Below, piece by piece: positions 1 to 64,000 of a stretch of 64,000 bases of DNA. The DNA comes from Nitrospirota bacterium. GTDB taxonomy: Bacteria > Nitrospirota > 9FT-COMBO-42-15 > HDB-SIOI813. Each line of letters opens with the position of its first letter. Positions within the stretch are counted from its first letter, which is position 1. The translations under genes and the position numbers were made by a program. Location: NCBI GenBank assembly GCA_016212215.1, contig JACRGV010000047.1, forward strand, positions 2,680 to 66,679. Direction: 5' to 3'. The notes below the pieces were generated by a model. It saw nothing but the letters and a program-made list of their open reading frames with translations, had not been told where the DNA came from and did no database searches.

Positions 1-9196: not shown

Positions 9197-9309
9197 CCTC
9201 CCCCTGCCCCCCTCCCGTCAAGGGAGGGGGAATTTCTTTCGTTTTTCTTACATCTTACATCTTACTTCTTACTTCTGCTTACTGCTTACTGCTCACTGCT
9301 CACTGCTCA
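9197..9309. repeat. REP palindrome plus heptamer tandem array (CTTACAT, CTTACTT, GCTTACT, GCTCACT variants)
   Basis: cccctcccgtcaagggagggg followed by cttacatcttacatcttacttcttacttctgcttactgcttactgctcactgctcactgctcac. Confidence 0.85.
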
Positions 9310-10278
9310 CTAATCTATTCTCCAATATAAAATCTCGCTATTTTTTTCCTTCCTGTTTACTATTGCTGTAATGGTCTTTCTGCTGTTATTTACATTTCCG
9401 GTAGATGTTATGGAGAAGAAGTTGCTTCTGACATCTATATACCTGGAGATATTGTTAAATACCTCTGGATCCTGGATATGGTCTCTAAGTTCTATATTTT
9501 TCTGAAAAGGGGTTTCTGCCCTGAATGCAATTATTTCATCAACCACGTCTTCGGAAAGCTCTCCAGGTAGTGACAATAATACCTCTTTACTTACGGTATT
9601 TATGTTTAATTTACCGTCAGAGTTGACTGTAAGAAATTTATTTATTTTGTTGAACAAGGCGCCGTCTATCCCTTTTATCATCCGTAATTCCTGCAATGAA
9701 TAAAGGGGTTTGTTCTTTGCAGTATAGTGTTCTTCCAGTCCTTCGTAATAACTGCTTTCCGCACTGTTAAAACTGATCTCATCACTATTGTCATCAATAA
9801 AGTCTGCTATTGCATCAGGGATCTCTTCTTTTAGCCCTTCTTTAAGTTCAAATTGCTTGAGAAAGTTTGTCATGAGTGCCCGCATATTAGCACCTGTTAC
9901 AGGAGGGTTGCCCTTATCCAGTTTGTTGATATTTATCTTGCTGTCCTCATCAGTTATTGCCACTGTAACAGTCCCGCTTCCTACAGGAACCGGTGGTATC
10001 TTCTTTGCCCATAATTCATTCAAAGTATCTGTTTTATCCTCATTCTTGCTGTCTTCACTCAGGTCTTCTTCTAAGACTGCAATTGCAAATGTTACCCCTG
10101 ACCTTGCAAGATAATATGCCTGCACCTCATCCCTGAAATTAGCCGCCGCCCTTGCCTCAACGCGCATGTCCATACTGAACTCAAGGATCATAGTAAGGAG
10201 AAGGGTTAGTACAAGCAGTGTGATTATGAGTGCGATGCCTTTATTATTCAATTGAAAATCTCCATAGCTCACCCCCAC
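9310..10278 (-). CDS. gspK: Type II secretion system minor pseudopilin GspK. The listed ORF begins inside a REP element; the real start is likely the TTG near 10251.
   Basis: 322 aa. The hydrophobic N-terminus KGIALIITLLVLTLLLTMILEF and overall size and architecture match GspK. It follows gspJ. Confidence 0.65.
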   Translation of the reverse strand: MGVSYGDFQLNNKGIALIITLLVLTLLLTMILEFSMDMRVEARAAANFRDEVQAYYLARSGVTFAIAVLEEDLSEDSKNEDKTDTLNELWAKKIPPVPVGSGTVTVAITDEDSKININKLDKGNPPVTGANMRALMTNFLKQFELKEGLKEEIPDAIADFIDDNSDEISFNSAESSYYEGLEEHYTAKNKPLYSLQELRMIKGIDGALFNKINKFLTVNSDGKLNINTVSKEVLLSLPGELSEDVVDEIIAFRAETPFQKNIELRDHIQDPEVFNNISRYIDVRSNFFSITSTGNVNNSRKTITAIVNRKEKNSEILYWRID

Positions 10279-10404
10279 CCTGACCCTCCCCCCTCAAGGG
10301 GGAGGGAATTATGAGAATCCCCCTACCCCCCTCCTGTCAAGGGAGGGGGAAATTCTTTCTTGCTTCTATCATCTTACTTCTAACTTCTTGTTTCTTACTT
10401 CTGC
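10279..10404. repeat. Two REP palindromes plus a heptamer array
   Basis: ccctcccccctcaagggggaggg and cccctcctgtcaagggaggggg, followed by cttacttctaacttcttgtttcttacttctgc. Confidence 0.8.
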
Positions 10405-11064
10405 TCATTGCTTTTTCCCGAGGGGTACATCCGCAATGCCTTTATACGTCCTTTCATTACCGCTGTTGTCTTTCACAATGATTGTTATTTCTACTGCATG
10501 GGGGATGGTTTTGTTTACCCTTGAGTCCCAACTGTCAACCCATGCATTATCATCATCAAGGTACCGGAAATTAAGTCCAACGATGTCCTCTGAAATTTCA
10601 AAAGTATCCCCGCCGTATCCGGGATTATCATCAATCCGTTTTTTTATTCTTTTTATCAGGACAGCCTTGCCTTCGTTGCCTCTTTTCATGGAATATCCGA
10701 CCTCTATCTGATCTGATTCTTTGGAATCGTTATTGCGTATCCTGTTGGAGTAGGAGGTAAAATCTATGCTGTCTGTTGCATAGCCTTCTGAATAATCATC
10801 AGTGCCTGTAAAAAAGGTATTATCATTATCCTTTACAATAAAGGCCATGCTTACATCCTGCAGAATCCTTGTAAATGCTGCGCGTACACCCCTGAGTTCT
10901 TCTATAGATGCCTCAGCCTTACCGATTACCTTACGTGTCTGGACAAAGCTCCCGTAGACTGTTGAAAGCACAATTGCAAGGATAGCAATGGCTATCAGAA
11001 CCTCCATAAGGGTGAAGCCGTTGTCTGTGCCCGTAATCCGTTTCCGTAAAGGTATTCTCCTCAC
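10405..11064 (-). CDS. gspJ: Type II secretion system pseudopilin GspJ
   Basis: Prepilin-type N-terminus GFTLMEVLIAIAILAIVL (G|F-T-L-x-E). 219 aa. Confidence 0.7.
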   Translation of the reverse strand: MRRIPLRKRITGTDNGFTLMEVLIAIAILAIVLSTVYGSFVQTRKVIGKAEASIEELRGVRAAFTRILQDVSMAFIVKDNDNTFFTGTDDYSEGYATDSIDFTSYSNRIRNNDSKESDQIEVGYSMKRGNEGKAVLIKRIKKRIDDNPGYGGDTFEISEDIVGLNFRYLDDDNAWVDSWDSRVNKTIPHAVEITIIVKDNSGNERTYKGIADVPLGKKQ

Positions 11065-11528
11065 TTCTGTTCCTTTTCCCTTACATAATTTACCAGGTCA
11101 ACACTCCTCCTGCCGATTCCATCTCCCCACATTACTTCTACCTTTACCTCTTTCATGTGTTCATAAGCTGTTTCAGAAATAGTGCTTTTCCATGAGAATC
11201 CGGGATATTCTTCAAATCCGCCGGAGTCCCCGCCGGACGCACTTATGTCTCCGTGCTCAATCTCACCCATTTTCTCAGATGCAAGGAGAGTAGCAACTGT
11301 AGCCCGTCTTGCATATTCAGCAGCCACAACACTCTGATTCCTCGAATGGAGGAGCACCACAAATGAAGTACCAATGATAAGCAGTGCAATCATTACCTCA
11401 AGCAAAGTAAAACCCTCTGTTAGTGACGAGTGACGAGTGGTGAGTGGTGAGTGCAGCGTGGATTGCTGATTGCATTTTATTCCTTCAGCCTTCAGCCTTC
11501 GGCCTTCAGTCTTCATAGGTGTCAACAT
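11061..11528 (-). CDS. gspI: Type II secretion system pseudopilin GspI, with an unusually long N-terminal leader encoded by repeats
   Basis: Prepilin motif EGFTLLEVMIALLIIG. The 35 residues before the cleavage site (MKTEGRRLKAEGIKCNQQSTLHSPLTTRHSSLTEG) are encoded by the ggctgaagg and cactcaccact heptamer repeats. Confidence 0.65.
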   Translation of the reverse strand: MLTPMKTEGRRLKAEGIKCNQQSTLHSPLTTRHSSLTEGFTLLEVMIALLIIGTSFVVLLHSRNQSVVAAEYARRATVATLLASEKMGEIEHGDISASGGDSGGFEEYPGFSWKSTISETAYEHMKEVKVEVMWGDGIGRRSVDLVNYVREKEQK

Positions 11529-12150
11529 ATCCCTCCAACACCTTAACCTTTCCTGTAAGTGGTGTTGTGGTCAGTGTGTAATCTTTTTTACCGTTTGATA
11601 TGTGTATAATACCCTTATCCATAAAACCATCAGGAAAGAATTCTAAGGTAACACGCCCCTCAACAGCCTTATTAATTGTTTCTGTTGTTATATCTTTTAT
11701 AAATATCTTTTCAGGAAGTTTTTTGTATCTGTTGGTTACATCAATTACTTCTGATACATCAGATTGCTCAGAAGATTTTGTAACATCTTCAGGTTCTTCC
11801 GGCTTTAGAGATTCTTTGTCCTGTTTTTTTTCAATAATCAGGTACCTGTTTTCTGTAATCTCAAATACCAGTTGGTAAGATGTCTTGTTAAGTATAGATT
11901 CATCAAACAGGGATTGGATAGTACCTGCTAATTCCCTTGCGGTACTGCGTAAACTAATATCCTCTCTGTTACCGAGTTTAGGAACAGCAAAGAGCAGCAT
12001 TATTCCCAGCAGGATTAGGATAATAGATAACTCTATGAGGGTGTATCCGCTATTTGAGTTATTCGAGGTTCCAGCTCTGGATATCGGCATCTTTACCTTC
12101 GCCGCCTTCTTCTCCATCTGCTCCATAAGAGTAAAGATCATATTCTCCAT
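11506..12150 (-). CDS. gspH: Type II secretion system pseudopilin GspH. The start is uncertain: internal Met codons (MEQMEKK or MPISRAG) would shorten the overlap with gspG.
   Basis: Prepilin motif SGYTLIELSIILILLGIML. 214 aa as listed in the ORF track. Confidence 0.65.
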   Translation of the reverse strand: MENMIFTLMEQMEKKAAKVKMPISRAGTSNNSNSGYTLIELSIILILLGIMLLFAVPKLGNREDISLRSTARELAGTIQSLFDESILNKTSYQLVFEITENRYLIIEKKQDKESLKPEEPEDVTKSSEQSDVSEVIDVTNRYKKLPEKIFIKDITTETINKAVEGRVTLEFFPDGFMDKGIIHISNGKKDYTLTTTPLTGKVKVLEGYVDTYED

Positions 12151-12496
12151 GAACCCCTGGGCTTATATAAACATAATTATTCATCCATGCATCCTTTGGT
12201 AATTTGTCCATATAGCCGCCATCCTTCCACCTTTTTGGAATTTCTCCTACAGCGGGTTTTTCAATCAAAGCCTGCAAACCCTGGTCAGTGGTCGGGTAAG
12301 AACCGCTATCGAGTTTGTAAAGGTCAAGTGCTGATTGAATATTCTTTATCTGAACCATAGTCTTTGTATGCTTTGCCTCTTCTGTACGTCCCATCAGCTT
12401 AGGTACAACGATACCCGCCAGCAGTCCGATGATGATAAGCACCACCATGATTTCTATAAGGGTAAAGCCTTTGTTTTCCTTCATTATACGTTTCAT
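12059..12496 (-). CDS. gspG: Type II secretion system major pseudopilin GspG. The ORF track extends to 12571 into a REP element; the likely start is the MKRIMKENKGFTLIE ATG at 12496.
   Basis: Canonical KGFTLIEIMVVLIIIGLLAGIVVP prepilin N-terminus. About 145 aa from the ATG at 12496. Confidence 0.8.
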   Translation of the reverse strand: MKRIMKENKGFTLIEIMVVLIIIGLLAGIVVPKLMGRTEEAKHTKTMVQIKNIQSALDLYKLDSGSYPTTDQGLQALIEKPAVGEIPKRWKDGGYMDKLPKDAWMNNYVYISPGVHGEYDLYSYGADGEEGGEGKDADIQSWNLE

Positions 12497-12734
12497 ATCT
12501 CCCCCATCTGATTTATTCATATTTATCCGAAATCCCTTCCGGCGGGGTAAGAAAACCCCGCCTATCCACATAATGGGGGGAAACCCCGCCTATCCAAATC
12601 AACGAGGATAGGCGGGGTTTTCTTACCCCGCCGATTTTCATGGCCCTTTGTGAACCCGCGGTTCATGGCGGTTCATCCGAAAATAACCCCATCCCCACCC
12701 TAACCCTCCCCTTGAAGGGGAGGGGACTTATCGT
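12497..12734. repeat. REP module array (gggacaag/cggggtttt type and ttttcatggccctttgtgaacc..ttcatccgaaaat type)
   Basis: ccggcggggtaagaaaaccccgcctatcc..ggataggcggggttttcttaccccgccg and the reverse-orientation hairpin module. Confidence 0.8.
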
Positions 12735-13955
12735 TTACCTCACCACCTGGCTCATCTCAAATATAGGCAGGAGGATTGAGAGTACAACAAACATTACAAC
12801 CACACCCATAAACAGGATCATTAAAGGTTCGATAAGTGATGTCAGCCCTGCCACGGTTGTATCAACCTCGTCGTCATAAGCCTCAGCTACCTTGGATAGC
12901 ATACTTTCAAGCTCTCCGCTCCTCTCTCCTACTGTAATCATCTGAATAACCATTGATGGGAAAACGCCGCTCCTCTTCAACGGTTCGGATAGGGATTCTC
13001 CTTCACGTACCCTATCTTTAGCATCCTCAAGAATCTTTGATAAAACCGTATTATTTACTACGGCCTTTACAATGTCTATTGCAGTGATGAGAGGGACGCC
13101 GCTTGCAAGCAAGGTGCTGAGTGTCCTTGCGAACCTTGAGACTGCAATCAACTTTATCATCTTACCGAACATAGGTACCTTCAGGATTATTCTATCATAC
13201 ATCTCCCTTCCCTGTGGAGTCTTTATGTATTTGGAAAATAAGAGAGATACGGCAATTAGAATACCTGCCAATATCCACCAGTAGAACCTGAAAAAATTGC
13301 TGATGGAAATCAGCATCAATGTCGGTACTGGAAGCGCCTGGCCTGTATCTTCAAATACCTTGGTAACCTGCGGTATAACAAAACTGAAAAGGAATGCGAG
13401 TACACCTATACCTATAAAAAGCATTAGTATAGGATAGGTCATTGCAGCCCAGAGTTTATTCTTCAATCTAACCTGGCTTTCCTGAAAATCTGCAAGACGC
13501 GCCATAACCACATCAAGTGCACCGCTTGCCTCACCGGCCTGGATCATGTTTGTATACAGCCCTGTAAATATCCTGGGATGGCTTCTCATTGCATCTGCAA
13601 GAGACTTTCCCTCGCGAACATCTTCCCTGACCCTTGTGATACTCCTTTTTAATAAGGGATCATCAACGTGGTCAATTGCCGCTGTGAGGGAATCCATGAG
13701 CGGGAGACCCGCTGCAATCAGAGTTGCCAATTGCCTTGTTAATACTGTGATCTCCTGTTTTTTTACGCCTCTAAGTAAACTACTTAAAGAAGAATGTCCT
13801 GCCTCTACCTTCTTAGCAGTCTCTTCTGAAATCTCAACTGTGAAGATACCTGTTTTTCTCAGTTTTGTTTTGGCGTTTTGCAGACTATCGGCATCAATAA
13901 ACCCCTTTGTATCTTTTCCTTCTGCTGTCAGTCCCTTGTATTCAAATACCGGCAT
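12735..13955 (-). CDS. gspF: Type II secretion system inner-membrane platform protein GspF. The ORF track start at 14036 is repeat-derived; the likely start is MPVFEYKG at 13955.
   Basis: About 406 aa with two repeated GspF-type cytoplasmic domains and three TM helices (TYPILMLFIGIGVLAFLF..., WWILAGILIAVSLL..., IEPLMILFMGVVVMFVVL). Confidence 0.85.
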   Translation of the reverse strand: MPVFEYKGLTAEGKDTKGFIDADSLQNAKTKLRKTGIFTVEISEETAKKVEAGHSSLSSLLRGVKKQEITVLTRQLATLIAAGLPLMDSLTAAIDHVDDPLLKRSITRVREDVREGKSLADAMRSHPRIFTGLYTNMIQAGEASGALDVVMARLADFQESQVRLKNKLWAAMTYPILMLFIGIGVLAFLFSFVIPQVTKVFEDTGQALPVPTLMLISISNFFRFYWWILAGILIAVSLLFSKYIKTPQGREMYDRIILKVPMFGKMIKLIAVSRFARTLSTLLASGVPLITAIDIVKAVVNNTVLSKILEDAKDRVREGESLSEPLKRSGVFPSMVIQMITVGERSGELESMLSKVAEAYDDEVDTTVAGLTSLIEPLMILFMGVVVMFVVLSILLPIFEMSQVVR

Positions 13956-14082
13956 AAAGTTTAAATTAAAAATAAAAATGTAAAAATAAAAAATTAAAGT
14001 TCTAAGGAGGCTCTTGCATAAATCTTTCACCCCCACCCTAACCCTCCCCCGTCAATGGGGAGGGGATGTCTATGTAGATTTA

Positions 14083-15795
14083 TTATTCTACTATGTCTTC
14101 CTGTGTTACACGGAGCACTTCTTCTATGCTGGTTACGCCTGCAAGAACTTTTTCAGCCCCGTCTGCCCTTAATGTGGTCATGCCGCACTCAACAGCCTTA
14201 GTTTTGATAATCTGGGAGTTAATATTCTGGAGTACAAGGTTCCTTATCTCATCATTTATCAGGAGAAGTTCATATATGCCGGTACGCCCCCTGTATCCTG
14301 TCTGCAAGCACTTATCACATCCGACAGGCAGGTAGACAATGCAGCCCTTTGCCTGAGAAGGGGTAAGCCCTAATTCCTTTAATTCAGGAAGTGCAGGTGT
14401 ATGTTCTTTCTTGCAATGGGGACAAAGATTTCTCACTAATCTCTGTGCGATTATGGCCACTACAGAGGATGATACAAGGAAGGGTTCAATGCCCATGTCT
14501 ATTAATCTTGTGATTGCCCCTGATGAGTCATTTGTATGAAGGGTGCTGAATACAAGATGGCCTGTTAAAGATGCCTGAATGGCAATCTCAGCGGTTTCAA
14601 GGTCTCTGACCTCACCGACCATTATTACATCAGGGTCCTGACGCAGAATTGACCTGAGTCCCCGTGCAAATGTCAGCTCGATCTTAGGGTTAATCTGTAC
14701 CTGTCCTATCCCTTTTATCTGATATTCTACAGGGTCTTCAATTGTAATGATATTTTTTCCTGGGGAATTTATTTCTGTCAGAGATGCATAAAGGGTAGTA
14801 GTTTTTCCGCTCCCTGTCGGCCCTGTTACAAGGACGATACCGTGAGGCAGTCTGATTAACCTGTTTAATACAGACTGCATGGATACGGAAAGTCCGATGT
14901 CAGTAAGCCTGAGGAGGTAACCTGATTTATCAAGCAGTCTCAATACAACACGCTCTCCAAATGATGTGGGAATAAGAGAAACACGAATATCTATTTCCTT
15001 TCCTGCTATCTTTAAGCCTATCCTTCCGTCCTGTGGCAGACGTTTTTCTGCGATATTCAGTGATGCCATAATCTTTATTCTTGATGTGATGCTTGGCTGA
15101 AATCTCTTTGGAAGAGTAAGTATGTTGTGGAGAACGCCGTCTACCCTGAACCTGACTACAATGTCCCTCTCAAAGGGTTCAAAATGTATGTCGCTTGCCC
15201 TGTCCTTGACTGATCTGAACAGCAGTGAGTTAATGAGTTTTATTATGGGTGCTTCATCAACTGCATCAATAATGTCAATAGGTTCATCAAGACCTGCGGT
15301 TAATGATTCATCTCCCATATCTTCAATGACCTGTTCAGCGGCCTCTTTGTGTGTCTCATAAGCCATGTTCACAGCATTAAGTATTGTGATGGATTCTGCG
15401 AGAAATAGTTCTGTGTCTGAGTTTAAAAATACCTTGAGGTCATCAATAGGGGTTAAATTAAGGGGGTCGGATATTGCGACCTTAACCATGCCTTTGCCTC
15501 GGCTGAACGGAAGAATAATGTGCTTTTTTAAGAAGTTGATCGGAATGGATGAGACCAGTTCCTTATCTATCTCCTCTTCGGTTATATTCTGAAGATAGGG
15601 TATCTGAAACTGGGTGCTTAATGCCTTGAGAAGGTCTGTTTCTCTGATATGTTTTGTCCGAACAAGTATATCACCGATGCGCCCCCCCTTTTCACGCTGA
15701 ATATCGAGGCACTCCTGTATCTCCTTGTCCCCGATTGAGGATATTCTTTGAAGTACCTGCCCTAATAGTTCTCTCTTTCCTGGTATTATATTCAT
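14083..15795 (-). CDS. gspE: Type II secretion system ATPase GspE
   Basis: 570 aa. Walker A GPTGSGKTT, Walker B/Asp box and His box, and the C-terminal tetracysteine CPHC...CDKC. Confidence 0.9.
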   Translation of the reverse strand: MNIIPGKRELLGQVLQRISSIGDKEIQECLDIQREKGGRIGDILVRTKHIRETDLLKALSTQFQIPYLQNITEEEIDKELVSSIPINFLKKHIILPFSRGKGMVKVAISDPLNLTPIDDLKVFLNSDTELFLAESITILNAVNMAYETHKEAAEQVIEDMGDESLTAGLDEPIDIIDAVDEAPIIKLINSLLFRSVKDRASDIHFEPFERDIVVRFRVDGVLHNILTLPKRFQPSITSRIKIMASLNIAEKRLPQDGRIGLKIAGKEIDIRVSLIPTSFGERVVLRLLDKSGYLLRLTDIGLSVSMQSVLNRLIRLPHGIVLVTGPTGSGKTTTLYASLTEINSPGKNIITIEDPVEYQIKGIGQVQINPKIELTFARGLRSILRQDPDVIMVGEVRDLETAEIAIQASLTGHLVFSTLHTNDSSGAITRLIDMGIEPFLVSSSVVAIIAQRLVRNLCPHCKKEHTPALPELKELGLTPSQAKGCIVYLPVGCDKCLQTGYRGRTGIYELLLINDEIRNLVLQNINSQIIKTKAVECGMTTLRADGAEKVLAGVTSIEEVLRVTQEDIVE

Positions 15796-17798
15796 TTGGG
15801 CTTATTGCCGGATTCTGCCGGTGGATTCAGGATAAAGTCCTCTTTCAAATCAAATTTATATCTCTTCCTGAACGATTCAGCCTTTCTTCTCCTGTCAGAG
15901 CTTATCTTTCCAAGTGCATCAGCGTCTCTTATTATATGAGGGGTAAGGAATATGACGAGATTATTTTTTGATTTTTGTCTGCTCTGATATTTGAACAGGT
16001 ATCCCAAAATAGGAATATCACCAAGGAAGGGAACCTTTCTTTCAGTCATGATTATGTCATCTTTTATGAGTCCGCCTATTGCCACAGTTTCATTATCTGT
16101 TACTACAACAGATGTTTCTGCAGACCTCTTATTGGTGATAGGCACTTCCTGATTAGTACCAACCGGCACACTTCCACCGAGGCTTGAAATCTCCTGATAG
16201 ATGTCAAGTTTGACAAGGTCACTGTCGGTTGTGTGCGGGGTTATTTTAAGCTGGATACCTACGTCCTTACGTTCTATTGTAGCCTGTGAATTTCCTCCTG
16301 TCGTCTGACTAACCCCAGTAATAAAAGGGACATTCTGGCCTACCACGATTTTGGCCTCCTGATTATCCAATGTGAGTATATTAGGAGTTGAAAGTATGTT
16401 GACATCAGAGTCCGCCTGGAATGCCCTGAGCAATGCGCCTACGTTCAGGATGGTGTCTTTTCCAACTGTAACGGTACCCTTTATTGCTGCTATCGAAAGG
16501 CCGCTTACACCCAACGGGTTTGCAGCAAAGGTTGATATACCGGCTCCAGGCGGGGAAAGAAGTGTTCCGCCGGCAAAGGTAAAACCATTAGCATTAACGT
16601 CTTCAGTTGTCCGCCATTCCATCCCAAGTTCTCTTGTCTTATCGAGGCTCATTTCTATAATAGCGGCCTCTACATATACCTGTTTTCTCTTTACATCAAG
16701 CCGTTCAATAATTGATTTGACACGTTCATAATCCTCAGGTGAGGCCATGATTATTAATGAGTTTGTTGCCTTATCTGCAGTTACAGAAATCCCGCCTTCG
16801 AAATGTACAACAGATTCCTGAGGGGGTTGGGCACCGCCCGCCGGTCGTGGAGGCACCTTGCTTACAAGGCTGGAGAGTACCTTAGCCATGTCTTCAGCAC
16901 CGGCATTCTGAAGATAATACACATAAATGCCGCCTTTGCCTTTTGGAGGCTCGGTATCCAGTTCGTCAATAAGTTCAAGGAGCTTATCCATATTGCTCTT
17001 TATGTCGGTAATTATTAATACATTGGTTGAAGCGTATGGTATGCTTGACCCGTCCTTGGATATTAATGGGGCTATAAGCCTGGATAGTTCAGTGGTGCCT
17101 ATATACTTTAATCTGAGTATCCGTGTTTCATAATTCTCATCCGGCGGGAGTTTCTTTTCTTCAGTTACTATGCTTACCCCGCTTTGTTTTGCTTCCCTTG
17201 AAGGGAAGATTTTAATAACCTTATTTTCTGTTACAGCGGTAAATCCTTTCATGTCGAGCACTGTTAAAAACACCTGATATGCCTCATCAACCGATATTTT
17301 TGTCGGAGATATAACAGTGACCTTTCCCTGAACCTTTTCATCAATTACAAAGTTTTTCCCTGTCAGTTCACTTATAAATTTCACAAATGTCTGAAGGTCA
17401 ACATTATTAAAATCAAGTGTTACCATCCTGTCGCCGGCTTTTCCTGATGCCGTCGGTCCACCGGCAGGTGGCGGCATTGCCGGTTGTTGGTTTCTTGCAG
17501 GAGAAGGCGGTTGAGGGGTTACGAATTCCTGATTAGGCAGAGGGGGGGCTGATACTACAGGCTTTGGAGTTCTTACCGGAACCGGAGGTGATGTCTCCCT
17601 CCCTGTTCTTACCTGCACAGGAGAAGTTGTTTTCAAAGGTGTGCTGACCTGAACAGTACCTTCATTGCCAGGCAGCATTGTTCCTTCCGATCCCATAACC
17701 TTGTTCTCATCACTCATTGGAGGCATTGGAGGAGTAAACTGTGCAAACAGAATATCAACCGGTAACAATATCAGAACACTCACAAGACTTACCACCAA
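15792..17798 (-). CDS. gspD: Type II secretion system secretin GspD
   Basis: 668 aa. Pro-rich N-terminal linker, N-domains, and a C-terminal secretin domain (...NLVIFLTPHIIRD). Confidence 0.85.
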   Translation of the reverse strand: MVVSLVSVLILLPVDILFAQFTPPMPPMSDENKVMGSEGTMLPGNEGTVQVSTPLKTTSPVQVRTGRETSPPVPVRTPKPVVSAPPLPNQEFVTPQPPSPARNQQPAMPPPAGGPTASGKAGDRMVTLDFNNVDLQTFVKFISELTGKNFVIDEKVQGKVTVISPTKISVDEAYQVFLTVLDMKGFTAVTENKVIKIFPSREAKQSGVSIVTEEKKLPPDENYETRILRLKYIGTTELSRLIAPLISKDGSSIPYASTNVLIITDIKSNMDKLLELIDELDTEPPKGKGGIYVYYLQNAGAEDMAKVLSSLVSKVPPRPAGGAQPPQESVVHFEGGISVTADKATNSLIIMASPEDYERVKSIIERLDVKRKQVYVEAAIIEMSLDKTRELGMEWRTTEDVNANGFTFAGGTLLSPPGAGISTFAANPLGVSGLSIAAIKGTVTVGKDTILNVGALLRAFQADSDVNILSTPNILTLDNQEAKIVVGQNVPFITGVSQTTGGNSQATIERKDVGIQLKITPHTTDSDLVKLDIYQEISSLGGSVPVGTNQEVPITNKRSAETSVVVTDNETVAIGGLIKDDIIMTERKVPFLGDIPILGYLFKYQSRQKSKNNLVIFLTPHIIRDADALGKISSDRRRKAESFRKRYKFDLKEDFILNPPAESGNKPK

Positions 17799-17922
17799 AA
17801 CGAAGATTTTTTGTTTTCTCAGTTTACACCCCCCCGGAAAATTAAAAATTAAAAATTAAATATCATAATCCAAATATTTTTGTTTCCTGTTCACTATTTA
17901 CCATTCACTATTCACTGCCTTC

Positions 17923-18825
17923 TCACCTGACTTCATAATTAACCGTCATCTTCTGCCCTGCCCGCATTAGGTCTATCACGAATCTGTCATTATCTTTCAG
18001 CAACTGGTAAACCTGCAATGCCTTTTCCGGATCTTTCAGTTCTACACCATTTATGCCGTGTAAAATATCACCATTTCTAAGTCCCACTTTCTCAAAGAGG
18101 CTGCTCGGCACAATCGAAAATATCCTGAATCCATCAGCAGCGCCGCCTGTAAAATTCGGTACAAGCCTGGCTTGAGTGAGGAGTTTATTCATATCCTGTG
18201 TTGCCTCCTCAAGCTCTTCCCTTGCAACTACAACGGTAGCCGGCGGGGATTGAGATGCCTCTGGAGACATAGGTGAGATAGGAGGGGGCTGATGTACCGG
18301 CGGACGAGGTTGTGACTGAGCAGGTGTATTCTGGTCTCCAGGTTCAACATCTTCCTTTCTCCCATCCCTTGAAATAGTTATTCTGTTTCTTGTTATTTCT
18401 AAGAGCTTAATACCGGGGGCGATAGAATCGCTAACCCTGAATATCTTATTGGTCTTCTGAAAGGGGTCTTCAATAATTGCATAAGAATAAGTTTCACTAC
18501 CGGCGACAGTCCCGATTAATTTTATAGGTACCGGCGGTTTTTCCTCCCGGACAGGGGCAACAGGGGCAACAGTTACCGCAGGCGGTGGAACGAAAATAGG
18601 TTTTGAATTAAAGATATTTCGTTCCAATATCAGCTTGTATGCCTCAAAGGGCACTGTTTCCCTTTGTGCAGAACTTTCAACACTCCCTGAAAAACCGGTT
18701 GTATAAGGAGTGGCAATTTTTCCTGCAATTTGAAATGTGAGTATCTGTGCAAGAAAAAAAGTGCCCGTTCCCAGTATTAAAAGGTTTAAAGGTATAAAAT
18801 AATTTTTTAGTAAATTCTGATACAC
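17923..18825 (-). CDS. gspC: Type II secretion system protein GspC (N-terminal TM, Pro-rich linker, C-terminal PDZ domain)
   Basis: 300 aa. TM helix near the N-terminus, a Pro-rich spacer, and a C-terminal PDZ-like region (GDILHGINGVELKDPEKALQVYQLL). It is the first gene of the operon. Confidence 0.65.
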   Translation of the reverse strand: MYQNLLKNYFIPLNLLILGTGTFFLAQILTFQIAGKIATPYTTGFSGSVESSAQRETVPFEAYKLILERNIFNSKPIFVPPPAVTVAPVAPVREEKPPVPIKLIGTVAGSETYSYAIIEDPFQKTNKIFRVSDSIAPGIKLLEITRNRITISRDGRKEDVEPGDQNTPAQSQPRPPVHQPPPISPMSPEASQSPPATVVVAREELEEATQDMNKLLTQARLVPNFTGGAADGFRIFSIVPSSLFEKVGLRNGDILHGINGVELKDPEKALQVYQLLKDNDRFVIDLMRAGQKMTVNYEVR

Positions 18826-19000
18826 TTATCCCAACCAATCATCTGAAAAAAACCATAGCTCACCCTCCCCCTCCCCTTGAAGGGGAGGGAATCAACGTAG
18901 CCCCCTCTCCCTCAGGGAGAGGGTTAGGGTGAGGGTGGGGTTTTCATTGCCCTTTGTGAACCCTCGGTTCATGTGAGTTCATCAAAAAATGTCAAAGTTA
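18826..19000. repeat. REP module array
   Basis: ccctccccttgaaggggaggg, ctctccctcagggagag, ggttagggtgagggtgggg, ccctttgtgaaccctcggttcatg. Confidence 0.8.
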
Positions 19001-19029
19001 TTATAGTAGCCGAAGATTTAAAGTCAAGA

Positions 19030-19070
19030 CATATTAGAAATGTCCGGCGAAGTTGGTAACTCCGCCGGAC
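19030..19070 (-). terminator. Probable terminator of the minus-strand OMP gene
   Basis: gtccggcg-aagttggtaact-ccgccggac hairpin, followed by T-rich sequence when read on the minus strand. Confidence 0.45.
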
Positions 19071-19096
19071 AAATACCAGACATATTATCTGGGAAG

Positions 19097-20194
19097 TTAA
19101 AATCCGATAGCAGCCTGTATTACATGCCTTGCATCCTCTTTTTGTCCTGCGTAAGCCCCTAACTCCTCTTTATAATATGCATACGCAACCTTTACAAGCC
19201 ATAGGTCAACAGTGGCACCATAAGTAGTATAACCCTGGTTTGAACCTACTCTGAAGGAAAGTATGTATGGAAGCTTAATCTCTGCCCCCATGTGGATACG
19301 TTTGTATGTGTCCTTTTCCTCTTTTATATTCTTTGTGACATCTACCATATCTAAAGCAAGTGTATTCCTGAATATCCAGAAATCAGGGTGTACGGAAATG
19401 CCTACATTAAGCTGGTGCGGTAGTTTACCTGCATCTTTAAGATTCAGATCACCAACATTCTGCAAAACCGCCCCAAGAGTAGGTCTCAGCGGTAATGATG
19501 GATTAAACTTTAATCCGATATCACCGGTGATTCCTGAACCGGTTTTTTTATTGTCATTAAAGTCTGCGGTTGGGTCGAATTTGGCATCAGCAATGTCAAT
19601 AGCATAATATGTTTGTTGGAAACGATTTCTTTGTATGAATTTTATTGCTATACCTGCCTGAAGCTTTTGATCCCAGAATCCGTGTGCAAATCCTACTACC
19701 CCGCCCACATCTGTCTTTAAATCTACAGCTACATTCGGGTTAACCCTGTTTCGTATTTCACCACTGACAGACCCCTGTCCTAAAACTCCTAACCCAAAAT
19801 TATGAAATATGATATTTGGGAAAACAGATGTACGTAAGGAGAATTGCTTTCCTATATATTTCCCCAATAGGTCAGTTACCTCAGTTACATTATCAGTATT
19901 AATATCTTTGAAATCTTTAGACACATCCAAACCTGTCTGAGATAGTTCAATAGTTGGGTTTAATATTTCAATTCCGCCGAATCCCTGCACATCATTGAGC
20001 CCTGCCGGGTTATAGAAAAGTGCATTCTCATCATCCGACACTGTTGTAAACGCATTGCCCATGCCGAGCGGTCTTATACCCTTGTAGAGGGTGGGGAATT
20101 CTCCGGCATGGACTTTAATTACAGTTCCAAAGAATACCAGAAGAATAAGGCCATATTTCCAAATCCTCTTTTTATAGTCCATAATCTCCTCCAT
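19097..20194 (-). CDS. Putative outer-membrane beta-barrel protein
   Basis: 365 aa. Signal peptide LILLVFFGTVIKVHA, alternating amphipathic beta-strand pattern, C-terminal aromatic residue (..AAIGF). Confidence 0.45.
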   Translation of the reverse strand: MEEIMDYKKRIWKYGLILLVFFGTVIKVHAGEFPTLYKGIRPLGMGNAFTTVSDDENALFYNPAGLNDVQGFGGIEILNPTIELSQTGLDVSKDFKDINTDNVTEVTDLLGKYIGKQFSLRTSVFPNIIFHNFGLGVLGQGSVSGEIRNRVNPNVAVDLKTDVGGVVGFAHGFWDQKLQAGIAIKFIQRNRFQQTYYAIDIADAKFDPTADFNDNKKTGSGITGDIGLKFNPSLPLRPTLGAVLQNVGDLNLKDAGKLPHQLNVGISVHPDFWIFRNTLALDMVDVTKNIKEEKDTYKRIHMGAEIKLPYILSFRVGSNQGYTTYGATVDLWLVKVAYAYYKEELGAYAGQKEDARHVIQAAIGF

Positions 20195-20253
20195 AAAATA
20201 AATTAGTTATAATTAAATTAAAGGTTTTTATTTTTTCACGTTCAACATTATTA

Positions 20254-21120
20254 TTAGCAATGTGGTGAAGACACTATCAAGCCGGTAATGTAAGCCTTTA
20301 ATTCAGTGAAATCAATGGAACCATTAGAATTCGTGTCTAACGATTTTTTGATTTTATTTATTACATTGCTTATATCAAGATTATCTGGAAGTATCCCCGA
20401 TGTACCCAGCCCCTTTTCGATTGTTCCAAGATCCCGGTTAATATCTGCTACCATATTATGCGAATCGCTTGTTGGAATTGTTGTTGGTAAATAATCAGTG
20501 GGGCAGAAGCCGCCGCTTACAACCCCAACCGAGATAACAAGGTCAACTGCTGATGCGATCCCGAGTTGCAGGTAGAGATTTTTATCTTCGCTGGATAATG
20601 AAGCTATTTGAGCTGGGGTTGGGTTAGTAATAAGCAGAAAATCTAATATATCAATTGCCCTGGTAAGTTGTTGTTTCATTTCACATGTATTGCTTGTTGT
20701 TAATTCGTTTATACAGTCACTGATTTTACTTATATCTATCAGCTCGGAAATCTTTTTGAAGTCATCTTCTGCTGCCGGGCTATACAATACCTTAGGTTTA
20801 GCCAATGTGCCTTCAGCAGCGGCAATGAGCTTCAACACATCCAGTCCTGTAGCCTCAGCTATATAAGCAGAGGCAAGGTCCACCTTTGAGTCTTTATCGC
20901 ACGATAGATCAGATACGGCGGTACTAATACCTCCACACATTTTCTCCAGTATAGTAATTGCCTGTGTATAATCCCCTGTATCCAGTGCTATCTTTGCATC
21001 CTCCTTTTGTGCTGTCTCGGAATCGGTTTTCGCCTGATTCTTAAACATATTCTCTCCACAGCCTGCTAAGAGAAAAGACGCTACAACTAATGTGATGCTT
21101 AGGGTTCTAATATAATTCAT
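20254..21120 (-). CDS. Hypothetical lipoprotein
   Basis: Lipobox LLAGC at residues 17-21. Mostly alpha-helical, 288 aa. Confidence 0.45.
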   Translation of the reverse strand: MNYIRTLSITLVVASFLLAGCGENMFKNQAKTDSETAQKEDAKIALDTGDYTQAITILEKMCGGISTAVSDLSCDKDSKVDLASAYIAEATGLDVLKLIAAAEGTLAKPKVLYSPAAEDDFKKISELIDISKISDCINELTTSNTCEMKQQLTRAIDILDFLLITNPTPAQIASLSSEDKNLYLQLGIASAVDLVISVGVVSGGFCPTDYLPTTIPTSDSHNMVADINRDLGTIEKGLGTSGILPDNLDISNVINKIKKSLDTNSNGSIDFTELKAYITGLIVSSPHC

Positions 21121-21253
21121 ATAACAGCCCTCCCTTAATTAATTTTTTTAATTAGTACCAAAATAAAAAATGAAGCCGGAAATTACAGAAACTCCAAGCT
21201 CACCTCCTTCCGCTTATTCTTGCTTCTTATATCTAACTTCTTGCATCTTCCTT

Positions 21254-21919
21254 CTAACCTCTTACCTCACTCTTCTTAAACAAACTGATTAAGGCCATCC
21301 CTGCCACAAACCCGCCTATATGTGCAAACCATGCAACACCTCCCCCGCCGCCACGGCTTACTGAACCGTTTATAATTTGAACTACAATCCACATGCCCAA
21401 CACAAATATAGCAGGAACCTTTATCATTTGCATATAAAATCCTAATGGAACCAATGTCAGGACTTTTGCACGCGGGAATAATATCAGATATGCACCCAGT
21501 ACACCAGAGACCGCACCGCTTGCCCCTACCATAGGTATTAGGGATTGTGGGTTAACCACTGAAAATGCATAAACTGCAATTATTCCGCTTAAAAGATAAA
21601 AGATAACAAACCTAAGATGTCCCATAGAGTCTTCGATGTTATTTCCAAATATCCATAGGTATAGCATGTTACCTCCAACATGCAATAGCCCCCCGTGAAG
21701 AAACATAGATGAAAATATTGTTATTAAAGGTGATGGATAACCTATAGGAGATGTCATATTAAGCACAAACAGGGGTTTAGCCCCGTATCTGTTCAGAAAC
21801 AATGAAATACTTGATCCAAGAGAGATTTCAAAGAAGAAAACAAGAATATTAATGATTATAATACTAATTGTTACATAAGGATATGTGTTTGTTGGATTAT
21901 CGTCTTTTAACGGAATCAT
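21254..21919 (-). CDS. Rhomboid-family intramembrane serine protease
   Basis: 221 aa with six TM helices. Catalytic GASGAVSGVLGA (GxSG) and the downstream AHIGGF histidine. Confidence 0.8.
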   Translation of the reverse strand: MIPLKDDNPTNTYPYVTISIIIINILVFFFEISLGSSISLFLNRYGAKPLFVLNMTSPIGYPSPLITIFSSMFLHGGLLHVGGNMLYLWIFGNNIEDSMGHLRFVIFYLLSGIIAVYAFSVVNPQSLIPMVGASGAVSGVLGAYLILFPRAKVLTLVPLGFYMQMIKVPAIFVLGMWIVVQIINGSVSRGGGGGVAWFAHIGGFVAGMALISLFKKSEVRG

Positions 21920-21943
21920 CTTTAATCATTATGAAGAAGCCCA

Positions 21944-22375
21944 TTAAAACTTATAACGGAACAGTCCTGCAGTATACATCACATCTTTTTCAACGGGTTT
22001 AACTGTTTTATCTGTAGTAACCCCAATAGTAGGAATACCTACATAAACTTTGCCGTTCTCAACACTAGAGAGATAATGCATTTCTGTTATAACGCCAAAT
22101 GCTGCACCTGCTATTCCACCAATTGCGGCTCCAGTACCTATATTCTTACCCCAATTTGGGCTGCTCTGTGTTGATGATATAGCAGTAGCTATTAATGCCC
22201 CTGCTGCCATCCCGTAAAATGTATCCATAAAGATCGTCTTCATCCCGTTGCTGTCTCCCCTTGAATATGGATACGCCGACATATACCTATCTTCTGCAGT
22301 TGCATAGGATGAGACTGTGATTACTGATGCCATGACAACAATTAAAATAATCGCAATAGACTTTATTGACCTCAT
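21944..22375 (-). CDS. Small glycine-zipper membrane/outer-membrane protein
   Basis: 143 aa. Signal peptide, Gly-zipper region GTGAAIGGIAGAAFG, C-terminal ..RYKF. Confidence 0.4.
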   Translation of the reverse strand: MRSIKSIAIILIVVMASVITVSSYATAEDRYMSAYPYSRGDSNGMKTIFMDTFYGMAAGALIATAISSTQSSPNWGKNIGTGAAIGGIAGAAFGVITEMHYLSSVENGKVYVGIPTIGVTTDKTVKPVEKDVMYTAGLFRYKF

Positions 22376-22475
22376 ATTCCTCCTCCCTATTTTGGGCTAA
22401 TTGTTTGAGTAGGTTGAGTAAGTAACACTTCAACCATTAACTATTCACTAACCACTAACCACTAACCACTATTTT
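22376..22475. repeat. Heptamer tandem array (CCACTAA variant)
   Basis: actaaccactaaccactaaccact preceded by related degenerate units. Confidence 0.7.
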
Positions 22476-22886
22476 TAAAATGGCACGATAACATAATCTA
22501 TTATTTCCCGCAAGTCCTCTTTTTTGTATAAAAAATATACACTATATTTTCTTTATAAATTAAGGAGTTACATTATCGGGAACATAAATATTTAAACGTG
22601 TTGTGTAATCATTGCACAATATCAACAGAATTTCATGAAAATCTTCATCAAGAGTGAATAGTGAATAGTGAATAAGGTTTAATCGTCTCAAGTTTCACAT
22701 GTTTTGTAGATTTTTGAAGATTTTCCTTGAAATTCAAATAGTATGGCATTAAAATGGGATGCATGATAGTAATGTTTTTGCAGGTACTAATGGTTTAAAT
22801 GGGTATTAAGTGTTAAATGGTATGGAATTTGCAATCTTAAAAATAACATAAGTTTTATAAATTTAACCGGAATCAAGGAGGTTCCC

Positions 22887-23900
22887 ATGTCCCAATTACC
22901 CAAATCACAATTAGTAGATGCTTTCAATCGTAAAATAACATATATGAGGATTTCGGTAACAGACCGATGTAACCTCAGATGTGTTTACTGTGTTCCATCC
23001 TGCGGTACAATAAGCAATCTTCCGTCCAATGAGCTAATGACATTTGAAGAGATGCACCGCCTTGTAAAAGTAGCAGCAAAGATGGGGCTTAATAAGATAA
23101 GGATAACAGGGGGTGAACCTCTTGTAAGAAGGGGAGTTGTTGAATTTATTTCAGCAGTCAGTAAGATAGATGGGATTAGAGATATTGCAATGACAACTAA
23201 CGGGGTCTTGTTGAAGAATTATGCACAATCCCTTAAGAAGGCCGGTTTAAAGAGGCTTAACATAAGCCTTGATACATTTGACCCAAAGAAGTTTCTGGCA
23301 ATTACAAAAGGTGATTGTTTTGACAGGGTGTGGGAAGGTATTATAGAGGCGGAGCGTGTAGGCTTTGATCCTATTAAATTGAATGTAGTCCCTTCCAGAG
23401 GAGTTAATGATAACGAACTGGTTGATTTTGCAAAGCTGACATTAACTAAACCCTTTCAGGTCAGGTTCATAGAGTTTATGCCTGTTGATGATTGGGAGGG
23501 CTGGAAGAAGTCATTTATATCCAAGGCTGATATGATGGCGAAAATAGAGGCTGCACTTGGAAAACTGGAACCGGTTGTTGAGGGGAAGGATACGGCAGGT
23601 CCTGCAAAGAACTACAGATTGCACGGCGCCAAGGGGATGGTAGGTTTTATAAGTGCAATAAGTGAGCATTTCTGTGATACATGTAACAGGATACGTCTCG
23701 GAGCAGACGGCAGGATTAAACACTGTTTATTCTCAGAGTCATATATAGATTTCAAGGAACCGATGAGGAACGGCTGTGAAGACAGCGAAATCGAGAGACT
23801 CCTTGTTTCAGTCATGGATACCAAGCCGGAGGCACACAACATAGATATGAATGCAGGTTCACAGAAGTACCTGCACTCCATGACATCTATCGGCGGATAA
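22887..23900 (+). CDS. moaA: GTP 3',8-cyclase MoaA (radical SAM)
   Basis: CNLRCVYC radical-SAM cluster motif, a second C-terminal Cys cluster (CDTCNRIRL), and the C-terminal GG. SD GGAGG lies 6 nt upstream. Confidence 0.9.
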   Translation: MSQLPKSQLVDAFNRKITYMRISVTDRCNLRCVYCVPSCGTISNLPSNELMTFEEMHRLVKVAAKMGLNKIRITGGEPLVRRGVVEFISAVSKIDGIRDIAMTTNGVLLKNYAQSLKKAGLKRLNISLDTFDPKKFLAITKGDCFDRVWEGIIEAERVGFDPIKLNVVPSRGVNDNELVDFAKLTLTKPFQVRFIEFMPVDDWEGWKKSFISKADMMAKIEAALGKLEPVVEGKDTAGPAKNYRLHGAKGMVGFISAISEHFCDTCNRIRLGADGRIKHCLFSESYIDFKEPMRNGCEDSEIERLLVSVMDTKPEAHNIDMNAGSQKYLHSMTSIGG

Positions 23901-23944
23901 GTATTATTGAAAGTTACAATATCAACCTTGAATTTCAACTTTAG

Positions 23945-23984
23945 AAACTTAAAAATGGCAGATGAGCTGATGTATCATCTGCCA
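23945..23984 (+). terminator. Rho-independent terminator downstream of moaA
   Basis: atggcagatga-gctgatgt-atcatctgccat hairpin followed by TTTTTTTGTTT. Confidence 0.7.
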
Positions 23985-24120
23985 TTTTTTTGTTTAATTT
24001 CAATTAAATAAATTGTTTTGTAGTTTCTTTTAAATCTGATATAATCTATGCAATTTTTTAAATATGAACTTTTAATATTTTTTTAACCTTGAATCTTTAA
24101 ACTGAATTAAGGAGGTGCAG

Positions 24121-24615
24121 ATGTCAGAGCTTACGCATTTTAATGTAGATGGCAGGGCAAAGATGGTTGATGTAACTGAGAAGTCTGTAACGCAGAGGAC
24201 CGCTATTGCCTCAGGAAAAGTTTATATGCAGCCGGAGACATTAAAAAGGATCCAGGAAGGAAAGATTGCAAAGGGAGATGTGCTTGCCGTTGCACAGGTA
24301 GCAGGGATAATGGGGGCGAAAAAAACCCCGGATATTATTCCTATGTGTCATCCTCTTCTGCTGACAGGGGTAGACATATCATTTACTGAGTATCCTGAGC
24401 CTGATGAGAATGGTTTGTGTTCTGTCGGTATCTCTGCCACAGTAAAGGTCGGCGGGCAAACCGGTGTTGAAATGGAAGGACTGACAGCAGTAGCTATTGC
24501 AGCACTGACAATTTATGATATGTGTAAGGCTATAGATAAAGGGATGATCCTAAGCGAAATCTGCCTTGAAGAAAAGACCGGCGGCAAATCAGGCACCTAC
24601 ACGAGAAAAAAATAA
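24121..24615 (+). CDS. moaC: Cyclic pyranopterin monophosphate synthase MoaC
   Basis: About 164 aa, [21 protein letters not shown]..., typical MoaC. The ATG at 24121 is preceded by AGGAGG; the ORF track starts 6 nt earlier at a GTG. Confidence 0.85.
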
Positions 24616-24646
24616 GAATTAAAAAATAAAAGCCGAAAACATCACA

Positions 24647-26059
24647 ATGATAAAAACAGAAAGTCTTTCAAAAGAATACTCTTCAGGCACAAAGGCACTG
24701 AGTAATCTCAGTATCAGCGTTGAAGCCGGAGAGATATTCGGGTTCCTTGGACCTAATGGTGCAGGCAAGAGCACAACCATAAAAATACTCACTACATTGT
24801 CACATCCTTCCTCCGGAGCCGCATGGGTAAATGGTTATAATGTTATTACTGAACCGAATAAGGTAAGAGGTTCTATAGGGTATGTAGCACAAGAGGCAGG
24901 GGTTGATTATTTCCTCACCGGTCGTGAGAACCTCGTTCTACAGGGCAGGATGTACAGGATGGAAAAGAAGGCTATCAATTCCAGAGTGGATGAGCTTCTG
25001 GAATTATTCGAATTAAAAGAGAGTGCTGACGCACTGGTTTCAACATTTTCAGGCGGCATGAGAAGGAAGCTCGATATTGCCACTGCATTGATACACAATC
25101 CGAGTATAATCTTTCTTGATGAACCCACATTAGGTTTGGACCCGCACAGCCGTTCCTCATTATGGAATTATATCCGTATCTTAAACAAAGACCTCAAAGT
25201 AACAATCTTTCTTACTACTCATTATCTTGATGAGGCGGATAAACTTTCTAACAGGATCGGTATACTCCACAAAGGAAGTATGAAGATTGTGGATACACCG
25301 GAGGCTTTGAAAGATAGCATCAAAGGAGACTCTGTTAATTTTTCCTTAAAAGGAAAGGTTAAGCAAAAGGCTATTGCATTACTAAAAAACAATTCTGTTG
25401 TTAAAGATATTTTATTAGAGGATGAGAATGTAAGAGTTTATGTAAACAATGGAAGTGAGGCAATACCCGGATTAATCAAATTCCTGGGTCAGAATAATAT
25501 TGACATAGAATCCCTTTCTATTTCAAGGCCTACGCTTGATGACGTCTATCTAAAGTACAGCGGCGCCAGTTTCAAAGAGGGCGACGGTGAAGGAGACTCT
25601 AATCCCTGGTGGGCACAGTGGGCCAAGAAGGGATGGGGTAAAAACTGGAAAGGCGGCGAGTGGAATAAGGAAGGCGGCCATGAAGGTGATCAAGAGGGGC
25701 AGGCTGAAGGTGAGGGCGGAGATTGGCAGAATGGGCAATGGACTGAAGAGGAAATGAAGGCGTGGTGGAGTCAGGGAGGGCAGGGAGCAGGCAGCAGTGA
25801 ACAGGCAGCAGAGGAGAAGCAAGAAGAAAACCAGAAGCAAGAAGAAACGCAGAGGTCAGAAGCAAGAAGTGAGAAGTTAGAAGGGACAGAAGAGAAGCAA
25901 GAAGTCAGAAGCAAGAAGTCAGAAGAAACAGAAGAGTCAGAAGAAACGGAAGAAACACCGGTTGTGTCAGGTGATAATGGGAATAAGGAAGAGCCTTGGA
26001 AGAAATGGTCTGAAGAAGAGATGAAGGCGTGGTGGGGCAAGGGGGGTAGTAAAGGATGA
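24647..26059 (+). CDS. ABC transporter ATP-binding protein (ABC-2/DrrA-like) with an unusual Trp/Glu/Gly-rich C-terminal tail of about 165 aa
   Basis: Walker A GPNGAGKST, signature SGGMRRKL, Walker B IIFLDEPT. After about residue 305 the sequence becomes low-complexity (WWAQWAKKGWGKNW..., duplicated EEEMKAWW(S/G)xGG) and includes translated heptamer repeats. The stop overlaps the permease start (ATGA). Confidence 0.8.
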   Translation: MIKTESLSKEYSSGTKALSNLSISVEAGEIFGFLGPNGAGKSTTIKILTTLSHPSSGAAWVNGYNVITEPNKVRGSIGYVAQEAGVDYFLTGRENLVLQGRMYRMEKKAINSRVDELLELFELKESADALVSTFSGGMRRKLDIATALIHNPSIIFLDEPTLGLDPHSRSSLWNYIRILNKDLKVTIFLTTHYLDEADKLSNRIGILHKGSMKIVDTPEALKDSIKGDSVNFSLKGKVKQKAIALLKNNSVVKDILLEDENVRVYVNNGSEAIPGLIKFLGQNNIDIESLSISRPTLDDVYLKYSGASFKEGDGEGDSNPWWAQWAKKGWGKNWKGGEWNKEGGHEGDQEGQAEGEGGDWQNGQWTEEEMKAWWSQGGQGAGSSEQAAEEKQEENQKQEETQRSEARSEKLEGTEEKQEVRSKKSEETEESEETEETPVVSGDNGNKEEPWKKWSEEEMKAWWGKGGSKG

Positions 26060-26823
26060 TCCTTCTCTTAAATGATACATGGTTTTTATTTAATAAATAT
26101 TTACGGATTACTTTAAGAATGCCAATGTGGGCATTGTTTACGATTGTTCAACCTCTTATATGGCTTCTCATATTTGGGCAATTATTTAAGAATATGGCAT
26201 CACTGCCTGGTTTCCCATCAGGACGCTATATGGACTTTTTCATGCCGGGCGCAATTATAATGACGGTTTTGTTTGGGACATCATGGTCTGGGGTCAGCTT
26301 ATTAAGGGAGATAAACTTCGGTACTGTAGAAAAGATGCTTGTTACACCTGTTTCAAGAATTGCTATAGTAATGAGCCGTGTCATACACGCTGCCGTTACT
26401 GTTATTGTACAATGTCTTATTATACTCATAATTGCACTGATCTTCGGTGTGAAGGTATCCGGGGTCAGCGGGGCACTTTTGAGTCTTTTTATTGTGTTTC
26501 TTCTTTCAGTAGGATTTTCAGGGATTTCAAACGGGCTTGCAATCTGGTTGAAGAGAGAAGAACCTCTCGTAGTAATTGGAAATATGATGACGTTGCCGTT
26601 GATGTTTTTTTCATCTGCAATGGTGCCAAAGAGTTTTATGCCGGGATGGATACGTGTAATAACAATGATAAACCCAATTGACTATGCAGTAGAGGCTACG
26701 AGATCGTTTTATGCCGGAGTAATTACTTCAGAGGCCATATTGATACAAATAGTATTTTTAATAGTCTTTGCACTGGCTTCTGTTTCATGGGCAACGGAGA
26801 TGTTTATAAATCAGGGAGAGTAG
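26056..26823 (+). CDS. ABC-2 type transporter permease
   Basis: 255 aa with six TM helices, translationally coupled to the upstream ATPase. Confidence 0.7.
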   Translation: MILLLNDTWFLFNKYLRITLRMPMWALFTIVQPLIWLLIFGQLFKNMASLPGFPSGRYMDFFMPGAIIMTVLFGTSWSGVSLLREINFGTVEKMLVTPVSRIAIVMSRVIHAAVTVIVQCLIILIIALIFGVKVSGVSGALLSLFIVFLLSVGFSGISNGLAIWLKREEPLVVIGNMMTLPLMFFSSAMVPKSFMPGWIRVITMINPIDYAVEATRSFYAGVITSEAILIQIVFLIVFALASVSWATEMFINQGE

Positions 26824-26885
26824 AAGATAGAATTAAGAATTAAGAATTAAGAATTAAGAATTAAGAAGTAAGAAATAAGATAGGG
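26824..26885. repeat. Heptamer tandem array (AATTAAG)x5 followed by AAGTAAG-type units
   Basis: agaattaagaattaagaattaagaattaagaattaagaagtaagaaataag. Confidence 0.9.
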
Positions 26886-26902
26886 AAAAACAGGAGGGAA
26901 AT

Positions 26903-27580
26903 ATGGTAAAAGTAAAATTTTTTGCGATCCTAAAGAATTTGGCAGGTAAGGAGGATGCCCAGTTTGAGGTTGGTAATGGGCTTGTGTTAAAAGATCTTGC
27001 GCAGATGATAGATAAGGAATTTCCTAAGGTTGGGGAGATGATACGCAACAAAAAGGTGCTTATCTCTGTAAACCATGAAATCGGGAGTGATGACATGGCG
27101 ATTAAAGATGGTGATGAAATAGCAGTTCTTCCGCCTTTTGCAGGAGGTGCAGAGGGTTCGCCGATGGTGAGGATTCAAAAGGAAGACTTCTCAGTTGATG
27201 AAGAGATCAACAGGGTCAAAGCAACTACCGGAGATATAGGCGGGATAGTAGTATTTCTTGGAATAGGAAGGGGTACCTCACGGGGACGCACTATAGATAA
27301 ACTCGATTTCGAACATTATCCTGGAATGGCTGAGAAAAAACTTAATGAGATCAGGGAACAGGCATTAAAGGACTATGATATAAAAGAGGTGAACATAGTC
27401 CACAGAATTAGTGAAATAGCAGTGGGAGAGAATATAGTATTGATAGTTGTAGGTGCCTCTCATAGGGCTGATGCGTTTAAGGCATGCAAATGGTGTATAG
27501 ATGAACTGAAGCGTATCACACCAATATGGAAAAAAGAGACAACACCGGAAGGTGAGATATGGGTGGAGGAACATCCCTAA
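26903..27580 (+). CDS. moaDE: Molybdopterin synthase MoaD-MoaE fusion (sulfur-carrier plus catalytic subunit)
   Basis: The N-terminal roughly 82 aa is ubiquitin-like and ends in ..LPPFAGG (the MoaD C-terminal GG). The remainder has a MoaE-like fold (..IVHRISEIAVGENIVLIVVGASHRADAF). Confidence 0.75.
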   Translation: MVKVKFFAILKNLAGKEDAQFEVGNGLVLKDLAQMIDKEFPKVGEMIRNKKVLISVNHEIGSDDMAIKDGDEIAVLPPFAGGAEGSPMVRIQKEDFSVDEEINRVKATTGDIGGIVVFLGIGRGTSRGRTIDKLDFEHYPGMAEKKLNEIREQALKDYDIKEVNIVHRISEIAVGENIVLIVVGASHRADAFKACKWCIDELKRITPIWKKETTPEGEIWVEEHP

Positions 27581-27644
27581 AGATAGTGGATAGTGGCAAG
27601 TGGTTAGATGCAAGAAGTAAGAAGTAAGAAGAGGAAAGAACATT

Positions 27645-28424
27645 ATGACTAAAAAACAGTTTCTAAAAGGAAATTTGGGCATCTGTTCTTTATTAGCGGG
27701 AATGCTCTTTTTTAGTTCAAATGCTTTTTGTGCTGGTAATTATACTGCAGGGGGCAGCCCTGATAATTATCAGGAAACAACAATACAAAAAGGGACATAT
27801 AATGACAGGGCTACAAAGGGATTCGACCCTACTACAATTGTTTGCGTAGATGCTAATGGTAATGGGTGGATAGACCAAGGTGAATGTTCATGGGGAAGTA
27901 CTTCCACACCATGGTTTGCAGACCCTGCTCTTGATACTCAGAAAGGAAATAATGTAACTCCAGGCGGCAGCAGTGCATCACTTGGACAGACCACCACAAC
28001 AACAGTAAGTGAGCCTCACTTTAAACTTAATTATTTTAATGCCCCATCAGCGGCAAATACTACTGCAACTTCCGGAGTAACCTCAGGACCTTCCGGTAAT
28101 CTACGGGCACAGCATAATGAGTTCGGTTTTGAGGTGGTGGTGGATAAGAAAACAGACCCCCTTGAGCCGTATTATTTAAAATTTTCTGTTCCTAATATTA
28201 CTGTAGACTCAACACAATCAAGTACGACTGGTGATATGACAGGTACTGCAGCCGGTGAGTATGCTAAGGAAATAACAGAGATGAACCCTAATAATCCGGG
28301 TGTTTTTTACAGGTATACTGTTACCGGAACATTTACAAGCGAGTCTAATTCATTTACATCATCAACGTGTACCTCCGGGTGTACTAATGATAACGAAGCT
28401 CAATGGCGGGCACAATGGCCGTAA
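27645..28424 (+). CDS. Hypothetical secreted Ser/Thr-rich protein
   Basis: Signal peptide followed by Thr/Ser-rich sequence with no recognised motif. Confidence 0.35.
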   Translation: MTKKQFLKGNLGICSLLAGMLFFSSNAFCAGNYTAGGSPDNYQETTIQKGTYNDRATKGFDPTTIVCVDANGNGWIDQGECSWGSTSTPWFADPALDTQKGNNVTPGGSSASLGQTTTTTVSEPHFKLNYFNAPSAANTTATSGVTSGPSGNLRAQHNEFGFEVVVDKKTDPLEPYYLKFSVPNITVDSTQSSTTGDMTGTAAGEYAKEITEMNPNNPGVFYRYTVTGTFTSESNSFTSSTCTSGCTNDNEAQWRAQWP

Positions 28425-28513
28425 CTACAGTAAACAGTAAGCGGTAAGCAGTAAGCAGAAAAAACAGAAGCAAGAAATAAGAAGCAAGAAAAAATATAGA
28501 GGGGTGGATTTGT

Positions 28514-29149
28514 ATGGCAGTAATTATAGGTAACAAAAGATTTAAGACAGGAATGATAGACAGGACTTTGGAATATAACATTGAGAAGACAGCGGCTTTT
28601 CATGGACATCTCTGTGCAGGGACGGTCATTGGTACAAGGATGGGGCTTGTGGGTATGAGGGAGATTGGTATTACAGACCCAACCGGTTCTCAGAGAAAAG
28701 ATATGATTGTTTATGTTGAAACAGACCGCTGTCCTGTTGATGCCATATCAATAGTAACAGGGTGCAGAATCAGCAGGAAGAACCTTAAATTTCTTGACTG
28801 GGGCAAGGTTGCAGCCACATTCGTGAATGTTAAAAACGGTAAGGCCATCAGGATTCTCTGCCCGGACTCTTCAAAGGACCATATAGATAAATACGTTACC
28901 GGGGAATTCAGTAATGATAAGGACGGCAGGACAGCAAGAGAGGTTGCGGCCTACAAGGTTATGCCTGAAGATGAATTGTTCATAATTCAGAATGTGAAGG
29001 TTGATATTCCTGCTAATGATAAAGAGAAATATAAGGTTAAATGCGAGATATGCGGGGAGACTGTTAATGGCCGGAAGGAGATGGTAAAAGACGGGAAGAT
29101 AGTTTGTAAATCTTGCGGAGAAGGTACAAGTTACTATCATGCGTGTTAA
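28514..29149 (+). CDS. FmdE-family protein (formylmethanofuran dehydrogenase subunit E-like) with a C-terminal zinc ribbon
   Basis: FHGHLCAGTVIG motif of the FmdE domain. C-terminal CEICGE...CKSCGE Cys-x2-Cys pairs. Confidence 0.7.
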   Translation: MAVIIGNKRFKTGMIDRTLEYNIEKTAAFHGHLCAGTVIGTRMGLVGMREIGITDPTGSQRKDMIVYVETDRCPVDAISIVTGCRISRKNLKFLDWGKVAATFVNVKNGKAIRILCPDSSKDHIDKYVTGEFSNDKDGRTAREVAAYKVMPEDELFIIQNVKVDIPANDKEKYKVKCEICGETVNGRKEMVKDGKIVCKSCGEGTSYYHAC

Positions 29150-29768
29150 GGAACCTGCTACAACTATTATCTTTATAAGGCATGGTAGTACTGATTTTCC
29201 TGAAGACCAGGTTTATAAAGGAGATAACGGCCCTCAGCTTAATAAGGAGGGGCTCTTATATGCACAAAAGCTGGGAGAATGGATTAAGGGAGAGGATATT
29301 GTTGCAGTACTTGTAAGCCCATCAAAAAGGACTATTGAAACAGCAACTCCTATTGTAAAATCACTTAATTTAGAGTATAAGATTATGGACGAGCTAAAGG
29401 AACGAGATTTCGGTATATGGGAAGGGCTTACCTTTAGTGAGATAGAGAATCAGTATCCGGAAGGACTTAAAAAGTGGAAGGAAGACCCGATTAGTTATAC
29501 ACCCGAAGGAGGTGAATCAATAGTAGATCTTCAAAAACGGGTTAATAATATTGTTGAGAGAGTAGTTAATGAGTTTAAAAGAAAGAAGGTAGTGGTAGTT
29601 GCTCACATGGGGCCTATAAGGGTAGCTGTGACACAGGCATTGCAAATACCTTTAATTAACTACCGGCATCTACAGATACGCCCCTGCTCAGCTACAAGGA
29701 TTGATTATGGTATAACGGCTGCAAACCTTTTTTATCTTGGGATGCTGCCGGGGGGGAACAAACCGTAA
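29139..29768 (+). CDS. Histidine phosphatase family protein (phosphoglycerate-mutase-like)
   Basis: N-terminal IIFIRHGSTDF (RHG catalytic motif). 209 aa. Confidence 0.7.
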   Translation: MRVKEPATTIIFIRHGSTDFPEDQVYKGDNGPQLNKEGLLYAQKLGEWIKGEDIVAVLVSPSKRTIETATPIVKSLNLEYKIMDELKERDFGIWEGLTFSEIENQYPEGLKKWKEDPISYTPEGGESIVDLQKRVNNIVERVVNEFKRKKVVVVAHMGPIRVAVTQALQIPLINYRHLQIRPCSATRIDYGITAANLFYLGMLPGGNKP

Positions 29769-29885
29769 AGACAGTGAATAGTAAATAGTGAATAGTAAAT
29801 AGTGAATAGTGACAAGAAGTAAGAAGTTAGAAGCAAGACGTAAGAAGTAAGAAGATTTAACTTTTTTTAGAAAGGAGATTACAAC

Positions 29886-30239
29886 ATGTGTGGAACAGGA
29901 TCAGGAGCAGGACACGGTCATTCTCATGGGACATTATCGGAGGCTGAAAAGGCTTGTGCCGATTTAAGGAATGACCTGACAGAGGTTTTAGGTTTAATAA
30001 ATAAATTCGAATACCAGAAGGCGGTAATGAGTGGTGCTGATTTCCCGGCGGCTGGTGAGGTGGTACATACCCTTGAACACCTGCTTGAGGATGAAAAAGA
30101 ACATGCCGCAATGCTGATGGAGCTTATCGCTGAGATTGATGTTGCCCAGAGGGAAAAGTTTGAAAGCAATGGGGATGAAGATGAACATGAACATGTACCG
30201 GGCCACGAACACGGTCATGCGCATGGACATGCACACTAA
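29886..30239 (+). CDS. Histidine-rich putative metal-binding protein
   Basis: N-terminus GHGHSHG and C-terminus HEHVPGHEHGHAHGHAH His tracts, with EH-containing helices in between. Confidence 0.45.
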   Translation: MCGTGSGAGHGHSHGTLSEAEKACADLRNDLTEVLGLINKFEYQKAVMSGADFPAAGEVVHTLEHLLEDEKEHAAMLMELIAEIDVAQREKFESNGDEDEHEHVPGHEHGHAHGHAH

Positions 30240-30244
30240 AAGAC

Positions 30245-30355
30245 AGTGGTTAGTGAATAGTGGTTAGTGGTTAGTGGAGTATAAAAAATACGAAGTAATA
30301 GTAAGTTGTTTACAACTAACTAACCACTCGTCACTAACCACTAACCACTAAAAAA
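30245..30355. repeat. Two heptamer arrays in inverted orientation (GGTTAGT x n ... CCACTAA x n) that can form a long hairpin
   Basis: gtggttagtgaatagtggttagtggttagtgg ... ccactcgtcactaaccactaaccact flanking about 45 nt. Confidence 0.7.
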
Positions 30356-30371
30356 AGAGAGGGGGGTGTTA

Positions 30372-31397
30372 ATGGGGGAAGATCAAAAACCGCAAGGGTC
30401 TTGGGGCAGCGGCCCTGACTTCATGTTTGTTATGAAGATTGCCTCTGCTTACTGGAGTTCAAGGGTATTGCATACAGCAAACCGGCTGGATGTATTTTCG
30501 AAACTTGACGGCAGGGAGGCAACAGTAGAAGAGCTTGCAGCTCAGTGTAATGCTGATAAACGTGGCTTGGATATTCTGCTGATAGCCTGTACCGGACTTG
30601 GTTTGTTAAATCGTAAAGATGGAAAGTACAGCAATACAGAGGTTTCTGATTACTTCCTTGTTAAGGGCAGGGAACGGTATCAGGGCGGTATTGTATCAAT
30701 GTTTGATGACTGGTACACACCTTGGCTTGGATTGCCCGAATCAGTGGTTACAGGCAAACCTGCTATCCAGAAGCCGCATGATATAAGCGAAGAGGCTACA
30801 AGAAATTATATAATGGGCATGCATGACAGAGGTGTCGGGCAGGCATACCTGCTGGCTGATACAGTAGATTTAAAAGGTAAGAAGCAGATGCTTGATATTG
30901 CCGGCGGGCCGGGGCAATTTACAATCTTCTTATGTAAAAAGACTCCGGGCATGAAGGGAATCGTTTTTGACCTGCCGCAAACGCTGAAGATTACAAGAGA
31001 GATTATAAAAAGATACAATTCCGAAGACCAGGTGACGACCATGGAAGGTGACTACCTAAAAGACAATTTTGGTTCAGGTCATGATGTAGTGTTACTTTCC
31101 TCAATGATGAACCAGGAATCTCCTGATGTAAACAAAAAGACATTTAAGAAGGCTTATGACTCAATGGTAAGCGGCGGTATTTTGATTTTACAGGAGCAGA
31201 TGCTTAATGCAGACAAGACCGGACCTGAACTTTCAGCATTAATCGGTGTAAATCAGCTTATTCATACCCCGGCTGGAGCGGCCTATTCTGAAAAAGAAAT
31301 AACAGATTGGCTTGAAGAGGCGGGCTTCAGGGGGATTGAATTTAAGAAACTCACCCAGCCGAGTCCTTTTAGAGTTCTGACTGCAACAAAACCATAA
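30372..31397 (+). CDS. Class I SAM-dependent O-methyltransferase (dimerisation domain plus methyltransferase domain)
   Basis: LDIAGGPGQFTIFL glycine-rich SAM motif, acidic FDLP motif, about 340 aa. The ATG at 30372 lies just after the GTG used by the ORF track. Confidence 0.7.
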   Translation: MGEDQKPQGSWGSGPDFMFVMKIASAYWSSRVLHTANRLDVFSKLDGREATVEELAAQCNADKRGLDILLIACTGLGLLNRKDGKYSNTEVSDYFLVKGRERYQGGIVSMFDDWYTPWLGLPESVVTGKPAIQKPHDISEEATRNYIMGMHDRGVGQAYLLADTVDLKGKKQMLDIAGGPGQFTIFLCKKTPGMKGIVFDLPQTLKITREIIKRYNSEDQVTTMEGDYLKDNFGSGHDVVLLSSMMNQESPDVNKKTFKKAYDSMVSGGILILQEQMLNADKTGPELSALIGVNQLIHTPAGAAYSEKEITDWLEEAGFRGIEFKKLTQPSPFRVLTATKP

Positions 31398-31432
31398 CAA
31401 CAGTGAATAGTGATTAGTGCTTAGTGAATAGT

Positions 31433-31464
31433 AAACGGATAGGTAAATCTATCCGTTTTTTTTG
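31433..31464 (+). terminator. Rho-independent terminator downstream of the O-methyltransferase gene
   Basis: aacggatagg-taaat-ctatccgtt hairpin followed by TTTTTTTT. Confidence 0.7.
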
Positions 31465-31484
31465 ACCGGAAAGGAGATTAGATT

Positions 31485-32291
31485 ATGTTCAGAAACAAAT
31501 CCTTCTTTATCAGGCTTCTTTTTTTATTTGCAGTTTCAATACTGCTTTCTTCTACAGCTTATGCTGCAATGACCGGTTTGGATATCATGAAAAAGGTAGA
31601 AGATCTCCCGGCTGGAGATGACCAGAAGTCTACAGTTACCCTTACACTTATCTCTGCACAGGGACAGGAGAAGAAGATTATTACAAAGAGGTACTGGAAA
31701 AATAACAGGGGAAAAGATGGATTTTACAGTAAGACAATATTTTTTACAACCCATCCCCCGGATTCAAAAGGTACAGGCTTTCTGATCTGGGATTATGCAG
31801 AAGAGGGAAAGGTTGACGGCCTCTGGCTTTATCTTCCTGCCCTTAGAAAGGTAAGCGTAATATCTACAAGGAGTCAGGATGATGCCTTTATGGGGTCAGA
31901 CCTTACGTTTGCAGATATGGGGCAAAGGCGTCTTAATGAGGATACCCATGATTTTGTCGGTGAGAAGCCTTGCGATGGGCAGACATGTTATGTTGTTGAA
32001 AGCAGACCTAAGGAACAGGGGTCAGCTTACAGTAAAAGGATTTTCTGGATACTGAAGGATGACTGGAGGACAGTGAAAATAGAGTACTTTGATCAGAAAA
32101 AAGAGCCGCTGAAGGTTCAGAATATAACATGGCAGAAGAGCGGCAATCTATGGGTATGGAAGGCCGCTACTGTAAAAAATACGCAGACAGGTCATTCTAC
32201 TATATTTGAGATAAGTGATCTGAAGGTTAACAATGGATTTAAAGACGACCTGTTTTCAGAGAGGATGCTGAAACGCGGGGAGGGACCATAG
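31485..32291 (+). CDS. LolA-like / outer-membrane lipoprotein-sorting family protein (periplasmic)
   Basis: 268 aa with a signal peptide. Size and layout match the LolA-like proteins that accompany MMPL transporters. SD AAAGGAGA upstream. Confidence 0.45.
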   Translation: MFRNKSFFIRLLFLFAVSILLSSTAYAAMTGLDIMKKVEDLPAGDDQKSTVTLTLISAQGQEKKIITKRYWKNNRGKDGFYSKTIFFTTHPPDSKGTGFLIWDYAEEGKVDGLWLYLPALRKVSVISTRSQDDAFMGSDLTFADMGQRRLNEDTHDFVGEKPCDGQTCYVVESRPKEQGSAYSKRIFWILKDDWRTVKIEYFDQKKEPLKVQNITWQKSGNLWVWKAATVKNTQTGHSTIFEISDLKVNNGFKDDLFSERMLKRGEGP

Positions 32292-32474
32292 AATATTAAC
32301 AGACGATTTCTTATAATTTCATTTATTCTATGCAGCATGAAAATATTGTTATCATCGTCATTCAAAAATCCCTCCGGCGGGGTAAGAAAACCCCGCCTAT
32401 CCGGAGATATATCAAGGATAGGTGGGACATTCTTGTCCCACTCATTTTCACCGCCCTTCGTGAGCGATCTACTC

Positions 32475-34103
32475 ATGAACTTTTTCCTTGCAATAGCTTT
32501 AATAGGTAGTATCCTGTTTTATAACCCAGTGTTCGTGAGGGGAGAGGAGCCGCCTTCATCTGAAAGTATAAAGACTGAGGAGGCACCTCTTCCTGTACAA
32601 GAAGGCACTTCTATACCGGCCGGTACAACAGAGGTCAAGCCTTCTGCAAATGAAGAAATACCACCACAGCCCGGCCCTCAAATAGAAGCCCCTGCATTGC
32701 CGCCTGCTGAAGGTACAGTTCAGGGGATTATGGAAGAAACCGTACCTCCTTCACCTCCCCGTGGTATATTAACATGGCTCAATGAAGAGGTGTTGAAGGA
32801 TATTGAGGTAAGAGGATACCTTAAGAATGAAACTGCCTACAGATATGTGAGTCCATCTGCATTTGCGAAGATTTTAAATATACTTCAGGTTGAACCTTCT
32901 TATTCGTTTAATTCAAGTATCAAGCTAAGTGCGAGGGCATGGGTCTATTACGACCTTGCTTATGATATACAGGATGTGGGGAATATTGCACCAATTAAGG
33001 CATTTACATTCATCCAGCCGCCGGGTGCGGGAGGGGCAGAACCTAAGATAGAAAACCTTAGGACGATTCAGACGGATAAATATGGTATTGACCTCAAGGA
33101 GATTTACTTCGACCTTTTCTTCGGAAGTATGGACTTCAGGGTAGGGAAGCAGATTATCAGGTGGGGCATTGTAGAAGGCTGGCGTATACTTGACGATGTG
33201 AACCCGCTTGATTTTAAGGAACATATATTGCGGGATGTTTCCGACAGATACATACCTTTGTGGATGTTAAAGGCCGATTATTATGTCGGTCCGATTACTA
33301 TTGAAGGCTTATGGATTCCAGATTTAAAGGGGCATGAACCTGCACCGCTCCGTTCCGAATGGTCTCAGTTTCAGAAACTTCCCGGTCTGGTAAGGATCCC
33401 GAGGACTATTAAAAACAGTGAGGGCGGCTTACGAACTTCAGGTATGTTGGGTGGGTATGAATTTGCATTGACATATTTTTATACATGGGATGACTTCCCG
33501 ACTGCCTTCAGGTCAGTTGCAGGGCTTGGTCTCGGTAATATCGGCATTTCTCCGACAGTTGATTTTACCCCAAGATACAGGAGGAATACTGAATACGGGC
33601 TTGGGCTTGCAAAGAGTTTTGGGAAAATAGTCCTTGAAGGCGAAGTAGCTTATGTGGATGGAAAGTATTGGGGAACGTGCACAGGATGCACTCCAACCGG
33701 AGGAACATTCGGCGAGCTTCAAAGGGATTATTGGAAACATGTTATGGGGGTGAAAACAGTTCTTTTTGGGGCGGATATTTCTGTAAATTTTTCACAGGAT
33801 ATAATCCTGAATCATCATAAAGATATACAGCAAAAAAGACATGAAGATGCAGCCTCTCTTTTTGCAAGGAAGGAGATCCGCTATGGAACAATGGTACCTC
33901 AGCTTCTTGCGATTTCCCTTATTAATCGTCATGAGTATTTATTCAGACCTAAACTTGAATGGAGATATTCAGATAAGATAACATTCCTTTTTGGGCTTGA
34001 TATTTTCTCCGGTGACGCAGGGCCTGATCCCGGAAGGTTGAACTTCTTCGGATATTTTGATGATGATGACCGTGCCTATATGGAGGTTAAGTACAGCTTT
34101 TGA
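32475..34103 (+). CDS. Porin-like outer-membrane protein (DUF1302-like). The ORF track start at 32337 lies in a REP element; the likely start is MNFFLAIAL at 32475.
   Basis: Signal peptide, about 540 aa, beta-strand periodicity, C-terminal ...MEVKYSF. Located between the LolA-like and MMPL genes. Confidence 0.5.
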   Translation: MNFFLAIALIGSILFYNPVFVRGEEPPSSESIKTEEAPLPVQEGTSIPAGTTEVKPSANEEIPPQPGPQIEAPALPPAEGTVQGIMEETVPPSPPRGILTWLNEEVLKDIEVRGYLKNETAYRYVSPSAFAKILNILQVEPSYSFNSSIKLSARAWVYYDLAYDIQDVGNIAPIKAFTFIQPPGAGGAEPKIENLRTIQTDKYGIDLKEIYFDLFFGSMDFRVGKQIIRWGIVEGWRILDDVNPLDFKEHILRDVSDRYIPLWMLKADYYVGPITIEGLWIPDLKGHEPAPLRSEWSQFQKLPGLVRIPRTIKNSEGGLRTSGMLGGYEFALTYFYTWDDFPTAFRSVAGLGLGNIGISPTVDFTPRYRRNTEYGLGLAKSFGKIVLEGEVAYVDGKYWGTCTGCTPTGGTFGELQRDYWKHVMGVKTVLFGADISVNFSQDIILNHHKDIQQKRHEDAASLFARKEIRYGTMVPQLLAISLINRHEYLFRPKLEWRYSDKITFLFGLDIFSGDAGPDPGRLNFFGYFDDDDRAYMEVKYSF

Positions 34104-34221
34104 GAAGCAAGAAGTAAGAAGTTAGAAGTAAGAAGTTAGAAGCAAGAAGCAAGAAGTTAGAAGTAAGAAAAAGGGTGCAATCGAATCCTTGCCCCCTTGA
34201 ACCCTTTATTTAGTAAGGAGT

Positions 34222-37200
34222 ATGACAATGTTACAAAAGCATATTCAACGTATTGTACGCTTTCCGGTTACTATTATTTTACTTACTATTTTTGCGACGT
34301 TGTTTTTTGGGTACCAGTTCAAAAGCCTGTTTATGGTACTGGATCCTAAGGCACTGCTTCCGCAGGAACATCCTTATGTGAAACTTAATAATGAGATAGA
34401 GAAACAATTCGGGGGGAGCCGTGTTGTCTTAATAGGTCTGGCATCAAAGGATGGAGATATATTCAATCCTTCAGACATAGAAAAGATAAGGCGTATAAAT
34501 GAAGAAGTAAAAAAGATACCGGGTATTCTGGAAAATAATGTCGTCAGCATTGCAGACAAAAAGGTGAAGTATGTAAAGGCAGAGGGTAATTCACTTGATA
34601 TAAAGGGTGTACTTGAAGGGATTGAATATACAGATGAAGGGATGAAAGAATTAAAGGAGAGGGTATATTCAAACCCTGCATTTATAAACAGCCTAGTTTC
34701 CGCAGACGGGAAAGTTGCTGCAATTATTCTGGATTTTAAAGGTGGTGCGAGTGACTGGCAGCAGAAGGCAGGGGGGGAGCAGAAAACAGAAGTAAGAAGT
34801 CAGAAGCAAGAAGTCAGCAGTAATCAGTCAGAAGTTAGAAGCAAGAAGCAAGAAGTAAGAAATGATGAGGCTGAAGGCGGAAGGCTGAAGGCTGAAGTAA
34901 GAAATGAGAAGCAAGAGACCAGTTCCACCCATGGGGGAGGGTCTCTATCCTTTTTCCCCTCCCCCTTGACGGGGGAGGGTAAGGGTGGGGGTGGTCTCGT
35001 TGCCTCTGCTTATGCGCAGGAAGATTGGAAGAAATGGCAAAAAGGCGGGGGGGCAGAGCAGAAGCAAGAAGCAGGAAAACAAGAGGCTGAAGGCGGAAGG
35101 CTGAAGGCTGAAGCAGGAAGCAAGAAGCAAGAAGGAGGCAACACTGAAACACCTTCCTCCCCTTCGACAGGGGAAGGCACAACACCACAGACTCCCTCCC
35201 CCTCGACGGGAGAGGGCACAACATCACAAATCCCCTCCCCCTCGACGGGGGAGGGTAAGGGTGGGGGTGAGCAAGGGAAGTGGCCTGCTGGTGGCGGTGA
35301 AGGCGGTTGGGGCGGAGCCGGCGGTGGTGAGGCAAATTGGGAGCAGTGGTATGTAAGTGACTCTACTATTCATAAAAAGATACTTGAGATTGTTGATAAA
35401 TATAAAGACGCAAATACTGATATATATGTTGGCGGTTTGCCGATAGCACTTTCTTTCCTTGAGGCAGATTCATTGAGGATGACGAAGTATGTGTATCCGC
35501 TTGCCCTGATAGTGATAATGATAGTTCTATATTTTGCATTCCAGAGTATACAGGGGATGATCCTGCCGATAGTTTGTGCACTTTTAAGCGTGGTATGGGC
35601 TGTAGGGTTAATGGGTGTATTTAAGATAGCTCTTGATCCATGGAATATGATGACCCCTATCTTAATCCTTGCTGTTGCCGCAGGACATTCTGTGCAGATT
35701 TTGAAAAGATACTATGAGGAACTTGGAAATGCCCCCCTCACCCATCCCTCTCCCCATTGGGGAGAGGGTAAGGGTGAGGGGGAGCGTGGGGGTGAGGATG
35801 ATCGCCACTGGGGCGTTATCGCCTCCCGTAAGGCTGTTGTGGATTCTCTATCTAAGATAGGGCCTGTTATGATAACAGCAGGTCTTGTAGCAGCGGCGAG
35901 CTTTGCGTCACTTGTTACATTTAAGTTAAAGACATTCCAGTCTTTTGGTATATTCACAGCCTTCGGAATCCTGAGTGCACTGATTCTTGAGATGACATTT
36001 ATTCCGGCGGCGAGGTCGTTGATGAAGCCACCTAAAAGACAGTTAGCAGTTAGCAGTAAGCAGTTAGCAGGAACTCCCTCCCCCTTGACGGGGGAGGGTC
36101 GGGGTGGGGGTGGGCTACTCGACCGCTTTATGCTCTCCATTTCACGTCTTGTTACTCATCGAAGCGGGTTTGTATGGGTTGGTCTTTTGGTTGTTATTGC
36201 CTTTTCTGTTTACGGGATTGAACACTTAACTATCATAAATAGCCTGAAAGGGCTTTTCTTTGAATCAACACAATTCAGGAAGGATGATGCGGCATTAAAT
36301 AAGAGCTTCGGGGGAACTGCGACTTTTTATGTTTATTTAGAAGGTGACAAGGAAGACAGTCTGAAAAATCCTGAAGTGCTGCGTGCTATAGAGAGCCTTC
36401 AGAAAGAGATAGAGAGCGTACCTGAGGTCGGTAAGACCCAGTCGTTTGTTGACTATGTTAAATCAATGAATCAGAGTATGCATGGCGGAGACCCTGCATA
36501 TCGTGTTATTCCTGCTGACCAGCAGACAATTTCAGAATATCTCTTTCTGTTTACTATCTCAGGGTCACAGGGAGAGATGGACAGGTTTCTTGATTACCAG
36601 TATCAGAAGAGTGTTATCTGGGTATTTTTAAGGGATGACAGCACGGTGTTAGGGCAGAGGTTGATTGATATAGTTAATAAATATGGGGGGGGAGTAGAAG
36701 CAAGAAGTAAGAAGCAAGAAGTAAGAAAGGATGAGGCTGAAGGTGGAAGGCTGAAGGCTGAAGTCAGAAATGAAAAAGCAGAAGTAAGAAGTAAGACGCA
36801 AGAAACAACGGTTCCCTCCCCCCTTGCGGGGGAGGGTCAGGGTGGGGGGGATCGCTTCCCTCCCGGCATCAAGGTTGGTGTTGCCGGCAGTATCCCTGTT
36901 ATGATGGCGCTCAATCAGACGATGGTGGCAGGTAAGATATGGAATATCCTGCAGATAGCAGGGATTGTGTTTGTTATATCCGCCATTGTTCTCAGGTCTG
37001 TGATTGGGGGTATCCTTGTGCTTCTGCCGCTTGGTGTAGCGGTACTTGTGAACTTTGGGGTACTTGGAATAGCAGGAATAGGGCTTGGTGTGGGTACTGC
37101 GGCCATCTCTGCAATGGCAGTCGGTTTCGGGGCTGATTATTCGATTTATATGGTGTACCGGCTTAGGGAAGAAGCAAGAAGCAAGAAGCAAGAAGAAAAA

Positions 37201-37479
37201 GAAGAGAAGTCAGAAGTAAGAAGTCAGAAGCAAGAAGCAAGAAGTAAGAAAGAAGATATTGATGAGGCAATTAAAAGGACACTCTTAACTGCAGGTAAAG
37301 CTATTGTTTTTGTAGCCGCAGCAATGAGCGTCGGCGGTATTACGCTTCTGTTCACTGGATATTATTTGCACATGGAAGGTTTTTTAGTTCCACTTGCCAT
37401 GTTTACAAGCTCTTTGTCAACATTGATTGTATTACCTGCGGTGGTGGCTTTGGTGAGGCCGAGGTTTATCTATAGGTAA
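34222..37479 (+). CDS. MMPL/RND-superfamily transporter (HpnN-like) carrying five in-frame insertions of repeat elements
   Basis: Two sets of six TM helices plus periplasmic loops (GGLPIALSFLEAD..., AGHSVQILKRYYEE, GFGADYSIYMVYRL). The hydrophobic cores are interrupted by low-complexity segments encoded by heptamer and REP repeats. Confidence 0.75.
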   Translation: MTMLQKHIQRIVRFPVTIILLTIFATLFFGYQFKSLFMVLDPKALLPQEHPYVKLNNEIEKQFGGSRVVLIGLASKDGDIFNPSDIEKIRRINEEVKKIPGILENNVVSIADKKVKYVKAEGNSLDIKGVLEGIEYTDEGMKELKERVYSNPAFINSLVSADGKVAAIILDFKGGASDWQQKAGGEQKTEVRSQKQEVSSNQSEVRSKKQEVRNDEAEGGRLKAEVRNEKQETSSTHGGGSLSFFPSPLTGEGKGGGGLVASAYAQEDWKKWQKGGGAEQKQEAGKQEAEGGRLKAEAGSKKQEGGNTETPSSPSTGEGTTPQTPSPSTGEGTTSQIPSPSTGEGKGGGEQGKWPAGGGEGGWGGAGGGEANWEQWYVSDSTIHKKILEIVDKYKDANTDIYVGGLPIALSFLEADSLRMTKYVYPLALIVIMIVLYFAFQSIQGMILPIVCALLSVVWAVGLMGVFKIALDPWNMMTPILILAVAAGHSVQILKRYYEELGNAPLTHPSPHWGEGKGEGERGGEDDRHWGVIASRKAVVDSLSKIGPVMITAGLVAAASFASLVTFKLKTFQSFGIFTAFGILSALILEMTFIPAARSLMKPPKRQLAVSSKQLAGTPSPLTGEGRGGGGLLDRFMLSISRLVTHRSGFVWVGLLVVIAFSVYGIEHLTIINSLKGLFFESTQFRKDDAALNKSFGGTATFYVYLEGDKEDSLKNPEVLRAIESLQKEIESVPEVGKTQSFVDYVKSMNQSMHGGDPAYRVIPADQQTISEYLFLFTISGSQGEMDRFLDYQYQKSVIWVFLRDDSTVLGQRLIDIVNKYGGGVEARSKKQEVRKDEAEGGRLKAEVRNEKAEVRSKTQETTVPSPLAGEGQGGGDRFPPGIKVGVAGSIPVMMALNQTMVAGKIWNILQIAGIVFVISAIVLRSVIGGILVLLPLGVAVLVNFGVLGIAGIGLGVGTAAISAMAVGFGADYSIYMVYRLREEARSKKQEEKEEKSEVRSQKQEARSKKEDIDEAIKRTLLTAGKAIVFVAAAMSVGGITLLFTGYYLHMEGFLVPLAMFTSSLSTLIVLPAVVALVRPRFIYR

Positions 37480-37616
37480 GCCATGGAGAGAAGTAAGAAG
37501 TAAGAAGCAAGAGGCAAGAAGTAAGAAGTAAGAAGTAAGAAGATAGAAGTAAGAAGATAGAAGTAAGAAGTAAGAAGTTAGACATAAGACATAAGACATA
37601 AGACTTTAGAGGCAAG
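37480..37616. repeat. Long heptamer tandem array (AAGTAAG, AAGATAG, ACATAAG variants)
   Basis: agaagtaagaagtaagaagcaagaggcaagaagtaagaagtaagaagtaagaagatagaagtaagaagatagaagtaagaagtaagaagttagacataagacataagacataagac. Confidence 0.9.
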
Positions 37617-37982
37617 ATGGCGATACGGAGTTATAGGGATTTAAATGTATACTCACTTTCATATAGCCTCGCTATGGAGGTATTTCATATAACATTACGT
37701 TTTCCAAAAGAGGAAATGTATTCCTTGAGCAGCCAGATTAGGAACTCCTCAAGGTCGATACCTGCAAATATTGCTGAAGGGTGGGCAAAGCGAATATACG
37801 AGAATATTTTCAAACGGCACCTTGTTGATGCAATAGGCTCAACATGCGAAACTATAGTATGGTTAGATTTTGCATTAGACTGTAAGTATATTGACAACAA
37901 TAATCATTTGAAATTATCTGAAAATTATAAAGAAGTTGGAAAAATGTTAAATGGCCTACTTGAAAACTGGCAAACCTATTAA
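37617..37982 (+). CDS. Four-helix-bundle protein (23S rRNA intervening-sequence protein family)
   Basis: 121 aa. YRDLNVYSLSYSLAMEVFHIT...PANIAEGW matches the family signature (dL.VyQ.a..l...i......P.NIAEG). Confidence 0.7.
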   Translation: MAIRSYRDLNVYSLSYSLAMEVFHITLRFPKEEMYSLSSQIRNSSRSIPANIAEGWAKRIYENIFKRHLVDAIGSTCETIVWLDFALDCKYIDNNNHLKLSENYKEVGKMLNGLLENWQTY

Positions 37983-39033
37983 GTCGAAATCCTTTCTTGC
38001 TTCTATCTTCTTGCGTCTTGTTTCCCGTTTCTTACTTCTTACTTCTTACTTCTTACTTCTTACTTCTATTTTAGCTCCCCGCCCTGCCTACGCTGCCCTT
38101 CAGCCCAGCCTTTCTATTGTAACAGGTTATTATATGCCGAGGCTTGATGAGTTGAACTATATTTTAAAATATAGAGAGGTTGAGCTTGGCCCCCGTAATA
38201 CAGAAGCAAAACCCTCACCATATCCTGTCATATATCAGGGCTATAGCCCTGAAGGTATGCCTAAGATGAGTCCTAAGTCCCCAAAGTTCGGACTCCAATT
38301 TCAGGTTGATATTAATCCCAGGTATTCTGTGTTTATTGGAAATAGTGTTGCTACTTATGATTCCGAGAAAAGAGACGTGAGGTCATTCTTTGTGGGTTTT
38401 TCAATACCTTCTGACCGTGTAACAAGGTTTTCCCTTTCATTGAATCAACTATGGATAGGGGTTAAGAGGAACTGGATATTTGAGGAAAAGGGGAAGCCAG
38501 AAGAAAGAAGCAAGAGGCAAGAAGCAAGAAGTAAGAAGGAAGAAGACGGAAGCAAGAAGCAAGAAGCAAGAAGTCAGAAACAAGAAGAAAGTCAGAAGCA
38601 AGAAGATAGAAGTAAGAAGGCAGAAGAGAAGCCTGCCTCAAAGCTTTATGTGGAGATGGGGGTGCTTGCTGTAACAAGGGCATATCTTACTACAGACGTG
38701 TGGTTGCATGTTTACGCCCCTGAGGAGGGTTTTGATTTCTATAAGGTTACGGAAACTCTGTCACAGGGATACGGATATGCAACCTTCATAGGTATAGGCG
38801 GGGAATACTTCATAAAGAAATGGATGTCATTAGGCTTGGATGCGGATTATACTATAGGCGGTGTCTCAAAGATAAAATATGCCAGGTACTTTACAGTAGA
38901 CCCTCTGGAGAAAGATATTATTAAACCAGGGGATAAGGTTACATATACAGATCTAAAGGTTGGCCGCGTTGCCCCATTGTTTATAAACTTAGAGGGAGTG
39001 GATATAAAGGGGCAGGTAAGGTTTTATTTTTAG
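37951..39033 (+). CDS. Outer-membrane beta-barrel protein with an in-frame repeat insertion. The likely start is the TTG near 37996, giving signal peptide (M)RLVSRFLLLTSYFLLLTSILAPRPAYA.
   Basis: Ends ..GQVRFYF (C-terminal aromatic). The central KPEERSKRQEARSKKEEDGSKKQEARSQKQEESQKQEDRSKK is encoded by heptamer repeats. The signal peptide is encoded by the reverse complement of the same repeat. Confidence 0.5.
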   Translation: MAYLKTGKPIKSKSFLASIFLRLVSRFLLLTSYFLLLTSILAPRPAYAALQPSLSIVTGYYMPRLDELNYILKYREVELGPRNTEAKPSPYPVIYQGYSPEGMPKMSPKSPKFGLQFQVDINPRYSVFIGNSVATYDSEKRDVRSFFVGFSIPSDRVTRFSLSLNQLWIGVKRNWIFEEKGKPEERSKRQEARSKKEEDGSKKQEARSQKQEESQKQEDRSKKAEEKPASKLYVEMGVLAVTRAYLTTDVWLHVYAPEEGFDFYKVTETLSQGYGYATFIGIGGEYFIKKWMSLGLDADYTIGGVSKIKYARYFTVDPLEKDIIKPGDKVTYTDLKVGRVAPLFINLEGVDIKGQVRFYF

Positions 39034-39299
39034 AAGAAAGGTGATTAGGCTGAAGTAAGAAGTAAGAAGTAAGAAGTAAGAAGATAACAACACCAGCCAT
39101 CAGGTTATTCCCGCATATCAGGTTACAGGTTATACACTTCAAATTTTTATATGTAACATTTATGCACACCTAATATAATTATAATAAAAACAATGAGTTA
39201 TGATGGTATTTATGGTTATAGCAGGCTATGTTTGTATAAAAGATATACACTGTTAAAGGTATTAGGTTATAAGTTGATACATATTCACATACTATGTTC

Positions 39300-39410
39300 T
39301 ATTTTCTTGCTTCTTGCTTCTTGCTTCTTGCTTCTCTATATTTTTTCTAACCTCTTGATTTTACAGCTTTGTTTTATTTATTCACTATTCACTATTCACT
39401 ATTCACTGTT
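39300..39410. repeat. Heptamer tandem arrays (TCTTGCT x4; TTCACTA x4)
   Basis: tcttgcttcttgcttcttgcttcttgcttc and ttcactattcactattcactattcactg. Confidence 0.85.
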
Positions 39411-39496
39411 TTATGGCATACCCCTTGCAATATCCTTATTCGTGTACGCTGAATAAAAACAGCGAAACTGACAATGAAAGGAGGTGAAACGTAATA

Positions 39497-40774
39497 ATGA
39501 AAAAAATAACAATTAAGACAAAAGGAGAAAAAATGAGAAAATTTATACTTCCTCTATTAGTAGCAGGGGCTGTTGCATTTACAGCAGCTCAGGCAATGGC
39601 AACAAGCGCTACCAGAACTGCATCCTTTGAAGAAAATCATGCATATCAAAATAGCTATGTTGGTGGTACTGTAACAACTATTGAAAACACAACTACACCT
39701 GGTAACCACTACAAGAAAACTGATATGTTAGAACAAGGCAGACATGGCGGCGGCAGTGGTGGATATCAGATTAGTTCTTCTATTCTGAAGAGCGTTGCAA
39801 TGGATTCAATTCCTGGTTGGGAGGCAGCCGACGGTTCAGTTGGTTATACAACCAATGCAAATCCATTTCAGGCAGGTTTAGTAGGTATTACTGATTATCC
39901 GTTGATGGCTCCTCGTTATACACAGCCATGTCCGGATTGGTTTGGTCCTAAAGGAACATGTCCGGCAAACGCTTATGCAGTTGATCCTCAGACTGAACCA
40001 GGTTCAGGTAATGACGCAATTGCATGGGATGGTATTGTGTTAGATGACCTATACCAGGCAGTCGGTGCTGATGACAGCAAGACGGATACAGTTTCAGGCG
40101 GTTCAATAGCAAACAGGACATTCGATCAGTGGTTAGATCAGCTCTTCTTAAACGGAAATGCACAGGGACATAACATGACTGTTATGGCCGGTACAACTGA
40201 TGTTACCACATACGGACGTCATTTTAACATCGCTGATACATTAGACCAGGATATCGCTGATTGGTCTACCTCATATCATGGAACAGTAGGTCAGTCAGCT
40301 AAGGACGAGACTACAGGTATCTATGGTAAGTTGACCATGATATTCCAGTTGGCAGGTAGAGTTACCGGTACACAAGCTTGCGCCAGCGGTGCAGGATTTA
40401 CCGAAGGTGGTGCACACAGACCAGGTGGAAACGTTCAGTGTGACTATGCACAGGCTGATGACACTTTAACCGGTGCACATCTTGGTGAAGGTGTAGGTTC
40501 ATTTGCAGCTCGGGCTGATGGAATGACTGCATGGAAACTTGATCAGTGGGTAGTATCAGATGTATGGGATTGGGTACACAAGGCAGATGGTGCTTTAGTT
40601 GCTGACCCTCATGCAGTTGATAAGAATGGCGGCGAAGGCGTAGCTCAGGGATACAGCTCATGGTTCAATGATGGAGCAGGTCAGAAGTTTGACTACATCT
40701 ACAACTATGATGGTTCCCATGGTACGATTGACAAGACCTTTACAAAAGGTGATCACACCCATCCGGATCCATAA
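39497..40774 (+). CDS. Hypothetical secreted protein
   Basis: Signal peptide MRKFILPLLVAGAVAFTAAQAMA (an alternative start is the ATG at 39533). Gly/Thr/Asp-rich. Strong SD AGGAGGT upstream and a terminator downstream. Confidence 0.4.
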   Translation: MKKITIKTKGEKMRKFILPLLVAGAVAFTAAQAMATSATRTASFEENHAYQNSYVGGTVTTIENTTTPGNHYKKTDMLEQGRHGGGSGGYQISSSILKSVAMDSIPGWEAADGSVGYTTNANPFQAGLVGITDYPLMAPRYTQPCPDWFGPKGTCPANAYAVDPQTEPGSGNDAIAWDGIVLDDLYQAVGADDSKTDTVSGGSIANRTFDQWLDQLFLNGNAQGHNMTVMAGTTDVTTYGRHFNIADTLDQDIADWSTSYHGTVGQSAKDETTGIYGKLTMIFQLAGRVTGTQACASGAGFTEGGAHRPGGNVQCDYAQADDTLTGAHLGEGVGSFAARADGMTAWKLDQWVVSDVWDWVHKADGALVADPHAVDKNGGEGVAQGYSSWFNDGAGQKFDYIYNYDGSHGTIDKTFTKGDHTHPDP

Positions 40775-40811
40775 TTCTGAATTAACTTGTAATCATGATA
40801 GTGATTATATT

Positions 40812-40841
40812 AAGGCCCTTGGAAACAAGGGCCTTTTTTTT
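40812..40841 (+). terminator. Rho-independent terminator
   Basis: aaggccctt-ggaaac-aagggcctt hairpin followed by TTTTTTTT. Confidence 0.75.
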
Positions 40842-40921
40842 GAGTAAGACAAGGTGAGAAGTAAGAAGTTAGAAGCAAGAAGGAAGAAGCAAGAAAGGAG
40901 GTAGAGACAATGAGATAAACT

Positions 40922-43900
40922 TTGACTGGAAAGGTTATTTCCGATATATTCAACGTCTTTATGATATTCTTAAAAATTAGAAATAGCTTTATTCGTGTTC
41001 TGATTCTTGCCTTTTTTTCTCTTACTTCTTACTTCTTGCTTCTTACTTCTTGCTTCTTATCTCTGTCCGGCAATAACTACGCCTATGCAGAGGAGGCACA
41101 GCCCACTGTCTCTTCTCCGCTTGAAAGGGGCATCCGGCTTCTGAATGAAAAGAAACCTGATGAGGCATTAAAGGCCTTTGAAGAGGCTTCATCCGTAAAT
41201 CCGACGGACCCCTTACCCTTTTACTATTCAGGTGTTGCGTATCATATTAAACGGCAGTTCGCCCCGGCCCTTAATGCATTAAACAAGGCATTAAATCTTC
41301 AGCCTAACATGCCGCCTGCCCTGCTCAGGATAGGTATGCTGTTTGAAGACGTGGGGAGGATTAACAATGCAAGGGAAGTTTATACCGACCTTATTGAAAC
41401 AGGTGTAGAAAATGAGTATGTTAAAGAGGCAAGGGAAAGGCTGAACAGGATTACATCAAAGGAACATTTCAAGAAGGCATCCCAGCTTTTTATCGGAAAA
41501 CAATATGAAGAGGCGCTTAAGGAACTGGATATAGTCTTATCCCTTACGCCTGAAGATGCTGAGGCACTTTTTTCTTCCGGAATGGTCTCTGTATTTTTAA
41601 AAAAACCTAAAGAGGCTGTGTATTTCTTTAAGAAGGCTTTAGAAAATAATCCAAACCATGTTAATGCACGTTTACAACTTGCGATTGTGTATGAGTCTCA
41701 GGGTGACTATGAAAATGCAATAAAGACTTTTAAAGAGCTTATTTCGTTCTCACCTAATTCTACTCAGGCAAAGGAGGCTGAGAAAAGGCTCGCAGAAGAT
41801 GAAAAACGATTTAAGGCCCGCGGCCATTTTGAGGCGACGGCAGAATTGATACGCAAAGAACTCTGGACAGAGGCCCTCGCTGAGGCAAAGAAGGTGTTGG
41901 AGGCAGAGCCTGATAATCCGGATGCACATTTCAATCTTGGTTTAATCCATTATAAACTTAAACAGAATGACCAGGCTATCGAGGCATTAAAACATGCGAT
42001 TGATGCTGACCCAAAACTTCAAAAGGCATACTACCAGCTTGGGGTTGTATATGATGATATGGCGAAATATAAGGAAGCGGTTGAGGAGTATGAAAAGACT
42101 ATTGCTATAGATGAAAAGGCAGAAGAGGCTACTAAGGCAAGGGAGCGTATTGAACTCATTAATTCTGTGAATGTAGAGGAGGAGGTAGCCAACGAGGTTA
42201 AGGAGCTTCTTAAAAACAAAGATGTTGACAGTGCCATAAAAGAGATAGAAGGTTTTTTAATGAGGAAGAAGGGGGATACAAAACTCCTGATGACCCTCGC
42301 TGCTTTATATCAGCGTGCAAATCGTTATCAGGATGTTGCCTCTACCCTGGAAAAACTGTTGAGTTTATCTCCAAAGGATATAAAGGCTCGTTTCTTCCTT
42401 GCAAATACTTATGAATTGATGAGGGAGTATGAAAAGGCATTAGATCAATACCGCATATTGGCAGATCAGGATAAAGAGACACCAAAGGGAAAAAAGGCAG
42501 AGGAGAAGGTGCAGAGATTAACATTACAGGTACATTATGACCGTGGTAAAAAGTATCTTCTATCAGGGAATTATGAGGCATCCCTGATAGAAATGAAGGC
42601 AGTCCTTGATGTTTCTCCTGATGAGCCGCTTGCACTTTTCAATATGGGTGTTCTTTATGACCGTCTAAATAGTCCTGACGAGGCAGTGTCATCTCTAAAA
42701 AAGGCAGTTACCATTGTTCCTGATTATACAATAGCCTACTTTCAACTTGGATTAGTTTATGAAAAGATGAGGAAGTTTGATGAGGCAAGAGATGCATTAC
42801 GTAAAGTCATAGAGATTGACAAAGAGGGTAAAGAGGCAAAGATAGCACAGGATAGGATCAATTCTCTGAAGGAAAACGAGGAATTAACCTTACGCCTAAA
42901 GGAAGCAATAGGTTTTATGGAAAAAAGGGAATGGGATAATGCGAGGAAGTCTATTGAGTCTCTATTAGTCACTCATCCATCCAACTATATGGGATATTAT
43001 TATCTCGGTATTATTCTGAATAGGTCAGGGATTATAGATGAGGCTAAGGCGGCTTTTAAGAAGGTTATCGCTATTAATCCAAAATTTGCGGCGATATATC
43101 TTCAACTTGGGGATATGTTGATGCAGGAGGGCGAATATGAAGAGGCAAGAAACAACTATGAGCAGGCGATCCTAATTAATAAAGATTCTCCGGAGGCGGC
43201 AACAGCCGGGGAACGACTTAAAAATCTGAAGGCATGGTGGGGTAGTTTTTCTATGAGTCACAGCTACAATTCAAACATAGCCTTCCGCTCTAAGGCACAG
43301 TCAAGTGCAAACTCCAATTATAACCTTGGGTTGAGCTATACAATGCTTCGCCGAAAAAATTGGAATATATCTACTGTACTATCCGGTAGTGAAGCCATTT
43401 ATTATGAAAGCCAATTTAAGGGGAATTCATACTCCGCTGCCTTAAACGGAACCCGTAATTTTCTGGATAAATATACCTTATCAGGCTCCGGAACATATAG
43501 CGCATCCTTTTTTGAAGGGAAACCGACTGTTGTCTCGACTCATTTCTCTGGAAATGCAGGGACAAATCCGGGAGGAATACCATCGTCAGCTACCCTTGCA
43601 TATTCTTTTTCCAACACAAGGTCTTTTGTAAATAAATTAAGTAATGCAAACCAACATAATCTGAATCTGTCACTCTCACAAAAAATGTCTGCACGGGATT
43701 CATTAACCGGTAGTTATGGATTCAGCATATATCAAAATCTTGATCCCATAGGCAGTAATTATGCAAACAGGACGCATGCTGTTTCTTTAAGTTACGGCCA
43801 CCACTTTTTTTCTTTTTTAAACCTGAGCCTCAGCTACTCAAGAAGCTTTATAAACTACAGTAACCCGGATTCAACAACACTTTTTCAGAGATACCGCAGT

Positions 43901-44131
43901 AATGTAAGTGAGGGAATGAATGGGGGGCTTAGCGTCTCTTTTTCAGAAGATGTTTCATTGTCTTTCAGCTATACTTTTTCCTATGCAATAAATCGTACAA
44001 ACCTTGCGCCGTTAACGGCGGAAGAACAGCAACAACTGAAGGACCTCCTGTCTACCCCACTTCCAACAGTCGGCGGCGGGGGAGGATATACTGCACACAA
44101 TGCAGGTTTATCATTAAGCGTTCGCTTTTAG
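40922..44131 (+). CDS. Outer-membrane protein with a periplasmic TPR-repeat domain and a C-terminal beta-barrel (PgaA/BcsC-like architecture)
   Basis: At least 14 TPR units across residues 60-780. The C-terminal roughly 290 aa is Ser/Tyr/Asn-rich with alternating strands and ends ..LSLSVRF. The signal peptide FFSLTSYFLLLTSCFLSLSGNNYAYA is encoded by reverse-complement heptamer repeats. Confidence 0.65.
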   Translation: MTGKVISDIFNVFMIFLKIRNSFIRVLILAFFSLTSYFLLLTSCFLSLSGNNYAYAEEAQPTVSSPLERGIRLLNEKKPDEALKAFEEASSVNPTDPLPFYYSGVAYHIKRQFAPALNALNKALNLQPNMPPALLRIGMLFEDVGRINNAREVYTDLIETGVENEYVKEARERLNRITSKEHFKKASQLFIGKQYEEALKELDIVLSLTPEDAEALFSSGMVSVFLKKPKEAVYFFKKALENNPNHVNARLQLAIVYESQGDYENAIKTFKELISFSPNSTQAKEAEKRLAEDEKRFKARGHFEATAELIRKELWTEALAEAKKVLEAEPDNPDAHFNLGLIHYKLKQNDQAIEALKHAIDADPKLQKAYYQLGVVYDDMAKYKEAVEEYEKTIAIDEKAEEATKARERIELINSVNVEEEVANEVKELLKNKDVDSAIKEIEGFLMRKKGDTKLLMTLAALYQRANRYQDVASTLEKLLSLSPKDIKARFFLANTYELMREYEKALDQYRILADQDKETPKGKKAEEKVQRLTLQVHYDRGKKYLLSGNYEASLIEMKAVLDVSPDEPLALFNMGVLYDRLNSPDEAVSSLKKAVTIVPDYTIAYFQLGLVYEKMRKFDEARDALRKVIEIDKEGKEAKIAQDRINSLKENEELTLRLKEAIGFMEKREWDNARKSIESLLVTHPSNYMGYYYLGIILNRSGIIDEAKAAFKKVIAINPKFAAIYLQLGDMLMQEGEYEEARNNYEQAILINKDSPEAATAGERLKNLKAWWGSFSMSHSYNSNIAFRSKAQSSANSNYNLGLSYTMLRRKNWNISTVLSGSEAIYYESQFKGNSYSAALNGTRNFLDKYTLSGSGTYSASFFEGKPTVVSTHFSGNAGTNPGGIPSSATLAYSFSNTRSFVNKLSNANQHNLNLSLSQKMSARDSLTGSYGFSIYQNLDPIGSNYANRTHAVSLSYGHHFFSFLNLSLSYSRSFINYSNPDSTTLFQRYRSNVSEGMNGGLSVSFSEDVSLSFSYTFSYAINRTNLAPLTAEEQQQLKDLLSTPLPTVGGGGGYTAHNAGLSLSVRF

Positions 44132-44855
44132 CGTTCATCCGAAAATCCCTTCCGGCGGGGTAAGAAAACCCCGCCTACCCATATCTATGAGGATAGGCGG
44201 GATATTCTTGTCCCGTTGATTTTCATGGCCCTTTGTGAGCGCCCCGCTCATGAGGGTTCATCCGAAAATAACCCCCCCATGCCCCCCCTTGAACAAAGGG
44301 GGGGATTGCCGTTGGCCATTGAGCACCAAAGGAACTTTCCCCCCCCTTAACAAGGGGGGGCTTGGGGGGGTGGTTTTCATCCTCCTTTGTGAAACCTCCG
44401 TTTCATGACAGTTCACCCGAAAATCTCCGCTAATTGCCCGTCATGGTTCGACAGGCTCACCATGACACCTTGGCTGTCATTCTGAGAAATGTAGCGTCGG
44501 GGTTTATCCCCGACGTCTAAAGCTCATCTACCGTAGACCTCCAAGTTAGCCTTCTGAGACGTTGGGGATAAACCCCAACGCTACGAAAACCATTGTACAG
44601 AATTTTCATCCCCCTTTGTGAGCGCCCCGCTCATGAGGGTTCATCCGAAAATCAACCCCATCCCCACCCTACCCCTCCCCTTGAAGGGGCGGGAATCAAC
44701 ATAGCCCCCTCTCCCTCAGGGAGAGCTGCAATTAAATTCCTTCCAAATCCCTCCCCCCTCTTTTGCGGGGGGAGGCAGGAGGGGGGATCAGGGTGAGGGT
44801 GGGGTTTTCATTGCCCTTTGTGGTCGCCCCTCATGACGGTTCTATGGCATAGTTA
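44132..44855. repeat. Large intergenic block of REP modules, including the inverted copy of the roughly 250-bp composite element and a distinct 160-nt nested-hairpin element
   Basis: gggacaag modules (44150..44230), polyC/polyG palindromes (44270..44390), a nested hairpin (44440..44600), and the inverted composite copy (44625..44855). Confidence 0.85.
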
Positions 44856-47117
44856 TTGCAAGAATGCAATAACAAAGTGAGTAGAAATAAATTACCTAAT
44901 ACCTTATCACATCCATATATAGCCTTTATCCTTTTTGCATCAATTGGTACCTTGATATATTTGAATTCCCTTAATAATCCATTTCAATTTGATGATTTTA
45001 ATGTAGTAGTTAATAATTTCAAGATACAAGAAATAAAGAATATACCCTACTTTTTTATTAATCCAAGATTCGGAGCCAACAATCCAATGGCCGCCGGACA
45101 CTACAGGCCTATTTTATTTACAAGTTATGCAATCAATTATGCTATAGGCGGGTTGAATACCCTTGGCTATCATATAGTTAATCTGGCTTTTCACATTGGG
45201 ACAGCGTTTTTAGTTTTCCTCATAGTGAAGGGAATGTTGGAAGACAGTAAGCAGGTAGCAGTAAGCAGTGAGCAGATAGCAGAAAACAAACAGAAGTTAG
45301 AAGCAAGAAGTCAGACGACAGCAGACATCCAGCGGGACAAGAATGTCCCGCCTATAGATAGTCGGGGTTTTCTAACGCCTACGTTTGTAGATAGTCGGGG
45401 TTTTCTAACCCCGATGTTTGTTGCCTCAGTGGCTTCTGGTCTTATTTTCCTTGTCCATCCATTTAATTCAGAGGCTGTAAATTATATAACAGCCCGTTCG
45501 AGTATAATGAGCGGGTTCTTCTATTTGTTGGGGTTTTATTGCTGGGTGCTTTTTAGAAGTCAGAAGAAAGAAGCAAGAAGCAAGAAGTTAGAAGCAAGAA
45601 GTAAGATTTCAGAAGAAAGAAGTCAGAAACAAGAAGTTAGAAGTCAACAGGCAGAAGAAAGAAGTAAGAAGGCAGAAGTAAGAAGTAAGATAGGGGAAGA
45701 CCGGCAAGGTTTTTCTAACTTCTTACCTCTTACCTCTTACTTCTATCTTTTTTCCCTCCTCGCCTTTATCGCCGGTATGTTAAGTAAAGAAGTGGTGATA
45801 ACTTTGCCGGTAATGTTGTGGTTGTATGATTTGTATGGGTTTAGCAGAAGCAAGAAGTTAGAAGCAAGAAGTAAGAATCAAGAAGATAACACAGTAATAA
45901 ATAAGTATGCAGTATTTGATTTGCGTACCTATATCCCCTATCTCCCTTTTGTTCTTCTTGTAGCGATACCGTATCTGCTAGTACGTCTCTTTTCACTCGG
46001 CAGGGTGCTTGATAAGTTTCAGAGGGGTTTTATTACACAACTGTTCACAGAGTTGCCTGTTCTTGTGAGACATTGGCAGATGTTTTTTATCCCAAAGGGC
46101 TTTAGCCTGGTTCACGATGTGGATGTATTCCATGGCATGACATGGTTGTTTATGGTTTCAGTTGTAATATTGATATTATATCTGTGTGGTATTGTGTATC
46201 TATTTTTGTATGGAAAAGGCCGTTGGCGTATTATATCTTTTTTTATGCTGTGGTTTTTTATTGTACTGCTTCCAACAACAATTATTCCACTTAATGCAAT
46301 CTTTCAGGAAAACCGGGGTTACATGGCCTTGTTAAGTTTTGCAGTACCGGCAGGGATTGCAATTGAGACTTTGTTTAATTATAAAAAAAGTGTAGTATTG
46401 AAGGTTATCGTGCTGTTATTATTATTGGCGGTTTATGGAAGTATTACGATGCAGAGAAACATTGTATGGGGGGATGATATTAAGTTATGGAAGGACGCAT
46501 TAGAGAAGTCTCCGCAATCCGGGATTTCCTTTGCAGGATTATCTCTTGCCTATAAGAACAGTGGTGATACATTTCTCTCAATTGAAACTGCGAAAAAGGG
46601 AATTTCTGTAGAACCTGATAGCTATTATCTCCATATGCTTATAGGAGCAGATTTTCAGGCACTTGGTCAAATGGATGAGGCCGCTAAAGAATATGAAAAT
46701 GCGCTTAATATAGATGCAGGTTTCGGTAATGTATGGAATGACCTTGCAGTTTTGTATATAGAAAAAAACAACCTTGAACGTGCGGAGCAGTGCTTAAAAA
46801 ATGGGATAAAGGTTTGGAAGGATTTGCCTCCTCTTTACTATAATCTGGGCAGGATAGATATAATGCGCGGAGATTTTGTTAATGCTATTAGCCACTATGA
46901 AACAGCAGTAAAATTGTATCCGGATTACCTTACTGTGAGGTATGACATGGGAGAGGCTTATGAAAAACTTAATAAGATAGATCAGGCAAAGGAACAGTAC
47001 AGAGAGATTATTAAATATAAAACAATTAATCTTAAAAATTTGAATTACAGGTATGGGTTAGATGAAAAAATAGCAGGGGAAATTATAGCAAAGGCGGAGC
47101 AGAAGTTTAATCAGTAA
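44856..47117 (+). CDS. GT-C-fold glycosyltransferase (PMT_2/DUF1736, TMTC-like) with C-terminal TPR repeats; paralog 1 of 4
   Basis: About 11 TM helices. First-loop NPFQFDDFNVV acidic motif and HYRPIL motif. C-terminal TPR units. In-frame heptamer and REP insertions. Confidence 0.7.
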   Translation: MQECNNKVSRNKLPNTLSHPYIAFILFASIGTLIYLNSLNNPFQFDDFNVVVNNFKIQEIKNIPYFFINPRFGANNPMAAGHYRPILFTSYAINYAIGGLNTLGYHIVNLAFHIGTAFLVFLIVKGMLEDSKQVAVSSEQIAENKQKLEARSQTTADIQRDKNVPPIDSRGFLTPTFVDSRGFLTPMFVASVASGLIFLVHPFNSEAVNYITARSSIMSGFFYLLGFYCWVLFRSQKKEARSKKLEARSKISEERSQKQEVRSQQAEERSKKAEVRSKIGEDRQGFSNFLPLTSYFYLFSLLAFIAGMLSKEVVITLPVMLWLYDLYGFSRSKKLEARSKNQEDNTVINKYAVFDLRTYIPYLPFVLLVAIPYLLVRLFSLGRVLDKFQRGFITQLFTELPVLVRHWQMFFIPKGFSLVHDVDVFHGMTWLFMVSVVILILYLCGIVYLFLYGKGRWRIISFFMLWFFIVLLPTTIIPLNAIFQENRGYMALLSFAVPAGIAIETLFNYKKSVVLKVIVLLLLLAVYGSITMQRNIVWGDDIKLWKDALEKSPQSGISFAGLSLAYKNSGDTFLSIETAKKGISVEPDSYYLHMLIGADFQALGQMDEAAKEYENALNIDAGFGNVWNDLAVLYIEKNNLERAEQCLKNGIKVWKDLPPLYYNLGRIDIMRGDFVNAISHYETAVKLYPDYLTVRYDMGEAYEKLNKIDQAKEQYREIIKYKTINLKNLNYRYGLDEKIAGEIIAKAEQKFNQ

Positions 47118-47127
47118 GTTTTAATGT

Positions 47128-49353
47128 ATGAAAGAAGATATGTTCGGGTTCAGAAAAGGGTGTCACCGGTATCTCATAGTCTTTTGTATCTTTTTATTTG
47201 CAGGTCTGCTCATCTATTGGAATTGCTTAAGTAATCCTTTCCAGTATGATGATGACGGCGTGGTTGTTAAGAATACTAATATTAAAGATGTTAAAAATAT
47301 CCCGCTTTTTTTTATAAACCCAAGACTGTCTGAAAGTAATCCTCTGTATGCAGGACATTACAGACCTATTGTTTATGCAAGTTATGCGGTTAATTATGCT
47401 ATCGGGGGATTAAACCCATTCGGGTATCATGTTGTTAATCTGGCGATTCATATTGGTTCTGCGTTTTTGATATTTCTTATAATGAAGGCAATGTTAGAAG
47501 ACAGGAAGCAGTCAGCAGTAAGCAGTGAGCAGATAGCAGAAAACAAACAGAAGTTAGAAGCAAGAAGTCAGACGACAGCAGACATCCAGCGGGACAAGAA
47601 TGTCCCGCCTATAGATAGTCGGGGTTTTCTAACGCCTACGTTTGTAGATAGCCGGGGTTTTCTAACCCCGATGTTTGTTGCCTCAGTGGCTTCTGGTCTT
47701 ATCTTCCTTGTCCATCCATTTAATTCTGAGGCTGTAAATTATATAACAGCCCGTTCGAGTATAATGAGCGGGTTCTTCTATTTGCTGGGGTTTTATTGCT
47801 GGGTGCTTTTTAGAAGTCAGAAGCAAGAAGTAAGAAGTAAGATAGGAGAAGACCATCGTGGTTCTTCTAATTATTTAAATCTAACTTCTAACTTCTTACC
47901 TCTTGCATCTTACCCCTTACCTCTTACCTCTTACTTCTATCTTTTTTCCCTCCTCGCCTTTATCGCCGGTATGTTAAGTAAAGAAGTGGTGATAACTTTG
48001 CCGGTAATGTTGTGGCTGTATGATTTGTATGGGTTTAAGTCAGTAAGCAGTAAACAGTTAGCAGTAAGCAGTAAACAGACAGAAGGAAGTAACACACAAT
48101 GCCCCTCCGAATCTGCTCACCGCTCACTGCTTACTGCTGACTATCTTTTAAACTGGCGTAACTATGTTCTATATCTCCCTTTTGTTCTTCTTGTAGCAAT
48201 ACCGTATCTGCTTATGCGTCTCTTTTCCCTTGGGAAGGTGCTGGACAAGTTTCAAAGGGACATAGTAACTCAAATACTTACTGAGGTACCGGTTTTATTT
48301 AAACACTGGCAGATGTTTTTTATCCCAAAGGGTTTTAGTCTGGTACATGATGTGGACATTTTTCATGGTATGACGTTGTTGTTGATGGTTTCAATCGTAT
48401 TATTTATTTTGTACTTGGTAATTACTCTATATCTTTTTTTGTCCGGTAGTAGATACCTGCGGGTTGTATCTTTCAGTATGATGTGGTTCTTAATTGTACT
48501 CCTTCCAACAACGATTATGCCTTTAAATGCGATCTTTCAGGAAAACCGGGGATACCTTGCAGTTGTATCATTCTCTTTATTAATCGGGGTTGTACTAATG
48601 GAACTCGGTAAGAGGGTCAACAGGACAACAGTTATAAGCATTACTGTTATTTTGTTTATTATCTACGGAGTAATTACAGTCAAAAGGAATTTTGTATGGG
48701 GAGACAGTATCAGGCTTTGGAAGGATGCGGTAGAGATTGCGCCAGGTTCCGGAATAGCATACGCCGGTTTATCTGCAGTATATAGAGAGAGGGGAGACAT
48801 GTTTCTTTCAATTGAAACAGCAAAAAGGGGGCTTAATGCGGAACCGGACAATTACTATTTACACCTTAATCTCGGGCGTGACTACTTTCTTTCAGGAGAT
48901 GTTGACAAGTCCATACAGGAATATGAAAATGCTTTAAGAATTGATCCTAATGATGCGGTTTCAATGAATGAGCTTGCAACACTTTACGTTAAAAAAGGAG
49001 ATATTGAACAAACTGAGATATTCTTGAAGAAGGCAGTCCGGAAATGGTATAGTCTGCCCCCTCTTCACTACAATTTGGGCGTGGTGCTTGTAGGACGTGG
49101 AAAATTATCAGAGGCCGTGACGGAGTTTCAGGAGGCTATTGCCATTTATCCGGCATATCTTCGTGCAAGGTATGAATTAGGTGAAGTCTATGAAAAAACC
49201 GGCAGGTTAGACATGGCAAGAGAACAGTACAATGAAATTATCAGGTATGGCTCACCTGATACCGCTACTGTAGAACTGTTGTATGACCAGGATAAAAGAA
49301 TCGTGGATCGGATTGTAAGTATGGCCAGGCAAAAACTCGGGAATAAACAATGA
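47128..49353 (+). CDS. GT-C-fold glycosyltransferase (TMTC-like) with C-terminal TPR repeats; paralog 2
   Basis: Same architecture as paralog 1 (NPFQYDDDGVVV, HYRPIV). A block of about 330 nt is near-identical to paralog 1. Confidence 0.7.
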   Translation: MKEDMFGFRKGCHRYLIVFCIFLFAGLLIYWNCLSNPFQYDDDGVVVKNTNIKDVKNIPLFFINPRLSESNPLYAGHYRPIVYASYAVNYAIGGLNPFGYHVVNLAIHIGSAFLIFLIMKAMLEDRKQSAVSSEQIAENKQKLEARSQTTADIQRDKNVPPIDSRGFLTPTFVDSRGFLTPMFVASVASGLIFLVHPFNSEAVNYITARSSIMSGFFYLLGFYCWVLFRSQKQEVRSKIGEDHRGSSNYLNLTSNFLPLASYPLPLTSYFYLFSLLAFIAGMLSKEVVITLPVMLWLYDLYGFKSVSSKQLAVSSKQTEGSNTQCPSESAHRSLLTADYLLNWRNYVLYLPFVLLVAIPYLLMRLFSLGKVLDKFQRDIVTQILTEVPVLFKHWQMFFIPKGFSLVHDVDIFHGMTLLLMVSIVLFILYLVITLYLFLSGSRYLRVVSFSMMWFLIVLLPTTIMPLNAIFQENRGYLAVVSFSLLIGVVLMELGKRVNRTTVISITVILFIIYGVITVKRNFVWGDSIRLWKDAVEIAPGSGIAYAGLSAVYRERGDMFLSIETAKRGLNAEPDNYYLHLNLGRDYFLSGDVDKSIQEYENALRIDPNDAVSMNELATLYVKKGDIEQTEIFLKKAVRKWYSLPPLHYNLGVVLVGRGKLSEAVTEFQEAIAIYPAYLRARYELGEVYEKTGRLDMAREQYNEIIRYGSPDTATVELLYDQDKRIVDRIVSMARQKLGNKQ

Positions 49354-49886
49354 AGTTTGAAATATAATCAGAAAGAGATTGGTAGTTATGAACCGTCATG
49401 AGCCTTCGGCTCACAAATGTTGATGAAAATGAGGCCCCCCCACCCGGCCCCCCTCCTGCCTCTCCCCCCGTAAAGGAGGGGGGAGGATTTGGTAGAAATT
49501 TAATTGTAACTCTCCCGCCGGGGGAGAGGGAGGCTGACGTTTATTCCTCTCCCTTGACGGGAGGGGGTTAGGGGGAGGGTGAGCTATGGAGATTTTCGGA
49601 TGAACCCTCATGAGCCTTCGGCTCACAAAGGTACATGAAAATGAGGCTCAGGATGAAACAACCCCACCCTCACCCGGACCCTCTCCCTGAGGGAGAGGGT
49701 GCTTAGTTTTTATCCCCTCCTCTTCAAGGGGAGGGTTAGGGTGGGGATGGGGTTGATTTTCGGATGAACTCCCATGAACCGAGGGTTCACAAAGGGCCAT
49801 GAAAATCAGCGGGACAAGAAAGTCCCGCCTATCCTTATAGAAATGGATAGGCGGGGTTTTCTTACCCCGCCGGAAGGGATTTTCGG
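49354..49886. repeat. Large intergenic REP block between glycosyltransferase paralogs 2 and 3
   Basis: Diverged copy of the composite element (tcatgagccttcggctcacaaa x2, ctccccccgtaaaggaggggggag, ctctcccgccgggggagag, cctctcccttgacgggaggggg) plus ccctccccttcaaggggagggttagggtggggatgggg and gggacaagaaagtcccgcc..ggcggggttttcttaccccgcc. Confidence 0.85.
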
Positions 49887-51947
49887 ATGAAAGATTGGTT
49901 GGATAAGCGATATGTAATTTTTATTATCTTCTTGCTCATAGGGATTCTGACGTATTGGAATAGCTTTGGTAATAGTTTTCATTATGATGATGAAATGGTC
50001 ATTGTTTATAATAGGAATGTCACCTCTCTAAAAAATATCCCGTATTTCTTTATAAATCCTAAGATGATGTTTTCGGATCTGATGCCGGGTGGGCATTATC
50101 GTCCTCTTGTGCTTACTTCTTATGCTGTCAGCTATGCGTTCACTCAATTAAATCCTGTAGCCTATCATCTATTCAACTTTTTCTTCCACGTGGGGTCGGC
50201 GTTTTTGATATTTCTTATAGTGAAGGCTATGTTAGGCAGCATTCAGCAGTCAGATGACGCCCATCGGGACAAGAATGTCCCGCCTATAGATAGCCGGGTT
50301 TTTCTAACGCCTACGTTTGTAGATAGCCGGGGTTTTCTAACCCCGATGTTTGTTGCCTCAATGGCTTCCGGTCTGATTTTTCTTGTCCATCCGTTTAACT
50401 CAGAGGCTGTGAACTATGTTACTGCCCTCTCCAGCGTAATGAGCGGGTTCTTTTACCTTCTGGCATTTTATTGCTGGGTGCTTTTTAGAAGTCAGAAGCA
50501 AGAAGTAAGAAGTAAGATAGGGGAAGACCGGCAAGGTTTTTCTAACTTCTTACCTCTTGCTTCTTGCTTCTATATAGCTTCCCTCCTCGCCTTTATCGCA
50601 GGTATGTTAAGCAAAGAGGTAGTGATTACACTTATAGTCGTGTTATGGCTGTATGATATGTATGGGTTTAGGTCAGTAAGCAGTAAGCAGTCAGCAGTTA
50701 GCAATGAACAGTTAGCTGATAAAACTGCTTACCGCTCACCGCTTACTGCTGACTATCTTTTAAACTGGCGAACTTATATCCCATATATTCCTTTTGTCCT
50801 TCTCGTAGCGGTGCCTTATTTATTAATAAGATTATTTTCACTTGGGAAGGTGCTTGACCATTTTCAGAGGGATATATGGACTCAGTTGTTTACAGAGCTT
50901 CCGGTTCTGGTCAAACACTGGCAGATGTTTTTTATACCTGTTGACCTCACTCCCCTTCATTTAGTGGAAATATACAGGACTTATTGGTCTTTCCCTGTAT
51001 TATTATCCACGGTCATTATCACAGCATATTTAATTATCGCATTTATTCTTTCACGGGTTCAGAGGCGGACTTTACGCATTATCTCCTTTTTTATGTTCTG
51101 GTTTTTTATAGTTCTCTTACCCACAACTATAATCCCTTTAAATGATATTTTTCAGGAAAACCGCGGTTACCTTGCAATGGTAAGTTTTGCAGTCCTCGCC
51201 GGTGTAGTAATAGGCGAGTTGGGGAGGATAAAGATTAAATGGGTTTCAATGGCAGTTCTGGTCGGTTTAATTATTTTTTACGCCGGCTGTACAGTACAAA
51301 GGAATAAGGTTTGGAAAAGTGAGATGGCCCTCTGGACCGATGCATTGAAGAAGTCTCCAAGGTCTCCGGCAGTTTACACAGCATTAGCTGTTGAATACAA
51401 AAGGGCAAGAAAGTTTAACATGGCTATAGATGCATCAAATAAGGCTATTTTACTGGGGGGCAATGATAATTTCTTTATCCATGACAATCTTGGGAGAATC
51501 TATTCTATGCAGGAAAAGTATGACCTTGCTATAAAGGAGTTTGAACAGGCAGTAAAACTGTATCCCTATAAATCGGATACTCATAATGAATTAGGTCATG
51601 CCTATTTTATAATGGGCAAAATAGAGTTAGCGGAAAAGGAGCTTAAGGAGGCTATTAAGTACGATCCAAAATTCTCCAGACCTTATTATAATCTAGGGAT
51701 CTTGAGCAGGCGGGGTGGAAAATCTTCTGAGGCTATAAATTATTTTAAGACTGTAATTTCATTAAATCCGGCACATTCGAAATCGTGGTTTAATTTAGGG
51801 TCATTGATGGAAGAAATGGGCAACAAGGATGAGGCATTAAGATATTACAACAGGGCAGTTCAGGTAACTGCAAAGGATGAACAAGACGTAGCCCAGGAGG
51901 CACGTGAGGCTATTGACAGGCTTGAGAAGATGAGGGCAGCAAGATAA
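49887..51947 (+). CDS. GT-C-fold glycosyltransferase (TMTC-like) with C-terminal TPR repeats; paralog 3
   Basis: NSFHYDDEMVIV, HYRPLV; TM domain followed by TPR repeats. The same REP-derived RDKNVPPIDSR..FLTP loop is present. Confidence 0.7.
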   Translation: MKDWLDKRYVIFIIFLLIGILTYWNSFGNSFHYDDEMVIVYNRNVTSLKNIPYFFINPKMMFSDLMPGGHYRPLVLTSYAVSYAFTQLNPVAYHLFNFFFHVGSAFLIFLIVKAMLGSIQQSDDAHRDKNVPPIDSRVFLTPTFVDSRGFLTPMFVASMASGLIFLVHPFNSEAVNYVTALSSVMSGFFYLLAFYCWVLFRSQKQEVRSKIGEDRQGFSNFLPLASCFYIASLLAFIAGMLSKEVVITLIVVLWLYDMYGFRSVSSKQSAVSNEQLADKTAYRSPLTADYLLNWRTYIPYIPFVLLVAVPYLLIRLFSLGKVLDHFQRDIWTQLFTELPVLVKHWQMFFIPVDLTPLHLVEIYRTYWSFPVLLSTVIITAYLIIAFILSRVQRRTLRIISFFMFWFFIVLLPTTIIPLNDIFQENRGYLAMVSFAVLAGVVIGELGRIKIKWVSMAVLVGLIIFYAGCTVQRNKVWKSEMALWTDALKKSPRSPAVYTALAVEYKRARKFNMAIDASNKAILLGGNDNFFIHDNLGRIYSMQEKYDLAIKEFEQAVKLYPYKSDTHNELGHAYFIMGKIELAEKELKEAIKYDPKFSRPYYNLGILSRRGGKSSEAINYFKTVISLNPAHSKSWFNLGSLMEEMGNKDEALRYYNRAVQVTAKDEQDVAQEAREAIDRLEKMRAAR

Positions 51948-52069
51948 TGAAACATCCATGAGCGTACCGCTCACAAAGGATGATGATAATGACGGGACAA
52001 GAATGTCCCGCCTATCCTCGTAGAAATGGATAGGCGGGGTTTTCTTACCCTGCCGGAAGGGATTTTCGG
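51948..52069. repeat. REP modules between paralogs 3 and 4
   Basis: catgagcgtaccgctcacaaagg and gggacaagaatgtcccgcctatcctcgtagaaatggataggcggggttttcttaccctgcc. Confidence 0.8.
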
Positions 52070-54196
52070 ATGAATACAAAGGGTTCATGGTTCTCAACTA
52101 TAATTTGCAGTAAGACATTAGTCCTTTGTTTGTTCGTTCTTCTTGGTACAGCGGCATATCTTAATAGCCTGCATAATATGTTTCAGTATGATGATTATTT
52201 TTACGTCACCTACAACAAGAGCATAAGGTCATTAAATAATCTGCCTCAGTTTTTTACAAATCCAAGATTACTTATTTCAGACCATCAGGCAGGTCATTAC
52301 CGGCCGCTTGTATTGTTGAGCTATGCTATTAATTATGCCCTTGGCGGCCTTGATACCTTTGGTTATCATCTGACAAATCTCATCTTTCATATAGGTACAG
52401 CATTTTTGCTATTTCTTATAGTGAAGACCATGTTGGAAGGCATGGGGCTTGGGGCAGAAGTCAGAAGCAAGAAGTTAGAAGCAAGAAGTCGGACGTCAGC
52501 AGATATCCAGCGGGACAAGAATGTCCCTCCTATAGATAGTCGGGGTTTTCTAACCCCGATGTTTGTTGCCTCCGTGGCTTCTGGTCTTATTTTCCTTGTT
52601 CATCCTTTCAATTCCGAGGCTGTAAACTATATTACAGCAAGGTCAAGCGTAATGAGCGGATTCTTTTATCTGCTGGGATTTTACTGTTGGGTGAAGTTTA
52701 GAAGTCAGAAGTCAGAAGTTAGAAGCCAACAGACAGAAGAAAGAAGCAAGAAGTTAGAAGCAAGAAGTAAGATAGGAGAAGACCTGCGAGGTTCTTCTAA
52801 CTTCTTACCTCTTACTTCTTACTTCTATATTGCTTCCTTCCTTGCCTTTCTCGCAGGTATGTTGAGCAAAGAGGTTGTGATTACACTGCCAATCGTGTTC
52901 TGGTTGTATGATATTTATTGGCCCAATAGAAGCAAGAAGCAAGAAGTAAGAAGTCAGATGCAAGAAGATAAGACAGATAACAATACTGCTCACCGCTCAC
53001 CTCTTAATGCGGGGTATATATTAAACTGGCGGACATACATACCGTATCTCCCCTTTATCCTTATAGTAGTAATCCCATATTTTTTAATGCGGTTTTTTTC
53101 ACTTGGAGGGGTCCTGACGCCATTCAAGAGAGATGTAATGACACAGTTGTATACTGAACTGCCTGTACTTGTAAAACACTGGAGACTTTTTCTTTTCCCA
53201 ACCGGGCTTACATTCGGCGACGTTATAGGAGTCCGAAATAATCTCTGGTCATTCGAAATAGTCCTCTCTGCATGTTTCGTCATTGTATACCTTATATTGG
53301 CTGTATATCTTTTTCTTCGTAATGAATTATTTGCAAGAATATCTTCATTTTTCATGTTCTGGTTTCTGATTGTAATTATACCTACCACTATTATTCCCTT
53401 AAACGTGATTTTTCAGGAAAACCGGGGGTATCTTGCTATAGTGAGTTTTGCTGTTCTGACAGGGATAGTGATCAGCACCTTTTTAAACAAACTATCCGCT
53501 AAGCCGGCATTTGTAATATTGATAATACTGATTGGGGTTTACTTTGGAGGGACGGTTGCACGGAATCGGGTATGGAATAGTGAGGTAGGGTTATGGAAAG
53601 ATACCATTGATAAGTATCCTGAATCGTCAAAACTCTACATAGCCTTAGGGGTTGCTTACACAAGGGCTAATATGTATAATGATGCACTTGATGCATTAAA
53701 TAAGGCTTTTGATTTAGGCGGGGGTAAAGACCCTGCTCTCCATGAAGCACTTGGAAAAATATATATTGTTCAGAAAAAATGGGACCTTGCAGCAATAGAA
53801 TATGAGAAAATGATTCAGGTACGTCCGGATTATTCCGGGTTTCGTAATGACTTAGGTGCAATATACTTTAACATCGGGAAATTAGACCTTGCAGAGGTGC
53901 AATATAAAAGGGCACAACAGCTTGACCATCTTGACTACCTGCCTCATTTTAACCTGGGAGTTTTATACACAGAGAAGGGGATGCTGAAAGAGGCAGTAAA
54001 GGAATATAATATATCAATCGCTTTATATCCTGATTATGTGAAGGCCAGATTTAATCTTGCAGAATTATTAGAAGAACTTGGAGATAAGGCAGGGGCACGG
54101 GAATATTACAGTTATATAGTAAAACAAAAAGGGAGTGAAGATAGAGAACTAACACATGAGGCAGGGCTAAGACTGGCTAACCTCATGAAATTATAA
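52070..54196 (+). CDS. GT-C-fold glycosyltransferase (TMTC-like) with C-terminal TPR repeats; paralog 4
   Basis: NMFQYDDYFYV, HYRPLV; TM domain followed by TPR repeats, with in-frame heptamer insertions. Confidence 0.7.
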   Translation: MNTKGSWFSTIICSKTLVLCLFVLLGTAAYLNSLHNMFQYDDYFYVTYNKSIRSLNNLPQFFTNPRLLISDHQAGHYRPLVLLSYAINYALGGLDTFGYHLTNLIFHIGTAFLLFLIVKTMLEGMGLGAEVRSKKLEARSRTSADIQRDKNVPPIDSRGFLTPMFVASVASGLIFLVHPFNSEAVNYITARSSVMSGFFYLLGFYCWVKFRSQKSEVRSQQTEERSKKLEARSKIGEDLRGSSNFLPLTSYFYIASFLAFLAGMLSKEVVITLPIVFWLYDIYWPNRSKKQEVRSQMQEDKTDNNTAHRSPLNAGYILNWRTYIPYLPFILIVVIPYFLMRFFSLGGVLTPFKRDVMTQLYTELPVLVKHWRLFLFPTGLTFGDVIGVRNNLWSFEIVLSACFVIVYLILAVYLFLRNELFARISSFFMFWFLIVIIPTTIIPLNVIFQENRGYLAIVSFAVLTGIVISTFLNKLSAKPAFVILIILIGVYFGGTVARNRVWNSEVGLWKDTIDKYPESSKLYIALGVAYTRANMYNDALDALNKAFDLGGGKDPALHEALGKIYIVQKKWDLAAIEYEKMIQVRPDYSGFRNDLGAIYFNIGKLDLAEVQYKRAQQLDHLDYLPHFNLGVLYTEKGMLKEAVKEYNISIALYPDYVKARFNLAELLEELGDKAGAREYYSYIVKQKGSEDRELTHEAGLRLANLMKL

Positions 54197-54216
54197 ACAT
54201 TAGGGGGAGAAAGATT

Positions 54217-54957
54217 ATGGGAGAGAACAGCCAATCAGGCGGCTATCAGCAGCAAAACTCATCAAAAAAGCAGAGGTTTTCATGGAAACTTATTGTAATA
54301 GCTATAGGCGTGTTATGTGTACTCATTATAGGTGGGTTTTATCTAAAGAATTATTTAGAGAGGTCTGACCCTAAATATTACATGAAACATTACAGTACAG
54401 GGATACAGTTTTATAATAATGCAATGTTTGACCTGGCTATTGAAGAGTTTACAAAATCTATGAAGGCACGGCCTGATAGTTTTGAACCATACTATGGTAT
54501 GGGACTGACTTATTTAAAGGTCAAAAAGTTAGATGAAGCAACTACCTATCTGAAAAAAGCTGTAACAATAAGGCCGGAGCGGGTGGATATTTTATATTCA
54601 CTCGGCGTGGCATATCAACGCATGGGCAGGCTGGAAAAGGCATTAGAGATATATTATATAATAGGTAAAAAGGACCCTAACGCAGTTCAGGTGTTCAGCA
54701 ATGTTGGTGTTGTTCATGTTAAAATGGGAAACTTTGATAAGGCATATCAGTCTTTACAGTATGCCATTAAGATAAAACCCGATTACTATCCGGCATACTT
54801 TAACCTTGCGAAGGCTTATGAAACGCAAGGTAAAATAAACCTTGCAATAATTGAGTTGCAGCATCTGAAAGATATTGCTGTGAAACAGCATGACACAAGC
54901 GGGGTAGCCGAAGCTGCTCAACAGCGGATAGCACAATTAAAAAATATTAAGAAGTAA
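54217..54957 (+). CDS. Membrane-anchored TPR-repeat protein
   Basis: Single N-terminal TM helix (LIVIAIGVLCVLIIGGFYL) followed by about 5 TPR units. Confidence 0.6.
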   Translation: MGENSQSGGYQQQNSSKKQRFSWKLIVIAIGVLCVLIIGGFYLKNYLERSDPKYYMKHYSTGIQFYNNAMFDLAIEEFTKSMKARPDSFEPYYGMGLTYLKVKKLDEATTYLKKAVTIRPERVDILYSLGVAYQRMGRLEKALEIYYIIGKKDPNAVQVFSNVGVVHVKMGNFDKAYQSLQYAIKIKPDYYPAYFNLAKAYETQGKINLAIIELQHLKDIAVKQHDTSGVAEAAQQRIAQLKNIKK

Positions 54958-54992
54958 TAATATGGCATGTAAATTGCTATATTAACTATATA

Positions 54993-64000: not shown

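Follow-up and report, generated by a model that had tools for sequence, protein, structure and literature searches.

An MMPL/HAE3-type transporter gene of a Nitrospirota bacterium with five loops probably built from dispersed, translated repeats

The gene at 34222..37479 (+ strand) of the window, by which we mean the whole 64,000-nt stretch of DNA that was analysed, most probably codes for a functional RND transporter of the inner membrane, of the MMPL/HAE3 type, in which five surface loops have been colonised by dispersed repeats of the lineage, and in which these repeats are translated. We put the probability of this reading at roughly 0.8. The colonising repeats would be imperfect 7-nt tandem arrays and a GC hairpin of about 37 nt with a G-run tail, giving on translation hydrophilic, low-complexity and mostly disordered loops. 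The window's own repeats account for about 817 nt of the ORF, or 25%. The window is taken from a short-read MAG contig of an uncultured groundwater bacterium of the Nitrospirota, a type of source in which repeats are assembly-prone. Genes, variable sites and repeat elements in and next to the transporter gene are all given on the + strand.

The gene is intact and encodes 1085 aa (1083 aa from the database start, M3), and no frameshift or premature stop is present in the ORF. Its product shares 100% identity with the database protein MBI5192670.1 (annotated as 'MMPL family transporter [Nitrospirae bacterium]') and matches Pfam MMPL (PF03176) in four stretches (1.8e-34; 119.6 bits vs a cut-off of 20.5). 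The best NCBIfam match, TIGR00921 (HAE3), is broken by the inserts into five stretches and scores 174.1 bits, below its cut-off of 351.9. An identification as HpnN was considered and rejected (TIGR03480, 68.5 vs 751.85 bits; NF052374, 39.4 vs 1100 bits); since both equivalog cut-offs are missed, that name should not be used for the gene. The AF2 model has a confident core (pLDDT 80-93) and shows 12 TM helices, six in each half, with large periplasmic domains inserted between TM1 and TM2 and again between TM7 and TM8. A PDB sequence search returned weak MmpL/HpnN matches only, and relatives came from the fold search, in which the best Foldseek matches were MmpL4/5/3 (TM-score ~0.75, target-normalised; E ~1e-20), pointing to an MmpL-like fold at an identity to solved MmpLs of only ~11-15%. 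The core dN/dS of 0.038 against the closest ortholog is indicative of strong purifying selection, while a dS of ~1.2 makes that ortholog too distant to resolve the rate and order of insertions. The open frame, the Pfam match and the 12-TM model together bear out the intact MMPL architecture that the first-pass annotation had described from the letters alone.

Two classes of repeat occur in the gene, imperfect 7-nt tandem arrays (AGAAGYA, AGGCTGA and CAGTTAG) and the GC-rich hairpin with its G-run tail, and TRF together with a repeat search recovered the arrays as well as a hairpin element of 37-39 nt in five copies. The intergenic spacers of the window hold the same element types, and matches to the repeat patterns greatly exceed chance, shuffled sequence giving an expectation of 0.00. 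Directly 5' of the gene there is an AGAAGYA array rich in stop-giving AGAAGTA and AGAAGTT (34103..34169), and heptamer arrays lie directly 3' of it (37489..37604; AGAAGTA x13, AGACATA). The claim that the inserted segments are of the intergenic repeat types holds for the families, but not for an 81-nt AGGCTGA-containing composite, whose three copies are confined, within the window, to the transporter gene. Heptamer arrays are lineage-specific: the window has a density of about 0.6 per kb and one 8-kb ortholog locus (L005) contains nine, against one in 1.3 Mb (152 loci) outside the ortholog clade. Genic arrays are imperfect, with 77-91% matches and a longest perfect run of ~3.7 units (37169-37195), while intergenic arrays reach 5.6 perfect units. 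A genome-specific heptamer 'dialect', tested on genic vs intergenic arrays, was not clear-cut, its main signal being a depletion of stop-prone units in the gene (P = 0.02). A literature search on heptanucleotide repeats in Nitrospirae found no paper, and searches on STRR, Magnetobacterium and small dispersed repeats yielded general comparators only.

Identity among the hairpin copies is 85-97%, the intergenic copies match them as well, and the gene, which makes up 5% of the window, holds 5 of the ~15 copies (binomial P = 7e-4). The GC stem is 9-10 bp long, with a predicted stability of -20 to -31 kcal/mol. Folding z-scores against dinucleotide shuffles were not significant because any shuffle of a C-run and a G-run pairs well, and the hairpin is argued here from its visible stem rather than from these scores. 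Nine of about 10 copies outside the gene are co-oriented with local genes. Those in the gene are all sense-oriented, though antisense copies would be open in 3/3 frames, and a filter for open reading frames does not by itself explain this. Neither terminal inverted repeats nor target duplications were seen at the hairpins, and the genic copies do not act as terminators, as no terminator-like site was found on the sense strand at any of them. What had been taken for halves of REP elements in the first insert are in fact complete hairpins with G-run tails, whereas the view of the antisense ORFs as by-products of the repeats is confirmed, the reverse complements of both classes lacking stops in all frames.

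All five segments were recovered where they had first been placed, and when aligned to homologs, with site borders set by anchoring on conserved residues, they fall in loops, outside the TM helices and the folded core. Sites 1 and 4 are periplasmic, and sites 2, 3 and 5 cytoplasmic. Site 1 (34747..35337, aa 176-372) lies in periplasmic domain 1 and holds two repeat blocks (~34782-34995 and ~35056-35270) on either side of the native motif AYAQEDWKKWQ; the description of this site as built of repeats is right for the two blocks and wrong for the motif and for a part of the site that is a native linker of variable length, present in distant homologs too. The first block contains an AGAAGYA array found by TRF (site 1a, 34788..34861), the repeat-search hit of composite copy 1 (34830..34910; AGAAGYA units plus GATGAGGCTGAAGGCGGAAGGCTGAAGGCTGAAG) and hairpin copy 1 with its G-run (34957..34993), which encodes PSPLTGEGKGGGG. 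In the second are composite copy 2 with AGAAGCA units (site 1b, 35046..35134), two tandem degenerate hairpin units of period 39 (PSSPSTGEGTTPQT / PSPSTGEGTTSQI; 35153..35230) and hairpin copy 2 (35233..35269), which the closest ortholog (L001) shares at the same position. Site 2 (35725..35823, aa 502-534), in the loop after TM4 (YYEEL), carries a hairpin variant (35744-35782), and site 3 (36034..36117, aa 605-632), in the TM6-TM7 linker, a CAGTTAG array (36040-36070) followed by a hairpin (36076-36112). At the end of periplasmic domain 2, before TM8, site 4 (36685..36855, aa 822-878) is made up of composite copy 3 (36696-36776), AGAAGTA units (36780-36804) and a hairpin (36814-36850). Composite copy 1 is 91% identical to copy 3 and 74% identical to 35046-35126 of copy 2. 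An intergenic array related to the composite was also noted at 11482-11507. Site 5 (37174..37260, aa 985-1013), in the loop after TM10 (YRLREE), holds an AGAAGCA/AGAAGTC/AGAAGTA array (37169-37250). Taking pLDDT <50 as a proxy for disorder rather than a measurement of it, sites 1-4 are predicted to be mostly disordered (aa 176-180 and 184-375; 508-526; 608-629; 825-866 and 871-875), while site 5 is modelled with moderate confidence (pLDDT ~65) as a helical extension.

Among the 14 orthologs the core is nearly constant in length (738-744 aa), and all five sites vary in both length and content, measuring 66-197, 19-47, 15-55, 2-60 and 8-33 aa from site 1 to site 5. Sites 1-3 and 5 hold extra material in every ortholog; site 4 has shrunk to 2 aa in two of them, and another two have only 8 aa at site 5. 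In distant homologs site 1 measures 40-144 aa, site 2 mostly 5-6 aa (16 in P0020), site 3 mostly 9-14 aa, site 4 mostly 3-4 aa and site 5 mostly 7-14 aa, that is, inserts are absent at sites 2-5. Close orthologs carry differing repeat-derived material at identical sites, and a DNA alignment with L001 revealed whole modules present in one gene and absent from the other and, at corresponding sites, heptamers of different families. Because of this turnover, and of the absence in distant homologs at sites 2-5, the segments are not conserved ancestral linkers. The same five positions are filled in independent assemblies (New Zealand, NC groundwater and JGI metagenomes). Judging from these comparisons, the five sites are long-standing permissive hot spots whose content turns over, and need not represent five recent insertions.

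The reading frame, as first proposed, is kept through all segments, with homology flanking every insert and neither stop nor frameshift between. How it is kept can be seen in the repeats themselves. In the phase in which AGAAGTA would give TAA, this unit occurs in 0/8 cases in the transporter gene and 0/20 in all window genes, against 9/15 (60%) and 22/50, respectively, for the T variant read in any other phase and 25/40 for arrays between genes (P = 6e-3 to 8e-7). Each of the five genic hairpins is read in its single open sense frame. Moreover, TAG is present in 7/9 intergenic hairpins, and the corresponding codon is AAG, CAG or CGG in 5/5 genic copies (P = 0.01), a comparison of window copies, the ortholog loci having given too few clean hairpin copies in a regex harvest. 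These tests are partly conditioned on an open ORF; the frame is nevertheless real, given the homology on both sides of every insert. The inserts are thus almost certainly translated with the rest of the transporter, and of the two alternatives offered at first, loops that are tolerated and translated or elements removed at the RNA or protein level, the stop-codon pattern backs the former.

The transporter gene is the third of a LolA-like / DUF1302 / MMPL cluster. The co-oriented upstream genes for a LolA_like/DUF1329 protein (31485-32291) and a DUF1302 protein (32337-34103) are probably its operon partners, and a terminator-like site (31433-31458) and a promoter-like site (31462-31489) lie just upstream of the cluster. 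At least seven other genes within the window carry in-frame repeat inserts; the transporter gene is not unique in this respect. A link to a diversity-generating retroelement through a neighbouring four-helix-bundle gene was considered and dropped (Avd models, 30.7 vs 80 bits), and no template/variable repeat pair was seen.

We propose that repeats are seeded and turned over, presumably by slippage, recombination between copies or transposition, and that the inserts then pass a strict selective filter which, unlike the seeding step, is directly visible in the sequence. This filter admits inserts only at the five indel-tolerant positions and only in lengths that are multiples of three, hairpins only in their single stop-free frame, variants freed of stop-giving bases (AGAAGCA in place of AGAAGTA in the dangerous phase, and AAG, CAG or CGG in place of TAG in the hairpin tail) and arrays in the purine-rich orientation, coding for K/E/R/S/Q/G. 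Since their length and content vary freely between orthologs, the loops are most likely passengers which the protein tolerates without requiring them. The extra material at most sites in all 14 orthologs could nevertheless be a sign that a certain loop length is beneficial and not neutral. A more far-reaching version, which we regard as unlikely, is that the arrays and the hairpin with its G-run form one orientation-locked repeat system, co-oriented with transcription in nearly all cases, that repeatedly re-seeds the same permissive positions and routinely becomes protein. Sense copies may then give charged, disordered or helical loops, and antisense copies the hydrophobic cores of signal peptides and the starts of TM helices. 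If true, this would be a chromosomal, non-triplet analogue of the protein innovation driven by Borg repeats, and a dedicated insertion or synthesis mechanism, with adaptive value for membrane and exported proteins, could be involved.

It could also be that the loops are themselves adaptive, kept by positive selection, for instance as charged spacers in the form of single helices or helical hairpins, or as disordered tethers that could contact the LolA-like and DUF1302 partners or span the periplasm. The extra material at four sites in all 14 orthologs is in line with this, as are the E/K/R/Q-rich heptads of site 5, modelled as a helical extension of TM10/TM11, and the composite, which codes for two charged stretches around a GG turn and is so well conserved between two sites. 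The hairpin shared with L001 is ~92% identical against ~80% for the flanking gene, and the structural relatives MmpL4/5 have a coiled-coil domain, named in the MmpS4-MmpL4 Foldseek hits. However, insert content differs between orthologs, sites 4 and 5 are each strongly reduced in two of them, pLDDT stays below 50 at sites 1-4, and these repeats also occur throughout unrelated genes and the spacers between genes, all of which makes positive selection on the loops rather improbable. Heptanucleotide repeats drive phase variation in Haemophilus influenzae, and a unit of 7 nt, not divisible by three, in arrays within an ORF could likewise shift the frame on gain or loss and switch the transporter off and on. 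We consider such a contingency locus very improbable, as the genic arrays fall short of the perfect runs found between genes, their mixed units suit stop avoidance exactly and suppress slippage, and none of the orthologs has a frameshifted allele.

That the gene is decaying or non-functional, or that the repeat blocks are short-read assembly artefacts, might be supposed from a repeat-rich MAG contig and an ORF of which a quarter is low-complexity sequence. Yet 1085 open codons with homology flanking every insert, a core dN/dS of 0.04 and inserts at the same five positions in independent assemblies from other sites make this scarcely credible. Least probable of all is removal of the segments before the mature protein, by an intron-like, intein-like or bypass mechanism, for which the oddity of the inserts and the stable hairpins might speak. 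Rfam (E<=1) found no intron or ribozyme in the gene and Pfam no Hint/intein domain in its product. At permissive thresholds Rfam gave only matches below the gathering score on or around the site-2 hairpin, most of them to miRNA families of eukaryotes and the others to an archaeal snoRNA and an lncRNA family. In addition, host-frame stops are specifically avoided inside the inserts, which would be needless if these were spliced from the RNA.

This is an unusually clear natural case of non-coding repeats turned into protein, amounting to 25% of a conserved transporter with 12 TM helices. With a unit of 7 nt, translation has to run through each of the three frames in succession, and selection is legible in the sequence, where stops are cured precisely in the dangerous phase and at the one hairpin codon that reads TAG between genes. 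The loops at which an MMPL-type transporter accepts large insertions can be read off from the five sites, which is useful for tagging and engineering. Should the pattern extend to the whole genome, this lineage would lend itself well to studies of the de novo origin of disordered regions and signal peptides in bacteria.

The general phenomenon of repeats becoming protein loops is already known, and the present case is both RPE-like and Borg-like. The host protein itself shares the MMPL domain, 12 TM helices, two periplasmic domains and an MmpL4/5/3-like fold with MmpL, HpnN and HAE3 transporters, and differs from them in its low identity and family scores. Like REP/BIME elements, the hairpin is a short, imperfect palindrome rich in GC that recurs in the spacers 3' of genes and points in the direction of transcription. 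Fusion of repeats into coding sequences is also known for some families, as in-frame MITE/BRE insertions (PMC3184786), but five copies in one ORF, in one fixed frame, are unlike REP/BIME. STRR of cyanobacteria and the G-rich heptamers of Xanthomonas and Nostoc, reported to lie preferentially between genes and to be under-represented in coding regions (PMC4692102), are likewise abundant, lineage-specific 7-nt arrays, strand-oriented to genes and highly variable between relatives; here, the unit sequences and the phylum are others and many arrays lie within ORFs. The palindromic elements of Rickettsia (RPE; Ogata et al. 2000; review in PMC3184786) occur in frame in functional genes as well as between genes and measure ~105-146 bp (Table 1 of the review). 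The resemblance to RPE suggested at first holds for the mode of action, a dispersed repeat that is intergenic and also in frame in functional genes, adding surface segments while the protein is kept. It does not extend to family membership: the Rfam scan of the gene reported no RPE family, the 7-nt arrays and 37-nt hairpin of a free-living Nitrospirota bacterium resemble RPE in neither sequence nor size, and two classes are combined at five sites of one gene, the sites but not their content being common to orthologs. Borg tandem repeats create disordered, K/E- or P/T/S-rich regions, with an enrichment in membrane and extracellular proteins, and in ORFs their unit lengths are all divisible by three and the repeats near-perfect (PMC9879509). 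Here too, nucleotide tandem repeats in ORFs give rise to regions that are disordered (by the pLDDT proxy), fast-evolving and lineage-specific. Unlike in Borgs, the arrays are shared with intergenic families of a bacterial chromosome and have a period of 7, so that all frames are read in turn with a 7-aa period per 21 nt, and the arrays of the transporter must be imperfect because stops have to be avoided.

The open reading frame at 34222..37479 (+) runs for 1085 codons without a stop and, as the first-pass annotation had held, is that of an MMPL transporter: it matches the Pfam MMPL profile with 119.6 bits (E = 1.8e-34), its best NCBIfam matches are the HAE3 and MMPL RND subfamilies, and its modelled fold matches that of MmpL4/5/3. 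Among the NCBIfam profiles it scores far below the HpnN equivalog cut-offs. The product is 100% identical to MBI5192670.1, recorded from a groundwater MAG as 'MMPL family transporter [Nitrospirae bacterium]'. Upstream and in the same orientation lie genes for a LolA_like/DUF1329 protein and a DUF1302 protein, and since terminator-like and promoter-like sites directly precede the LolA_like/DUF1329 gene, the first of the three, these genes probably form one operon. A dN/dS of 0.038 for the core, measured against the closest ortholog (locus L001), indicates that the MMPL gene is functional.

Repeat-derived blocks make up about 817 nt (25%) of the ORF, which encodes in them peptides such as LKAEVR, QEVRNDEAEGGR and PSPLTGEGK. 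Tandem Repeats Finder places 7-nt arrays throughout the window, the majority in spacers, and at least nine of them within this ORF. A repeat search found in addition five genic copies of a 37-39 nt hairpin element, CCCTCCCCCTTGACGGGGGAGGGTAAGGGTGGGGGTG, and an 81-nt composite of heptamers and GATGAGGCTGAAGGYGGAAGGCTGAAGGCTGAAG whose copies at sites 1 and 4 of the protein are 91% identical; shuffled sequence is expected to give zero matches to either the hairpin or the composite pattern. Some ten more hairpin copies occur in spacers of the window. Both repeat classes recur there, and the inserts are indeed of the same types as the intergenic repeats. The MMPL gene covers only 5% of the window, yet it holds one third of the hairpin copies (binomial P = 7e-4). 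One spacer (49353-49887) carries three of them, at about 49545 (+), 49677 (-) and 49714 (+), the middle one being the sole copy in the window oriented against local genes. Elsewhere, at 11422-11515, heptamers of the AGTGACG, GAGTGGT and CCTTCAG families lie between two type II secretion pseudopilin-like genes and give the downstream gene (11061-11528) an N-terminal ORF extension that is spurious; read on the opposite strand, CCTTCAG is the AGGCTGA family of the MMPL gene.

The protein was aligned with 23 homologs, among them orthologs (69-83% aligned identity) and distant homologs of about 50% identity, and the alignment was anchored on conserved residues. Across the 14 orthologs the non-variable core measures 738-744 aa (738-741 in 13 of the 14), members of the wider family are only about 770 aa long, and every length difference among orthologs is confined to five places. 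Site 1 (aa 176-372), in periplasmic domain 1, spans 66-197 aa in orthologs and 40-144 aa in distant homologs. Site 2 (aa 502-534) follows TM4 at YYEEL and has 19-47 aa in orthologs but mostly 5-6 aa in distant homologs, the TM6-TM7 linker at site 3 (aa 605-632) has 15-55 versus 9-14 aa, and site 4 (aa 822-878), at the end of periplasmic domain 2, has 2-60 versus 3-4 aa. Finally, site 5 (aa 985-1013), after TM10 at YRLREE, ranges over 8-33 aa in orthologs and 7-14 aa in distant homologs, with one outlier of 33 aa. By the standard topology established for the RND family, sites 1 and 4 lie in the periplasm, and sites 2, 3 and 5 face the cytoplasm; site 2 corresponds in position to site 5, and site 1 to site 4, in the two halves of the protein. 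In an AlphaFold2 model derived from the 23-homolog alignment the core is predicted with confidence (pLDDT 80-93), and the segments of pLDDT <50 (aa 176-180, 184-375, 508-526, 608-629, 825-866 and 871-875) are sites 1-4, site 5 being modelled as a helical extension at a pLDDT of about 65. TM helices and folded subdomains are free of inserts; the homolog alignment, a check that the first-pass annotation had proposed, maps the inserts to loops and not to TM helices.

The same sites carry different repeat peptides in different orthologs. Ortholog P0003 has EVRSQKS and QEARGKRQE heptads and PSPLMGEG, P0005 has at three of the sites AGFSLRNQGGHGRNLKVAAT, which stems from another dispersed element, P0009 has PSPVKGEGANVPSPLAGEGQGGG, and P0012 and P0014 have SLSLRERDRVRV, a hairpin read in a different frame. 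In the DNA alignment of the window with L001 (about 80% nucleotide identity) modules are cleanly present or absent: CAGTAAG/CAGTTAG heptamers stand in L001 where the window carries AGAAGYA units, and two modules, the last site-1 hairpin and the CAGTTAG array of site 3, are common to both. At L005, an ortholog locus from another groundwater MAG, all five sites contain a heptamer array. Arrays of period 7 are restricted to some members of the ortholog clade: the window has about 0.6 of them per kb and the 8 kb of L005 have nine, against a single one in 1.3 Mb from 152 loci outside the clade. Since dS between the window and L001, the closest ortholog, is about 1.2, a 'rapid' turnover cannot be timed.

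Two fates had been proposed for the inserts, namely that the encoded loops are tolerated or that the segments are removed at the RNA or protein level, and the pattern of stop codons bears on both. A tandem AGAAGTA run gives a TAA in each frame within 21 nt. The T variant (AGAAGTA) makes up 25 of 40 units (62%) in spacer arrays; in the MMPL gene it is found at 0 of 8 units in the TAA-giving phase versus 9 of 15 in the other two phases, and in all window genes at 0 of 20 versus 22 of 50 (Fisher P from 6e-3 to 8e-7), tests that are partly conditioned on an open ORF, although the homology flanking the inserts shows the frame to be real and, over the 1085 open codons, kept through all of them as had been claimed. 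Likewise, only one sense frame of the hairpin is free of stops, the one encoding PSPLTGEG-X-GGG, and all five genic copies are read in it. Codon X is TAG in seven of nine spacer copies; within the gene it is AAG in three copies, CAG in one and CGG in one (P = 0.01), and orthologs have K, Q, R or W. A single step separates TAG from AAG, CAG or TGG, and two steps separate it from CGG (R). There would be no point in avoiding stops inside the inserts if these were cut out of the RNA, which counts against RNA removal, and neither an intron or ribozyme in the gene (Rfam) nor an intein in the protein (Pfam) was found. Removal is therefore disfavored, and stop avoidance in both heptamers and hairpins, together with the low core dN/dS, argues for tolerated loops; judged from the sequence, the inserts are read through with the rest of the gene. 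The best explanation, at a probability of roughly 0.8, is that the transporter is functional and that its repeat-derived loops are translated and tolerated. The antisense ORFs opposite the gene (34835..35335, 35712..36140 and 36649..37191) owe their existence to the repeats: on the opposite strand both repeat classes are free of stops in every frame, as the sequence itself shows. These ORFs are by-products, as previously suggested.

In-frame repeats are not unique to the MMPL gene within the window. They occur in the ORF at 37951-39033, at the N-terminus of the ORF at 40922-44131, in the C-terminal tail of an ABC ATPase (24647-26059), and in four tandem multi-TM and TPR paralogs (44856-54196), where modules at three to four shared sites are present or absent between paralogs. 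Arrays in sense orientation yield charged loops, and those in antisense orientation (TTCTTAC) yield hydrophobic stretches of the LLLTSYF type, which make up the cores of signal peptides or the beginnings of TM helices. The two predicted exported proteins encoded at 37951-39033 (array 38029-38067) and 40922-44131 (array 41020-41059) have signal-peptide hydrophobic cores, FLLLTSYFLLLTSIL and SLTSYFLLLTSCFL, encoded by antisense TTCTTAC arrays and each followed by an AYA cleavage-like motif, and these signal peptides look repeat-derived. The paralogs have heptamer loops of 5 to 40 aa, one or two copies of a 33-nt hairpin unit (TAGATAGCCGGGGTTTTCTAACCCCGACGTTTG, encoding DSRGFLTPTFV), and inverted AGAAGYA/TRCTTCT arrays of which the antisense half starts a TM helix. 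The ATPase tail, about 160 aa long, mixes W-rich motifs (EEPWKKWSEEEMKAWW), which resemble the native DWKKWQ that the MMPL protein and its homologs have in site 1, with heptamer-derived K/E/Q/S sequence. Within 37489-38067, heptamer arrays in inverted orientation stand on both sides of a gene for a four-helix-bundle '23S rRNA intervening sequence protein' (37617-37982), AGAAGTA x13 on the upstream side and TTCTTAC x5.6 on the downstream side, and the whole looks like a cassette; Avd/DGR models score far below their cut-offs against this gene.

All genic hairpins and nine of ten spacer copies are co-oriented with local genes, and purine-rich heptamer arrays likewise lie mostly on the sense strand. 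The antisense orientation of the hairpin is open in all three frames, and an ORF filter would not explain its bias. Gene direction and GC skew switch together, so transcription-linked and replication-linked causes of orientation are not separable in the window. The minimum of the cumulative GC skew lies at ~22000-23000, where genes also diverge (minus-strand left, plus-strand right); this possible replication origin confounds the two explanations. Array starts fall on purine-rich codons that are native to the gene, REE = AGGGAAGAAG at site 5 being an example, and this suggests that arrays may be seeded by microhomology with such codons.

Functional genes with repeats inserted in frame have been described for RPE of Rickettsia, BRE, and pneumococcal and cyanobacterial MITEs (PMC3184786). 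Borgs have repeat-made disordered regions in membrane proteins, with genic units always divisible by three (PMC9879509), and the heptamer arrays of cyanobacteria and Xanthomonas have been reported mainly as intergenic (PMC4692102). The MMPL inserts work alike but belong to none of these systems, and the likeness to Rickettsia palindromic elements drawn earlier holds for the way of working and not for family membership. The MMPL gene differs from the known systems in its 7-nt units, of which all three frames are read in turn, in the combination of heptamer arrays with a hairpin module, in the concentration on one transporter with five shared hot spots, and in a curing of stops that is readable in the sequence.

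Follow-up and report, generated by a model that had tools for sequence, protein, structure and literature searches.

Dispersed heptamer arrays and a probable intervening-sequence-type cassette in a Nitrospirota-like genome

Introduction

Tandem arrays of seven-nucleotide units have been reported from cyanobacteria since 1990; Beggiatoaceae, Xanthomonas, Geobacter, and Bacteroidetes were added later, and the arrays have neither a known origin nor a known binding partner. The cyanobacterial STRR heptanucleotide arrays were reportedly treated by Mazel in 1990. Such arrays are already known to be spread genome-wide in cyanobacteria, Beggiatoaceae, Xanthomonas, and Geobacter. The available portions of three papers give TAACTGA repeats in Beggiatoaceae, Cyanobacteria, and Bacteroidetes (PMC4679880), GGGAATC in Xanthomonas and GGGGA(C/T)T in Nostoc (PMC4692102), and the heptamers GGACCGG and MTYCTGA in Geobacter metallireducens (PMC2700814), and in those portions no connection is made to the IVP/S23p protein family considered below. 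The described families (STRR, TAACTGA, and GGGAATC) consist of tandem 7-nt units, typically four to five per array, at many loci; they are mostly intergenic with some genic members, convergent (inverted) pairs are frequent, and related units are mixed.

In the intervening sequences (IVSs) of 23S rRNA genes in Leptospira, Coxiella, and Brucella, terminal inverted repeats pair into a long stem, and its loop contains an open reading frame (ORF) of family PF05635. The Coxiella IVS has two to three copies of GACAGAT upstream of S23p, in a number that varies between strains, and a 28-bp stem that is excised by RNase III, a mode of excision established for the Coxiella, Salmonella, and Leptospira elements (PMC4990558). 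The encoded intervening-sequence protein (IVP, S23p) is represented by two crystal structures and has no known function, and a study of 2024 still calls the family uncharacterised.

Two further systems are comparable in design. In REP/REPIN-RAYT systems, inverted copies of a dispersed repeat family stand on either side of a small gene, the repeats being palindromes of 20-40 nt. The Rickettsia palindromic elements, said to have been described by Ogata in 2000, are small repeats that lie in frame in genes and are translated in tolerant regions. This article describes a 64-kb stretch of DNA, referred to here as the window, from a Nitrospirota-like genome (the relatives of its MMPL protein found by a genome-collection scan are Nitrospirae MAGs at 62-65% identity). 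An earlier sequence-only reading of the window had drawn attention to its heptamer arrays, and made no mention that genome-wide arrays of this class had been described before.

Heptamer Arrays of the Window

About 50 period-7 tandem arrays occur in the window (53 by a lenient scan, with a median of 4.6 copies), usually of four to six units. A stringent autocorrelation scan of periods 3-15 yielded 31 period-7 and 17 period-14 arrays (14 being a multiple of 7) and none at the other periods, while Markov-1 resamples of the window that preserve dinucleotide frequencies (five per period) gave none at all; Tandem Repeats Finder (TRF) agrees with the autocorrelation on the period-7 repeats. All 15 example positions listed by the sequence-only reading hold period-7 arrays by TRF, its ten unit variants (AAGTAAG, AAGCAAG, AAGTCAG, AAGTTAG, AATTAAG, AGTGAAT, CAGTAAG, CAGTGAG, CCACTAA, and GGCTGAA) are all present, and its view of one diversifying family on both strands is supported. 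Its statement that arrays fill nearly every intergenic gap was too strong, as of the 31 gaps that measure 30 nt or more 17 contain one, and the AGT core that it considered conserved is missing from the variants AGGCTGA, AAGAATT, AGACATA, and AGAAGCA. Arrays cover 12.5% of intergenic bases against 2.1% of coding bases in the window. The survey of their spread took in the window and the loci of four relatives.

The units, among them AAGAAGT, AGTGAAT, CAGTAAG, and AGGCTGA, differ from those of the known heptanucleotide families, as does the phylum. No unit in the window is identical to CCCCAGT, TTGGTCA, CAACAGT, TAACTGA, or GGGAATC, the nearest being CAGTTAG (36040-36070), which is one base off the reverse complement of TAACTGA. 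Array starts tend to coincide with a stop codon or to fall just 3' of one, whereas Beggiatoaceae arrays abut start codons, and the share of arrays lying in frame in recognisable proteins is far larger than in the known families. Most arrays are solo, short gaps between co-directional genes are filled by them, and all gene classes carry them. On the sense strand 33 arrays are purine-rich and 12 pyrimidine-rich (p 0.0025). A replication origin was set aside as the likely source of the strand bias, the GC-skew turn at about 22 kb coinciding with a switch in gene orientation.

An assembly or chimera artefact, a concern raised with the first description of the arrays, was checked and is ruled out because an independent k-mer assembly of SRR12113407 agrees with the window: three of its contigs match without mismatch through imperfect arrays, and these contigs end inside the arrays that are most nearly perfect. 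When four other proteins of the window were looked up, the matches were confined to contigs of SRR12113407 that are identical to the window, and an exact-protein look-up of the IVP protein gave no match on record. Scans of the window for tRNAs and Rfam families found nothing. In related Nitrospirota MAGs, the AGAAGTN family amounts to 10 arrays per 10 kb in L004 and 5.3 per 10 kb in L005, and L003 has none.

The intergenic arrays take several forms. Solo arrays on the forward strand include 9.6 units of AGAAGTA/AGAAGCA/AGAAGTT at 34103-34169, starting at the stop codon of a DUF1302 gene, ahead of the MMPL gene, in a gap whose equivalent in L003 measures 13 nt and has no array, and (AGAATTA)x7.4 at 26822-26880, where the TAG of the upstream gene lies in heptamer register. 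A composite array at 29773-29854 (forward strand) begins 4 nt past the upstream stop and consists of (AGTGAAT)x5.7 followed by (AAGAAGT)x5.9; the same order, AGTGAAT-type and then AAGAAGT-type, is repeated at 865-951, 27582-27631, and 28427-28490. In the type II secretion operon on the minus strand, solo arrays at 9246-9311 are the reverse complement of TCTTACA x4.4 plus CTGCTCA x5.3, and they, like the arrays at 10357-10402 and 21217-21265, are purine-rich on the transcribed sense strand. An ORF-less hairpin at 30245-30351 (forward strand), recognised by TRF and RNA folding, comprises (AGTGGTT)x4.7, a 41-nt loop, and (ACTAACC)x4.7, with a predicted fold of -41.9 kcal/mol (z -5.9). At 39052-39407 (forward strand), an intergenic (GAAGTAA)x4.6 is followed 220 nt on by reverse (TTCTTGC)x4.6 and (TATTCAC)x4.1; this region may represent a cassette that has decayed or that carries a different load, and tblastn found no IVP remnant in the loop of the inverted pair at 39052-39335.

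About half of the arrays lie in frame within real genes. In the MMPL/RND-type transporter gene (34222-37479, forward strand; identified by Pfam MMPL, translation, and alignment with three orthologues), at least five in-frame insertions (34788-34911, 35060-35138, 36040-36070, 36696-36804, and 37169-37250) are located in variable loops between conserved blocks, two of them common to L004 only, and G-rich palindromic elements are also in frame at 35156-35255. Array positions are conserved with a 76%-identical orthologue. Part of the C-terminal extension of an ABC-transporter ATPase (25815-25957, in the forward-strand ORF 24647-26059) likewise consists of in-frame arrays. The claims of the sequence-only reading that arrays occur in frame in coding regions and that they yield a 7-residue peptide periodicity of the EVRSKKQ type both held. 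In-frame TAA is avoided in coding copies, as it had proposed: AAGTAAG is absent from the phase that would place TAA in frame (0 of 19), while the other two phases have it in 9 of 25 and 11 of 28 cases. AAGTAAG as such is not avoided, making up 34% of the units in coding copies. In most coding arrays, different units are mixed and the repetition is imperfect, with a super-period of 21 nt.

Inverted arrays are also translated. An ORF-less unit at 45555-45744 (forward strand) lies in frame in a membrane/TPR protein, its forward arm being translated as RSQKKEARSKK... and its reverse arm as FLPLTSYF, and equivalents are present in three tandem paralogues (47812-47938, 50487-50571, and 52700-52826); the folds of the four units have z values of -5.2, -3.5, -8.2, and -2.4. 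We propose that in-frame arrays are tolerated where the peptide is harmless, as EVRSKKQ in loops and tails or as LLLTSYF in membrane and signal segments. This recalls the Rickettsia palindromic elements in placement, although the sequences are unrelated, the window elements vary in length and consist of tandem arrays or of array hairpins, and their peptide is hydrophilic or hydrophobic depending on orientation.

The IVP Cassette

One array pair encloses a gene. The 5' arm of this cassette (37473-37616, forward strand) was delimited by TRF (37489-37582, 13.4 copies, and 37580-37604), direct reading, and folding; it contains about 13 units of (AGAAGTA)n together with AGAAGCA, AGAGGCA, and AGAAGAT variants, then (AGACATA)x3.6, and ends in AGAGGCAAG, the heptamer register continuing into the ATG. 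The gene that follows (37617-37982, forward strand), placed in the loop, encodes a 121-aa four-helix-bundle protein of the 23S rRNA intervening-sequence family (IVP, S23p, TIGR02436), with matches to Pfam PF05635 (23S_rRNA_IVP; E 2.5e-31), NCBIfam TIGR02436 (E 1e-28), and PDB 2GSC (XCC0516, five chains in the entry; E 5e-8). The 3' arm (37990-38090, minus strand; TRF, fold, and translation) is exactly reverse-complementary to the 5' arm and reads as degenerate TTCTTGC, TTCTATC, TTCTTGC, and GTCTTGT before a perfect (TTCTTAC)x5.6 at 38029-38067. A stem of about 100 bp is predicted between 37473-37575 and 37990-38090, and the fold of 37470-38100 is predicted at -184.5 kcal/mol (z -6.9). The sequence-only reading was right about the heptamer arrays at 37480-38095 and missed the gene cassette that they form, a four-helix-bundle ORF between inverted arrays, as well as the conservation of this arrangement across phyla.

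IVP is a distant relative of Avd, the protein that partners the reverse transcriptase in diversity-generating retroelements; unlike in those elements, the Avd scores of the window protein are below cut-off (NF033474, 30.7 bits against 80; PF22296, 33.5 against 40), and a scan of about 45 selected window ORFs (at least 90 aa) revealed no reverse transcriptase. Nor is the cassette gene an HUH/Y1 tyrosine transposase, its profile match being to a four-helix bundle.

The cassette shares its cargo family and its layout, an ORF in the loop of a long (here predicted) stem of terminal inverted repeats, with the 23S IVSs. In contrast to those, which are located in helix 25 or 45 of a 23S rRNA gene, it lies outside rRNA genes, between protein-coding ones, and no Rfam family is present in the window; its arms are much longer (about 100 nt), its 3' arm is translated within the next gene, and members of its unit family are dispersed across the surrounding genome. 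We consider it probable that 37473-38090 is an intervening-sequence-type cassette with the IVP gene in the loop of an inverted-heptamer stem, and that the other arrays of the window are its reduced forms.

The cassette is flanked by the MMPL transporter gene on one side and an outer-membrane-type gene on the other. This downstream gene (37951-39033, forward strand; orthologues read in L002, L003, and L004) has no family match and has an in-frame array of its own at 38493-38627 (EERSKRQEARSKKEEDGSKKQEARSQKQ). Its N-terminus is made of the 3' end of the cassette and the 3' arm, which on the forward strand encodes the hydrophobic core FLLLTSYFLLLTS of the protein's presumed signal peptide. The same cassette is found at the same syntenic site in L004, with an IVP orthologue that is 78.5% identical; L003 has no cassette, a 31-nt gap at the orthologous position, and a downstream protein with a different N-terminus. 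We propose that the cassette supplied a new N-terminus to the downstream protein.

At the same site, L002 carries a REP-associated tyrosine-transposase-like (RAYT-like) gene with its own dispersed repeats, which are also found in frame in the L002 MMPL gene; the ORF has an NCBIfam match below the curated cut-off and none in Pfam. The window cassette, too, is a small gene bracketed by inverted copies of a dispersed repeat family, and differs from RAYT in that IVP is a four-helix bundle without HUH/tyrosine catalytic motifs and the RAYT-like gene is in L002 only. Unlike REP/REPIN palindromes of 20-40 nt, the window repeats are tandem heptamers.

IVP Genes and Arrays in Other Lineages

The association between IVP genes and arrays was followed through 79 metagenome loci with IVP relatives (GC 0.31-0.64), which are relatives of one query and not phylogenetically independent. 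IVP flanks carry period-7 arrays roughly tenfold more often than other genes do: up to 250 nt from an IVP gene the array density is 2.59 per kb, and further off it is 0.217 per kb. With near-duplicate loci removed, arrays lie upstream of 20 of 49 IVP genes against 17 of 245 other ORFs in the same loci (p 1e-8), downstream of 25 of 49 against 17 of 245 (p 3e-12), and on both sides of 17 of 49 against 5 of 245 (p 6e-11). Identity at lags 7/14/21 reaches 0.44/0.43/0.43 in upstream and 0.44/0.41/0.40 in downstream IVP flanks, compared with 0.26-0.28 in controls, and exceeds the control 95th percentile in 48 of 65 upstream and 45 of 67 downstream flanks; about a quarter to a third of flanks are without a period-7 signal, which is a point against the link.

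Arm units vary among lineages and the two arms stay complementary: the mean distance between the upstream unit and the reverse complement of the downstream unit is 1.47, against 2.74 when permuted (0 of 2000 as low). Dispersed arrays resemble the IVP arms of the same locus, with a mean distance of 1.95 against 2.76 permuted (0 of 2000). In four 20-kb loci (L034, L042, L059, and L062), arrays occur at the IVP gene only, and in a minority (L056, L071, L088, and L093) the arrays are direct rather than inverted. Two real 23S rRNA intervening sequences share the arm design, the IVP ORFs of L069 and Azospirillum L090 lying within 23S rRNA genes between arms of five heptamers, and the start-codon motif AGAGGCAAGATGG is common to the window and L069. 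Among 16 plasmid-borne IVP genes, mostly cyanobacterial, 14 have flanking tandem arrays and two have none; in a Nostocales plasmid clade, the period around the IVP gene is 8 or 9 nt, which rules out a strict 7-nt "ruler".

IVP genes are thus statistically associated with complementary short-period arrays in many lineages, and the cassette architecture is conserved across phyla. Published data fit the pattern: besides the Coxiella repeats upstream of S23p, GGGAATC repeat #15 of Xanthomonas overlaps the start of XCC0516, the protein of PDB 2GSC. Searches by family name found no paper that generalises the heptamer-array link to the IVP family, the Coxiella study being the sole IVP-heptamer link, and searches for heptamer repeats in Nitrospirae, or for STRR plus heptamer, gave no matches.

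Alternative Explanations

The arrays could be plain microsatellites, that is, simple sequence repeats (SSRs) made by slippage at a 7-nt length favoured by the polymerase, found near IVP genes by way of unconstrained DNA and involving neither an element nor a partner protein. In many bacteria, heptamers outnumber every other class of long SSR, for which a polymerase-footprint idea has been offered (Mrazek 2007, as cited in PMC4679880 and PMC4692102); elsewhere, strains differ from one another in copy number by 7-nt steps, and most window arrays are solo. We nevertheless regard this account as unlikely, since it leaves unexplained the arrays on both sides of 17/49 IVP genes against 5/245 other ORFs, reverse-complement flanks that co-vary across lineages, the 20-kb loci with arrays solely at the IVP gene, the heptamer arms of real 23S intervening sequences, and the repeated composite order in the window. 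A role as host regulatory elements, in which purine-rich Shine-Dalgarno-like spacers or protein-binding sites would tune translation or processing, is compatible with a cassette origin and somewhat less doubtful, though still rather improbable. It draws on the purine excess of 33 arrays to 12 in the sense strand, the occupation of short gaps between co-directional genes, the similarity of AAGAAGT and AGAGGCA units to TAAGGAGGT, the position of Beggiatoaceae TAACTGA repeats just upstream of start codons (PMC4679880), and the altered output of recO and recF reporters upon heptamer deletion in Nostoc 7120 (bioRxiv 10.1101/2022.06.06.494920). The window arrays, however, abut the upstream stop codon and not the downstream start, half of them are within coding sequence, orthologous gaps in L003 have none, and units vary widely among lineages, many not being Shine-Dalgarno-like.

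Among the origins put forward by the sequence-only reading, slipped-strand expansion is plausible, by analogy with other species. Phase variation, with the gain or loss of one 7-nt unit switching a gene on or off, has in its favour that such a change inside a coding array would cause a frameshift, that several arrays are perfect (38029-38067, 39052-39083, and 39304-39335), and that some affected genes encode envelope proteins; it is nonetheless very improbable, because most arrays are imperfect and are found either in frame in genes of housekeeping type or inside operons. The 21-nt super-period of the imperfect mixtures damps slippage, the arrays in transporter and ABC ATPase loops are conserved in position with the 76%-identical orthologue, and carriage extends to all gene classes. 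Writing or spreading of the arrays by a dedicated transposase or reverse transcriptase from another part of the genome is suggested by the L002 RAYT-like gene, which sits with dispersed repeats at the site of the IVP cassette and has them in frame in its MMPL gene, and by the distant relation of IVP to Avd. Against it, no such enzyme was found among about 45 selected ORFs (at least 90 aa) scanned in the window, target-site duplications are not evident at array borders, and the Avd model scores 30.7 bits against its cut-off of 80; we hold enzyme-driven spread to be very improbable.

Proposed Origin of the Arrays

Under the preferred reading, that of an intervening-sequence-type cassette, the dispersed window arrays would represent the cassette repeat family in three reduced forms, namely solo arms, ORF-less hairpins, and in-frame copies, and would derive from, or be maintained together with, the cassette arms. 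The stem would form in RNA and be cut by RNase III, for which the 23S intervening sequences provide an experimental precedent, and array length would change in 7-nt steps by slipped-strand mispairing; slippage of such arrays is documented in other species (PMC4990558, PMC4679880, and PMC4692102). Several points stand against this scheme. Most window arrays have no visible IVP link, as one of about 50 adjoins an IVP gene, and RNase III cutting in the 3' arm would damage the downstream mRNA because that arm is downstream coding sequence. Nor, to our knowledge, is any catalytic activity associated with the IVP fold, and a mechanism of dispersal therefore cannot be specified.

More tentatively, and with somewhat less than even confidence, we suggest that IVP/S23p proteins are the partner of bacterial heptamer arrays, with IVP cassettes as the autonomous elements and solo arrays and hairpins as non-autonomous derivatives, in parallel to RAYT and REP/REPIN. 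The derivatives would include the STRR, TAACTGA, GGGAATC, and AAGAAGT families. A pentameric IVP would bind arrays of about four to five units as RNA or single-stranded DNA, and this binding would govern their processing, stability, or spread; the 23S intervening sequences would be the subset that landed in rRNA hairpin loops.

Significance

In practical terms, heptamer arrays break short-read assemblies. They also feed protein evolution, since a single 7-nt unit gives charged linkers or, when reversed, membrane and signal-peptide segments. Two old loose ends, the heptamer arrays and the IVP/S23p family, may be one problem. If the two are coupled, the arrays would gain a testable candidate protein, the origin of ORF-bearing rRNA intervening sequences would be explained, and the pair would add a further member to the known selfish repeat systems.

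An IVP cassette downstream of the MMPL transporter gene

The interval at 37480-38095 lies directly downstream of an MMPL/RND-type transporter gene (34222-37479, plus strand) and holds a 121-aa ORF between arrays at 37489-37604 and 38029-38067. Profile matches make its product a member of the four-helix-bundle family 23S_rRNA_IVP (TIGR02436; IVP hereafter), related to the solved protein XCC0516 (PDB entry 2GSC, five chains), which has been described as a homopentamer (PMC4990558). The two arrays are exact reverse complements of each other, and the RNA fold of 37470-38100 has a predicted closing stem of about 100 bp (37473-37575 with 37990-38090; -184.5 kcal/mol, z -6.9). An IVP gene between inverted heptamer arrays is called a cassette here, and the arrays its 5' and 3' arms. 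The N-terminal stretch of the downstream protein is encoded by the 3' end of the cassette together with its 3' arm. This stretch, with basic residues at its start, FLLLTSYFLLLTS as hydrophobic core and an AYA-A motif, is probably a signal peptide; an unrelated signal-like sequence occupies the corresponding position in L003, a locus from a related Nitrospirota MAG.

The nearest relatives of the window's MMPL transporter (62-65% identity over the best segment) come from groundwater and sediment Nitrospirae MAGs. Among these related loci, L004 has an orthologous cassette at the syntenic site and L003 a gap of 31 nt there. AGAAGTN-type arrays are common to the window, L004 (10 per 10 kb) and L005 (5.3 per 10 kb) at comparable densities; they are sparse in L002 (1.4 per 10 kb), and L003 has none above background. 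In L002, exactly where synteny places the cassette, there is a REP-associated-tyrosine-transposase-like gene (13063-13664; NCBIfam NF047646, E 2e-19, below cut-off) flanked by its own GTAGTCGCAGGCT-type repeats, which also occur in frame in the L002 MMPL gene, translated as VAAGFSLRNQGGHGRNLKVAATP.

Arrays around IVP genes in other bacteria

A metagenome scan with the window IVP protein found 79 loci at 43-73% identity, whose GC content, ranging from 0.31 to 0.64, indicates that they derive from many taxa. The density of period-7 arrays is 2.59 per kb in the 250 nt on either side of the IVP gene and 0.217 per kb at distances above 500 nt. With other ORFs of the same loci as a gene-level control and near-duplicate loci removed (49 IVP genes, 245 other ORFs), an upstream array accompanies 20 IVP genes versus 17 other ORFs (p 1e-8), a downstream array 25 versus 17 (p 3e-12), and arrays on both sides 17 versus 5 (p 6e-11). 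Identity at lags of 7, 14 and 21 nt is 0.44, 0.43 and 0.43 in upstream flanks and 0.44, 0.41 and 0.40 in downstream flanks, compared with 0.26-0.28 in controls; 48 of 65 upstream and 45 of 67 downstream flanks exceed the control 95th percentile. The arm unit varies by lineage (AGAAGCT, GATCAGT, GTTAGAG, AGTCGGC and others), and the downstream unit follows the upstream unit's reverse complement (mean distance 1.47 versus 2.74 permuted; 0 of 2000 permutations as low). Dispersed arrays of a locus are likewise akin to its own IVP arms (1.95 versus 2.76 permuted; 0 of 2000 as low), and in four loci of 19-20 kb (L034, L042, L059, L062) arrays are found at the IVP gene only. Very long 5' arms, with 190-446 nt of heptamers, occur in L008 (1957-2402), L042 (9722-9964) and L054 (9356-9548), and far exceed the matching 3' arm in length.

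A tblastn search for IVP over 72,556 plasmids gave 22 matches, 21 of them cyanobacterial (13 from Nostoc) and one from Azospirillum. Sixteen of these regions were read, and 14 of them have tandem short-period arrays, mostly inverted, on either side of the IVP gene. Units are 7 nt long in Nostoc flagelliforme, N. edaphicum, Anabaena sp. 90 and Pseudanabaena; one clade of Nostocales plasmids has a period of 8 or 9, so that seven is the rule but not absolute. A tyrosine recombinase/integrase gene adjoins the four-helix-bundle gene on the Nostocales plasmids L098, L100, L101, L103 and L086. Array-flanked four-helix-bundle genes also lie between cas6 and cas4 of type I-D CRISPR-Cas operons in Anabaena sp. 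90 pANA02 (L092, 3001-3369) and Pseudanabaena galeata (L093, 3001-3360), a placement that may be the source of an earlier 'cas-associated' label for the family.

In L069 and L090 (Azospirillum lipoferum) a homologous IVP ORF lies within a 23S rRNA gene, and each pair of arms is built from five heptamers on one side and their complements on the other. At the start codon, L069 and the window cassette have the motif AGAGGCAAGATGG in common. Upstream of the S23p ORF in the Coxiella intervening sequence lie two or three GACAGAT units, the number varying with the strain; the element has a stem of 28 bp, and RNase III excises it (PMC4990558). Of the 186 GGGAATC arrays in Xanthomonas campestris ATCC 33913, among them 70 inverted pairs (PMC4692102), one, repeat #15, overlaps the beginning of the gene for the IVP-family protein XCC0516.

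Heptamer arrays across the window

Tandem Repeats Finder recovered period-7 arrays at every position, and in every unit variant, named in the sequence-only reading. A stringent autocorrelation scan found 31 arrays at period 7, 17 at period 14 (a multiple of 7) and none at other periods from 3 to 15; it found none in Markov-1 resamples (five per period), which keep dinucleotide frequency. A lenient scan gave 53, the median array having 4.6 copies (interquartile range 4.0-5.7). In an independent k-mer assembly of run SRR12113407, three contigs match the window exactly across imperfect arrays, and the arrays are therefore real rather than an assembly artefact; the same contigs break off within the most perfect arrays. 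Arrays cover 12.5% of intergenic versus 2.1% of coding bases, and their supposed presence in nearly every intergenic gap was an overstatement, since only 17 of the 31 gaps of at least 30 nt hold one.

Reduced forms are also present. Arm-loop-arm units lacking an ORF occur in an intergenic region (30240-30365; predicted fold z -5.9) and in frame in four tandem membrane/TPR paralogues (z -5.2, -3.5, -2.4 and -8.2). At 39034-39496, a gap of 463 nt, a forward GAAGTAA array is followed 220 nt on by reverse TTCTTGC and TATTCAC arrays; the small ORF between them (39193-39456) has no family matches, and the whole may be a cassette whose cargo is different or has decayed. Solo arrays are more often purine-rich on the sense strand (33 versus 12, p 0.0025), and many are two-part in a fixed order, AGTGAAT-type units preceding AAGAAGT-type units. 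Between co-directional genes, 9 of 17 arrays begin from 2 nt before to 11 nt after the end of the upstream gene.

About half of the window arrays fall within long ORFs, as the claim of in-frame copies had anticipated. Orientation determines the peptide encoded: sense arrays give the EVRSKKQ-type peptide originally proposed, and antisense arrays an LLLTSYF-type peptide located in membrane or signal segments. In the MMPL protein the arrays sit exactly in variable loops, between blocks invariant in an alignment of four orthologues, among which two insertion sites are common to the window and L004 only. The suggestion that coding copies avoid stops by using other units held in part: AAGTAAG is absent from the phase that places TAA in frame (0 of 19, versus 9 of 25 and 11 of 28 in the others), but is otherwise common, at 34% of units. 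Its exclusion from one codon phase gives coding arrays a 21-nt super-period.

Other repeats and gene organization

Also encoded in the window are an archease-RtcB RNA ligase pair and, on the minus strand, a long operon of type II secretion/pilus-like genes (GspC, D, E, F, J, K, M-like, PilM), at 445-2498 and 3921-18825; in-frame arrays occur in ORFs 11061-11528 and 21254-21919 of this operon. GC skew changes sign at about 22 kb, the minimum of its cumulative curve. At the same place minus-strand genes give way to plus-strand genes across an AT-rich divergent gap of 511 nt (22376-22886) with inverted arrays (CACTAAC x3.7, AGTGAAT x3.1); the turn in skew may reflect either a replication origin or an effect of transcription.

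A G-rich palindromic element, CCCTCCCCTTGAAGGGGAGGG, recurs with variants in intergenic gaps (1004-1024, 2752-2772, 3853-3873, 12704-12724, 18869-18923, 44673-44693, 49679-49735) and in frame in the MMPL gene (35156-35255, 36816-36836), where it is translated as PSPLTGEGKGGGG or PSPSTGEG and includes a 39-nt tandem triplication. Long intergenic gaps are filled by composite, MITE-like blocks (2580-2927, 12540-12734, 18930-18995, 44132-44855, 49354-49892, 51948-52075) of shared modules, namely ATTTTCGGATGAAC (15 copies), TTCACAAAGGGCCATGAAAAT (11 copies) and the hairpin GGATAGGCGGGGTTTTCTTACCCCGCC (7 copies). The hairpin-containing 33-nt unit TAGATAGCCGGGGTTTTCTAACCCCGACGTTTG is tandemly doubled in frame (DSRGFLTPTFV x2) at an equivalent position in three of the four membrane/TPR paralogues (45355-45420, 47612-47677, 50287-50352) and single in the fourth (52533-52565).

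Interpretation

The flagged interval is best read as an intervening-sequence-type cassette outside rRNA. By analogy with published related elements and with arrays in other species, its stem would be processed by RNase III, arrays would grow by slippage, and solo arrays would derive from cassette arms. Several points weaken the interpretation as a whole: only one of about 50 window arrays adjoins an IVP gene, some IVP genes have no arrays or have direct ones, the sampled loci are all relatives of a single query, and we know of no catalytic activity for IVP.

Heptamer arrays spread across a genome have been described before (PMC4679880, PMC4692102, PMC2700814), as have ORF-bearing intervening sequences with inverted repeats (PMC4990558). 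Neither a general coupling of the IVP family (PF05635) to complementary heptamer arrays nor a tie between dispersed heptamer families and IVP was found in a search of open-access literature, and either may have been mentioned elsewhere. The arrays of the window are best read as one repeat family that exists in autonomous, hairpin and solo forms.

What the first reader, a model, noticed from the sequence alone, without database searches (positions are those of the whole stretch)
37951..38100. Signal peptides and N-terminal hydrophobic segments are encoded by the reverse complement of the heptamer repeats
Read on the opposite strand, the AAGTAAG/AAGCAAG arrays encode LLTSYFLLLTSCF-type hydrophobic stretches.

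In the OMP gene at 37951..39033 the stretch (M)RLVSRFLLLTSYFLLLTSILAPRPAYA|A forms a textbook signal peptide (TTG start near 37996). In the TPR-barrel gene at 40922..44131 the signal peptide MIFLKIRNSFIRVLILAFFSLTSYFLLLTSCFLSLSGNNYAYA|EE (nt 40990..41075) comes from the same repeat.

This suggests the repeat has been co-opted as a ready-made secretion signal. One strand gives charged low-complexity linkers and the other gives signal peptides. I am not aware of this dual use of a single repeat family having been described.
Basis: partly seen in the sequence, partly recalled or inferred. Interest (0 to 1): 0.62.

Follow-up and report, generated by a model that had tools for sequence, protein, structure and literature searches.

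The report
Heptamer repeats translated as signal peptides
In this groundwater Nitrospirae genome a 7-base tandem repeat is really translated on both strands, giving charged loops on one strand and the hydrophobic core of export signals on the other. It looks like tolerated repeat expansion in sites that were already hydrophobic, not a spreading ready-made secretion module.

Summary
A perfect (TTCTTAC)x5.6 array at 38029-38067 and a degenerate one at 41011-41065 lie inside the 5' coding regions of an outer-membrane beta-barrel gene and a TPR-plus-barrel gene. They encode LLLTSYF-type hydrophobic cores followed by AYA|A and AYA|E cleavage motifs.

Translation is well supported:
- 26 orthologue N-termini keep a conserved start (M-A-Y-L-K-T-G-K).
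- It is followed by heptamer-derived cores of 13 different lengths, all in frame with the conserved site PAHA|AIQWSLS.
- No start codon exists between the array and the cleavage site.
- The mature protein models as an OmpA/OmpW-like barrel.

The OMP start is ATG 37951 or TTG 37960, which overlaps the 3' end of an upstream 23S-rRNA-IVP gene; it is not a TTG near 37996. Only 2 of about 12 signal peptides in the window use arrays. Array-free orthologues have ordinary signal peptides with the same cleavage site. Pure arrays sampled from metagenomes are almost all intergenic.

So the repeat expands where its peptide is tolerated, and it now serves as the hydrophobic core there. It is not a general secretion cassette. 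Closest known: the Neisseria opa CTCTT leader-peptide repeats and the reverse TAACTGA heptamers in Beggiatoaceae ORFs. I rate it a new variant of a known kind, of moderate interest.

The parts
37951..38094 (+). Signal-peptide coding region of the outer-membrane barrel gene (48 aa). The n-region is MAYLKTGKPIKSKSFLASIFLRLVSR, the hydrophobic core is FLLLTSYFLLLTSILA, and the c-region is PRPAYA, cleaved before A49.
   Evidence: Reading frame and orthologue alignment. The AF2 model shows an N-terminal helix at residues 12-41.
38029..38067 (+). Perfect (TTCTTAC)x5.6 array, the reverse complement of AGAAGTA. It encodes the hydrophobic core. A degenerate extension runs from 37994 to 38073.
   Evidence: TRF 100% matches; inverted-repeat arms 37994-38090.
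37617..37982 (+). 23S_rRNA_IVP (four-helix-bundle) gene. Its last 32 nt overlap the OMP start in another frame.
   Evidence: Pfam PF05635, E = 2.5e-31. The same arrangement is present in L001 and L003. Remnants are kept in L127, L130 and L131.
37484..37590 (+). Intergenic sense-orientation array (AGAAGTA x13). It is the left arm of an inverted repeat whose right arm is the signal-peptide array.
   Evidence: pair I1 (97 nt, 76% complementary, 424 nt apart).
38095..39033 (+). Mature outer-membrane beta-barrel protein, ending ...VRFYF.
   Evidence: AF2 mean pLDDT 85 with barrel strands. Foldseek hits to OmpA, OmpW, OprG and OmpT/Pla.
38493..38629 (+). Sense-orientation array inside the same gene, translated as the charged loop KPEERSKRQEARSKKEEDGSKKQEARSQKQEESQKQEDRSKKAEE.
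   Evidence: The region has low pLDDT (about 50) in the model and is of variable length in orthologues.
40961..41089 (+). Signal-peptide coding region of the TPR-plus-barrel gene (43 aa): MIFLKIRNSFIRVLILAFFSLTSYFLLLTSCFLSLSGNNYAYA, cleaved before EE.
41011..41065 (+). Antisense heptamer array (TCTTACT/TCTTGCT) that encodes the hydrophobic core of the TPR signal peptide.
40849..40897 (+). Intergenic sense array upstream of the TPR gene, complementary to the signal-peptide array.
   Evidence: pair I22. RNA fold of 40840-41075: -83.8 kcal/mol, z = -6.8.
41090..44131 (+). Mature TPR domain plus C-terminal barrel, ending ...LSLSVRF.
   Evidence: Pfam TPR families including TPR_Slam. Orthologues P0065-P0075.
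45552..45752 (+). Paralogue 1. Sense arrays (charged loop) are followed 16 nt later by an antisense array 45710-45752 (FSNFLPLTSYFYLF), which abuts a conserved membrane helix.
47809..47946 (+). Paralogue 2. The same sense/antisense pair, with the antisense arm expanded by 14 aa (42 nt, 6 units).
50484..50572 (+). Paralogue 3. The same sense/antisense pair.
   Evidence: hairpin -48.3 kcal/mol, z = -7.3.
52697..52832 (+). Paralogue 4. The same sense/antisense pair.
39302..39337 (+). Antisense-orientation array (TTCTTGC x4.6) in the intergenic region upstream of gene 39497. It is probably not coding, so it is a counter-example to 'antisense copies equal signal peptides'.
   Evidence: The same position in L001 also carries antisense arrays.

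Best explanation
AGAAGYA is a slippage-prone heptanucleotide repeat family that is dispersed through this Nitrospirae genome, mostly with its purine-rich strand on the coding strand. Seven is not a multiple of three, so a translated array is read in all three phases in turn and yields a 7-residue periodic peptide.

On the purine strand the peptide is charged (EVRSKKQ-type). It stays open only if no more than one unit in three carries T. On the pyrimidine strand the peptide is hydrophobic (LLLTSYF-type) and open in every frame.

Selection then acts as a filter. Arrays persist inside genes only where the peptide is tolerated and only when length changes keep the frame. Sense arrays sit in surface loops. 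Antisense arrays sit in segments that were already hydrophobic: the cores of Sec signal peptides (the OMP and the TPR-barrel protein) and the loop-side end of a membrane helix (the four paralogues).

In the two genes of the finding, the array-encoded stretch is now the working hydrophobic core of a signal-peptidase-I type signal peptide. In the OMP the positively charged n-region and the start codon come from the overlapped 3' end of an upstream IVP gene.

Shown: that the repeat exists, that it is translated (by frame conservation), that it sits in a signal-peptide context, and that homologues behave as described.
Inferred: that the segment functions in export, and that the origin is tolerance of expansion rather than adaptive recruitment.
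For: 1. Frame conservation. 26 orthologue N-termini (22 distinct) begin with the LKTG-type start. They reach the conserved site PAHA|AIQWSLS through heptamer-derived cores of 13 different lengths (29-74 aa). At DNA level the start is in frame in the window, L001, L003, L127, L130 and L131, although the array regions range from about 40 nt (L130) to about 140 nt (L003).

2. No alternative start. There is no ATG, GTG or TTG in frame between array and cleavage site, and the other two frames are closed or lack starts. The first downstream ATG (38134) lies inside barrel strand 1.

3. The mature protein needs export. The AF2 model has pLDDT 85 and shows a beta-barrel. Foldseek matches OmpA, OmpW and OprG with probability about 1.0. 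The protein ends in Phe.

4. The TPR gene behaves the same way. Orthologues P0065, P0066, P0067, P0069 and P0073 carry heptamer-type cores. P0068, P0071 and P0074 carry ordinary ones. All end in A-x-A before E or Q.

5. Selection signature. In-gene sense arrays have 32% T-units and none is closed in all three frames (0 of 21). Intergenic arrays have 67% T-units and 8 of 11 are closed in all frames. Length differences between paralogues and close orthologues are multiples of 21 nt: 14, 21, 28 and 35 aa.

6. Pre-existing hydrophobic sites. Array-free orthologues have ordinary signal peptides at the same place. Array-free homologues of the paralogues have a short loop and then the same helix ...FYxxSLLAFxxGMLSKE.
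Against: - No signal-peptide predictor and no experimental N-terminus were available, so cleavage and export are inferred.
- Some orthologues (L003/P0063, 77 aa; L001, 49 aa) would have unusually long N-terminal regions with polar residues inside the repeat. Only the last 18-20 residues may act as the core.
- The frame-conservation count partly depends on gene callers choosing in-frame starts, and the sequences are phylogenetically related.
- Whether the arrays expanded in situ from T-rich codons or arrived by insertion (for example with the IVP gene and its inverted flanks) is not resolved.
- No Shine-Dalgarno sequence is seen before either start.
Confidence: 0.8

Rival explanations
1. Phase-variable contingency switch of the Neisseria opa type. 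Slipped-strand gain or loss of single heptamer units inside the leader-peptide coding region would put the start codon in or out of frame, switching surface proteins on and off.
For: - The OMP array is a perfect uninterrupted 5.6-unit tract in the 5' coding region of a surface protein.
- The other two frames have no usable start, so a change of one unit would silence the gene.
- opa genes use exactly this layout, with CTCTT repeats (PMC3960869; bioRxiv 10.1101/2020.09.16.300947).
Against: - All 6 array-bearing DNA loci examined (window, L001, L003, L127, L130, L131) are in frame, and no OFF allele was found. P0013, which was annotated as truncated, is in fact ON with a TTG start.
- Arrays in orthologues and in the TPR gene are interrupted by point changes, which suppresses slippage.
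- The same repeat sits in transporters, membrane enzymes and intergenic DNA throughout the window.
- MAG consensus sequences could hide minority alleles.
Confidence: 0.1
2. The arrays matter as nucleic-acid structure, not as peptide. Each antisense array would be the right arm of an inverted repeat with an upstream sense array, forming long RNA or DNA hairpins. These could act as IVS-like processing stems around the IVP gene or as translational control, or could be footprints of template-switch duplication. Coding would be incidental.
For: - Every antisense array in the window has a sense array 16-430 nt upstream.
- Predicted hairpins: 40840-41075 at -83.8 kcal/mol, z = -6.8; paralogue pairs at -37 to -52 kcal/mol, z = -3.8 to -8.7, also in L003.
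- 97-nt inverted arms flank the IVP gene.
Against: - In L001 the TPR signal-peptide array and the intergenic antisense arrays have no upstream sense arm. L130 keeps the OMP array without the IVP gene or a left arm.
- A conserved -35/-10-like site lies between the two arms of the TPR pair, so the arms may not share a transcript.
- Sense arrays are so common after stop codons that proximity is partly expected.
- Structure does not explain the strict frame conservation.
Confidence: 0.07
3. The array is 5' untranslated or promoter DNA, the ORF runs through it only because the pyrimidine strand has no stop codons, and translation starts downstream.
For: - Antisense arrays are open in all frames, so ORF extension through them is mechanical.
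- A non-coding antisense array exists at 39302-39337.
- Annotators placed starts inside or after the array for P0004, P0013 and P0053.
Against: - There is no in-frame start between the array and the conserved cleavage motif.
- A downstream start would delete the signal peptide and the first strand of a beta-barrel OMP.
- The conserved start stays in frame across 13 leader lengths.
- The misannotated cases all have in-frame leaders at DNA level.
Confidence: 0.03

Closest known systems
Neisseria opa genes: CTCTT pentameric 'coding repeats' in the leader-peptide region (PMC3960869; bioRxiv 10.1101/2020.09.16.300947)
   Same: A pyrimidine-rich short tandem repeat whose unit is not a multiple of three lies inside the signal-peptide coding region of an outer-membrane beta-barrel protein and is translated as part of the leader. 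Only some copy numbers keep the start in frame.
   Different: - The unit is 7 nt rather than 5 nt.
- No ON/OFF polymorphism was found here.
- The repeat is not confined to one gene family but is spread genome-wide.
- It is also translated on its other strand as charged loops.
- The organism is an environmental groundwater Nitrospirae, not a host-adapted pathogen.
TAACTGA heptamer direct repeats of Beggiatoaceae and cyanobacteria (MacGregor 2015, PMC4679880)
   Same: - A genome-wide heptanucleotide repeat family with an orientation bias.
- The forward orientation gives stops in all three frames.
- 'Reverse' copies can be translated (LSVISYQ repeats) and are found at the periphery of a few ORFs. 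One is at the very start of a permease.
   Different: - Those repeats are overwhelmingly intergenic and are proposed to be regulatory.
- No forward-strand translation, no signal-peptide role and no orthologue-level frame conservation was reported.
- Here about 70% of the arrays in the window lie inside ORFs.
Cyanobacterial STRR heptamers and heptameric simple sequence repeats in general (reviewed in PMC4692102)
   Same: Abundant 7-nt tandem arrays, several unit types per genome, and strand- and position-biased placement near gene ends.
   Different: [quoted passage not shown] Translation into functional protein segments is not described.
Sense-antisense hydropathic complementarity of the genetic code
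   Same: It explains why one strand of a purine-rich repeat encodes polar or charged residues while the complement, with T at the middle codon positions, encodes hydrophobic ones.
   Different: That is a general property of the code. Here it is realised by a single repeat family, sometimes on both arms of one palindrome inside one ORF.

Membership tests
Sec-type (signal peptidase I) signal peptide | N-terminal position, directly after a usable start codon, with no alternative start downstream | tested here: met
   ATG 37951 or TTG 37960, and ATG 40961. There is no in-frame start between the array and the cleavage motif.
Sec-type (signal peptidase I) signal peptide | Positively charged n-region | tested here: met
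   OMP: K5, K8, K11, K13, R22, R26. TPR: K5, R7, R12 (read from the sequence).
Sec-type (signal peptidase I) signal peptide | Uninterrupted hydrophobic core | tested here: met
   OMP F27-A42, 16 aa, Kyte-Doolittle mean about 2.1. TPR V13-L35, 23 aa, which is long for a Sec leader. plus hand calculation. The AF2 model shows a helix at residues 12-41.
Sec-type (signal peptidase I) signal peptide | c-region with small residues at -3 and -1, conserved in homologues | tested here: met
   A-Y-A|A in the window. A-H-A|A-I-Q-W-S-L-S is conserved across 54 orthologue N-termini. The TPR family has A-Y-A|E, A-F-A|Q and similar.
Sec-type (signal peptidase I) signal peptide | The mature protein is an exported protein | tested here: met
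   The AF2 barrel matches OmpA, OmpW and OmpT folds. Both proteins end in an aromatic beta-signal (...VRFYF...LSVRF).
Sec-type (signal peptidase I) signal peptide | Demonstrated cleavage or export, or a trained predictor score (SignalP) | not testable with these tools
   No predictor and no proteomic data were available.
Phase-variable coding-repeat locus (opa type) | Repeat with a unit not divisible by 3 in the 5' coding region, where a change of one unit breaks the frame | tested here: met
Phase-variable coding-repeat locus (opa type) | Copy-number polymorphism that gives both in-frame and out-of-frame alleles among close relatives | tested here: not met
   0 OFF alleles among the 6 array-bearing DNA loci. 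13 leader lengths are all in frame. Caveat: these are consensus assemblies.
Phase-variable coding-repeat locus (opa type) | Repeat confined to contingency or surface genes | tested here: not met
   Arrays are present in the MMPL transporter, an ABC protein, membrane TPR proteins and 12 intergenic sites.
Dispersed heptanucleotide repeat families (STRR, TAACTGA) | Tandem 7-nt units dispersed across the genome, several unit types, orientation bias | tested here: met
   138 TRF rows, most of them period 7, 14 or 21. 11 of 12 intergenic arrays are co-oriented with the neighbouring genes.
Dispersed heptanucleotide repeat families (STRR, TAACTGA) | Predominantly intergenic location | tested here: not met
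   31 of 43 arrays in the window overlap ORFs and are read in frame.
Hairpin / inverted-repeat element (REP-, MITE- or IVS-like) | Complementary arms that are conserved as a pair at orthologous loci | tested here: inconclusive
   The pairs are strong in the window and in L003. The left arm is missing in L001 and L130.

The most novel reading that the evidence does not exclude
Heptamer arrays, especially the palindromic sense/antisense pairs, would act as evolvable 'hydropathy cassettes'. One insertion or expansion would supply a charged loop from one arm and a membrane-active segment from the other. After upstream DNA is disrupted (for example by insertion and later loss of the IVP gene), such arrays would repeatedly rebuild working signal peptides from repeat DNA plus whatever start codon the remnant offers. 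This would be a lineage-specific route to the de novo birth and repair of export signals and membrane segments.
Probability: 0.15. Interest if true: 0.7.

Novelty: new variant of a known kind. Interest (0 to 1): 0.45.

Why it matters
It is a clean natural example of non-triplet microsatellite DNA being kept as protein-coding sequence on both strands, with opposite physico-chemical outcomes. One outcome, the hydrophobic core of a signal peptide, is functionally constrained across many orthologues.

It shows how little sequence information a Sec signal core needs. It also shows how repeat dynamics, the structure of the genetic code and selection for reading frame together shape where low-complexity segments can live in proteins.

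There is a practical consequence. Gene callers mis-set starts at such loci: P0004, P0013 and P0053 were annotated without their leaders. As a result, exported proteins in these Nitrospirae MAGs are probably under-predicted.

Tried and rejected
- **Profile search with the repeat peptide (37 aa, window 37489-37599 minus strand) against 1.84 billion representatives.** It gave 48 hits. Nearly all are short spurious ORFs over long arrays from unrelated organisms, so it was useless as a test of N-terminal enrichment.
- **Metagenome scan for the pure 21-mer.** It returned 120 loci and 128 arrays, mostly from unrelated, often high-GC organisms. The 30 'long downstream ORF' cases are mostly antisense shadows with no start codon. 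Only L047 (paralogue helix) and L082 (lipoprotein leader FAIFTSYFLLLTLISGC) are convincing, and L014 is doubtful. Only 7 loci are array-rich, so no clade-wide enrichment statistic could be made.
- **Genome-contig scan with the OMP alignment.** It gave only 6 loci.
- **Search for further IVP genes in the window and loci.** There is one per locus, so no general 'IVP cassette carries arrays' rule could be tested.
- **Rfam and tRNA scans of the window.** Nothing was found.
- **Promoter and terminator scan.** Counts were at chance level. Only the site at 40922-40950 is of interest, because it is conserved in L001.
- **Literature searches for the peptide motifs, and for heptamer repeats in Nitrospirota.** No description was found.
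- **Hypothesis considered and rejected: the antisense array creates an extra membrane helix in the paralogues.** Homologues show that the helix pre-exists and that the array only lengthens its loop-side end.
Full report
**Source and setting.**
The window comes from a groundwater Nitrospirae MAG: the OMP is 100% identical to NCBI protein HZA08_04410 on a 78.8-kb contig. It is saturated with period-7 tandem repeats of several unit types. The family in the finding is AGAAGTA/AGAAGCA. The 14-mer CTTACTTCTTACTT, allowing one mismatch, occurs 57 times against 0.03 expected.

With a looser detector (21-mers, up to 4 mismatches) I found 43 arrays:
- 12 are intergenic. In 11 of these the purine-rich strand lies on the coding strand of the neighbouring genes.
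- 21-24 are inside ORFs in the same sense.
- 7 are inside ORFs in the opposite sense.

Gene orientation and GC skew both flip at about 22.4-22.9 kb, and the repeat orientation flips with them.

**Checking the observation.**
The array at 38029-38067 is (TTCTTAC)x5.6 with 100% matches. The array at 41020-41059 is (TCTTACT)x5.7 with 87% matches. In the frames of the long ORFs they read FLLLTSYFLLLTS and FFSLTSYFLLLTSCFLSL.

The coordinates are not:
- The TTG at 37997 is out of frame.
- The in-frame TTG that gives (M)RLVSRF is at 38011 and has no purine-rich stretch before it.
- The TPR leader begins at ATG 40961, not at the ORF's first TTG at 40922.

**Is the array translated?**

(i) Start conservation in the OMP family.
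- A homology search found 63 relatives of the OMP, all from Nitrospirae-type assemblies.
- 54 of them reach the conserved start of the mature protein, and all 54 have the motif P-A-H-A|A-I-Q-W-S-L-S there.
- 26 of them (22 distinct sequences) begin M-[AV]-[YS]-[LM]-K-T-G-[KR]. They continue through a heptamer-derived core (LLLTSYF, FLTSNFL, LLASCFL and so on).
- The length from start to cleavage site takes 13 different values between 29 and 74 residues, always in frame.

(ii) DNA-level check.
- The start is in frame in the window, L001, L003, L127, L130 and L131. The array regions range from about 40 nt (L130) to about 140 nt (L003).
- Three proteins that annotators had started inside or after the array (P0004, P0013, P0053) all have intact in-frame leaders.

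(iii) No alternative start.
- There is no ATG, GTG or TTG in frame between the array and the cleavage motif in either gene.
- The other two frames are closed or lack starts.
- The next ATG in the OMP (38134) lies inside the first barrel strand.

(iv) The mature protein needs export.
- The AlphaFold model (mean pLDDT 85) shows an N-terminal helix at residues 12-41, followed by long antiparallel strands.
- Foldseek matches it to OmpA, OmpW, OprG and OmpT/Pla.
- Both proteins end in an aromatic residue typical of barrel proteins.

(v) The TPR family shows the same picture. P0065, P0066, P0067, P0069 and P0073 have heptamer-type cores. P0068, P0071 and P0074 have ordinary ones. All are followed by A-x-A and then E or Q.

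**The 'other strand' half.**
Sense arrays inside genes translate to K/E/R/S/Q-rich stretches with Kyte-Doolittle means of -0.5 to -3.1. Antisense arrays give +0.5 to +2.7.

The unit composition carries a selection signature:

| Array class | Share of AGAAGTA (T) units | Closed in all three frames on the purine strand |
|---|---|---|
| In-gene sense | 32% (one-third is the most an open frame allows) | 0 of 21 |
| Intergenic | 67% | 8 of 11 |
| In-gene antisense | 67% | 6 of 7, but the gene's own frame on the pyrimidine strand is open in all 7 |

Length differences between the four paralogues, and between close orthologues, are 14, 21, 28 and 35 residues. These are multiples of three units.

**Is it a co-opted, ready-made secretion signal?**
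Only in a weak sense.
- Array-free orthologues of the OMP (L002, L004, L005, L128, P0055, P0062) carry ordinary, unrelated signal peptides with the same cleavage site. The family was therefore already exported, and the repeat occupies a pre-existing core.
- A neighbour-joining tree of the mature regions scatters the array-type leaders over most of the family. The deepest branches have plain leaders. This suggests an old acquisition followed by repeated loss or replacement (midpoint rooting, so tentative).
- About 12 proteins in the window have obvious signal peptides, and only these two use the array.
- An antisense array also sits in non-coding DNA at 39302-39337.
- A scan of public metagenomes for the pure 21-mer gave 128 arrays. 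Almost all are intergenic or lie in spurious ORFs. The two clearly real coding cases were one more member of the paralogue family (L047) and one lipoprotein leader (L082...FAIFTSYFLLLTLISGC|VQ). L014 is doubtful.
- The profile search with the repeat peptide was equally uninformative.

**The internal antisense arrays.**
In the four tandem paralogues (44856-54196) an antisense array follows a sense array by 16-24 nt. It is read as FSNFLPLTSYFY, directly before a conserved helix (...SLLAFIAGMLSKEVVITLP).

In 120 homologues the segment between ...FYCWVRFR and ...FYxxSLLAF is a hypervariable loop. In some it is only about 5 residues long. In others it is filled by heptamer arrays or by other repeat elements. 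The array therefore lengthens the loop-side end of an existing helix and does not add a new one.

All three independent antisense coding sites coincide with segments that are hydrophobic in array-free relatives. This is what a tolerance filter predicts.

**Where the OMP start comes from.**
The n-region and the start codon overlap, in another frame, the last 32 nt of an upstream 23S_rRNA_IVP gene (PF05635). The order MMPL - array - IVP - OMP is shared with L001 and L003.

In L127, L130 and L131 the IVP gene is gone, but different remnants of its 3' end remain. They supply a TTG or ATG start, in one case in the former IVP frame, still joined in frame to the array. Other orthologues have n-regions read from a palindromic element (GCAGGCTGAAGCCTGC, read as RRLKPAAT).

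The 5' end of this gene is thus a hotspot where leaders have been re-assembled from repeat DNA. This observation keeps a more adventurous 'repair or birth of signal peptides' reading alive at low probability.

**Rivals.**
(a) opa-like phase variation.
- The layout matches (PMC3960869; bioRxiv 10.1101/2020.09.16.300947), and a one-unit slip would silence the gene.
- Against it: no OFF allele was seen, most arrays are interrupted, and the repeat is everywhere.

(b) Hairpin function.
- Every antisense array in the window has an upstream sense partner.
- The predicted stems are strong (-37 to -84 kcal/mol, z = -3.8 to -8.7).
- Against it: the left arms are missing in L001 and L130. A -35/-10-like site conserved with L001 lies between the TPR arms.

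(c) Untranslated leader. This is contradicted by all of the translation evidence above.

**Comparison with what is known.**
- The nearest precedents are the opa CTCTT coding repeats and the reverse-orientation TAACTGA heptamers. The latter are translated as LSVISYQ at the ends of a few Beggiatoaceae ORFs (PMC4679880).
- Heptamer repeats are otherwise described as mainly intergenic (PMC4692102).
- The opposite hydropathy of the two strands is a known property of the genetic code (my own knowledge, not looked up).
- I found no paper that describes translated heptamer arrays in Nitrospirota or these peptide motifs.

**Verdict.**
The feature is real and the core reading is correct. The 'ready-made secretion module' framing is too strong. 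It is best filed as a new variant of known repeat-in-leader and translated-microsatellite phenomena, of moderate interest (0.45).

Noticed in passing
window 34222-37479: The MMPL/RND-type transporter gene carries many in-frame repeat insertions. They include heptamer arrays, (AGGCTGA)n arrays read as GGRLKAE, a 39-nt tandem at 35156-35255, and several 'PSPLTGEGKGGGG' segments from a G/C-rich element that looks palindromic by eye (not tested). The protein is 1085 aa, against 902 aa (L130) and 964 aa (L001) in relatives.
   Followed up: partly
window 37473-38090; L127 330-400; L130 9980-10030; L131 1205-1240: The 23S_rRNA_IVP gene is flanked by inverted heptamer arrays of about 97 nt. This layout is reminiscent of rRNA intervening sequences with processing stems. 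Where the gene has been lost, different remnants of its 3' end still provide the OMP start codon.
   Followed up: partly
window 40895-40963; L001 7195-7265: Upstream of the TPR gene there is a strong Shine-Dalgarno sequence (AAAGGAGG) followed by a 2-codon mini-ORF (ATG AGA TAA; ATG CGA TAG in L001). Next comes a conserved TTGACT-17-TATATT promoter-like site that ends 10 nt before ATG 40961, and that ATG has no Shine-Dalgarno sequence. This suggests a near-leaderless mRNA or re-initiation.
   Followed up: partly
window 45355-45421, 47612-47678, 50287-50353: A 33-nt direct repeat (x2) that contains its own small hairpin (CCGGGGTTTTCTAACCCCG). It is translated in frame as IDSRGFLTPTFVDSRGFLTPMFV in three of the four paralogues. 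The fourth has a single copy.
   Followed up: no
window 44856-54196: Four tandem paralogues encode membrane-domain plus TPR proteins, and a fifth (P0265) lies on the same contig outside the window. They share stretches of identical sequence, which suggests gene conversion. The membrane domain has no Pfam match.
   Followed up: partly
window 62526-62660: A third signal-peptide region holds tandem repeats of other types. (ATCAAAT)x3.9 is read as KIKYQISDIK in the n-region, and T-rich 7/13-mers are read as FLILHFIFAFLFLIFNF in the core, before SAHA|W.
   Followed up: partly
window 30245-30349, 47494-48151 and others: Other heptamer families (AGTGAAT, CAGTAAG, AGTGGTT, ACTAACC, CTGCTCA, AGGCTGA) are present, and some form inverted pairs, for example AGTGGTT/ACTAACC 17 nt apart. 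One OMP orthologue (P0015) has a leader that appears to derive from the reverse strand of the CAGTAAG family (LTAYCLLLTAHCLLL).
   Followed up: no
window 21217-21268, 26822-26883, 34099-34174: Sense arrays begin at or overlap the stop codons of genes 21254-21919(-), 26056-26823 and 32337-34103. The repeat itself therefore supplies or directly abuts the TAA stop. 11 of 12 intergenic arrays are co-oriented with the flanking genes.
   Followed up: partly
window 39193-39456; L001 5322-5801: The region between the OMP and the next gene carries antisense TTCTTGC and TATTCAC arrays inside an 87-aa hydrophobic ORF with no Shine-Dalgarno sequence. The position is conserved in L001. It is unclear whether this is a small membrane protein or non-coding DNA.
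   Followed up: no
L005 9890-9960; P0003, P0011, P0014, P0019: In several OMP orthologues the region just before the hydrophobic core reads RRLKPAAT. This is encoded by a perfect palindrome (GCAGGCTGAAGCCTGC) of another dispersed element, so a different repeat contributes the positively charged n-region there.
   Followed up: no

Follow-up and report, generated by a model that had tools for sequence, protein, structure and literature searches.

The TPR protein analysed here is encoded by the terminal gene of an operon that is conserved across distant lineages, with a gene for an outer-membrane-protein-like product (referred to here as u360) directly upstream and genes for a DUF1302 outer-membrane protein and/or an RND transporter, in part accompanied by LolA-like carriers, in front of it. 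On balance, we lean towards the view that this TPR-scaffolded protein serves as an outer-membrane subunit in a conserved RND-driven export system, with an amphiphilic envelope component as the probable cargo. An earlier note on the window (the whole stretch of 64,000 nucleotides that was analysed) had described the protein as a PgaA/BcsC-like TPR plus beta-barrel protein lacking a cognate polysaccharide synthase nearby, and had guessed that it might belong to a different export system. The observation itself is confirmed and the guess is judged right; the likeness to PgaA and BcsC stands for the general architecture, but the strand count, the HMM scores and a search with the barrel profile give no sign of kinship beyond it.

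Domain architecture and a new barrel family

The claimed architecture is right: a signal peptide is followed by a long TPR array, here counted as about 15 units, and by a transmembrane beta-barrel of 298 aa at the C-terminus (Table 1). The protein is exported through Sec and is no lipoprotein; a cleavage site of the type AxA followed by Q or E is conserved among the orthologues, and a conserved Cys is absent. An identity as PrsT of the PEP-CTERM type was rejected, as the TIGR02917 matches lie below the cut-off and are confined to the TPR region.

Table 1. Positions of the target gene, its domains and its neighbours in the window.
Feature	Position	Strand	Remarks
LolA_like/DUF1329 periplasmic carrier-like protein	31485..32291	+	PF17131 178.7 bits, PF07044 57.9 bits
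DUF1302 outer-membrane protein	32337..34103	+	PF06980 49.3 bits, cut-off 23.2
MMPL-type RND transporter	34222..37479	+	MMPL 119.6 bits; nearest NCBIfam HAE3
u360	37951..39033	+	signal peptide; C-terminus ...VRFYF; outer-membrane-protein-like
u425	39497..40774	+	secreted, G/A/T/D-rich, no family
Strong terminator-like hairpin with T-tract	40812..40835	+	between u425 and target
Target TPR + barrel gene (ORF)	40922..44131	+	1069 aa from TTG 40922
NCBI annotation of target, MBI5192674.1	from ATG 40961		"tetratricopeptide repeat protein", 1056 aa, Nitrospirota MAG
Sec signal peptide	40961..41089	+	SPase I type; cleavage between ...NNYAYA and EEAQ
Periplasmic TPR array	41144..43183	+	residues 75-754; 15 TPR-like units, six blocks
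C-terminal 14-stranded outer-membrane beta-barrel	43235..44128	+	residues 772-1069 (298 aa); CymA/OmpG-like fold
YSNPDSTTLF	43856..43885	+	family motif with the highest conservation; lies in the strand 11-12 loop
NLxPLTAEEQQxLxDLLxxPxPTVGG	44000..44083	+	conserved helix-containing loop between strands 13 and 14
Weaker terminator-like hairpin	44196..44217	+	3' of target
mT1-4	44856..54196	+	four paralogous polytopic-membrane + C-terminal TPR proteins; YDD after TM1 conserved
Small TPR protein, 1761-aa secreted giant protein, 744-aa He_PIG/fn3 protein, 260-aa protein (u260)	54217..63308	+

The structure prediction proposed in the earlier note as a check bears out the transmembrane barrel: AlphaFold2 (AF2) models the C-terminal domain confidently (pLDDT 85) and closes it with 14 strands in two runs. 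The nearest solved folds are those of CymA and OmpG, which are 14-stranded monomeric porins for oligosaccharides, while PgaA, PelB and BcsC rank lower. The resemblance to CymA and OmpG is one of fold only, at 6-12% sequence identity, and both differ from the target in lacking a TPR domain and in their genomic context.

In sequence searches, the isolated barrel has no match in Pfam or NCBIfam, and its family profile retrieved nothing from the PDB. The family, which is invisible to both domain collections and is newly defined here, is small, with 93 relatives among 1.84 billion representatives; it was described by the profiles A1, A2 and A3, and the related loci were found with the subgroup alignments A3 and A4. 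A word-indexed homologue search returned only three relatives and not the target itself, as the 90% cluster to which the target belongs has a 55-aa 'YciG' protein as its representative.

The target fits the family by its C-terminal 14-stranded barrel, its Y-x-NPDS motif and its position at the end of an operon with DUF1302 and u360-like genes, with or without LolA-like and RND genes. If the TPR array is periplasmic, the loop carrying YSNPDSTTLF lies on the extracellular side. The loop between strands 13 and 14 contains a helix in the AF2 model (domain residues 262-271) and is a candidate plug or constriction.

Conserved upstream partners

Comparison of the neighbourhood between related genomes, likewise proposed in the earlier note, revealed that the LolA-like, DUF1302, RND and u360 genes upstream recur across lineages. 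These genes, which had been missed in the first reading, are the conserved functional partners. Among the eight loci of the distant tier for which upstream DNA is available (L005, L016, L017, L018, L020, L021, L022 and L026, from several lineages), all carry a u360-like gene directly upstream of the TPR-barrel gene, and all have a DUF1302 gene and/or an MMPL/HAE3-type RND gene in front of it; a LolA-like gene is present in half of them (L016, L020, L021 and L022). The order in L021 (LolA, LolA, DUF1302, MMPL, u360-like, TPR-barrel) matches that of the window, which is also repeated in the nearest Nitrospirota loci L011 and L015 with partners that are 52-80% identical. One of the distant loci belongs to a Chromatiales MAG, which shows that the module extends beyond a single phylum. 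Downstream of the barrel gene, the three distant loci with listed genes (L018, L020 and L021) show nothing related or conserved, and what follows lies mostly on the opposite strand.

Some features speak against the export system favoured here. In the window, the operon is interrupted by an IVP gene and by u425, which is separated from the target by the strong hairpin listed in Table 1. The position of u425 between u360 and the barrel gene is found in Nitrospirota loci only. The Nitrospirota paralogues in L001 and L004 have no DUF1302 or u360 gene within 10 kb upstream and are adjoined by the giant-protein module instead. With regard to the individual partners, the RND transporter scores 174 bits against HAE3, which is under the subfamily cut-off of 352, and PDB sequence searches with the u360 profile and with u425 were empty. 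As an iterative jackhmmer search with u360 drifted to TPR proteins, its C-terminal matches and the results of a first-pass phmmer search were kept.

The synteny is complemented by natural gene fusions. P0022 (1529 aa) and P0085 (1532 aa) each combine the TPR-barrel with a u360-like and a DUF1302 module in one chain; the barrel domain of P0022 lies at 452-712 (E 3.8e-15) and TPR matches are on record for the same gene product, whereas the u360-like segment of the two fusions is recognised with an E-value of 3e-13 and their DUF1302 module matches the window's own DUF1302 protein with 5e-93. Cross-lineage synteny and these fusions together argue that the barrel, u360 and DUF1302 are functional partners. 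Like the AlgK-AlgE pairing, the fusions unite a TPR array with an AlgE-like DUF1302 barrel, here in a single chain (PMC13499233), but they differ from it by the extra 14-stranded barrel and the u360-like module in between.

The downstream module in Nitrospirota

Downstream of the target, the synteny of the barrel gene with the mT paralogues, the giant protein and the He_PIG protein was observed in Nitrospirota loci only. The genes from the small TPR protein to u260, which has a C-terminal TM and a basic tail, are syntenic with the barrel gene in L001, L004, L007 and L015, and the giant, He_PIG and u260 proteins are 40-52% identical across these loci and the window. The earlier note had regarded mT1-4 as TMTC-like GT-C proteins. 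Their linkage is genuine, within Nitrospirota, but the GT-C label finds no support in Pfam, NCBIfam or the PDB. Its only basis is the YDD after TM1 and an HPFNSE..Y.TARS block, motifs that we take to resemble those of TMTC proteins. The membrane domain of mT1-4 yielded no Pfam match at E<=0.1, PMT_2 and DUF1736 included, and a profile of 11 sequences no PDB match at E<=1; in none of the 120 homologues listed is the membrane part covered by a Pfam domain.

Discussion

Clusters of DUF1302, DUF1329 and RND genes are widespread, with Pseudomonas and other proteobacteria among their carriers, and have pleiotropic fitness phenotypes. Cofitness of these genes has led to the proposal that they export a cell-wall component (10.1101/072470), and the AmeABCD cassette affects the tolerance to hydrophobic monoterpenes (PMC6394551). 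The DUF1302 protein is predicted to form an 18-stranded AlgE-like barrel that binds DUF1329 (PMC13499233). The window shares with AmeABCD-type cassettes the combination of a DUF1302 outer-membrane protein, a DUF1329/LolA-like protein and an HAE3-like RND transporter in one cluster (PMC6394551; 10.1101/072470). However, these cassettes additionally encode a COG4447 propeller, and no COG4447/BNR (Ycf48-like) domain was found in any scanned ORF of the window, whereas the operon of the window ends with the u360-like outer-membrane protein and the TPR-barrel protein. Neither of the latter is mentioned in the cited cassette literature, and our literature search returned no paper that pairs DUF1302 with 'tetratricopeptide'.

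Since a substrate is known for no DUF1302/LolA-like/HAE3 system, we infer the mechanism from the parts, namely an inner-membrane RND pump of the MMPL/HAE3 type, one or more LolA-like periplasmic carriers, and the outer-membrane proteins of the DUF1302 and u360 families. The pump would extract an amphiphilic or hydrophobic envelope component, such as a lipid, a glycolipid or a lipid-linked polymer, from the inner membrane, and the LolA-like carriers would bring it to the outer membrane. There, the TPR superhelix, long enough to reach into the periplasm, may dock the carrier, the cargo or the pump, and the 14-stranded barrel might combine with DUF1302 and u360 into a gate at which the cargo is inserted or released, with the YSNPDSTTLF loop and the helix loop as putative constriction or gate. 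It is just as possible that the barrel is a passive channel, or a mere membrane anchor of the TPR arm. In Nitrospirota, the adjoining surface-protein module, i.e. the mT paralogues and the giant secreted proteins, may share this gate or need its product.

How well do other explanations account for the same data? That the protein is a synthase-dependent exopolysaccharide porin of the PgaA, BcsC, PelB or AlgK-AlgE kind, with its synthase encoded elsewhere, takes up the main comparison of the earlier note; we regard it as highly improbable. The barrel has 14 strands, as reported for DUF560 barrels, whereas 16 are reported for PgaA-type barrels (PMC8406197). The PgaA and BcsC models score far below their cut-offs (TIGR03939, 60.9 versus 366.65 bits; NF008520, 38.3 versus 858 bits) and match the TPR region alone, in the case of PgaA protein residues 185-294 against profile positions 401-510; none of the PgaA, BcsC, PelB or AlgE chains in the PDB is matched by the barrel-family profile. 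A scan of the window's ORFs found no GT-2 synthase, deacetylase, glycoside hydrolase or c-di-GMP receptor, so that the absence of a nearby pga/bcs-type synthase, as stated in the earlier note, holds for these ORFs. No synthase was noticed among the identified genes of the related loci either, in which DUF1302 and an RND pump appear instead and the pump is the invariant inner-membrane partner. In PgaA, BcsC and PelB systems this partner is a glycosyltransferase synthase, and they lack the two further outer-membrane proteins and the LolA-like carriers of the target system. AlgK-AlgE, in turn, consists of a TPR lipoprotein and an 18-stranded alginate-export barrel, unlike the target, which is not a lipoprotein and has no alginate-type synthase.

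Closer in architecture are the Slam/TXISS proteins (DUF560, PF04575), such as Neisseria Slam1 and Xenorhabdus NilB/HrpB, which share the periplasmic TPR domain and the 14-stranded barrel (PMC8406197). By analogy, the target could bring the neighbouring secreted proteins (u425, the 1761-aa giant and the He_PIG protein) through the outer membrane or onto it, perhaps once the membrane-TPR paralogues have glycosylated them in the periplasm. The secreted u425 and giant proteins adjoin the barrel gene in Nitrospirota loci, the synteny with the giant, He_PIG and u260 genes is tight, a secreted FG-GAP/TSP_3 protein of 1363 aa is encoded directly after the fusion P0022, and LolA-like carriers also feed Slam-type systems. 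Pfam TPR_Slam matches the target with 66.8 bits (cut-off 35.2), but it is one of 45 TPR families that cross-match this region. Of 21 family barrels, 5 match SlipAM (PF04575), with 1.2e-5 as the lowest E-value, and two of the matches examined are co-linear; yet these matches lie at or below threshold beside equally weak ones to generic barrel families, the best individual one seen being partial (22.4 bits, cut-off 22), and the barrel of the window has none even at E<=10. Moreover, the TPR arm of about 680 residues is some five times longer than that of Slam/NilB (about 140 aa; PMC8406197), the gene sits in an RND/DUF1302 operon without an adjacent lipoprotein cargo, no cargo-like gene follows it in L018, L020 and L021, the signal peptide of the giant protein is of the ordinary kind and lacks a lipobox, and the complete T2SS encoded in the window could export the same proteins. 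We thus consider a Slam-like translocon unlikely. It is also quite unlikely, and a shade more so, that the TPR arm is a periplasmic chaperone or scaffold, comparable to BamD, BepA or LapB, that helps to fold or arrange the barrels of DUF1302 and u360 or provides a tether for the outer membrane, in which case the small barrel would anchor the arm instead of acting as a conduit. TPR arrays generally serve as scaffolds for protein interactions, the best PDB matches of this one are consensus TPR and OGT, its weak NCBIfam matches include BepA, BamD and LapB, and the barrel gene always accompanies, and is also fused to, two other outer-membrane protein genes. However, conservation within the family peaks in the barrel loops (YSNPDSTTLF and PIPTVGG) and not in the TPR arm, which argues for a specific function of the barrel, and the barrel, being of the size of CymA, is big enough for a channel.

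Returning to the RND-driven export system, a more far-reaching version of it is possible, though we put it forward only tentatively: the TPR-barrel, u360-like and DUF1302 proteins may form a previously unrecognised multi-barrel outer-membrane complex that, together with the MMPL/HAE3 pump and the LolA-like carriers, makes up a trans-envelope pathway for lipids, glycolipids or lipid-anchored polymers to the cell surface in several bacterial lineages, coupled in Nitrospirota to the assembly of a layer of giant, possibly glycosylated, surface proteins. If true, this pathway would be self-contained and would parallel Lpt/Lol in function, although its parts are unrelated to theirs. Through the present analysis, one branch of the DUF1302/DUF1329/RND systems gains two outer-membrane components that had gone unrecognised, and the natural fusions indicate which parts work together. 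The vague notion of "export of a cell-wall component" can hence give way to a model that can be tested, in which several barrels form a gate equipped with a long TPR arm in the periplasm. The combination of TPR and barrel can also not automatically be read as an exopolysaccharide porin.

Lastly, heptamer repeats occur in coding sequence here: the hydrophobic core of the target's signal peptide (41018-41064) is encoded by a reverse-oriented (AGAAGYA)n heptamer repeat, and the RND gene of the window is enlarged through in-frame heptamer-repeat insertions.

Architecture of the TPR-barrel protein

The target protein combines 15 TPR-like units, arranged in six blocks over residues 75-754 (a sixteenth, very weak hit within the barrel was left out of the count), with a C-terminal domain that AlphaFold2 models as a barrel, which bears out the architecture proposed in the earlier note and speaks against its caveat that this domain might not be a transmembrane barrel. 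Pfam TPR_2 matches in 11 stretches (E=2.4e-73), and the best PDB matches of the TPR region are consensus TPRs and OGT; PgaA, BcsC, PelB and AlgK are not among them. For the last 298 residues, no family was found in NCBIfam or in Pfam, even at E<=10, and the barrel-family profile gave no meaningful match to PDB chains (best BamA, E 0.009). The model, obtained with a 21-sequence alignment (pLDDT 85.1, pTM 0.76), has exactly 14 strands, and a loop that contains a helix joins the last two of them, 13 and 14; a shallower run also yielded 14 strands. With this model, Foldseek placed CymA and OmpG at the top, PelB at rank 17 and PgaA at rank 22. The predicted fold is hence a 14-stranded, CymA/OmpG-like barrel, and the likeness to PgaA/BcsC suggested earlier is not supported beyond the general architecture. 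Conservation within the family peaks in two barrel loops, YSNPDSTTLF (strands 11-12) and ...PIPTVGG after the helix; if the TPR arm is periplasmic, both loops would be extracellular, and they may form a putative constriction or plug. In the related proteins P0003 and P0007/P0100 (L001 10001-13282, a paralogue beside the giant-protein module) the C-terminus is ~45 residues longer after PIPRVGG, which leaves room for two more strands, so that these may represent a 16-stranded variant.

Target orthologues share an AxA|Q/E signal-peptidase-I site and no conserved cysteine, so that the protein is Sec-exported and not lipidated. Its start is ambiguous (40896-40963): a strong SD (AAAGGAGGT) lies at 40896, a mini-ORF of two codons (ATG AGA TAA) comes after it at 40910, TTG 40922 coincides with a promoter-like TTGACT-17-TATATT, and the peptide 'SDI.N.FM' 5' of ATG 40961 is kept in the related locus L011 and the related protein P0005.

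The TPR-barrel family has no Pfam or NCBIfam model. When 1.84 billion representatives were searched exhaustively by HMM, 93 proteins matched at E<=1e-3 (14 at E<=1e-30). The relatives comprise a close tier of ~1040-1090 aa from metagenomes and Nitrospirota MAGs, a distant tier of ~880-910 aa, and some that reach 1300-2900 aa through an extended N-terminal part, in which a local iterated search gave many TPR-like repeat matches. For the ten relatives whose clusters were looked up, the sole name in any source is "tetratricopeptide repeat protein". The exact target sequence sits in a 90%-identity cluster represented by a 55-aa 'general stress protein YciG' and is therefore missed by representative-based searches.

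Features of the window
Feature	Position	Strand	Remarks
T2SS cluster, near-complete	3921-18825	-	GspC, secretin GspD, ATPase GspE, GspF, pseudopilins, GspK, PilM-like, GspM
Rhomboid-family protease gene	21254-21919		adjoins T2SS cluster
MoaA, MoaC, MoaD/E fusion (molybdenum cofactor), FmdE-like, ABC-2 transporter, histidine phosphatase	22887-29768		between T2SS cluster and export operon
39-bp hairpin repeat	35156-35255		within MMPL gene
23S-rRNA-IVP / bAvd-like four-helix-bundle gene	37617-37982		between RND gene and u360
Target ORF	40922..44131	+	1069 aa counted from TTG
Target, public record	start ATG 40961	+	1056 aa, MBI5192674.1, "tetratricopeptide repeat protein", Nitrospirae/Nitrospirota MAG, 78.8-kb contig
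33-bp hairpin unit, tandem duplicate	45355-45421, 47612-47678, 50287-50353		in membrane-TPR paralogues
Giant secreted protein, 1761 aa	54993-60278
He_PIG/fn3 protein	60290-62524
260-aa protein	62526-63308
Multihaem cytochrome-like gene (Paired_CXXCH)	63463-64000		after 260-aa gene
Heptamer repeat, example sites	34103-34169, 37489-37603, 38493-38627, 40857-40895, 41018-41064, 45555-45690, 52700-52772

Linkage to the upstream operon

The neighbourhood, whose conservation the earlier note had proposed to examine, is kept on the upstream side: a ~310-aa u360-like gene lies directly 5' of the barrel gene in all eight distant-tier loci with upstream DNA (L005, L016, L017, L018, L020, L021, L022, L026), preceded in each by a DUF1302 and/or MMPL RND gene and in four (L016, L020, L021, L022) additionally accompanied by a LolA-like gene. 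L021 has the order of the window (LolA, LolA, DUF1302, MMPL, u360-like, TPR-barrel). The module extends beyond Nitrospirota, since L016 belongs to a Chromatiales MAG. In the three distant-tier loci for which the downstream region was listed (L018, L020, L021), the barrel gene is followed by unrelated genes, most of them in opposite orientation. Among the Nitrospirota loci, the closest ones, L011 and L015, repeat the order DUF1302/MMPL, IVP, u360, u425 (a secreted protein), TPR-barrel, with partner proteins 52-80% identical to those of the window. Moreover, P0022 (1529 aa, with TPR matches on record for its gene product) and P0085 (1532 aa) are natural fusions, in which a single chain unites the barrel domain with a u360-like segment (E 3e-13) and with DUF1302 (E 5e-93 to the DUF1302 protein of the window). 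The u360-like proteins have signal peptides and, in all but one, an aromatic C-terminal residue, as outer-membrane proteins do. The IVP gene and the start of u360 have 32 nt in common, and in L011 and L015 the IVP gene keeps this position.

The upstream genes correspond to the DUF1302 outer-membrane protein, DUF1329/LolA-like protein and RND of AmeABCD-type HAE3 cassettes (PMC6394551; 10.1101/072470), but the COG4447 protein of such cassettes was not found in the ORFs scanned. For DUF1302, a barrel of the AlgE kind with 18 strands is predicted, which would bind DUF1329 (PMC13499233). Our literature search found no paper pairing DUF1302 with "tetratricopeptide".

Proposed function and alternatives

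What is established here is which parts make up the export operon and that their linkage is conserved; this linkage is much firmer than the mechanism proposed below. The target represents a new form of TPR-plus-barrel outer-membrane export scaffold, tied to an RND/LolA-like/DUF1302 system; the observation of the earlier note is confirmed and its interpretation in part. From our point of view, the most likely mechanism, to which we give somewhat better than even chances, is that the RND pump would pull an amphiphilic cargo out of the inner membrane, LolA-like carriers would take it through the periplasm, the ~680-residue TPR arm would be the docking site of carrier, cargo or pump, and the outer-membrane exit or insertion site would be provided by the 14-stranded barrel together with the DUF1302 and u360 proteins.

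An alternative that we regard as rather unlikely is a Slam-like translocon for the neighbouring secreted proteins. The combination of TPR and 14-stranded barrel is common to Slam/TXISS (PMC8406197) and the target. Of 21 family barrels, five are weakly matched by PF04575 (lowest E 1.2e-5; the strongest match examined reaches 22.4 bits, the cut-off being 22), and the window's own barrel is not matched. Slightly less probable still is a TPR assembly or tethering factor in which the barrel is only an anchor. A classical EPS porin is very improbable. The NCBIfam scores for PgaA (60.9, cut-off 366.65) and BcsC (38.3, cut-off 858) stay below cut-off and arise through the TPRs only, and the ORFs scanned in the window hold neither synthase nor deacetylase, as previously remarked, so that membership in the EPS-porin families is rejected; PgaA-type barrels are also reported to have 16 strands (PMC8406197), whereas 14 are modelled here. 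What remains is an analogy in function, in which the TPR arm would lead the cargo towards a barrel. The finding as a whole is not surprising in kind, but it offers a concrete and testable way into an envelope system that is both widespread and "dark".

Downstream neighbours and other observations

Synteny of the barrel gene with the four membrane-TPR paralogues, a small TPR protein, the giant, the He_PIG/fn3 and the 260-aa protein was seen only in Nitrospirota loci (L001, L004, L007, L013, L015; 30-52% identity). The MAG GCA_016234155.1 carries two barrel paralogues, one beside u360 (L012) and one beside the giant-protein module (L004), the latter accompanied by PMT_2 and GT2 genes. As to the 'TMTC-like GT-C' label given to the membrane-TPR paralogues, a YDD motif after TM1 and an HPFNSE..Y.TARS block resemble TMTC motifs; beyond these the label, which is putative, found no support: Pfam gave no match at E<=0.1, an 11-sequence profile had no PDB match, and none of 120 listed homologues has a Pfam domain on the membrane part. 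Three of the four share a duplicated hairpin unit, TAGATAGCCGGGGTTTTCTAACCCCGACGTTTG, at the same position, which in the first encodes DSRGFLTPTFV twice.

The giant protein (21% Ser+Thr, internal duplicated modules of ~170 aa) and the He_PIG/fn3 protein, both 40-52% conserved in L001, L004 and L015, have a common C-terminal domain (BLAST: giant 1362-1748 against the L004 He_PIG homologue) and end in [FQ/FE]PWxxYW[IV]xV. Export of the giant proteins could run through the T2SS. In the 260-aa protein, a signal peptide is combined with a C-terminal 'GLGCG...', TM helix and RLKRLTRVR tail, and this C-terminal part is like a sorting signal (GlyGly-CTERM/MYXO-CTERM-like); the adjacency of rhomboid-family protease and T2SS likewise recalls rhombosortase systems. 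The cytochrome-like gene is 69% identical to that at the same position in L001, and the genes at 22887-29768 have no relation to the present finding.

Lastly, a heptanucleotide tandem repeat, (AGAAGTA/AGAAGCA)n, is dispersed window-wide (145 matches to a 19-mer with <=2 mismatches, 0.01 expected), both between genes and in frame within them (MMPL, u360, all four membrane-TPR paralogues), and resembles cyanobacterial STRR heptamer repeats. Reversed, it encodes the hydrophobic core 'LLLTSYFLLLTS' of the target and u360 signal peptides, and the same kind of core occurs in orthologues from other Nitrospirota MAGs.

Follow-up and report, generated by a model that had tools for sequence, protein, structure and literature searches.

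Judged from its sequence, the identification of four tandem genes in this Nitrospirota stretch (the window, 64,000 nt) as encoding inner-membrane glycosyltransferases with a GT-C fold, members of a TMTC-like bacterial family, is largely right. The proposal as a whole, namely that these paralogs glycosylate the beta-sandwich surface proteins encoded downstream, we consider moderately probable. Bacterial TMTC relatives make up ~80,000 clusters that are labelled just 'tetratricopeptide repeat protein' and whose putative catalytic domain is not covered by any Pfam model. The locus offers a conserved candidate enzyme-substrate pairing that is amenable to testing by co-expression, which would make TMTC-like glycosylation in bacteria accessible to experiment and would provide a simpler model for the choice of folded beta-sandwich acceptors by TPR domains.

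All four open reading frames described in a previous, sequence-only reading (753, 741, 686 and 708 aa) are present on the plus strand (Table 1), and its motifs NPFQFDDF, NPFQYDDD, NSFHYDDE, NMFQYDDY and HYRP(I/L) occur in the translations exactly as given. In all paralogs a shared membrane domain of 11 helices precedes about six TPRs, and Pfam TPR matches at ~aa 520-720 agree with the C-terminal TPR domain it had described. Identity to paralog 1 is 63, 51 and 51% for paralogs 2, 3 and 4, respectively; paralog 2 is identical in sequence to NCBI MBI5192676.1 ('tetratricopeptide repeat protein [Nitrospirota bacterium]'). A structure model was made for paralog 3, whose residue numbering is used for motifs throughout (D34, D35, R72, P73); this model has 12 helices beyond TM11.

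Table 1. Positions of genes, domains and repeat elements in the window
Feature	Position	Strand	Remarks
TPR/beta-barrel protein, upstream partner	40922..44131	+	1069 aa, ends ...SLSVRF
Paralog 1	44856..47117	+	753 aa; TTG start, alternative GTG 7 codons downstream; TPR class alpha
Paralog 1, GT-C membrane domain	~44856-46469		followed by TPR domain; DD codons 44991-44996
Paralog 2	47128..49353	+	741 aa; TPR class alpha
Paralog 2, GT-C domain	~47128-48699		DD codons 47248-47253
Paralog 3	49887..51947	+	686 aa; ~six TPRs past residue 479; TPR class beta
Paralog 3, GT-C domain	49887-51314		11 TM helices; DD codons 49986-49991
Paralog 4	52070..54196	+	708 aa; TPR class beta
Paralog 4, GT-C domain	~52070-53575		DD codons 52190-52195
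Small membrane-anchored TPR protein	54217..54957	+	246 aa; conserved
Candidate acceptor 1, secreted	54993..60278	+	1761 aa; internal repeats, fn3 modules
Candidate acceptor 2	60290..62524	+	744 aa; He_PIG (Ig/cadherin-like) + fn3
260-aa protein	62526..63308	+	C-terminal hydrophobic/basic tail
Multihaem cytochrome c, start	63463..64000	+	CxxCH motifs; continues past window edge
Palindromic element, paralog 1 TM2-TM3 loop	45333..45415	+	CGGGACAAGAATGTCCCG-CCTAT..ATAG-CGGGGTTTTCTAACCCCG, translated RDKNVPPIDSRGFLTP
Palindromic element, equivalent copies in other paralogs	47590-47672, 50265-50347, 52511-52560		
Palindromic element, intergenic copies	2849, 44156-44216, 49810-49875, 51993-52058		
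Palindromic element, other in-ORF copy	32417		
Heptamer arrays, paralog 1 TM4-TM5 loop	45550..45757	+	(AGAAGNN)n then inverted (NNCTTCT)n; in frame
Period-7 tracts, examples, paralogs 1-2	45245-45292, 45846-45884, 47807-47951, 48037-48082		
Period-7 tracts, examples, paralogs 3-4	50482-50575, 50669-50714, 52453-52489, 52691-52832, 52923-52968		
Gene-conversion tract, paralog 1	45240..45840	+	central, ~600 nt
Gene-conversion tract, counterparts	~47500-48030, 50240-50660, 52450-52920		

The predicted topology has a cytoplasmic N-terminus and 11 transmembrane helices and, since this number is odd, places the TPR domain in the periplasm. Every conserved motif then falls on the periplasmic face: loop 1 carries DD and HYRP (the DD motif had previously been put there), loop 2 HPFNSE.V, loop 3 KE..T, loop 4 His358 and loop 5 ENRGY. 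In line with the positive-inside rule, K+R density over 19 sequences is higher in the predicted cytoplasmic loops (17.3%) than in the periplasmic ones (7.8%). Nine residues do not vary across 88 homologues, all four paralogs included: D34, D35, R72, P73, H101, K243, E244, E424 and R426. Arg181, which is near-invariant, is replaced by Leu in paralog 3. The polytopic membrane domain has the conserved GT-C helical core, with the acidic D-D/E motif in what is predicted to be the first extracytoplasmic loop. A fold of another kind would have spoken against the earlier assignment; the modelled domain came out as GT-C, with ArnT as its closest structural match.

TMTC1-4 are protein O-mannosyltransferases for cadherins and protocadherins, and TMTC defects lead to brain malformation and hearing loss. 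To our knowledge TMTC-type enzymes are known from animals only, and we know of no bacterial family member with demonstrated activity, donor or acceptor. Homology of the membrane domain to this group is specific: in hhalign the N-domain of the family matched human TMTC1-4 with 99.84% probability (E 1.9e-30, 394 columns, end to end), and BLASTP against human TMTC2 gave E 4e-11. This upholds the TMTC-like part of the earlier claim. The 'PMT_2/DUF1736 hallmarks' part failed: in HMM searches such as those proposed with it, neither PF08409 (TMTC_DUF1736) nor PMT_2 (PF13231), nor PMT (PF02366), matched the four paralogs or one insert-free homologue at E<=10, although human TMTC3, as a positive control, matched PF08409 at E 1.1e-31 in the same scan. 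Likewise, PMT/PMT_2 appear among the precomputed domains of 0 of the 120 homologues listed, and a genuine PMT_2 protein from L001 showed no similarity to the family profile (hhalign probability 0.15%). An O-antigen ligase (Wzy_C type, PglL), which had been named as a possible refutation, was rejected as Pfam and NCBIfam scans gave no Wzy_C match. By these comparisons the family comprises remote bacterial relatives of animal TMTC.

Like TMTC1-4 (CAZy GT105), the family combines an 11-TM GT-C domain with a TPR domain on the lumenal/periplasmic side, has an equal DD-to-YRP spacing (36 residues) and occurs as multiple paralogs per genome; beta-sandwich adhesion-type domains are substrates of TMTC and neighbours here. 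With TMTC sequences and motif definitions taken from PMC7801869, M1 (DD), M2 (YRP), M4 (KE..T) and M7 (E.R.Y / ER..Y) align with the family, as does HP..[ST]E.V, and K243, E244 and R426 correspond in the alignment to residues modelled in TMTC as donor-phosphate binders. M3 is only partly kept: RxD becomes R-S-S, so that the Asp is not conserved, and the Arg too is gone in paralog 3. M5 (DW, in the DUF1736 loop TM7-TM8) is not conserved and aligns with His358-x. Overall identity is merely 18%, the TPR domain is shorter (~6 repeats), and the window paralogs carry repeat-DNA inserts in cytoplasmic loops. Full-length prokaryotic TMTC homologues have already been reported, e.g. AMJ42_05695 of Deltaproteobacteria bacterium DG_8 (Eisenhaber et al. 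2021, PMC7801869). That protein is likewise a bacterial GT-C and TPR fusion annotated just as a TPR protein, but it lies far nearer TMTC3 (plain BLAST E 3e-47) than the more divergent Nitrospirota family, which moreover stands in tandem arrays inside a conserved surface-protein gene block. Among other GT-C enzymes, ArnT (undecaprenyl-phosphate-L-Ara4N:lipid A transferase; PDB 5F15), with sequence similarity undetectable by HMM, has 13 TM, a small soluble domain instead of TPRs and a lipid acceptor, and PMTs (GT39; Pmt1/2/4, fungal and actinobacterial) carry MIR domains where the family has TPRs.

The gene block runs from a TPR/barrel protein through the TMTC-like array, a small TPR protein, a giant fn3 protein, a He_PIG protein and a ~240-aa protein to a multihaem cytochrome as its conserved final member. 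It is found in at least seven Nitrospirota MAGs, whole (L001, L003, L004, L006) or partial (L010, L016/L018, L023), and the arrays keep their place just upstream of the genes for the giant fn3 and He_PIG proteins, in the same order and strand, at only 35-60% protein identity. This conserved synteny supports, short of proof, a link between the putative enzymes and the adjacent surface proteins as substrates. These had been described as three large Ser/Thr-rich proteins, which holds for the 1761-aa one (21% Ser+Thr, versus 9-16% in other ORFs) but not for the 744-aa one (15.5%) or the third, which has just 260 aa (16.5%); neither is notably rich. The 1761- and 744-aa proteins have a C-terminal domain of ~220 aa in common, and the N-terminal domain of the latter recurs in the 260-aa protein. 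The TPR beta-barrel outer-membrane protein claimed upstream corresponds to a 1069-aa protein in which a hydrophobic segment at the N-terminus is followed by ~700 aa of TPRs and, at the C-terminus, a barrel of ~300 aa; its last 316 aa were modelled as a 14-stranded barrel whose structural matches are only outer-membrane barrels. This upstream protein alone shares with PgaA, BcsC, PelB and Slam the arrangement of N-terminal periplasmic TPR array and C-terminal barrel, and the Slam barrel also has 14 strands.

We infer catalysis, the donor, the acceptor and the sequence of steps by analogy with TMTC, PMT and ArnT. Most likely, each enzyme would take a single sugar from a polyprenyl-phosphate-sugar at the periplasmic face of the membrane and pass it on to an acceptor bound by the TPR domain. 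Given the bacterial inner-membrane setting, the donor would have to be a polyprenyl-phosphate sugar of bacterial type, not Dol-P-Man; the window contains no polyprenyl-phosphate-sugar synthase gene, and a homologue at L005 adjoins GT2+DUF2304, DegT and flippase genes, a hint at the donor. Ser/Thr residues in the Sec-exported fn3/He_PIG surface proteins encoded directly downstream are most plausible as acceptors. Glycosylation would precede their outward movement, possibly through the co-conserved TPR/beta-barrel protein. Paralogs 1 and 2 (alpha) and 3 and 4 (beta) represent two ancient TPR classes, and TPR orthogroups are kept across genomes; the two classes suggest a division of labour over acceptor sites. 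A bolder version, which we find rather doubtful, is a self-contained, domain-specific protein O-glycosylation system, the prokaryotic counterpart of the TMTC-cadherin pathway in animals and possibly related to it by evolution. Here paralogs of two or three TPR classes would act on distinct sites of a giant S-layer- or adhesin-like protein delivered via the TPR/barrel partner, and heptamer slippage would yield phase-variable glycoforms: as 7 is not divisible by 3, slippage in the imperfect arrays could switch transferases off and on.

Since the top structural match, ArnT, is a lipid A transferase, the sugar might instead go to a glycolipid, to lipid A/LPS or to a polysaccharide, either periplasmic or exported, by ArnT- or Emb-like chemistry, with the TPR domain docking to the TPR/barrel exporter as in PgaA/BcsC/PelB systems. 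We think this unlikely: sequence homology points to TMTC, a protein O-mannosyltransferase, the conserved partners are secreted proteins, the window has neither a GT2 BcsA/PgaC-like synthase gene nor Wzx/Wzy genes, and the barrel matches are generic, with higher scores for TonB-dependent receptors and porins. Moreover, ArnT is also the nearest solved relative of TMTC itself (PMC7801869). Protein O-glycosyltransferases with broad or different periplasmic or envelope clients, whose adjacency to the giant proteins reflects co-regulation of envelope genes and not an enzyme-substrate pair, would fit the great size of the family (80,319 clusters at E<=1e-3, clustered at 50% identity) and its many copies elsewhere. 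Members without a giant-protein neighbour occur at L005/L011, L007, L013, L014, L017 and L020; further copies lie away from giant proteins in the same MAGs (L014, L017, L020 with ~7 copies), and a fifth paralog, P0122, is on the window's own contig. Against this stands the recurrence of array and giant protein across such diverged genomes, and we regard it as quite unlikely.

That the genes are decaying or non-catalytic, as pseudogenes in the making or mere TPR scaffolds, appears highly improbable. Each gene does contain 3-5 repeat-derived inserts, with low pLDDT there in the paralog 3 model, and paralog 3 has lost Arg181. Yet all four frames are open across 2.0-2.3 kb, all invariant residues of the predicted catalytic site are kept, and like inserts are also found in other, intact ORFs of housekeeping type within the window. 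The inserts are also restricted to three cytoplasmic loops (TM2-3, TM4-5 and TM6-7), the same loops that vary in length among homologues.

The inserts stem from genome-wide heptamer and palindromic repeats, which sit in frame in 4/4 paralogs, with 16 period-7 tracts within the four genes. The sequence-only reading had mentioned neither these inserts nor the conversion tract described below. Orthologues elsewhere are shorter (~610-670 aa versus 686-753 aa), the window paralogs being inflated by this in-frame repeat DNA. A central tract of ~600 nt has been homogenised by gene conversion: nucleotide identity between paralogs is 80-100% inside it versus 40-65% elsewhere. The locus is thereby an example of genome dynamics: selfish repeats persist in frame within cytoplasmic loops, where they are tolerated, and one part of the paralog array is evened out by gene conversion as the TPR domains diverge. 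The tract spans TM3-TM6 together with the TM2-3 and TM4-5 inserts, and the TM6-7 insert (e.g. 45846-45884) lies just beyond it.

The sequence-only reading had placed the N-terminal membrane domain (N-domain) of the four paralogs among PMT_2/DUF1736-type GT-C enzymes resembling TMTC1-4, the animal protein O-mannosyltransferases of cadherins. The Pfam side of that claim did not hold: neither PMT_2 nor DUF1736 matched any paralog at E<=10, whereas human TMTC3 matched PF08409 in the same scan (E 1.1e-31). At this threshold Pfam also found neither family in the isolated N-domain, an insert-stripped version or a naturally insert-free homologue. Pfam and NCBIfam together returned TPR matches only for the full proteins, the N-terminal domains and the insert-stripped domain, and none of the 120 homologues listed carries a precomputed Pfam domain in its N-terminal region. 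The membrane domain had no match in the PDB by phmmer or by HMM profile, and TPR proteins swamped the PDB results of the full-length family profile. Paralog 3 was modelled with AlphaFold2 from an 88-sequence alignment, and the model was confident (pLDDT 90.1, pTM 0.90) except in three loops; Foldseek with the whole model matched TPR proteins only.

We then compared the family with the N-terminal sequences of human TMTC1-4, as published in the supplementary data of Eisenhaber et al. 2021 (PMC7801869). Aligned by hhalign, the Nitrospirota N-domain (19-sequence alignment) matched them with a probability of 99.84% (E 1.9e-30) over 394 columns, the entire domain on both sides. BLASTP paired paralog 3 with TMTC2 (E 4e-11), and TMTC2 is gapped across the repeat-derived segment. 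A genuine PMT_2 protein encoded at a related locus served as the negative control and was not similar to the family profile (probability 0.15%). Fold and profile-profile evidence clearly point to a TMTC-like GT-C plus TPR enzyme, an identity that we regard as very likely. An O-antigen ligase or a transporter as the membrane domain, which the sequence-only reading had named as a refuting outcome, is rejected by fold and homology.

The TMTC motifs (M1-M7) could be followed through the alignment. The DD of M1 is conserved, and the YRP of M2 (SHKSYRP in TMTCs, GHYRP in the family) is aligned, with a DD-to-YRP distance of 36 residues in both TMTC3 and the Nitrospirota family. HPIHTEAV of EL2 aligns with HPFNSEAV, KE(T/Q)xxT of M4 with KEVVIT, and ERxxY of M7 with ENRGY. 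In M3 the RxD of TMTCs is R-S-S, the Arg alone being kept, and M5 (DW, the core of DUF1736) is not conserved, the family having His358-x. Because of the profile homology and this motif-by-motif alignment, the family is a remote TMTC-like GT-C lineage and not a Pfam-defined TMTC. Paralog 3 itself has Leu at residue 181, a position at which Arg stands in TMTC M3 and in over 90% of family members (ITARSS to VTALSS); at least one homologue elsewhere shares the Leu (ITALSS), which may mark a different donor sugar or lowered activity.

Several simpler statements of the sequence-only reading were borne out. The four ORFs are consecutive on the plus strand and paralogous (paralogs 2, 3 and 4 are 63, 51 and 51% identical to paralog 1), the motif strings it cited are present letter for letter, and Pfam TPR families match the last ~200 residues. 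Positions invariant in 88 aligned homologues, the four paralogs among them (paralog 3 numbering), are D34, D35, N42, F55, R72, P73, H101, P169, Y177, W197, Y229, K243, E244, P351, E424, R426, N473 and W476. Paralog 2 has an identical NCBI entry, MBI5192676.1 ("tetratricopeptide repeat protein [Nitrospirota bacterium]"), from a MAG contig of 78.8 kb; by accession numbering, the same contig carries a fifth and more divergent paralog (MBI5192688.1) 12 genes onward. The periplasmic placement of the DD motif also agrees with prediction: across 19 family members the loops placed in the cytoplasm have a K+R density of 17.3% against 7.8% for those placed in the periplasm, and the conserved motifs, DD included, all fall in predicted periplasmic loops. 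The paralog 3 model has 11 hydrophobic helices and its N-terminus is predicted to be inside, so the TPR domain is predicted to be periplasmic as well. This orientation corresponds to the lumenal one of TMTCs.

Coordinates of the paralogs, repeats and other features in the window
Feature	Position (nt)	Strand	Size or remark
Paralog 1	44856-47117	+	753 aa
Paralog 2	47128-49353	+	741 aa
Paralog 3	49887-51947	+	686 aa
Paralog 4	52070-54196	+	708 aa
Palindromic element, spacer copies	2849-2904, 44156-44216, 49810-49875, 51993-52058		
Palindromic element, in-ORF copy	32417-32438		DUF1302 ORF
Heptamer arrays (examples)	25849-25884, 34778-34911, 36692-36780, 37158-37261, 38015-38077, 38491-38591, 41012-41066		
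Long repeat-packed spacer	44131-44856		725 nt
Long repeat-packed spacer	49353-49887		533 nt
T2SS gene set	2928-18825	-	complete
Rhomboid-family protease	21254-21919	-	
LolA-like to 360-aa ORF set	31485-39033	+	
23S_rRNA_IVP/bAvd-like protein	37617-37982		four-helix
Surface protein	62526-63308	+	260 aa
Multihaem cytochrome c	from 63463	+	runs past window end (64000)

The paralogs exceed their orthologues (~610-670 aa) by 40-130 aa. Three cytoplasmic loops (TM2-3, TM4-5 and TM6-7), which contain translated dispersed genome repeats, account for the surplus; these loops are the low-pLDDT parts of the model, they have no counterpart in TMTC, and in homologues from other MAGs the same loops hold other inserts, likewise derived from repeats. 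One such repeat is a palindromic element of ~65 nt with three hairpins (CGGGACAAGAATGTCCCG-CCTATCC..GGATAGG-CGGGGTTTTCTTACCCCG; 10 copies in 64 kb), found in frame in all four paralogs and translated as RDKNVPPIDSRGFLTP. Copies inside genes are without the central loop of 15 nt, and the right arm is duplicated in paralogs 1-3. Its occurrence in coding regions recalls the Rickettsia palindromic elements, which insert into genes. Promoter and terminator scans stayed at background level, the in-gene "terminators" being arms of this element. Imperfect tandem heptamer arrays, with AGAAGNN, GCAGTNA, AGTGAAT, GCAGTAA and GAAGGCT among their units and often an inverted copy after them, look like the STRR repeats of cyanobacteria; no paper on heptamer repeats in Nitrospirae turned up in literature searches. 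Period-7 tracts number 46 across the window, with ~27 falling within ORFs and 16 within the four paralogs; the ABC ATPase, MMPL transporter, 360-aa and TPR/barrel ORFs also bear heptamers and are otherwise intact. Slippage in these arrays would change the reading frame, as 7 is not divisible by 3. The two long spacers are of unusual length and contain a ~55-nt element that occurs in both orientations (ATTTTCATG..TGTGAGCGCCCCGCTCATGAGGGTTCATCCGAAAAT) as well as G-run/C-run palindromes (CCCCCCCTTGAACAAAGGGGGGG); Rfam found no RNA family in the window and no match for these spacer repeats.

Over a central tract of ~600 nt, covering TM3-TM6 and the TM2-3 and TM4-5 inserts, nucleotide identity among the four paralogs is 80-100% (96-100% for paralogs 1 and 2) against 40-65% elsewhere, a pattern that is the signature of gene conversion. 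Divergence is greatest in the TPR domains, which form orthogroups kept across genomes (1+2 and 3+4), a third class being absent from the window.

Downstream of the array lie, in order, a small membrane-anchored TPR protein, the 1761-aa, 744-aa and 260-aa proteins and the start of a multihaem cytochrome. The 1761-aa protein (21% S+T) has fn3 modules and the 744-aa protein He_PIG plus fn3; the two share an fn3 module and a ~220-aa C-terminal domain (E 6e-19), and the 744-aa and 260-aa proteins share an N-terminal domain (E 3e-12). Pfam gave no useful match for the barrel of the upstream 1069-aa TPR/barrel protein or for the 1761-aa, 425-aa, 360-aa and 260-aa proteins. The order TPR/barrel, 2-5 TMTC-like genes with a small TPR protein, giant fn3, He_PIG, ~240-aa protein and multihaem cytochrome is kept at loci L001, L003, L004 and L006 in other MAGs and partly at L010, L016/L018 and L023, with 35-60% protein identity across the syntenic Nitrospirota MAGs. 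The genome scan recovered almost only Nitrospirota MAGs (one labelled Geobacteraceae, one unclassified) because it used two exact motif patterns, and it is no measure of wider distribution.

We propose that the paralogs would form a set of periplasm-facing GT-C transferases using a polyprenyl-phosphate monosaccharide as donor, with acceptors held by the TPR domains; these acceptors would most plausibly be the downstream beta-sandwich surface proteins. No polyprenyl-phosphate-sugar synthase gene was found in the window. GT-C transferases with TPR-held acceptors are the best-supported reading overall, and a probable one; dedicated glycosylation of the neighbouring proteins is put more tentatively, at or somewhat under an even chance. 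The conserved gene order sets the paralogs beside candidate protein substrates. Other family members have no such neighbours, and one of these, at L005, adjoins a polysaccharide cluster including GT2+DUF2304. An acceptor other than protein seems unlikely, and protein glycosylation directed at other or general clients a little more so. The paralogs are laden with repeats, and they retain every position invariant among the homologues; that the genes are decaying or non-catalytic is very improbable.

Prokaryotic TMTC homologues of full length are on published record, none of them characterised (PMC7801869), and our literature searches found no experimental or functional work on bacterial TMTC-like proteins. 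Against 1.84 billion representatives, the family profile has 80,319 matching clusters at E<=1e-3; together with the printed mention, this makes the kind a common one, already known in its outlines. New here are a divergent subfamily without the DUF1736 signature, conserved tandem arrays with distinct TPR classes, their conserved association with candidate substrates and with an outer-membrane partner, and the combination of in-frame repeats with gene conversion.

The rest of the window contains a T2SS, a rhomboid protease, molybdopterin genes and a LolA-like/DUF1302/MMPL set. The T2SS comprises GspC, secretin GspD, ATPase GspE, GspF, pseudopilins J/K, PilM-like L and M; a 786-aa DUF6055 protein and a CarboxypepD_reg protein encoded within its region may be its cargo, and the system could be relevant to giant-protein export. 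At the C-terminus of the 260-aa protein a Gly-rich segment precedes a hydrophobic helix and basic residues (GLGCGT...IASIILLFLPVILVRLKRL); together they might be a rhombosortase-type or similar sorting signal. The LolA-like/DUF1329, DUF1302 and MMPL (RND-type) genes are followed by the bAvd-like gene and the repeat-riddled 360-aa ORF; at L004, L010 and L021 in other MAGs, synteny with the TMTC-like block extends to the MMPL, 360-aa and 425-aa genes. The cytochrome carries CVFCH and CLSCH motifs, and ~900-aa cytochromes lie 3' of the surface-protein genes at L003 and L004 too, an adjacency that prompts one to ask whether the giant proteins are part of a structure for extracellular electron transfer or of a sheath. 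Finally, the array at L001 (3615-7797) of a related MAG is interrupted by a 986-aa membrane protein with a Spermine_synth domain and, on the opposite strand, a 397-aa PMT_2 GT-C protein, so this cluster has acquired a second GT-C enzyme, unrelated to the TMTC-like ones.
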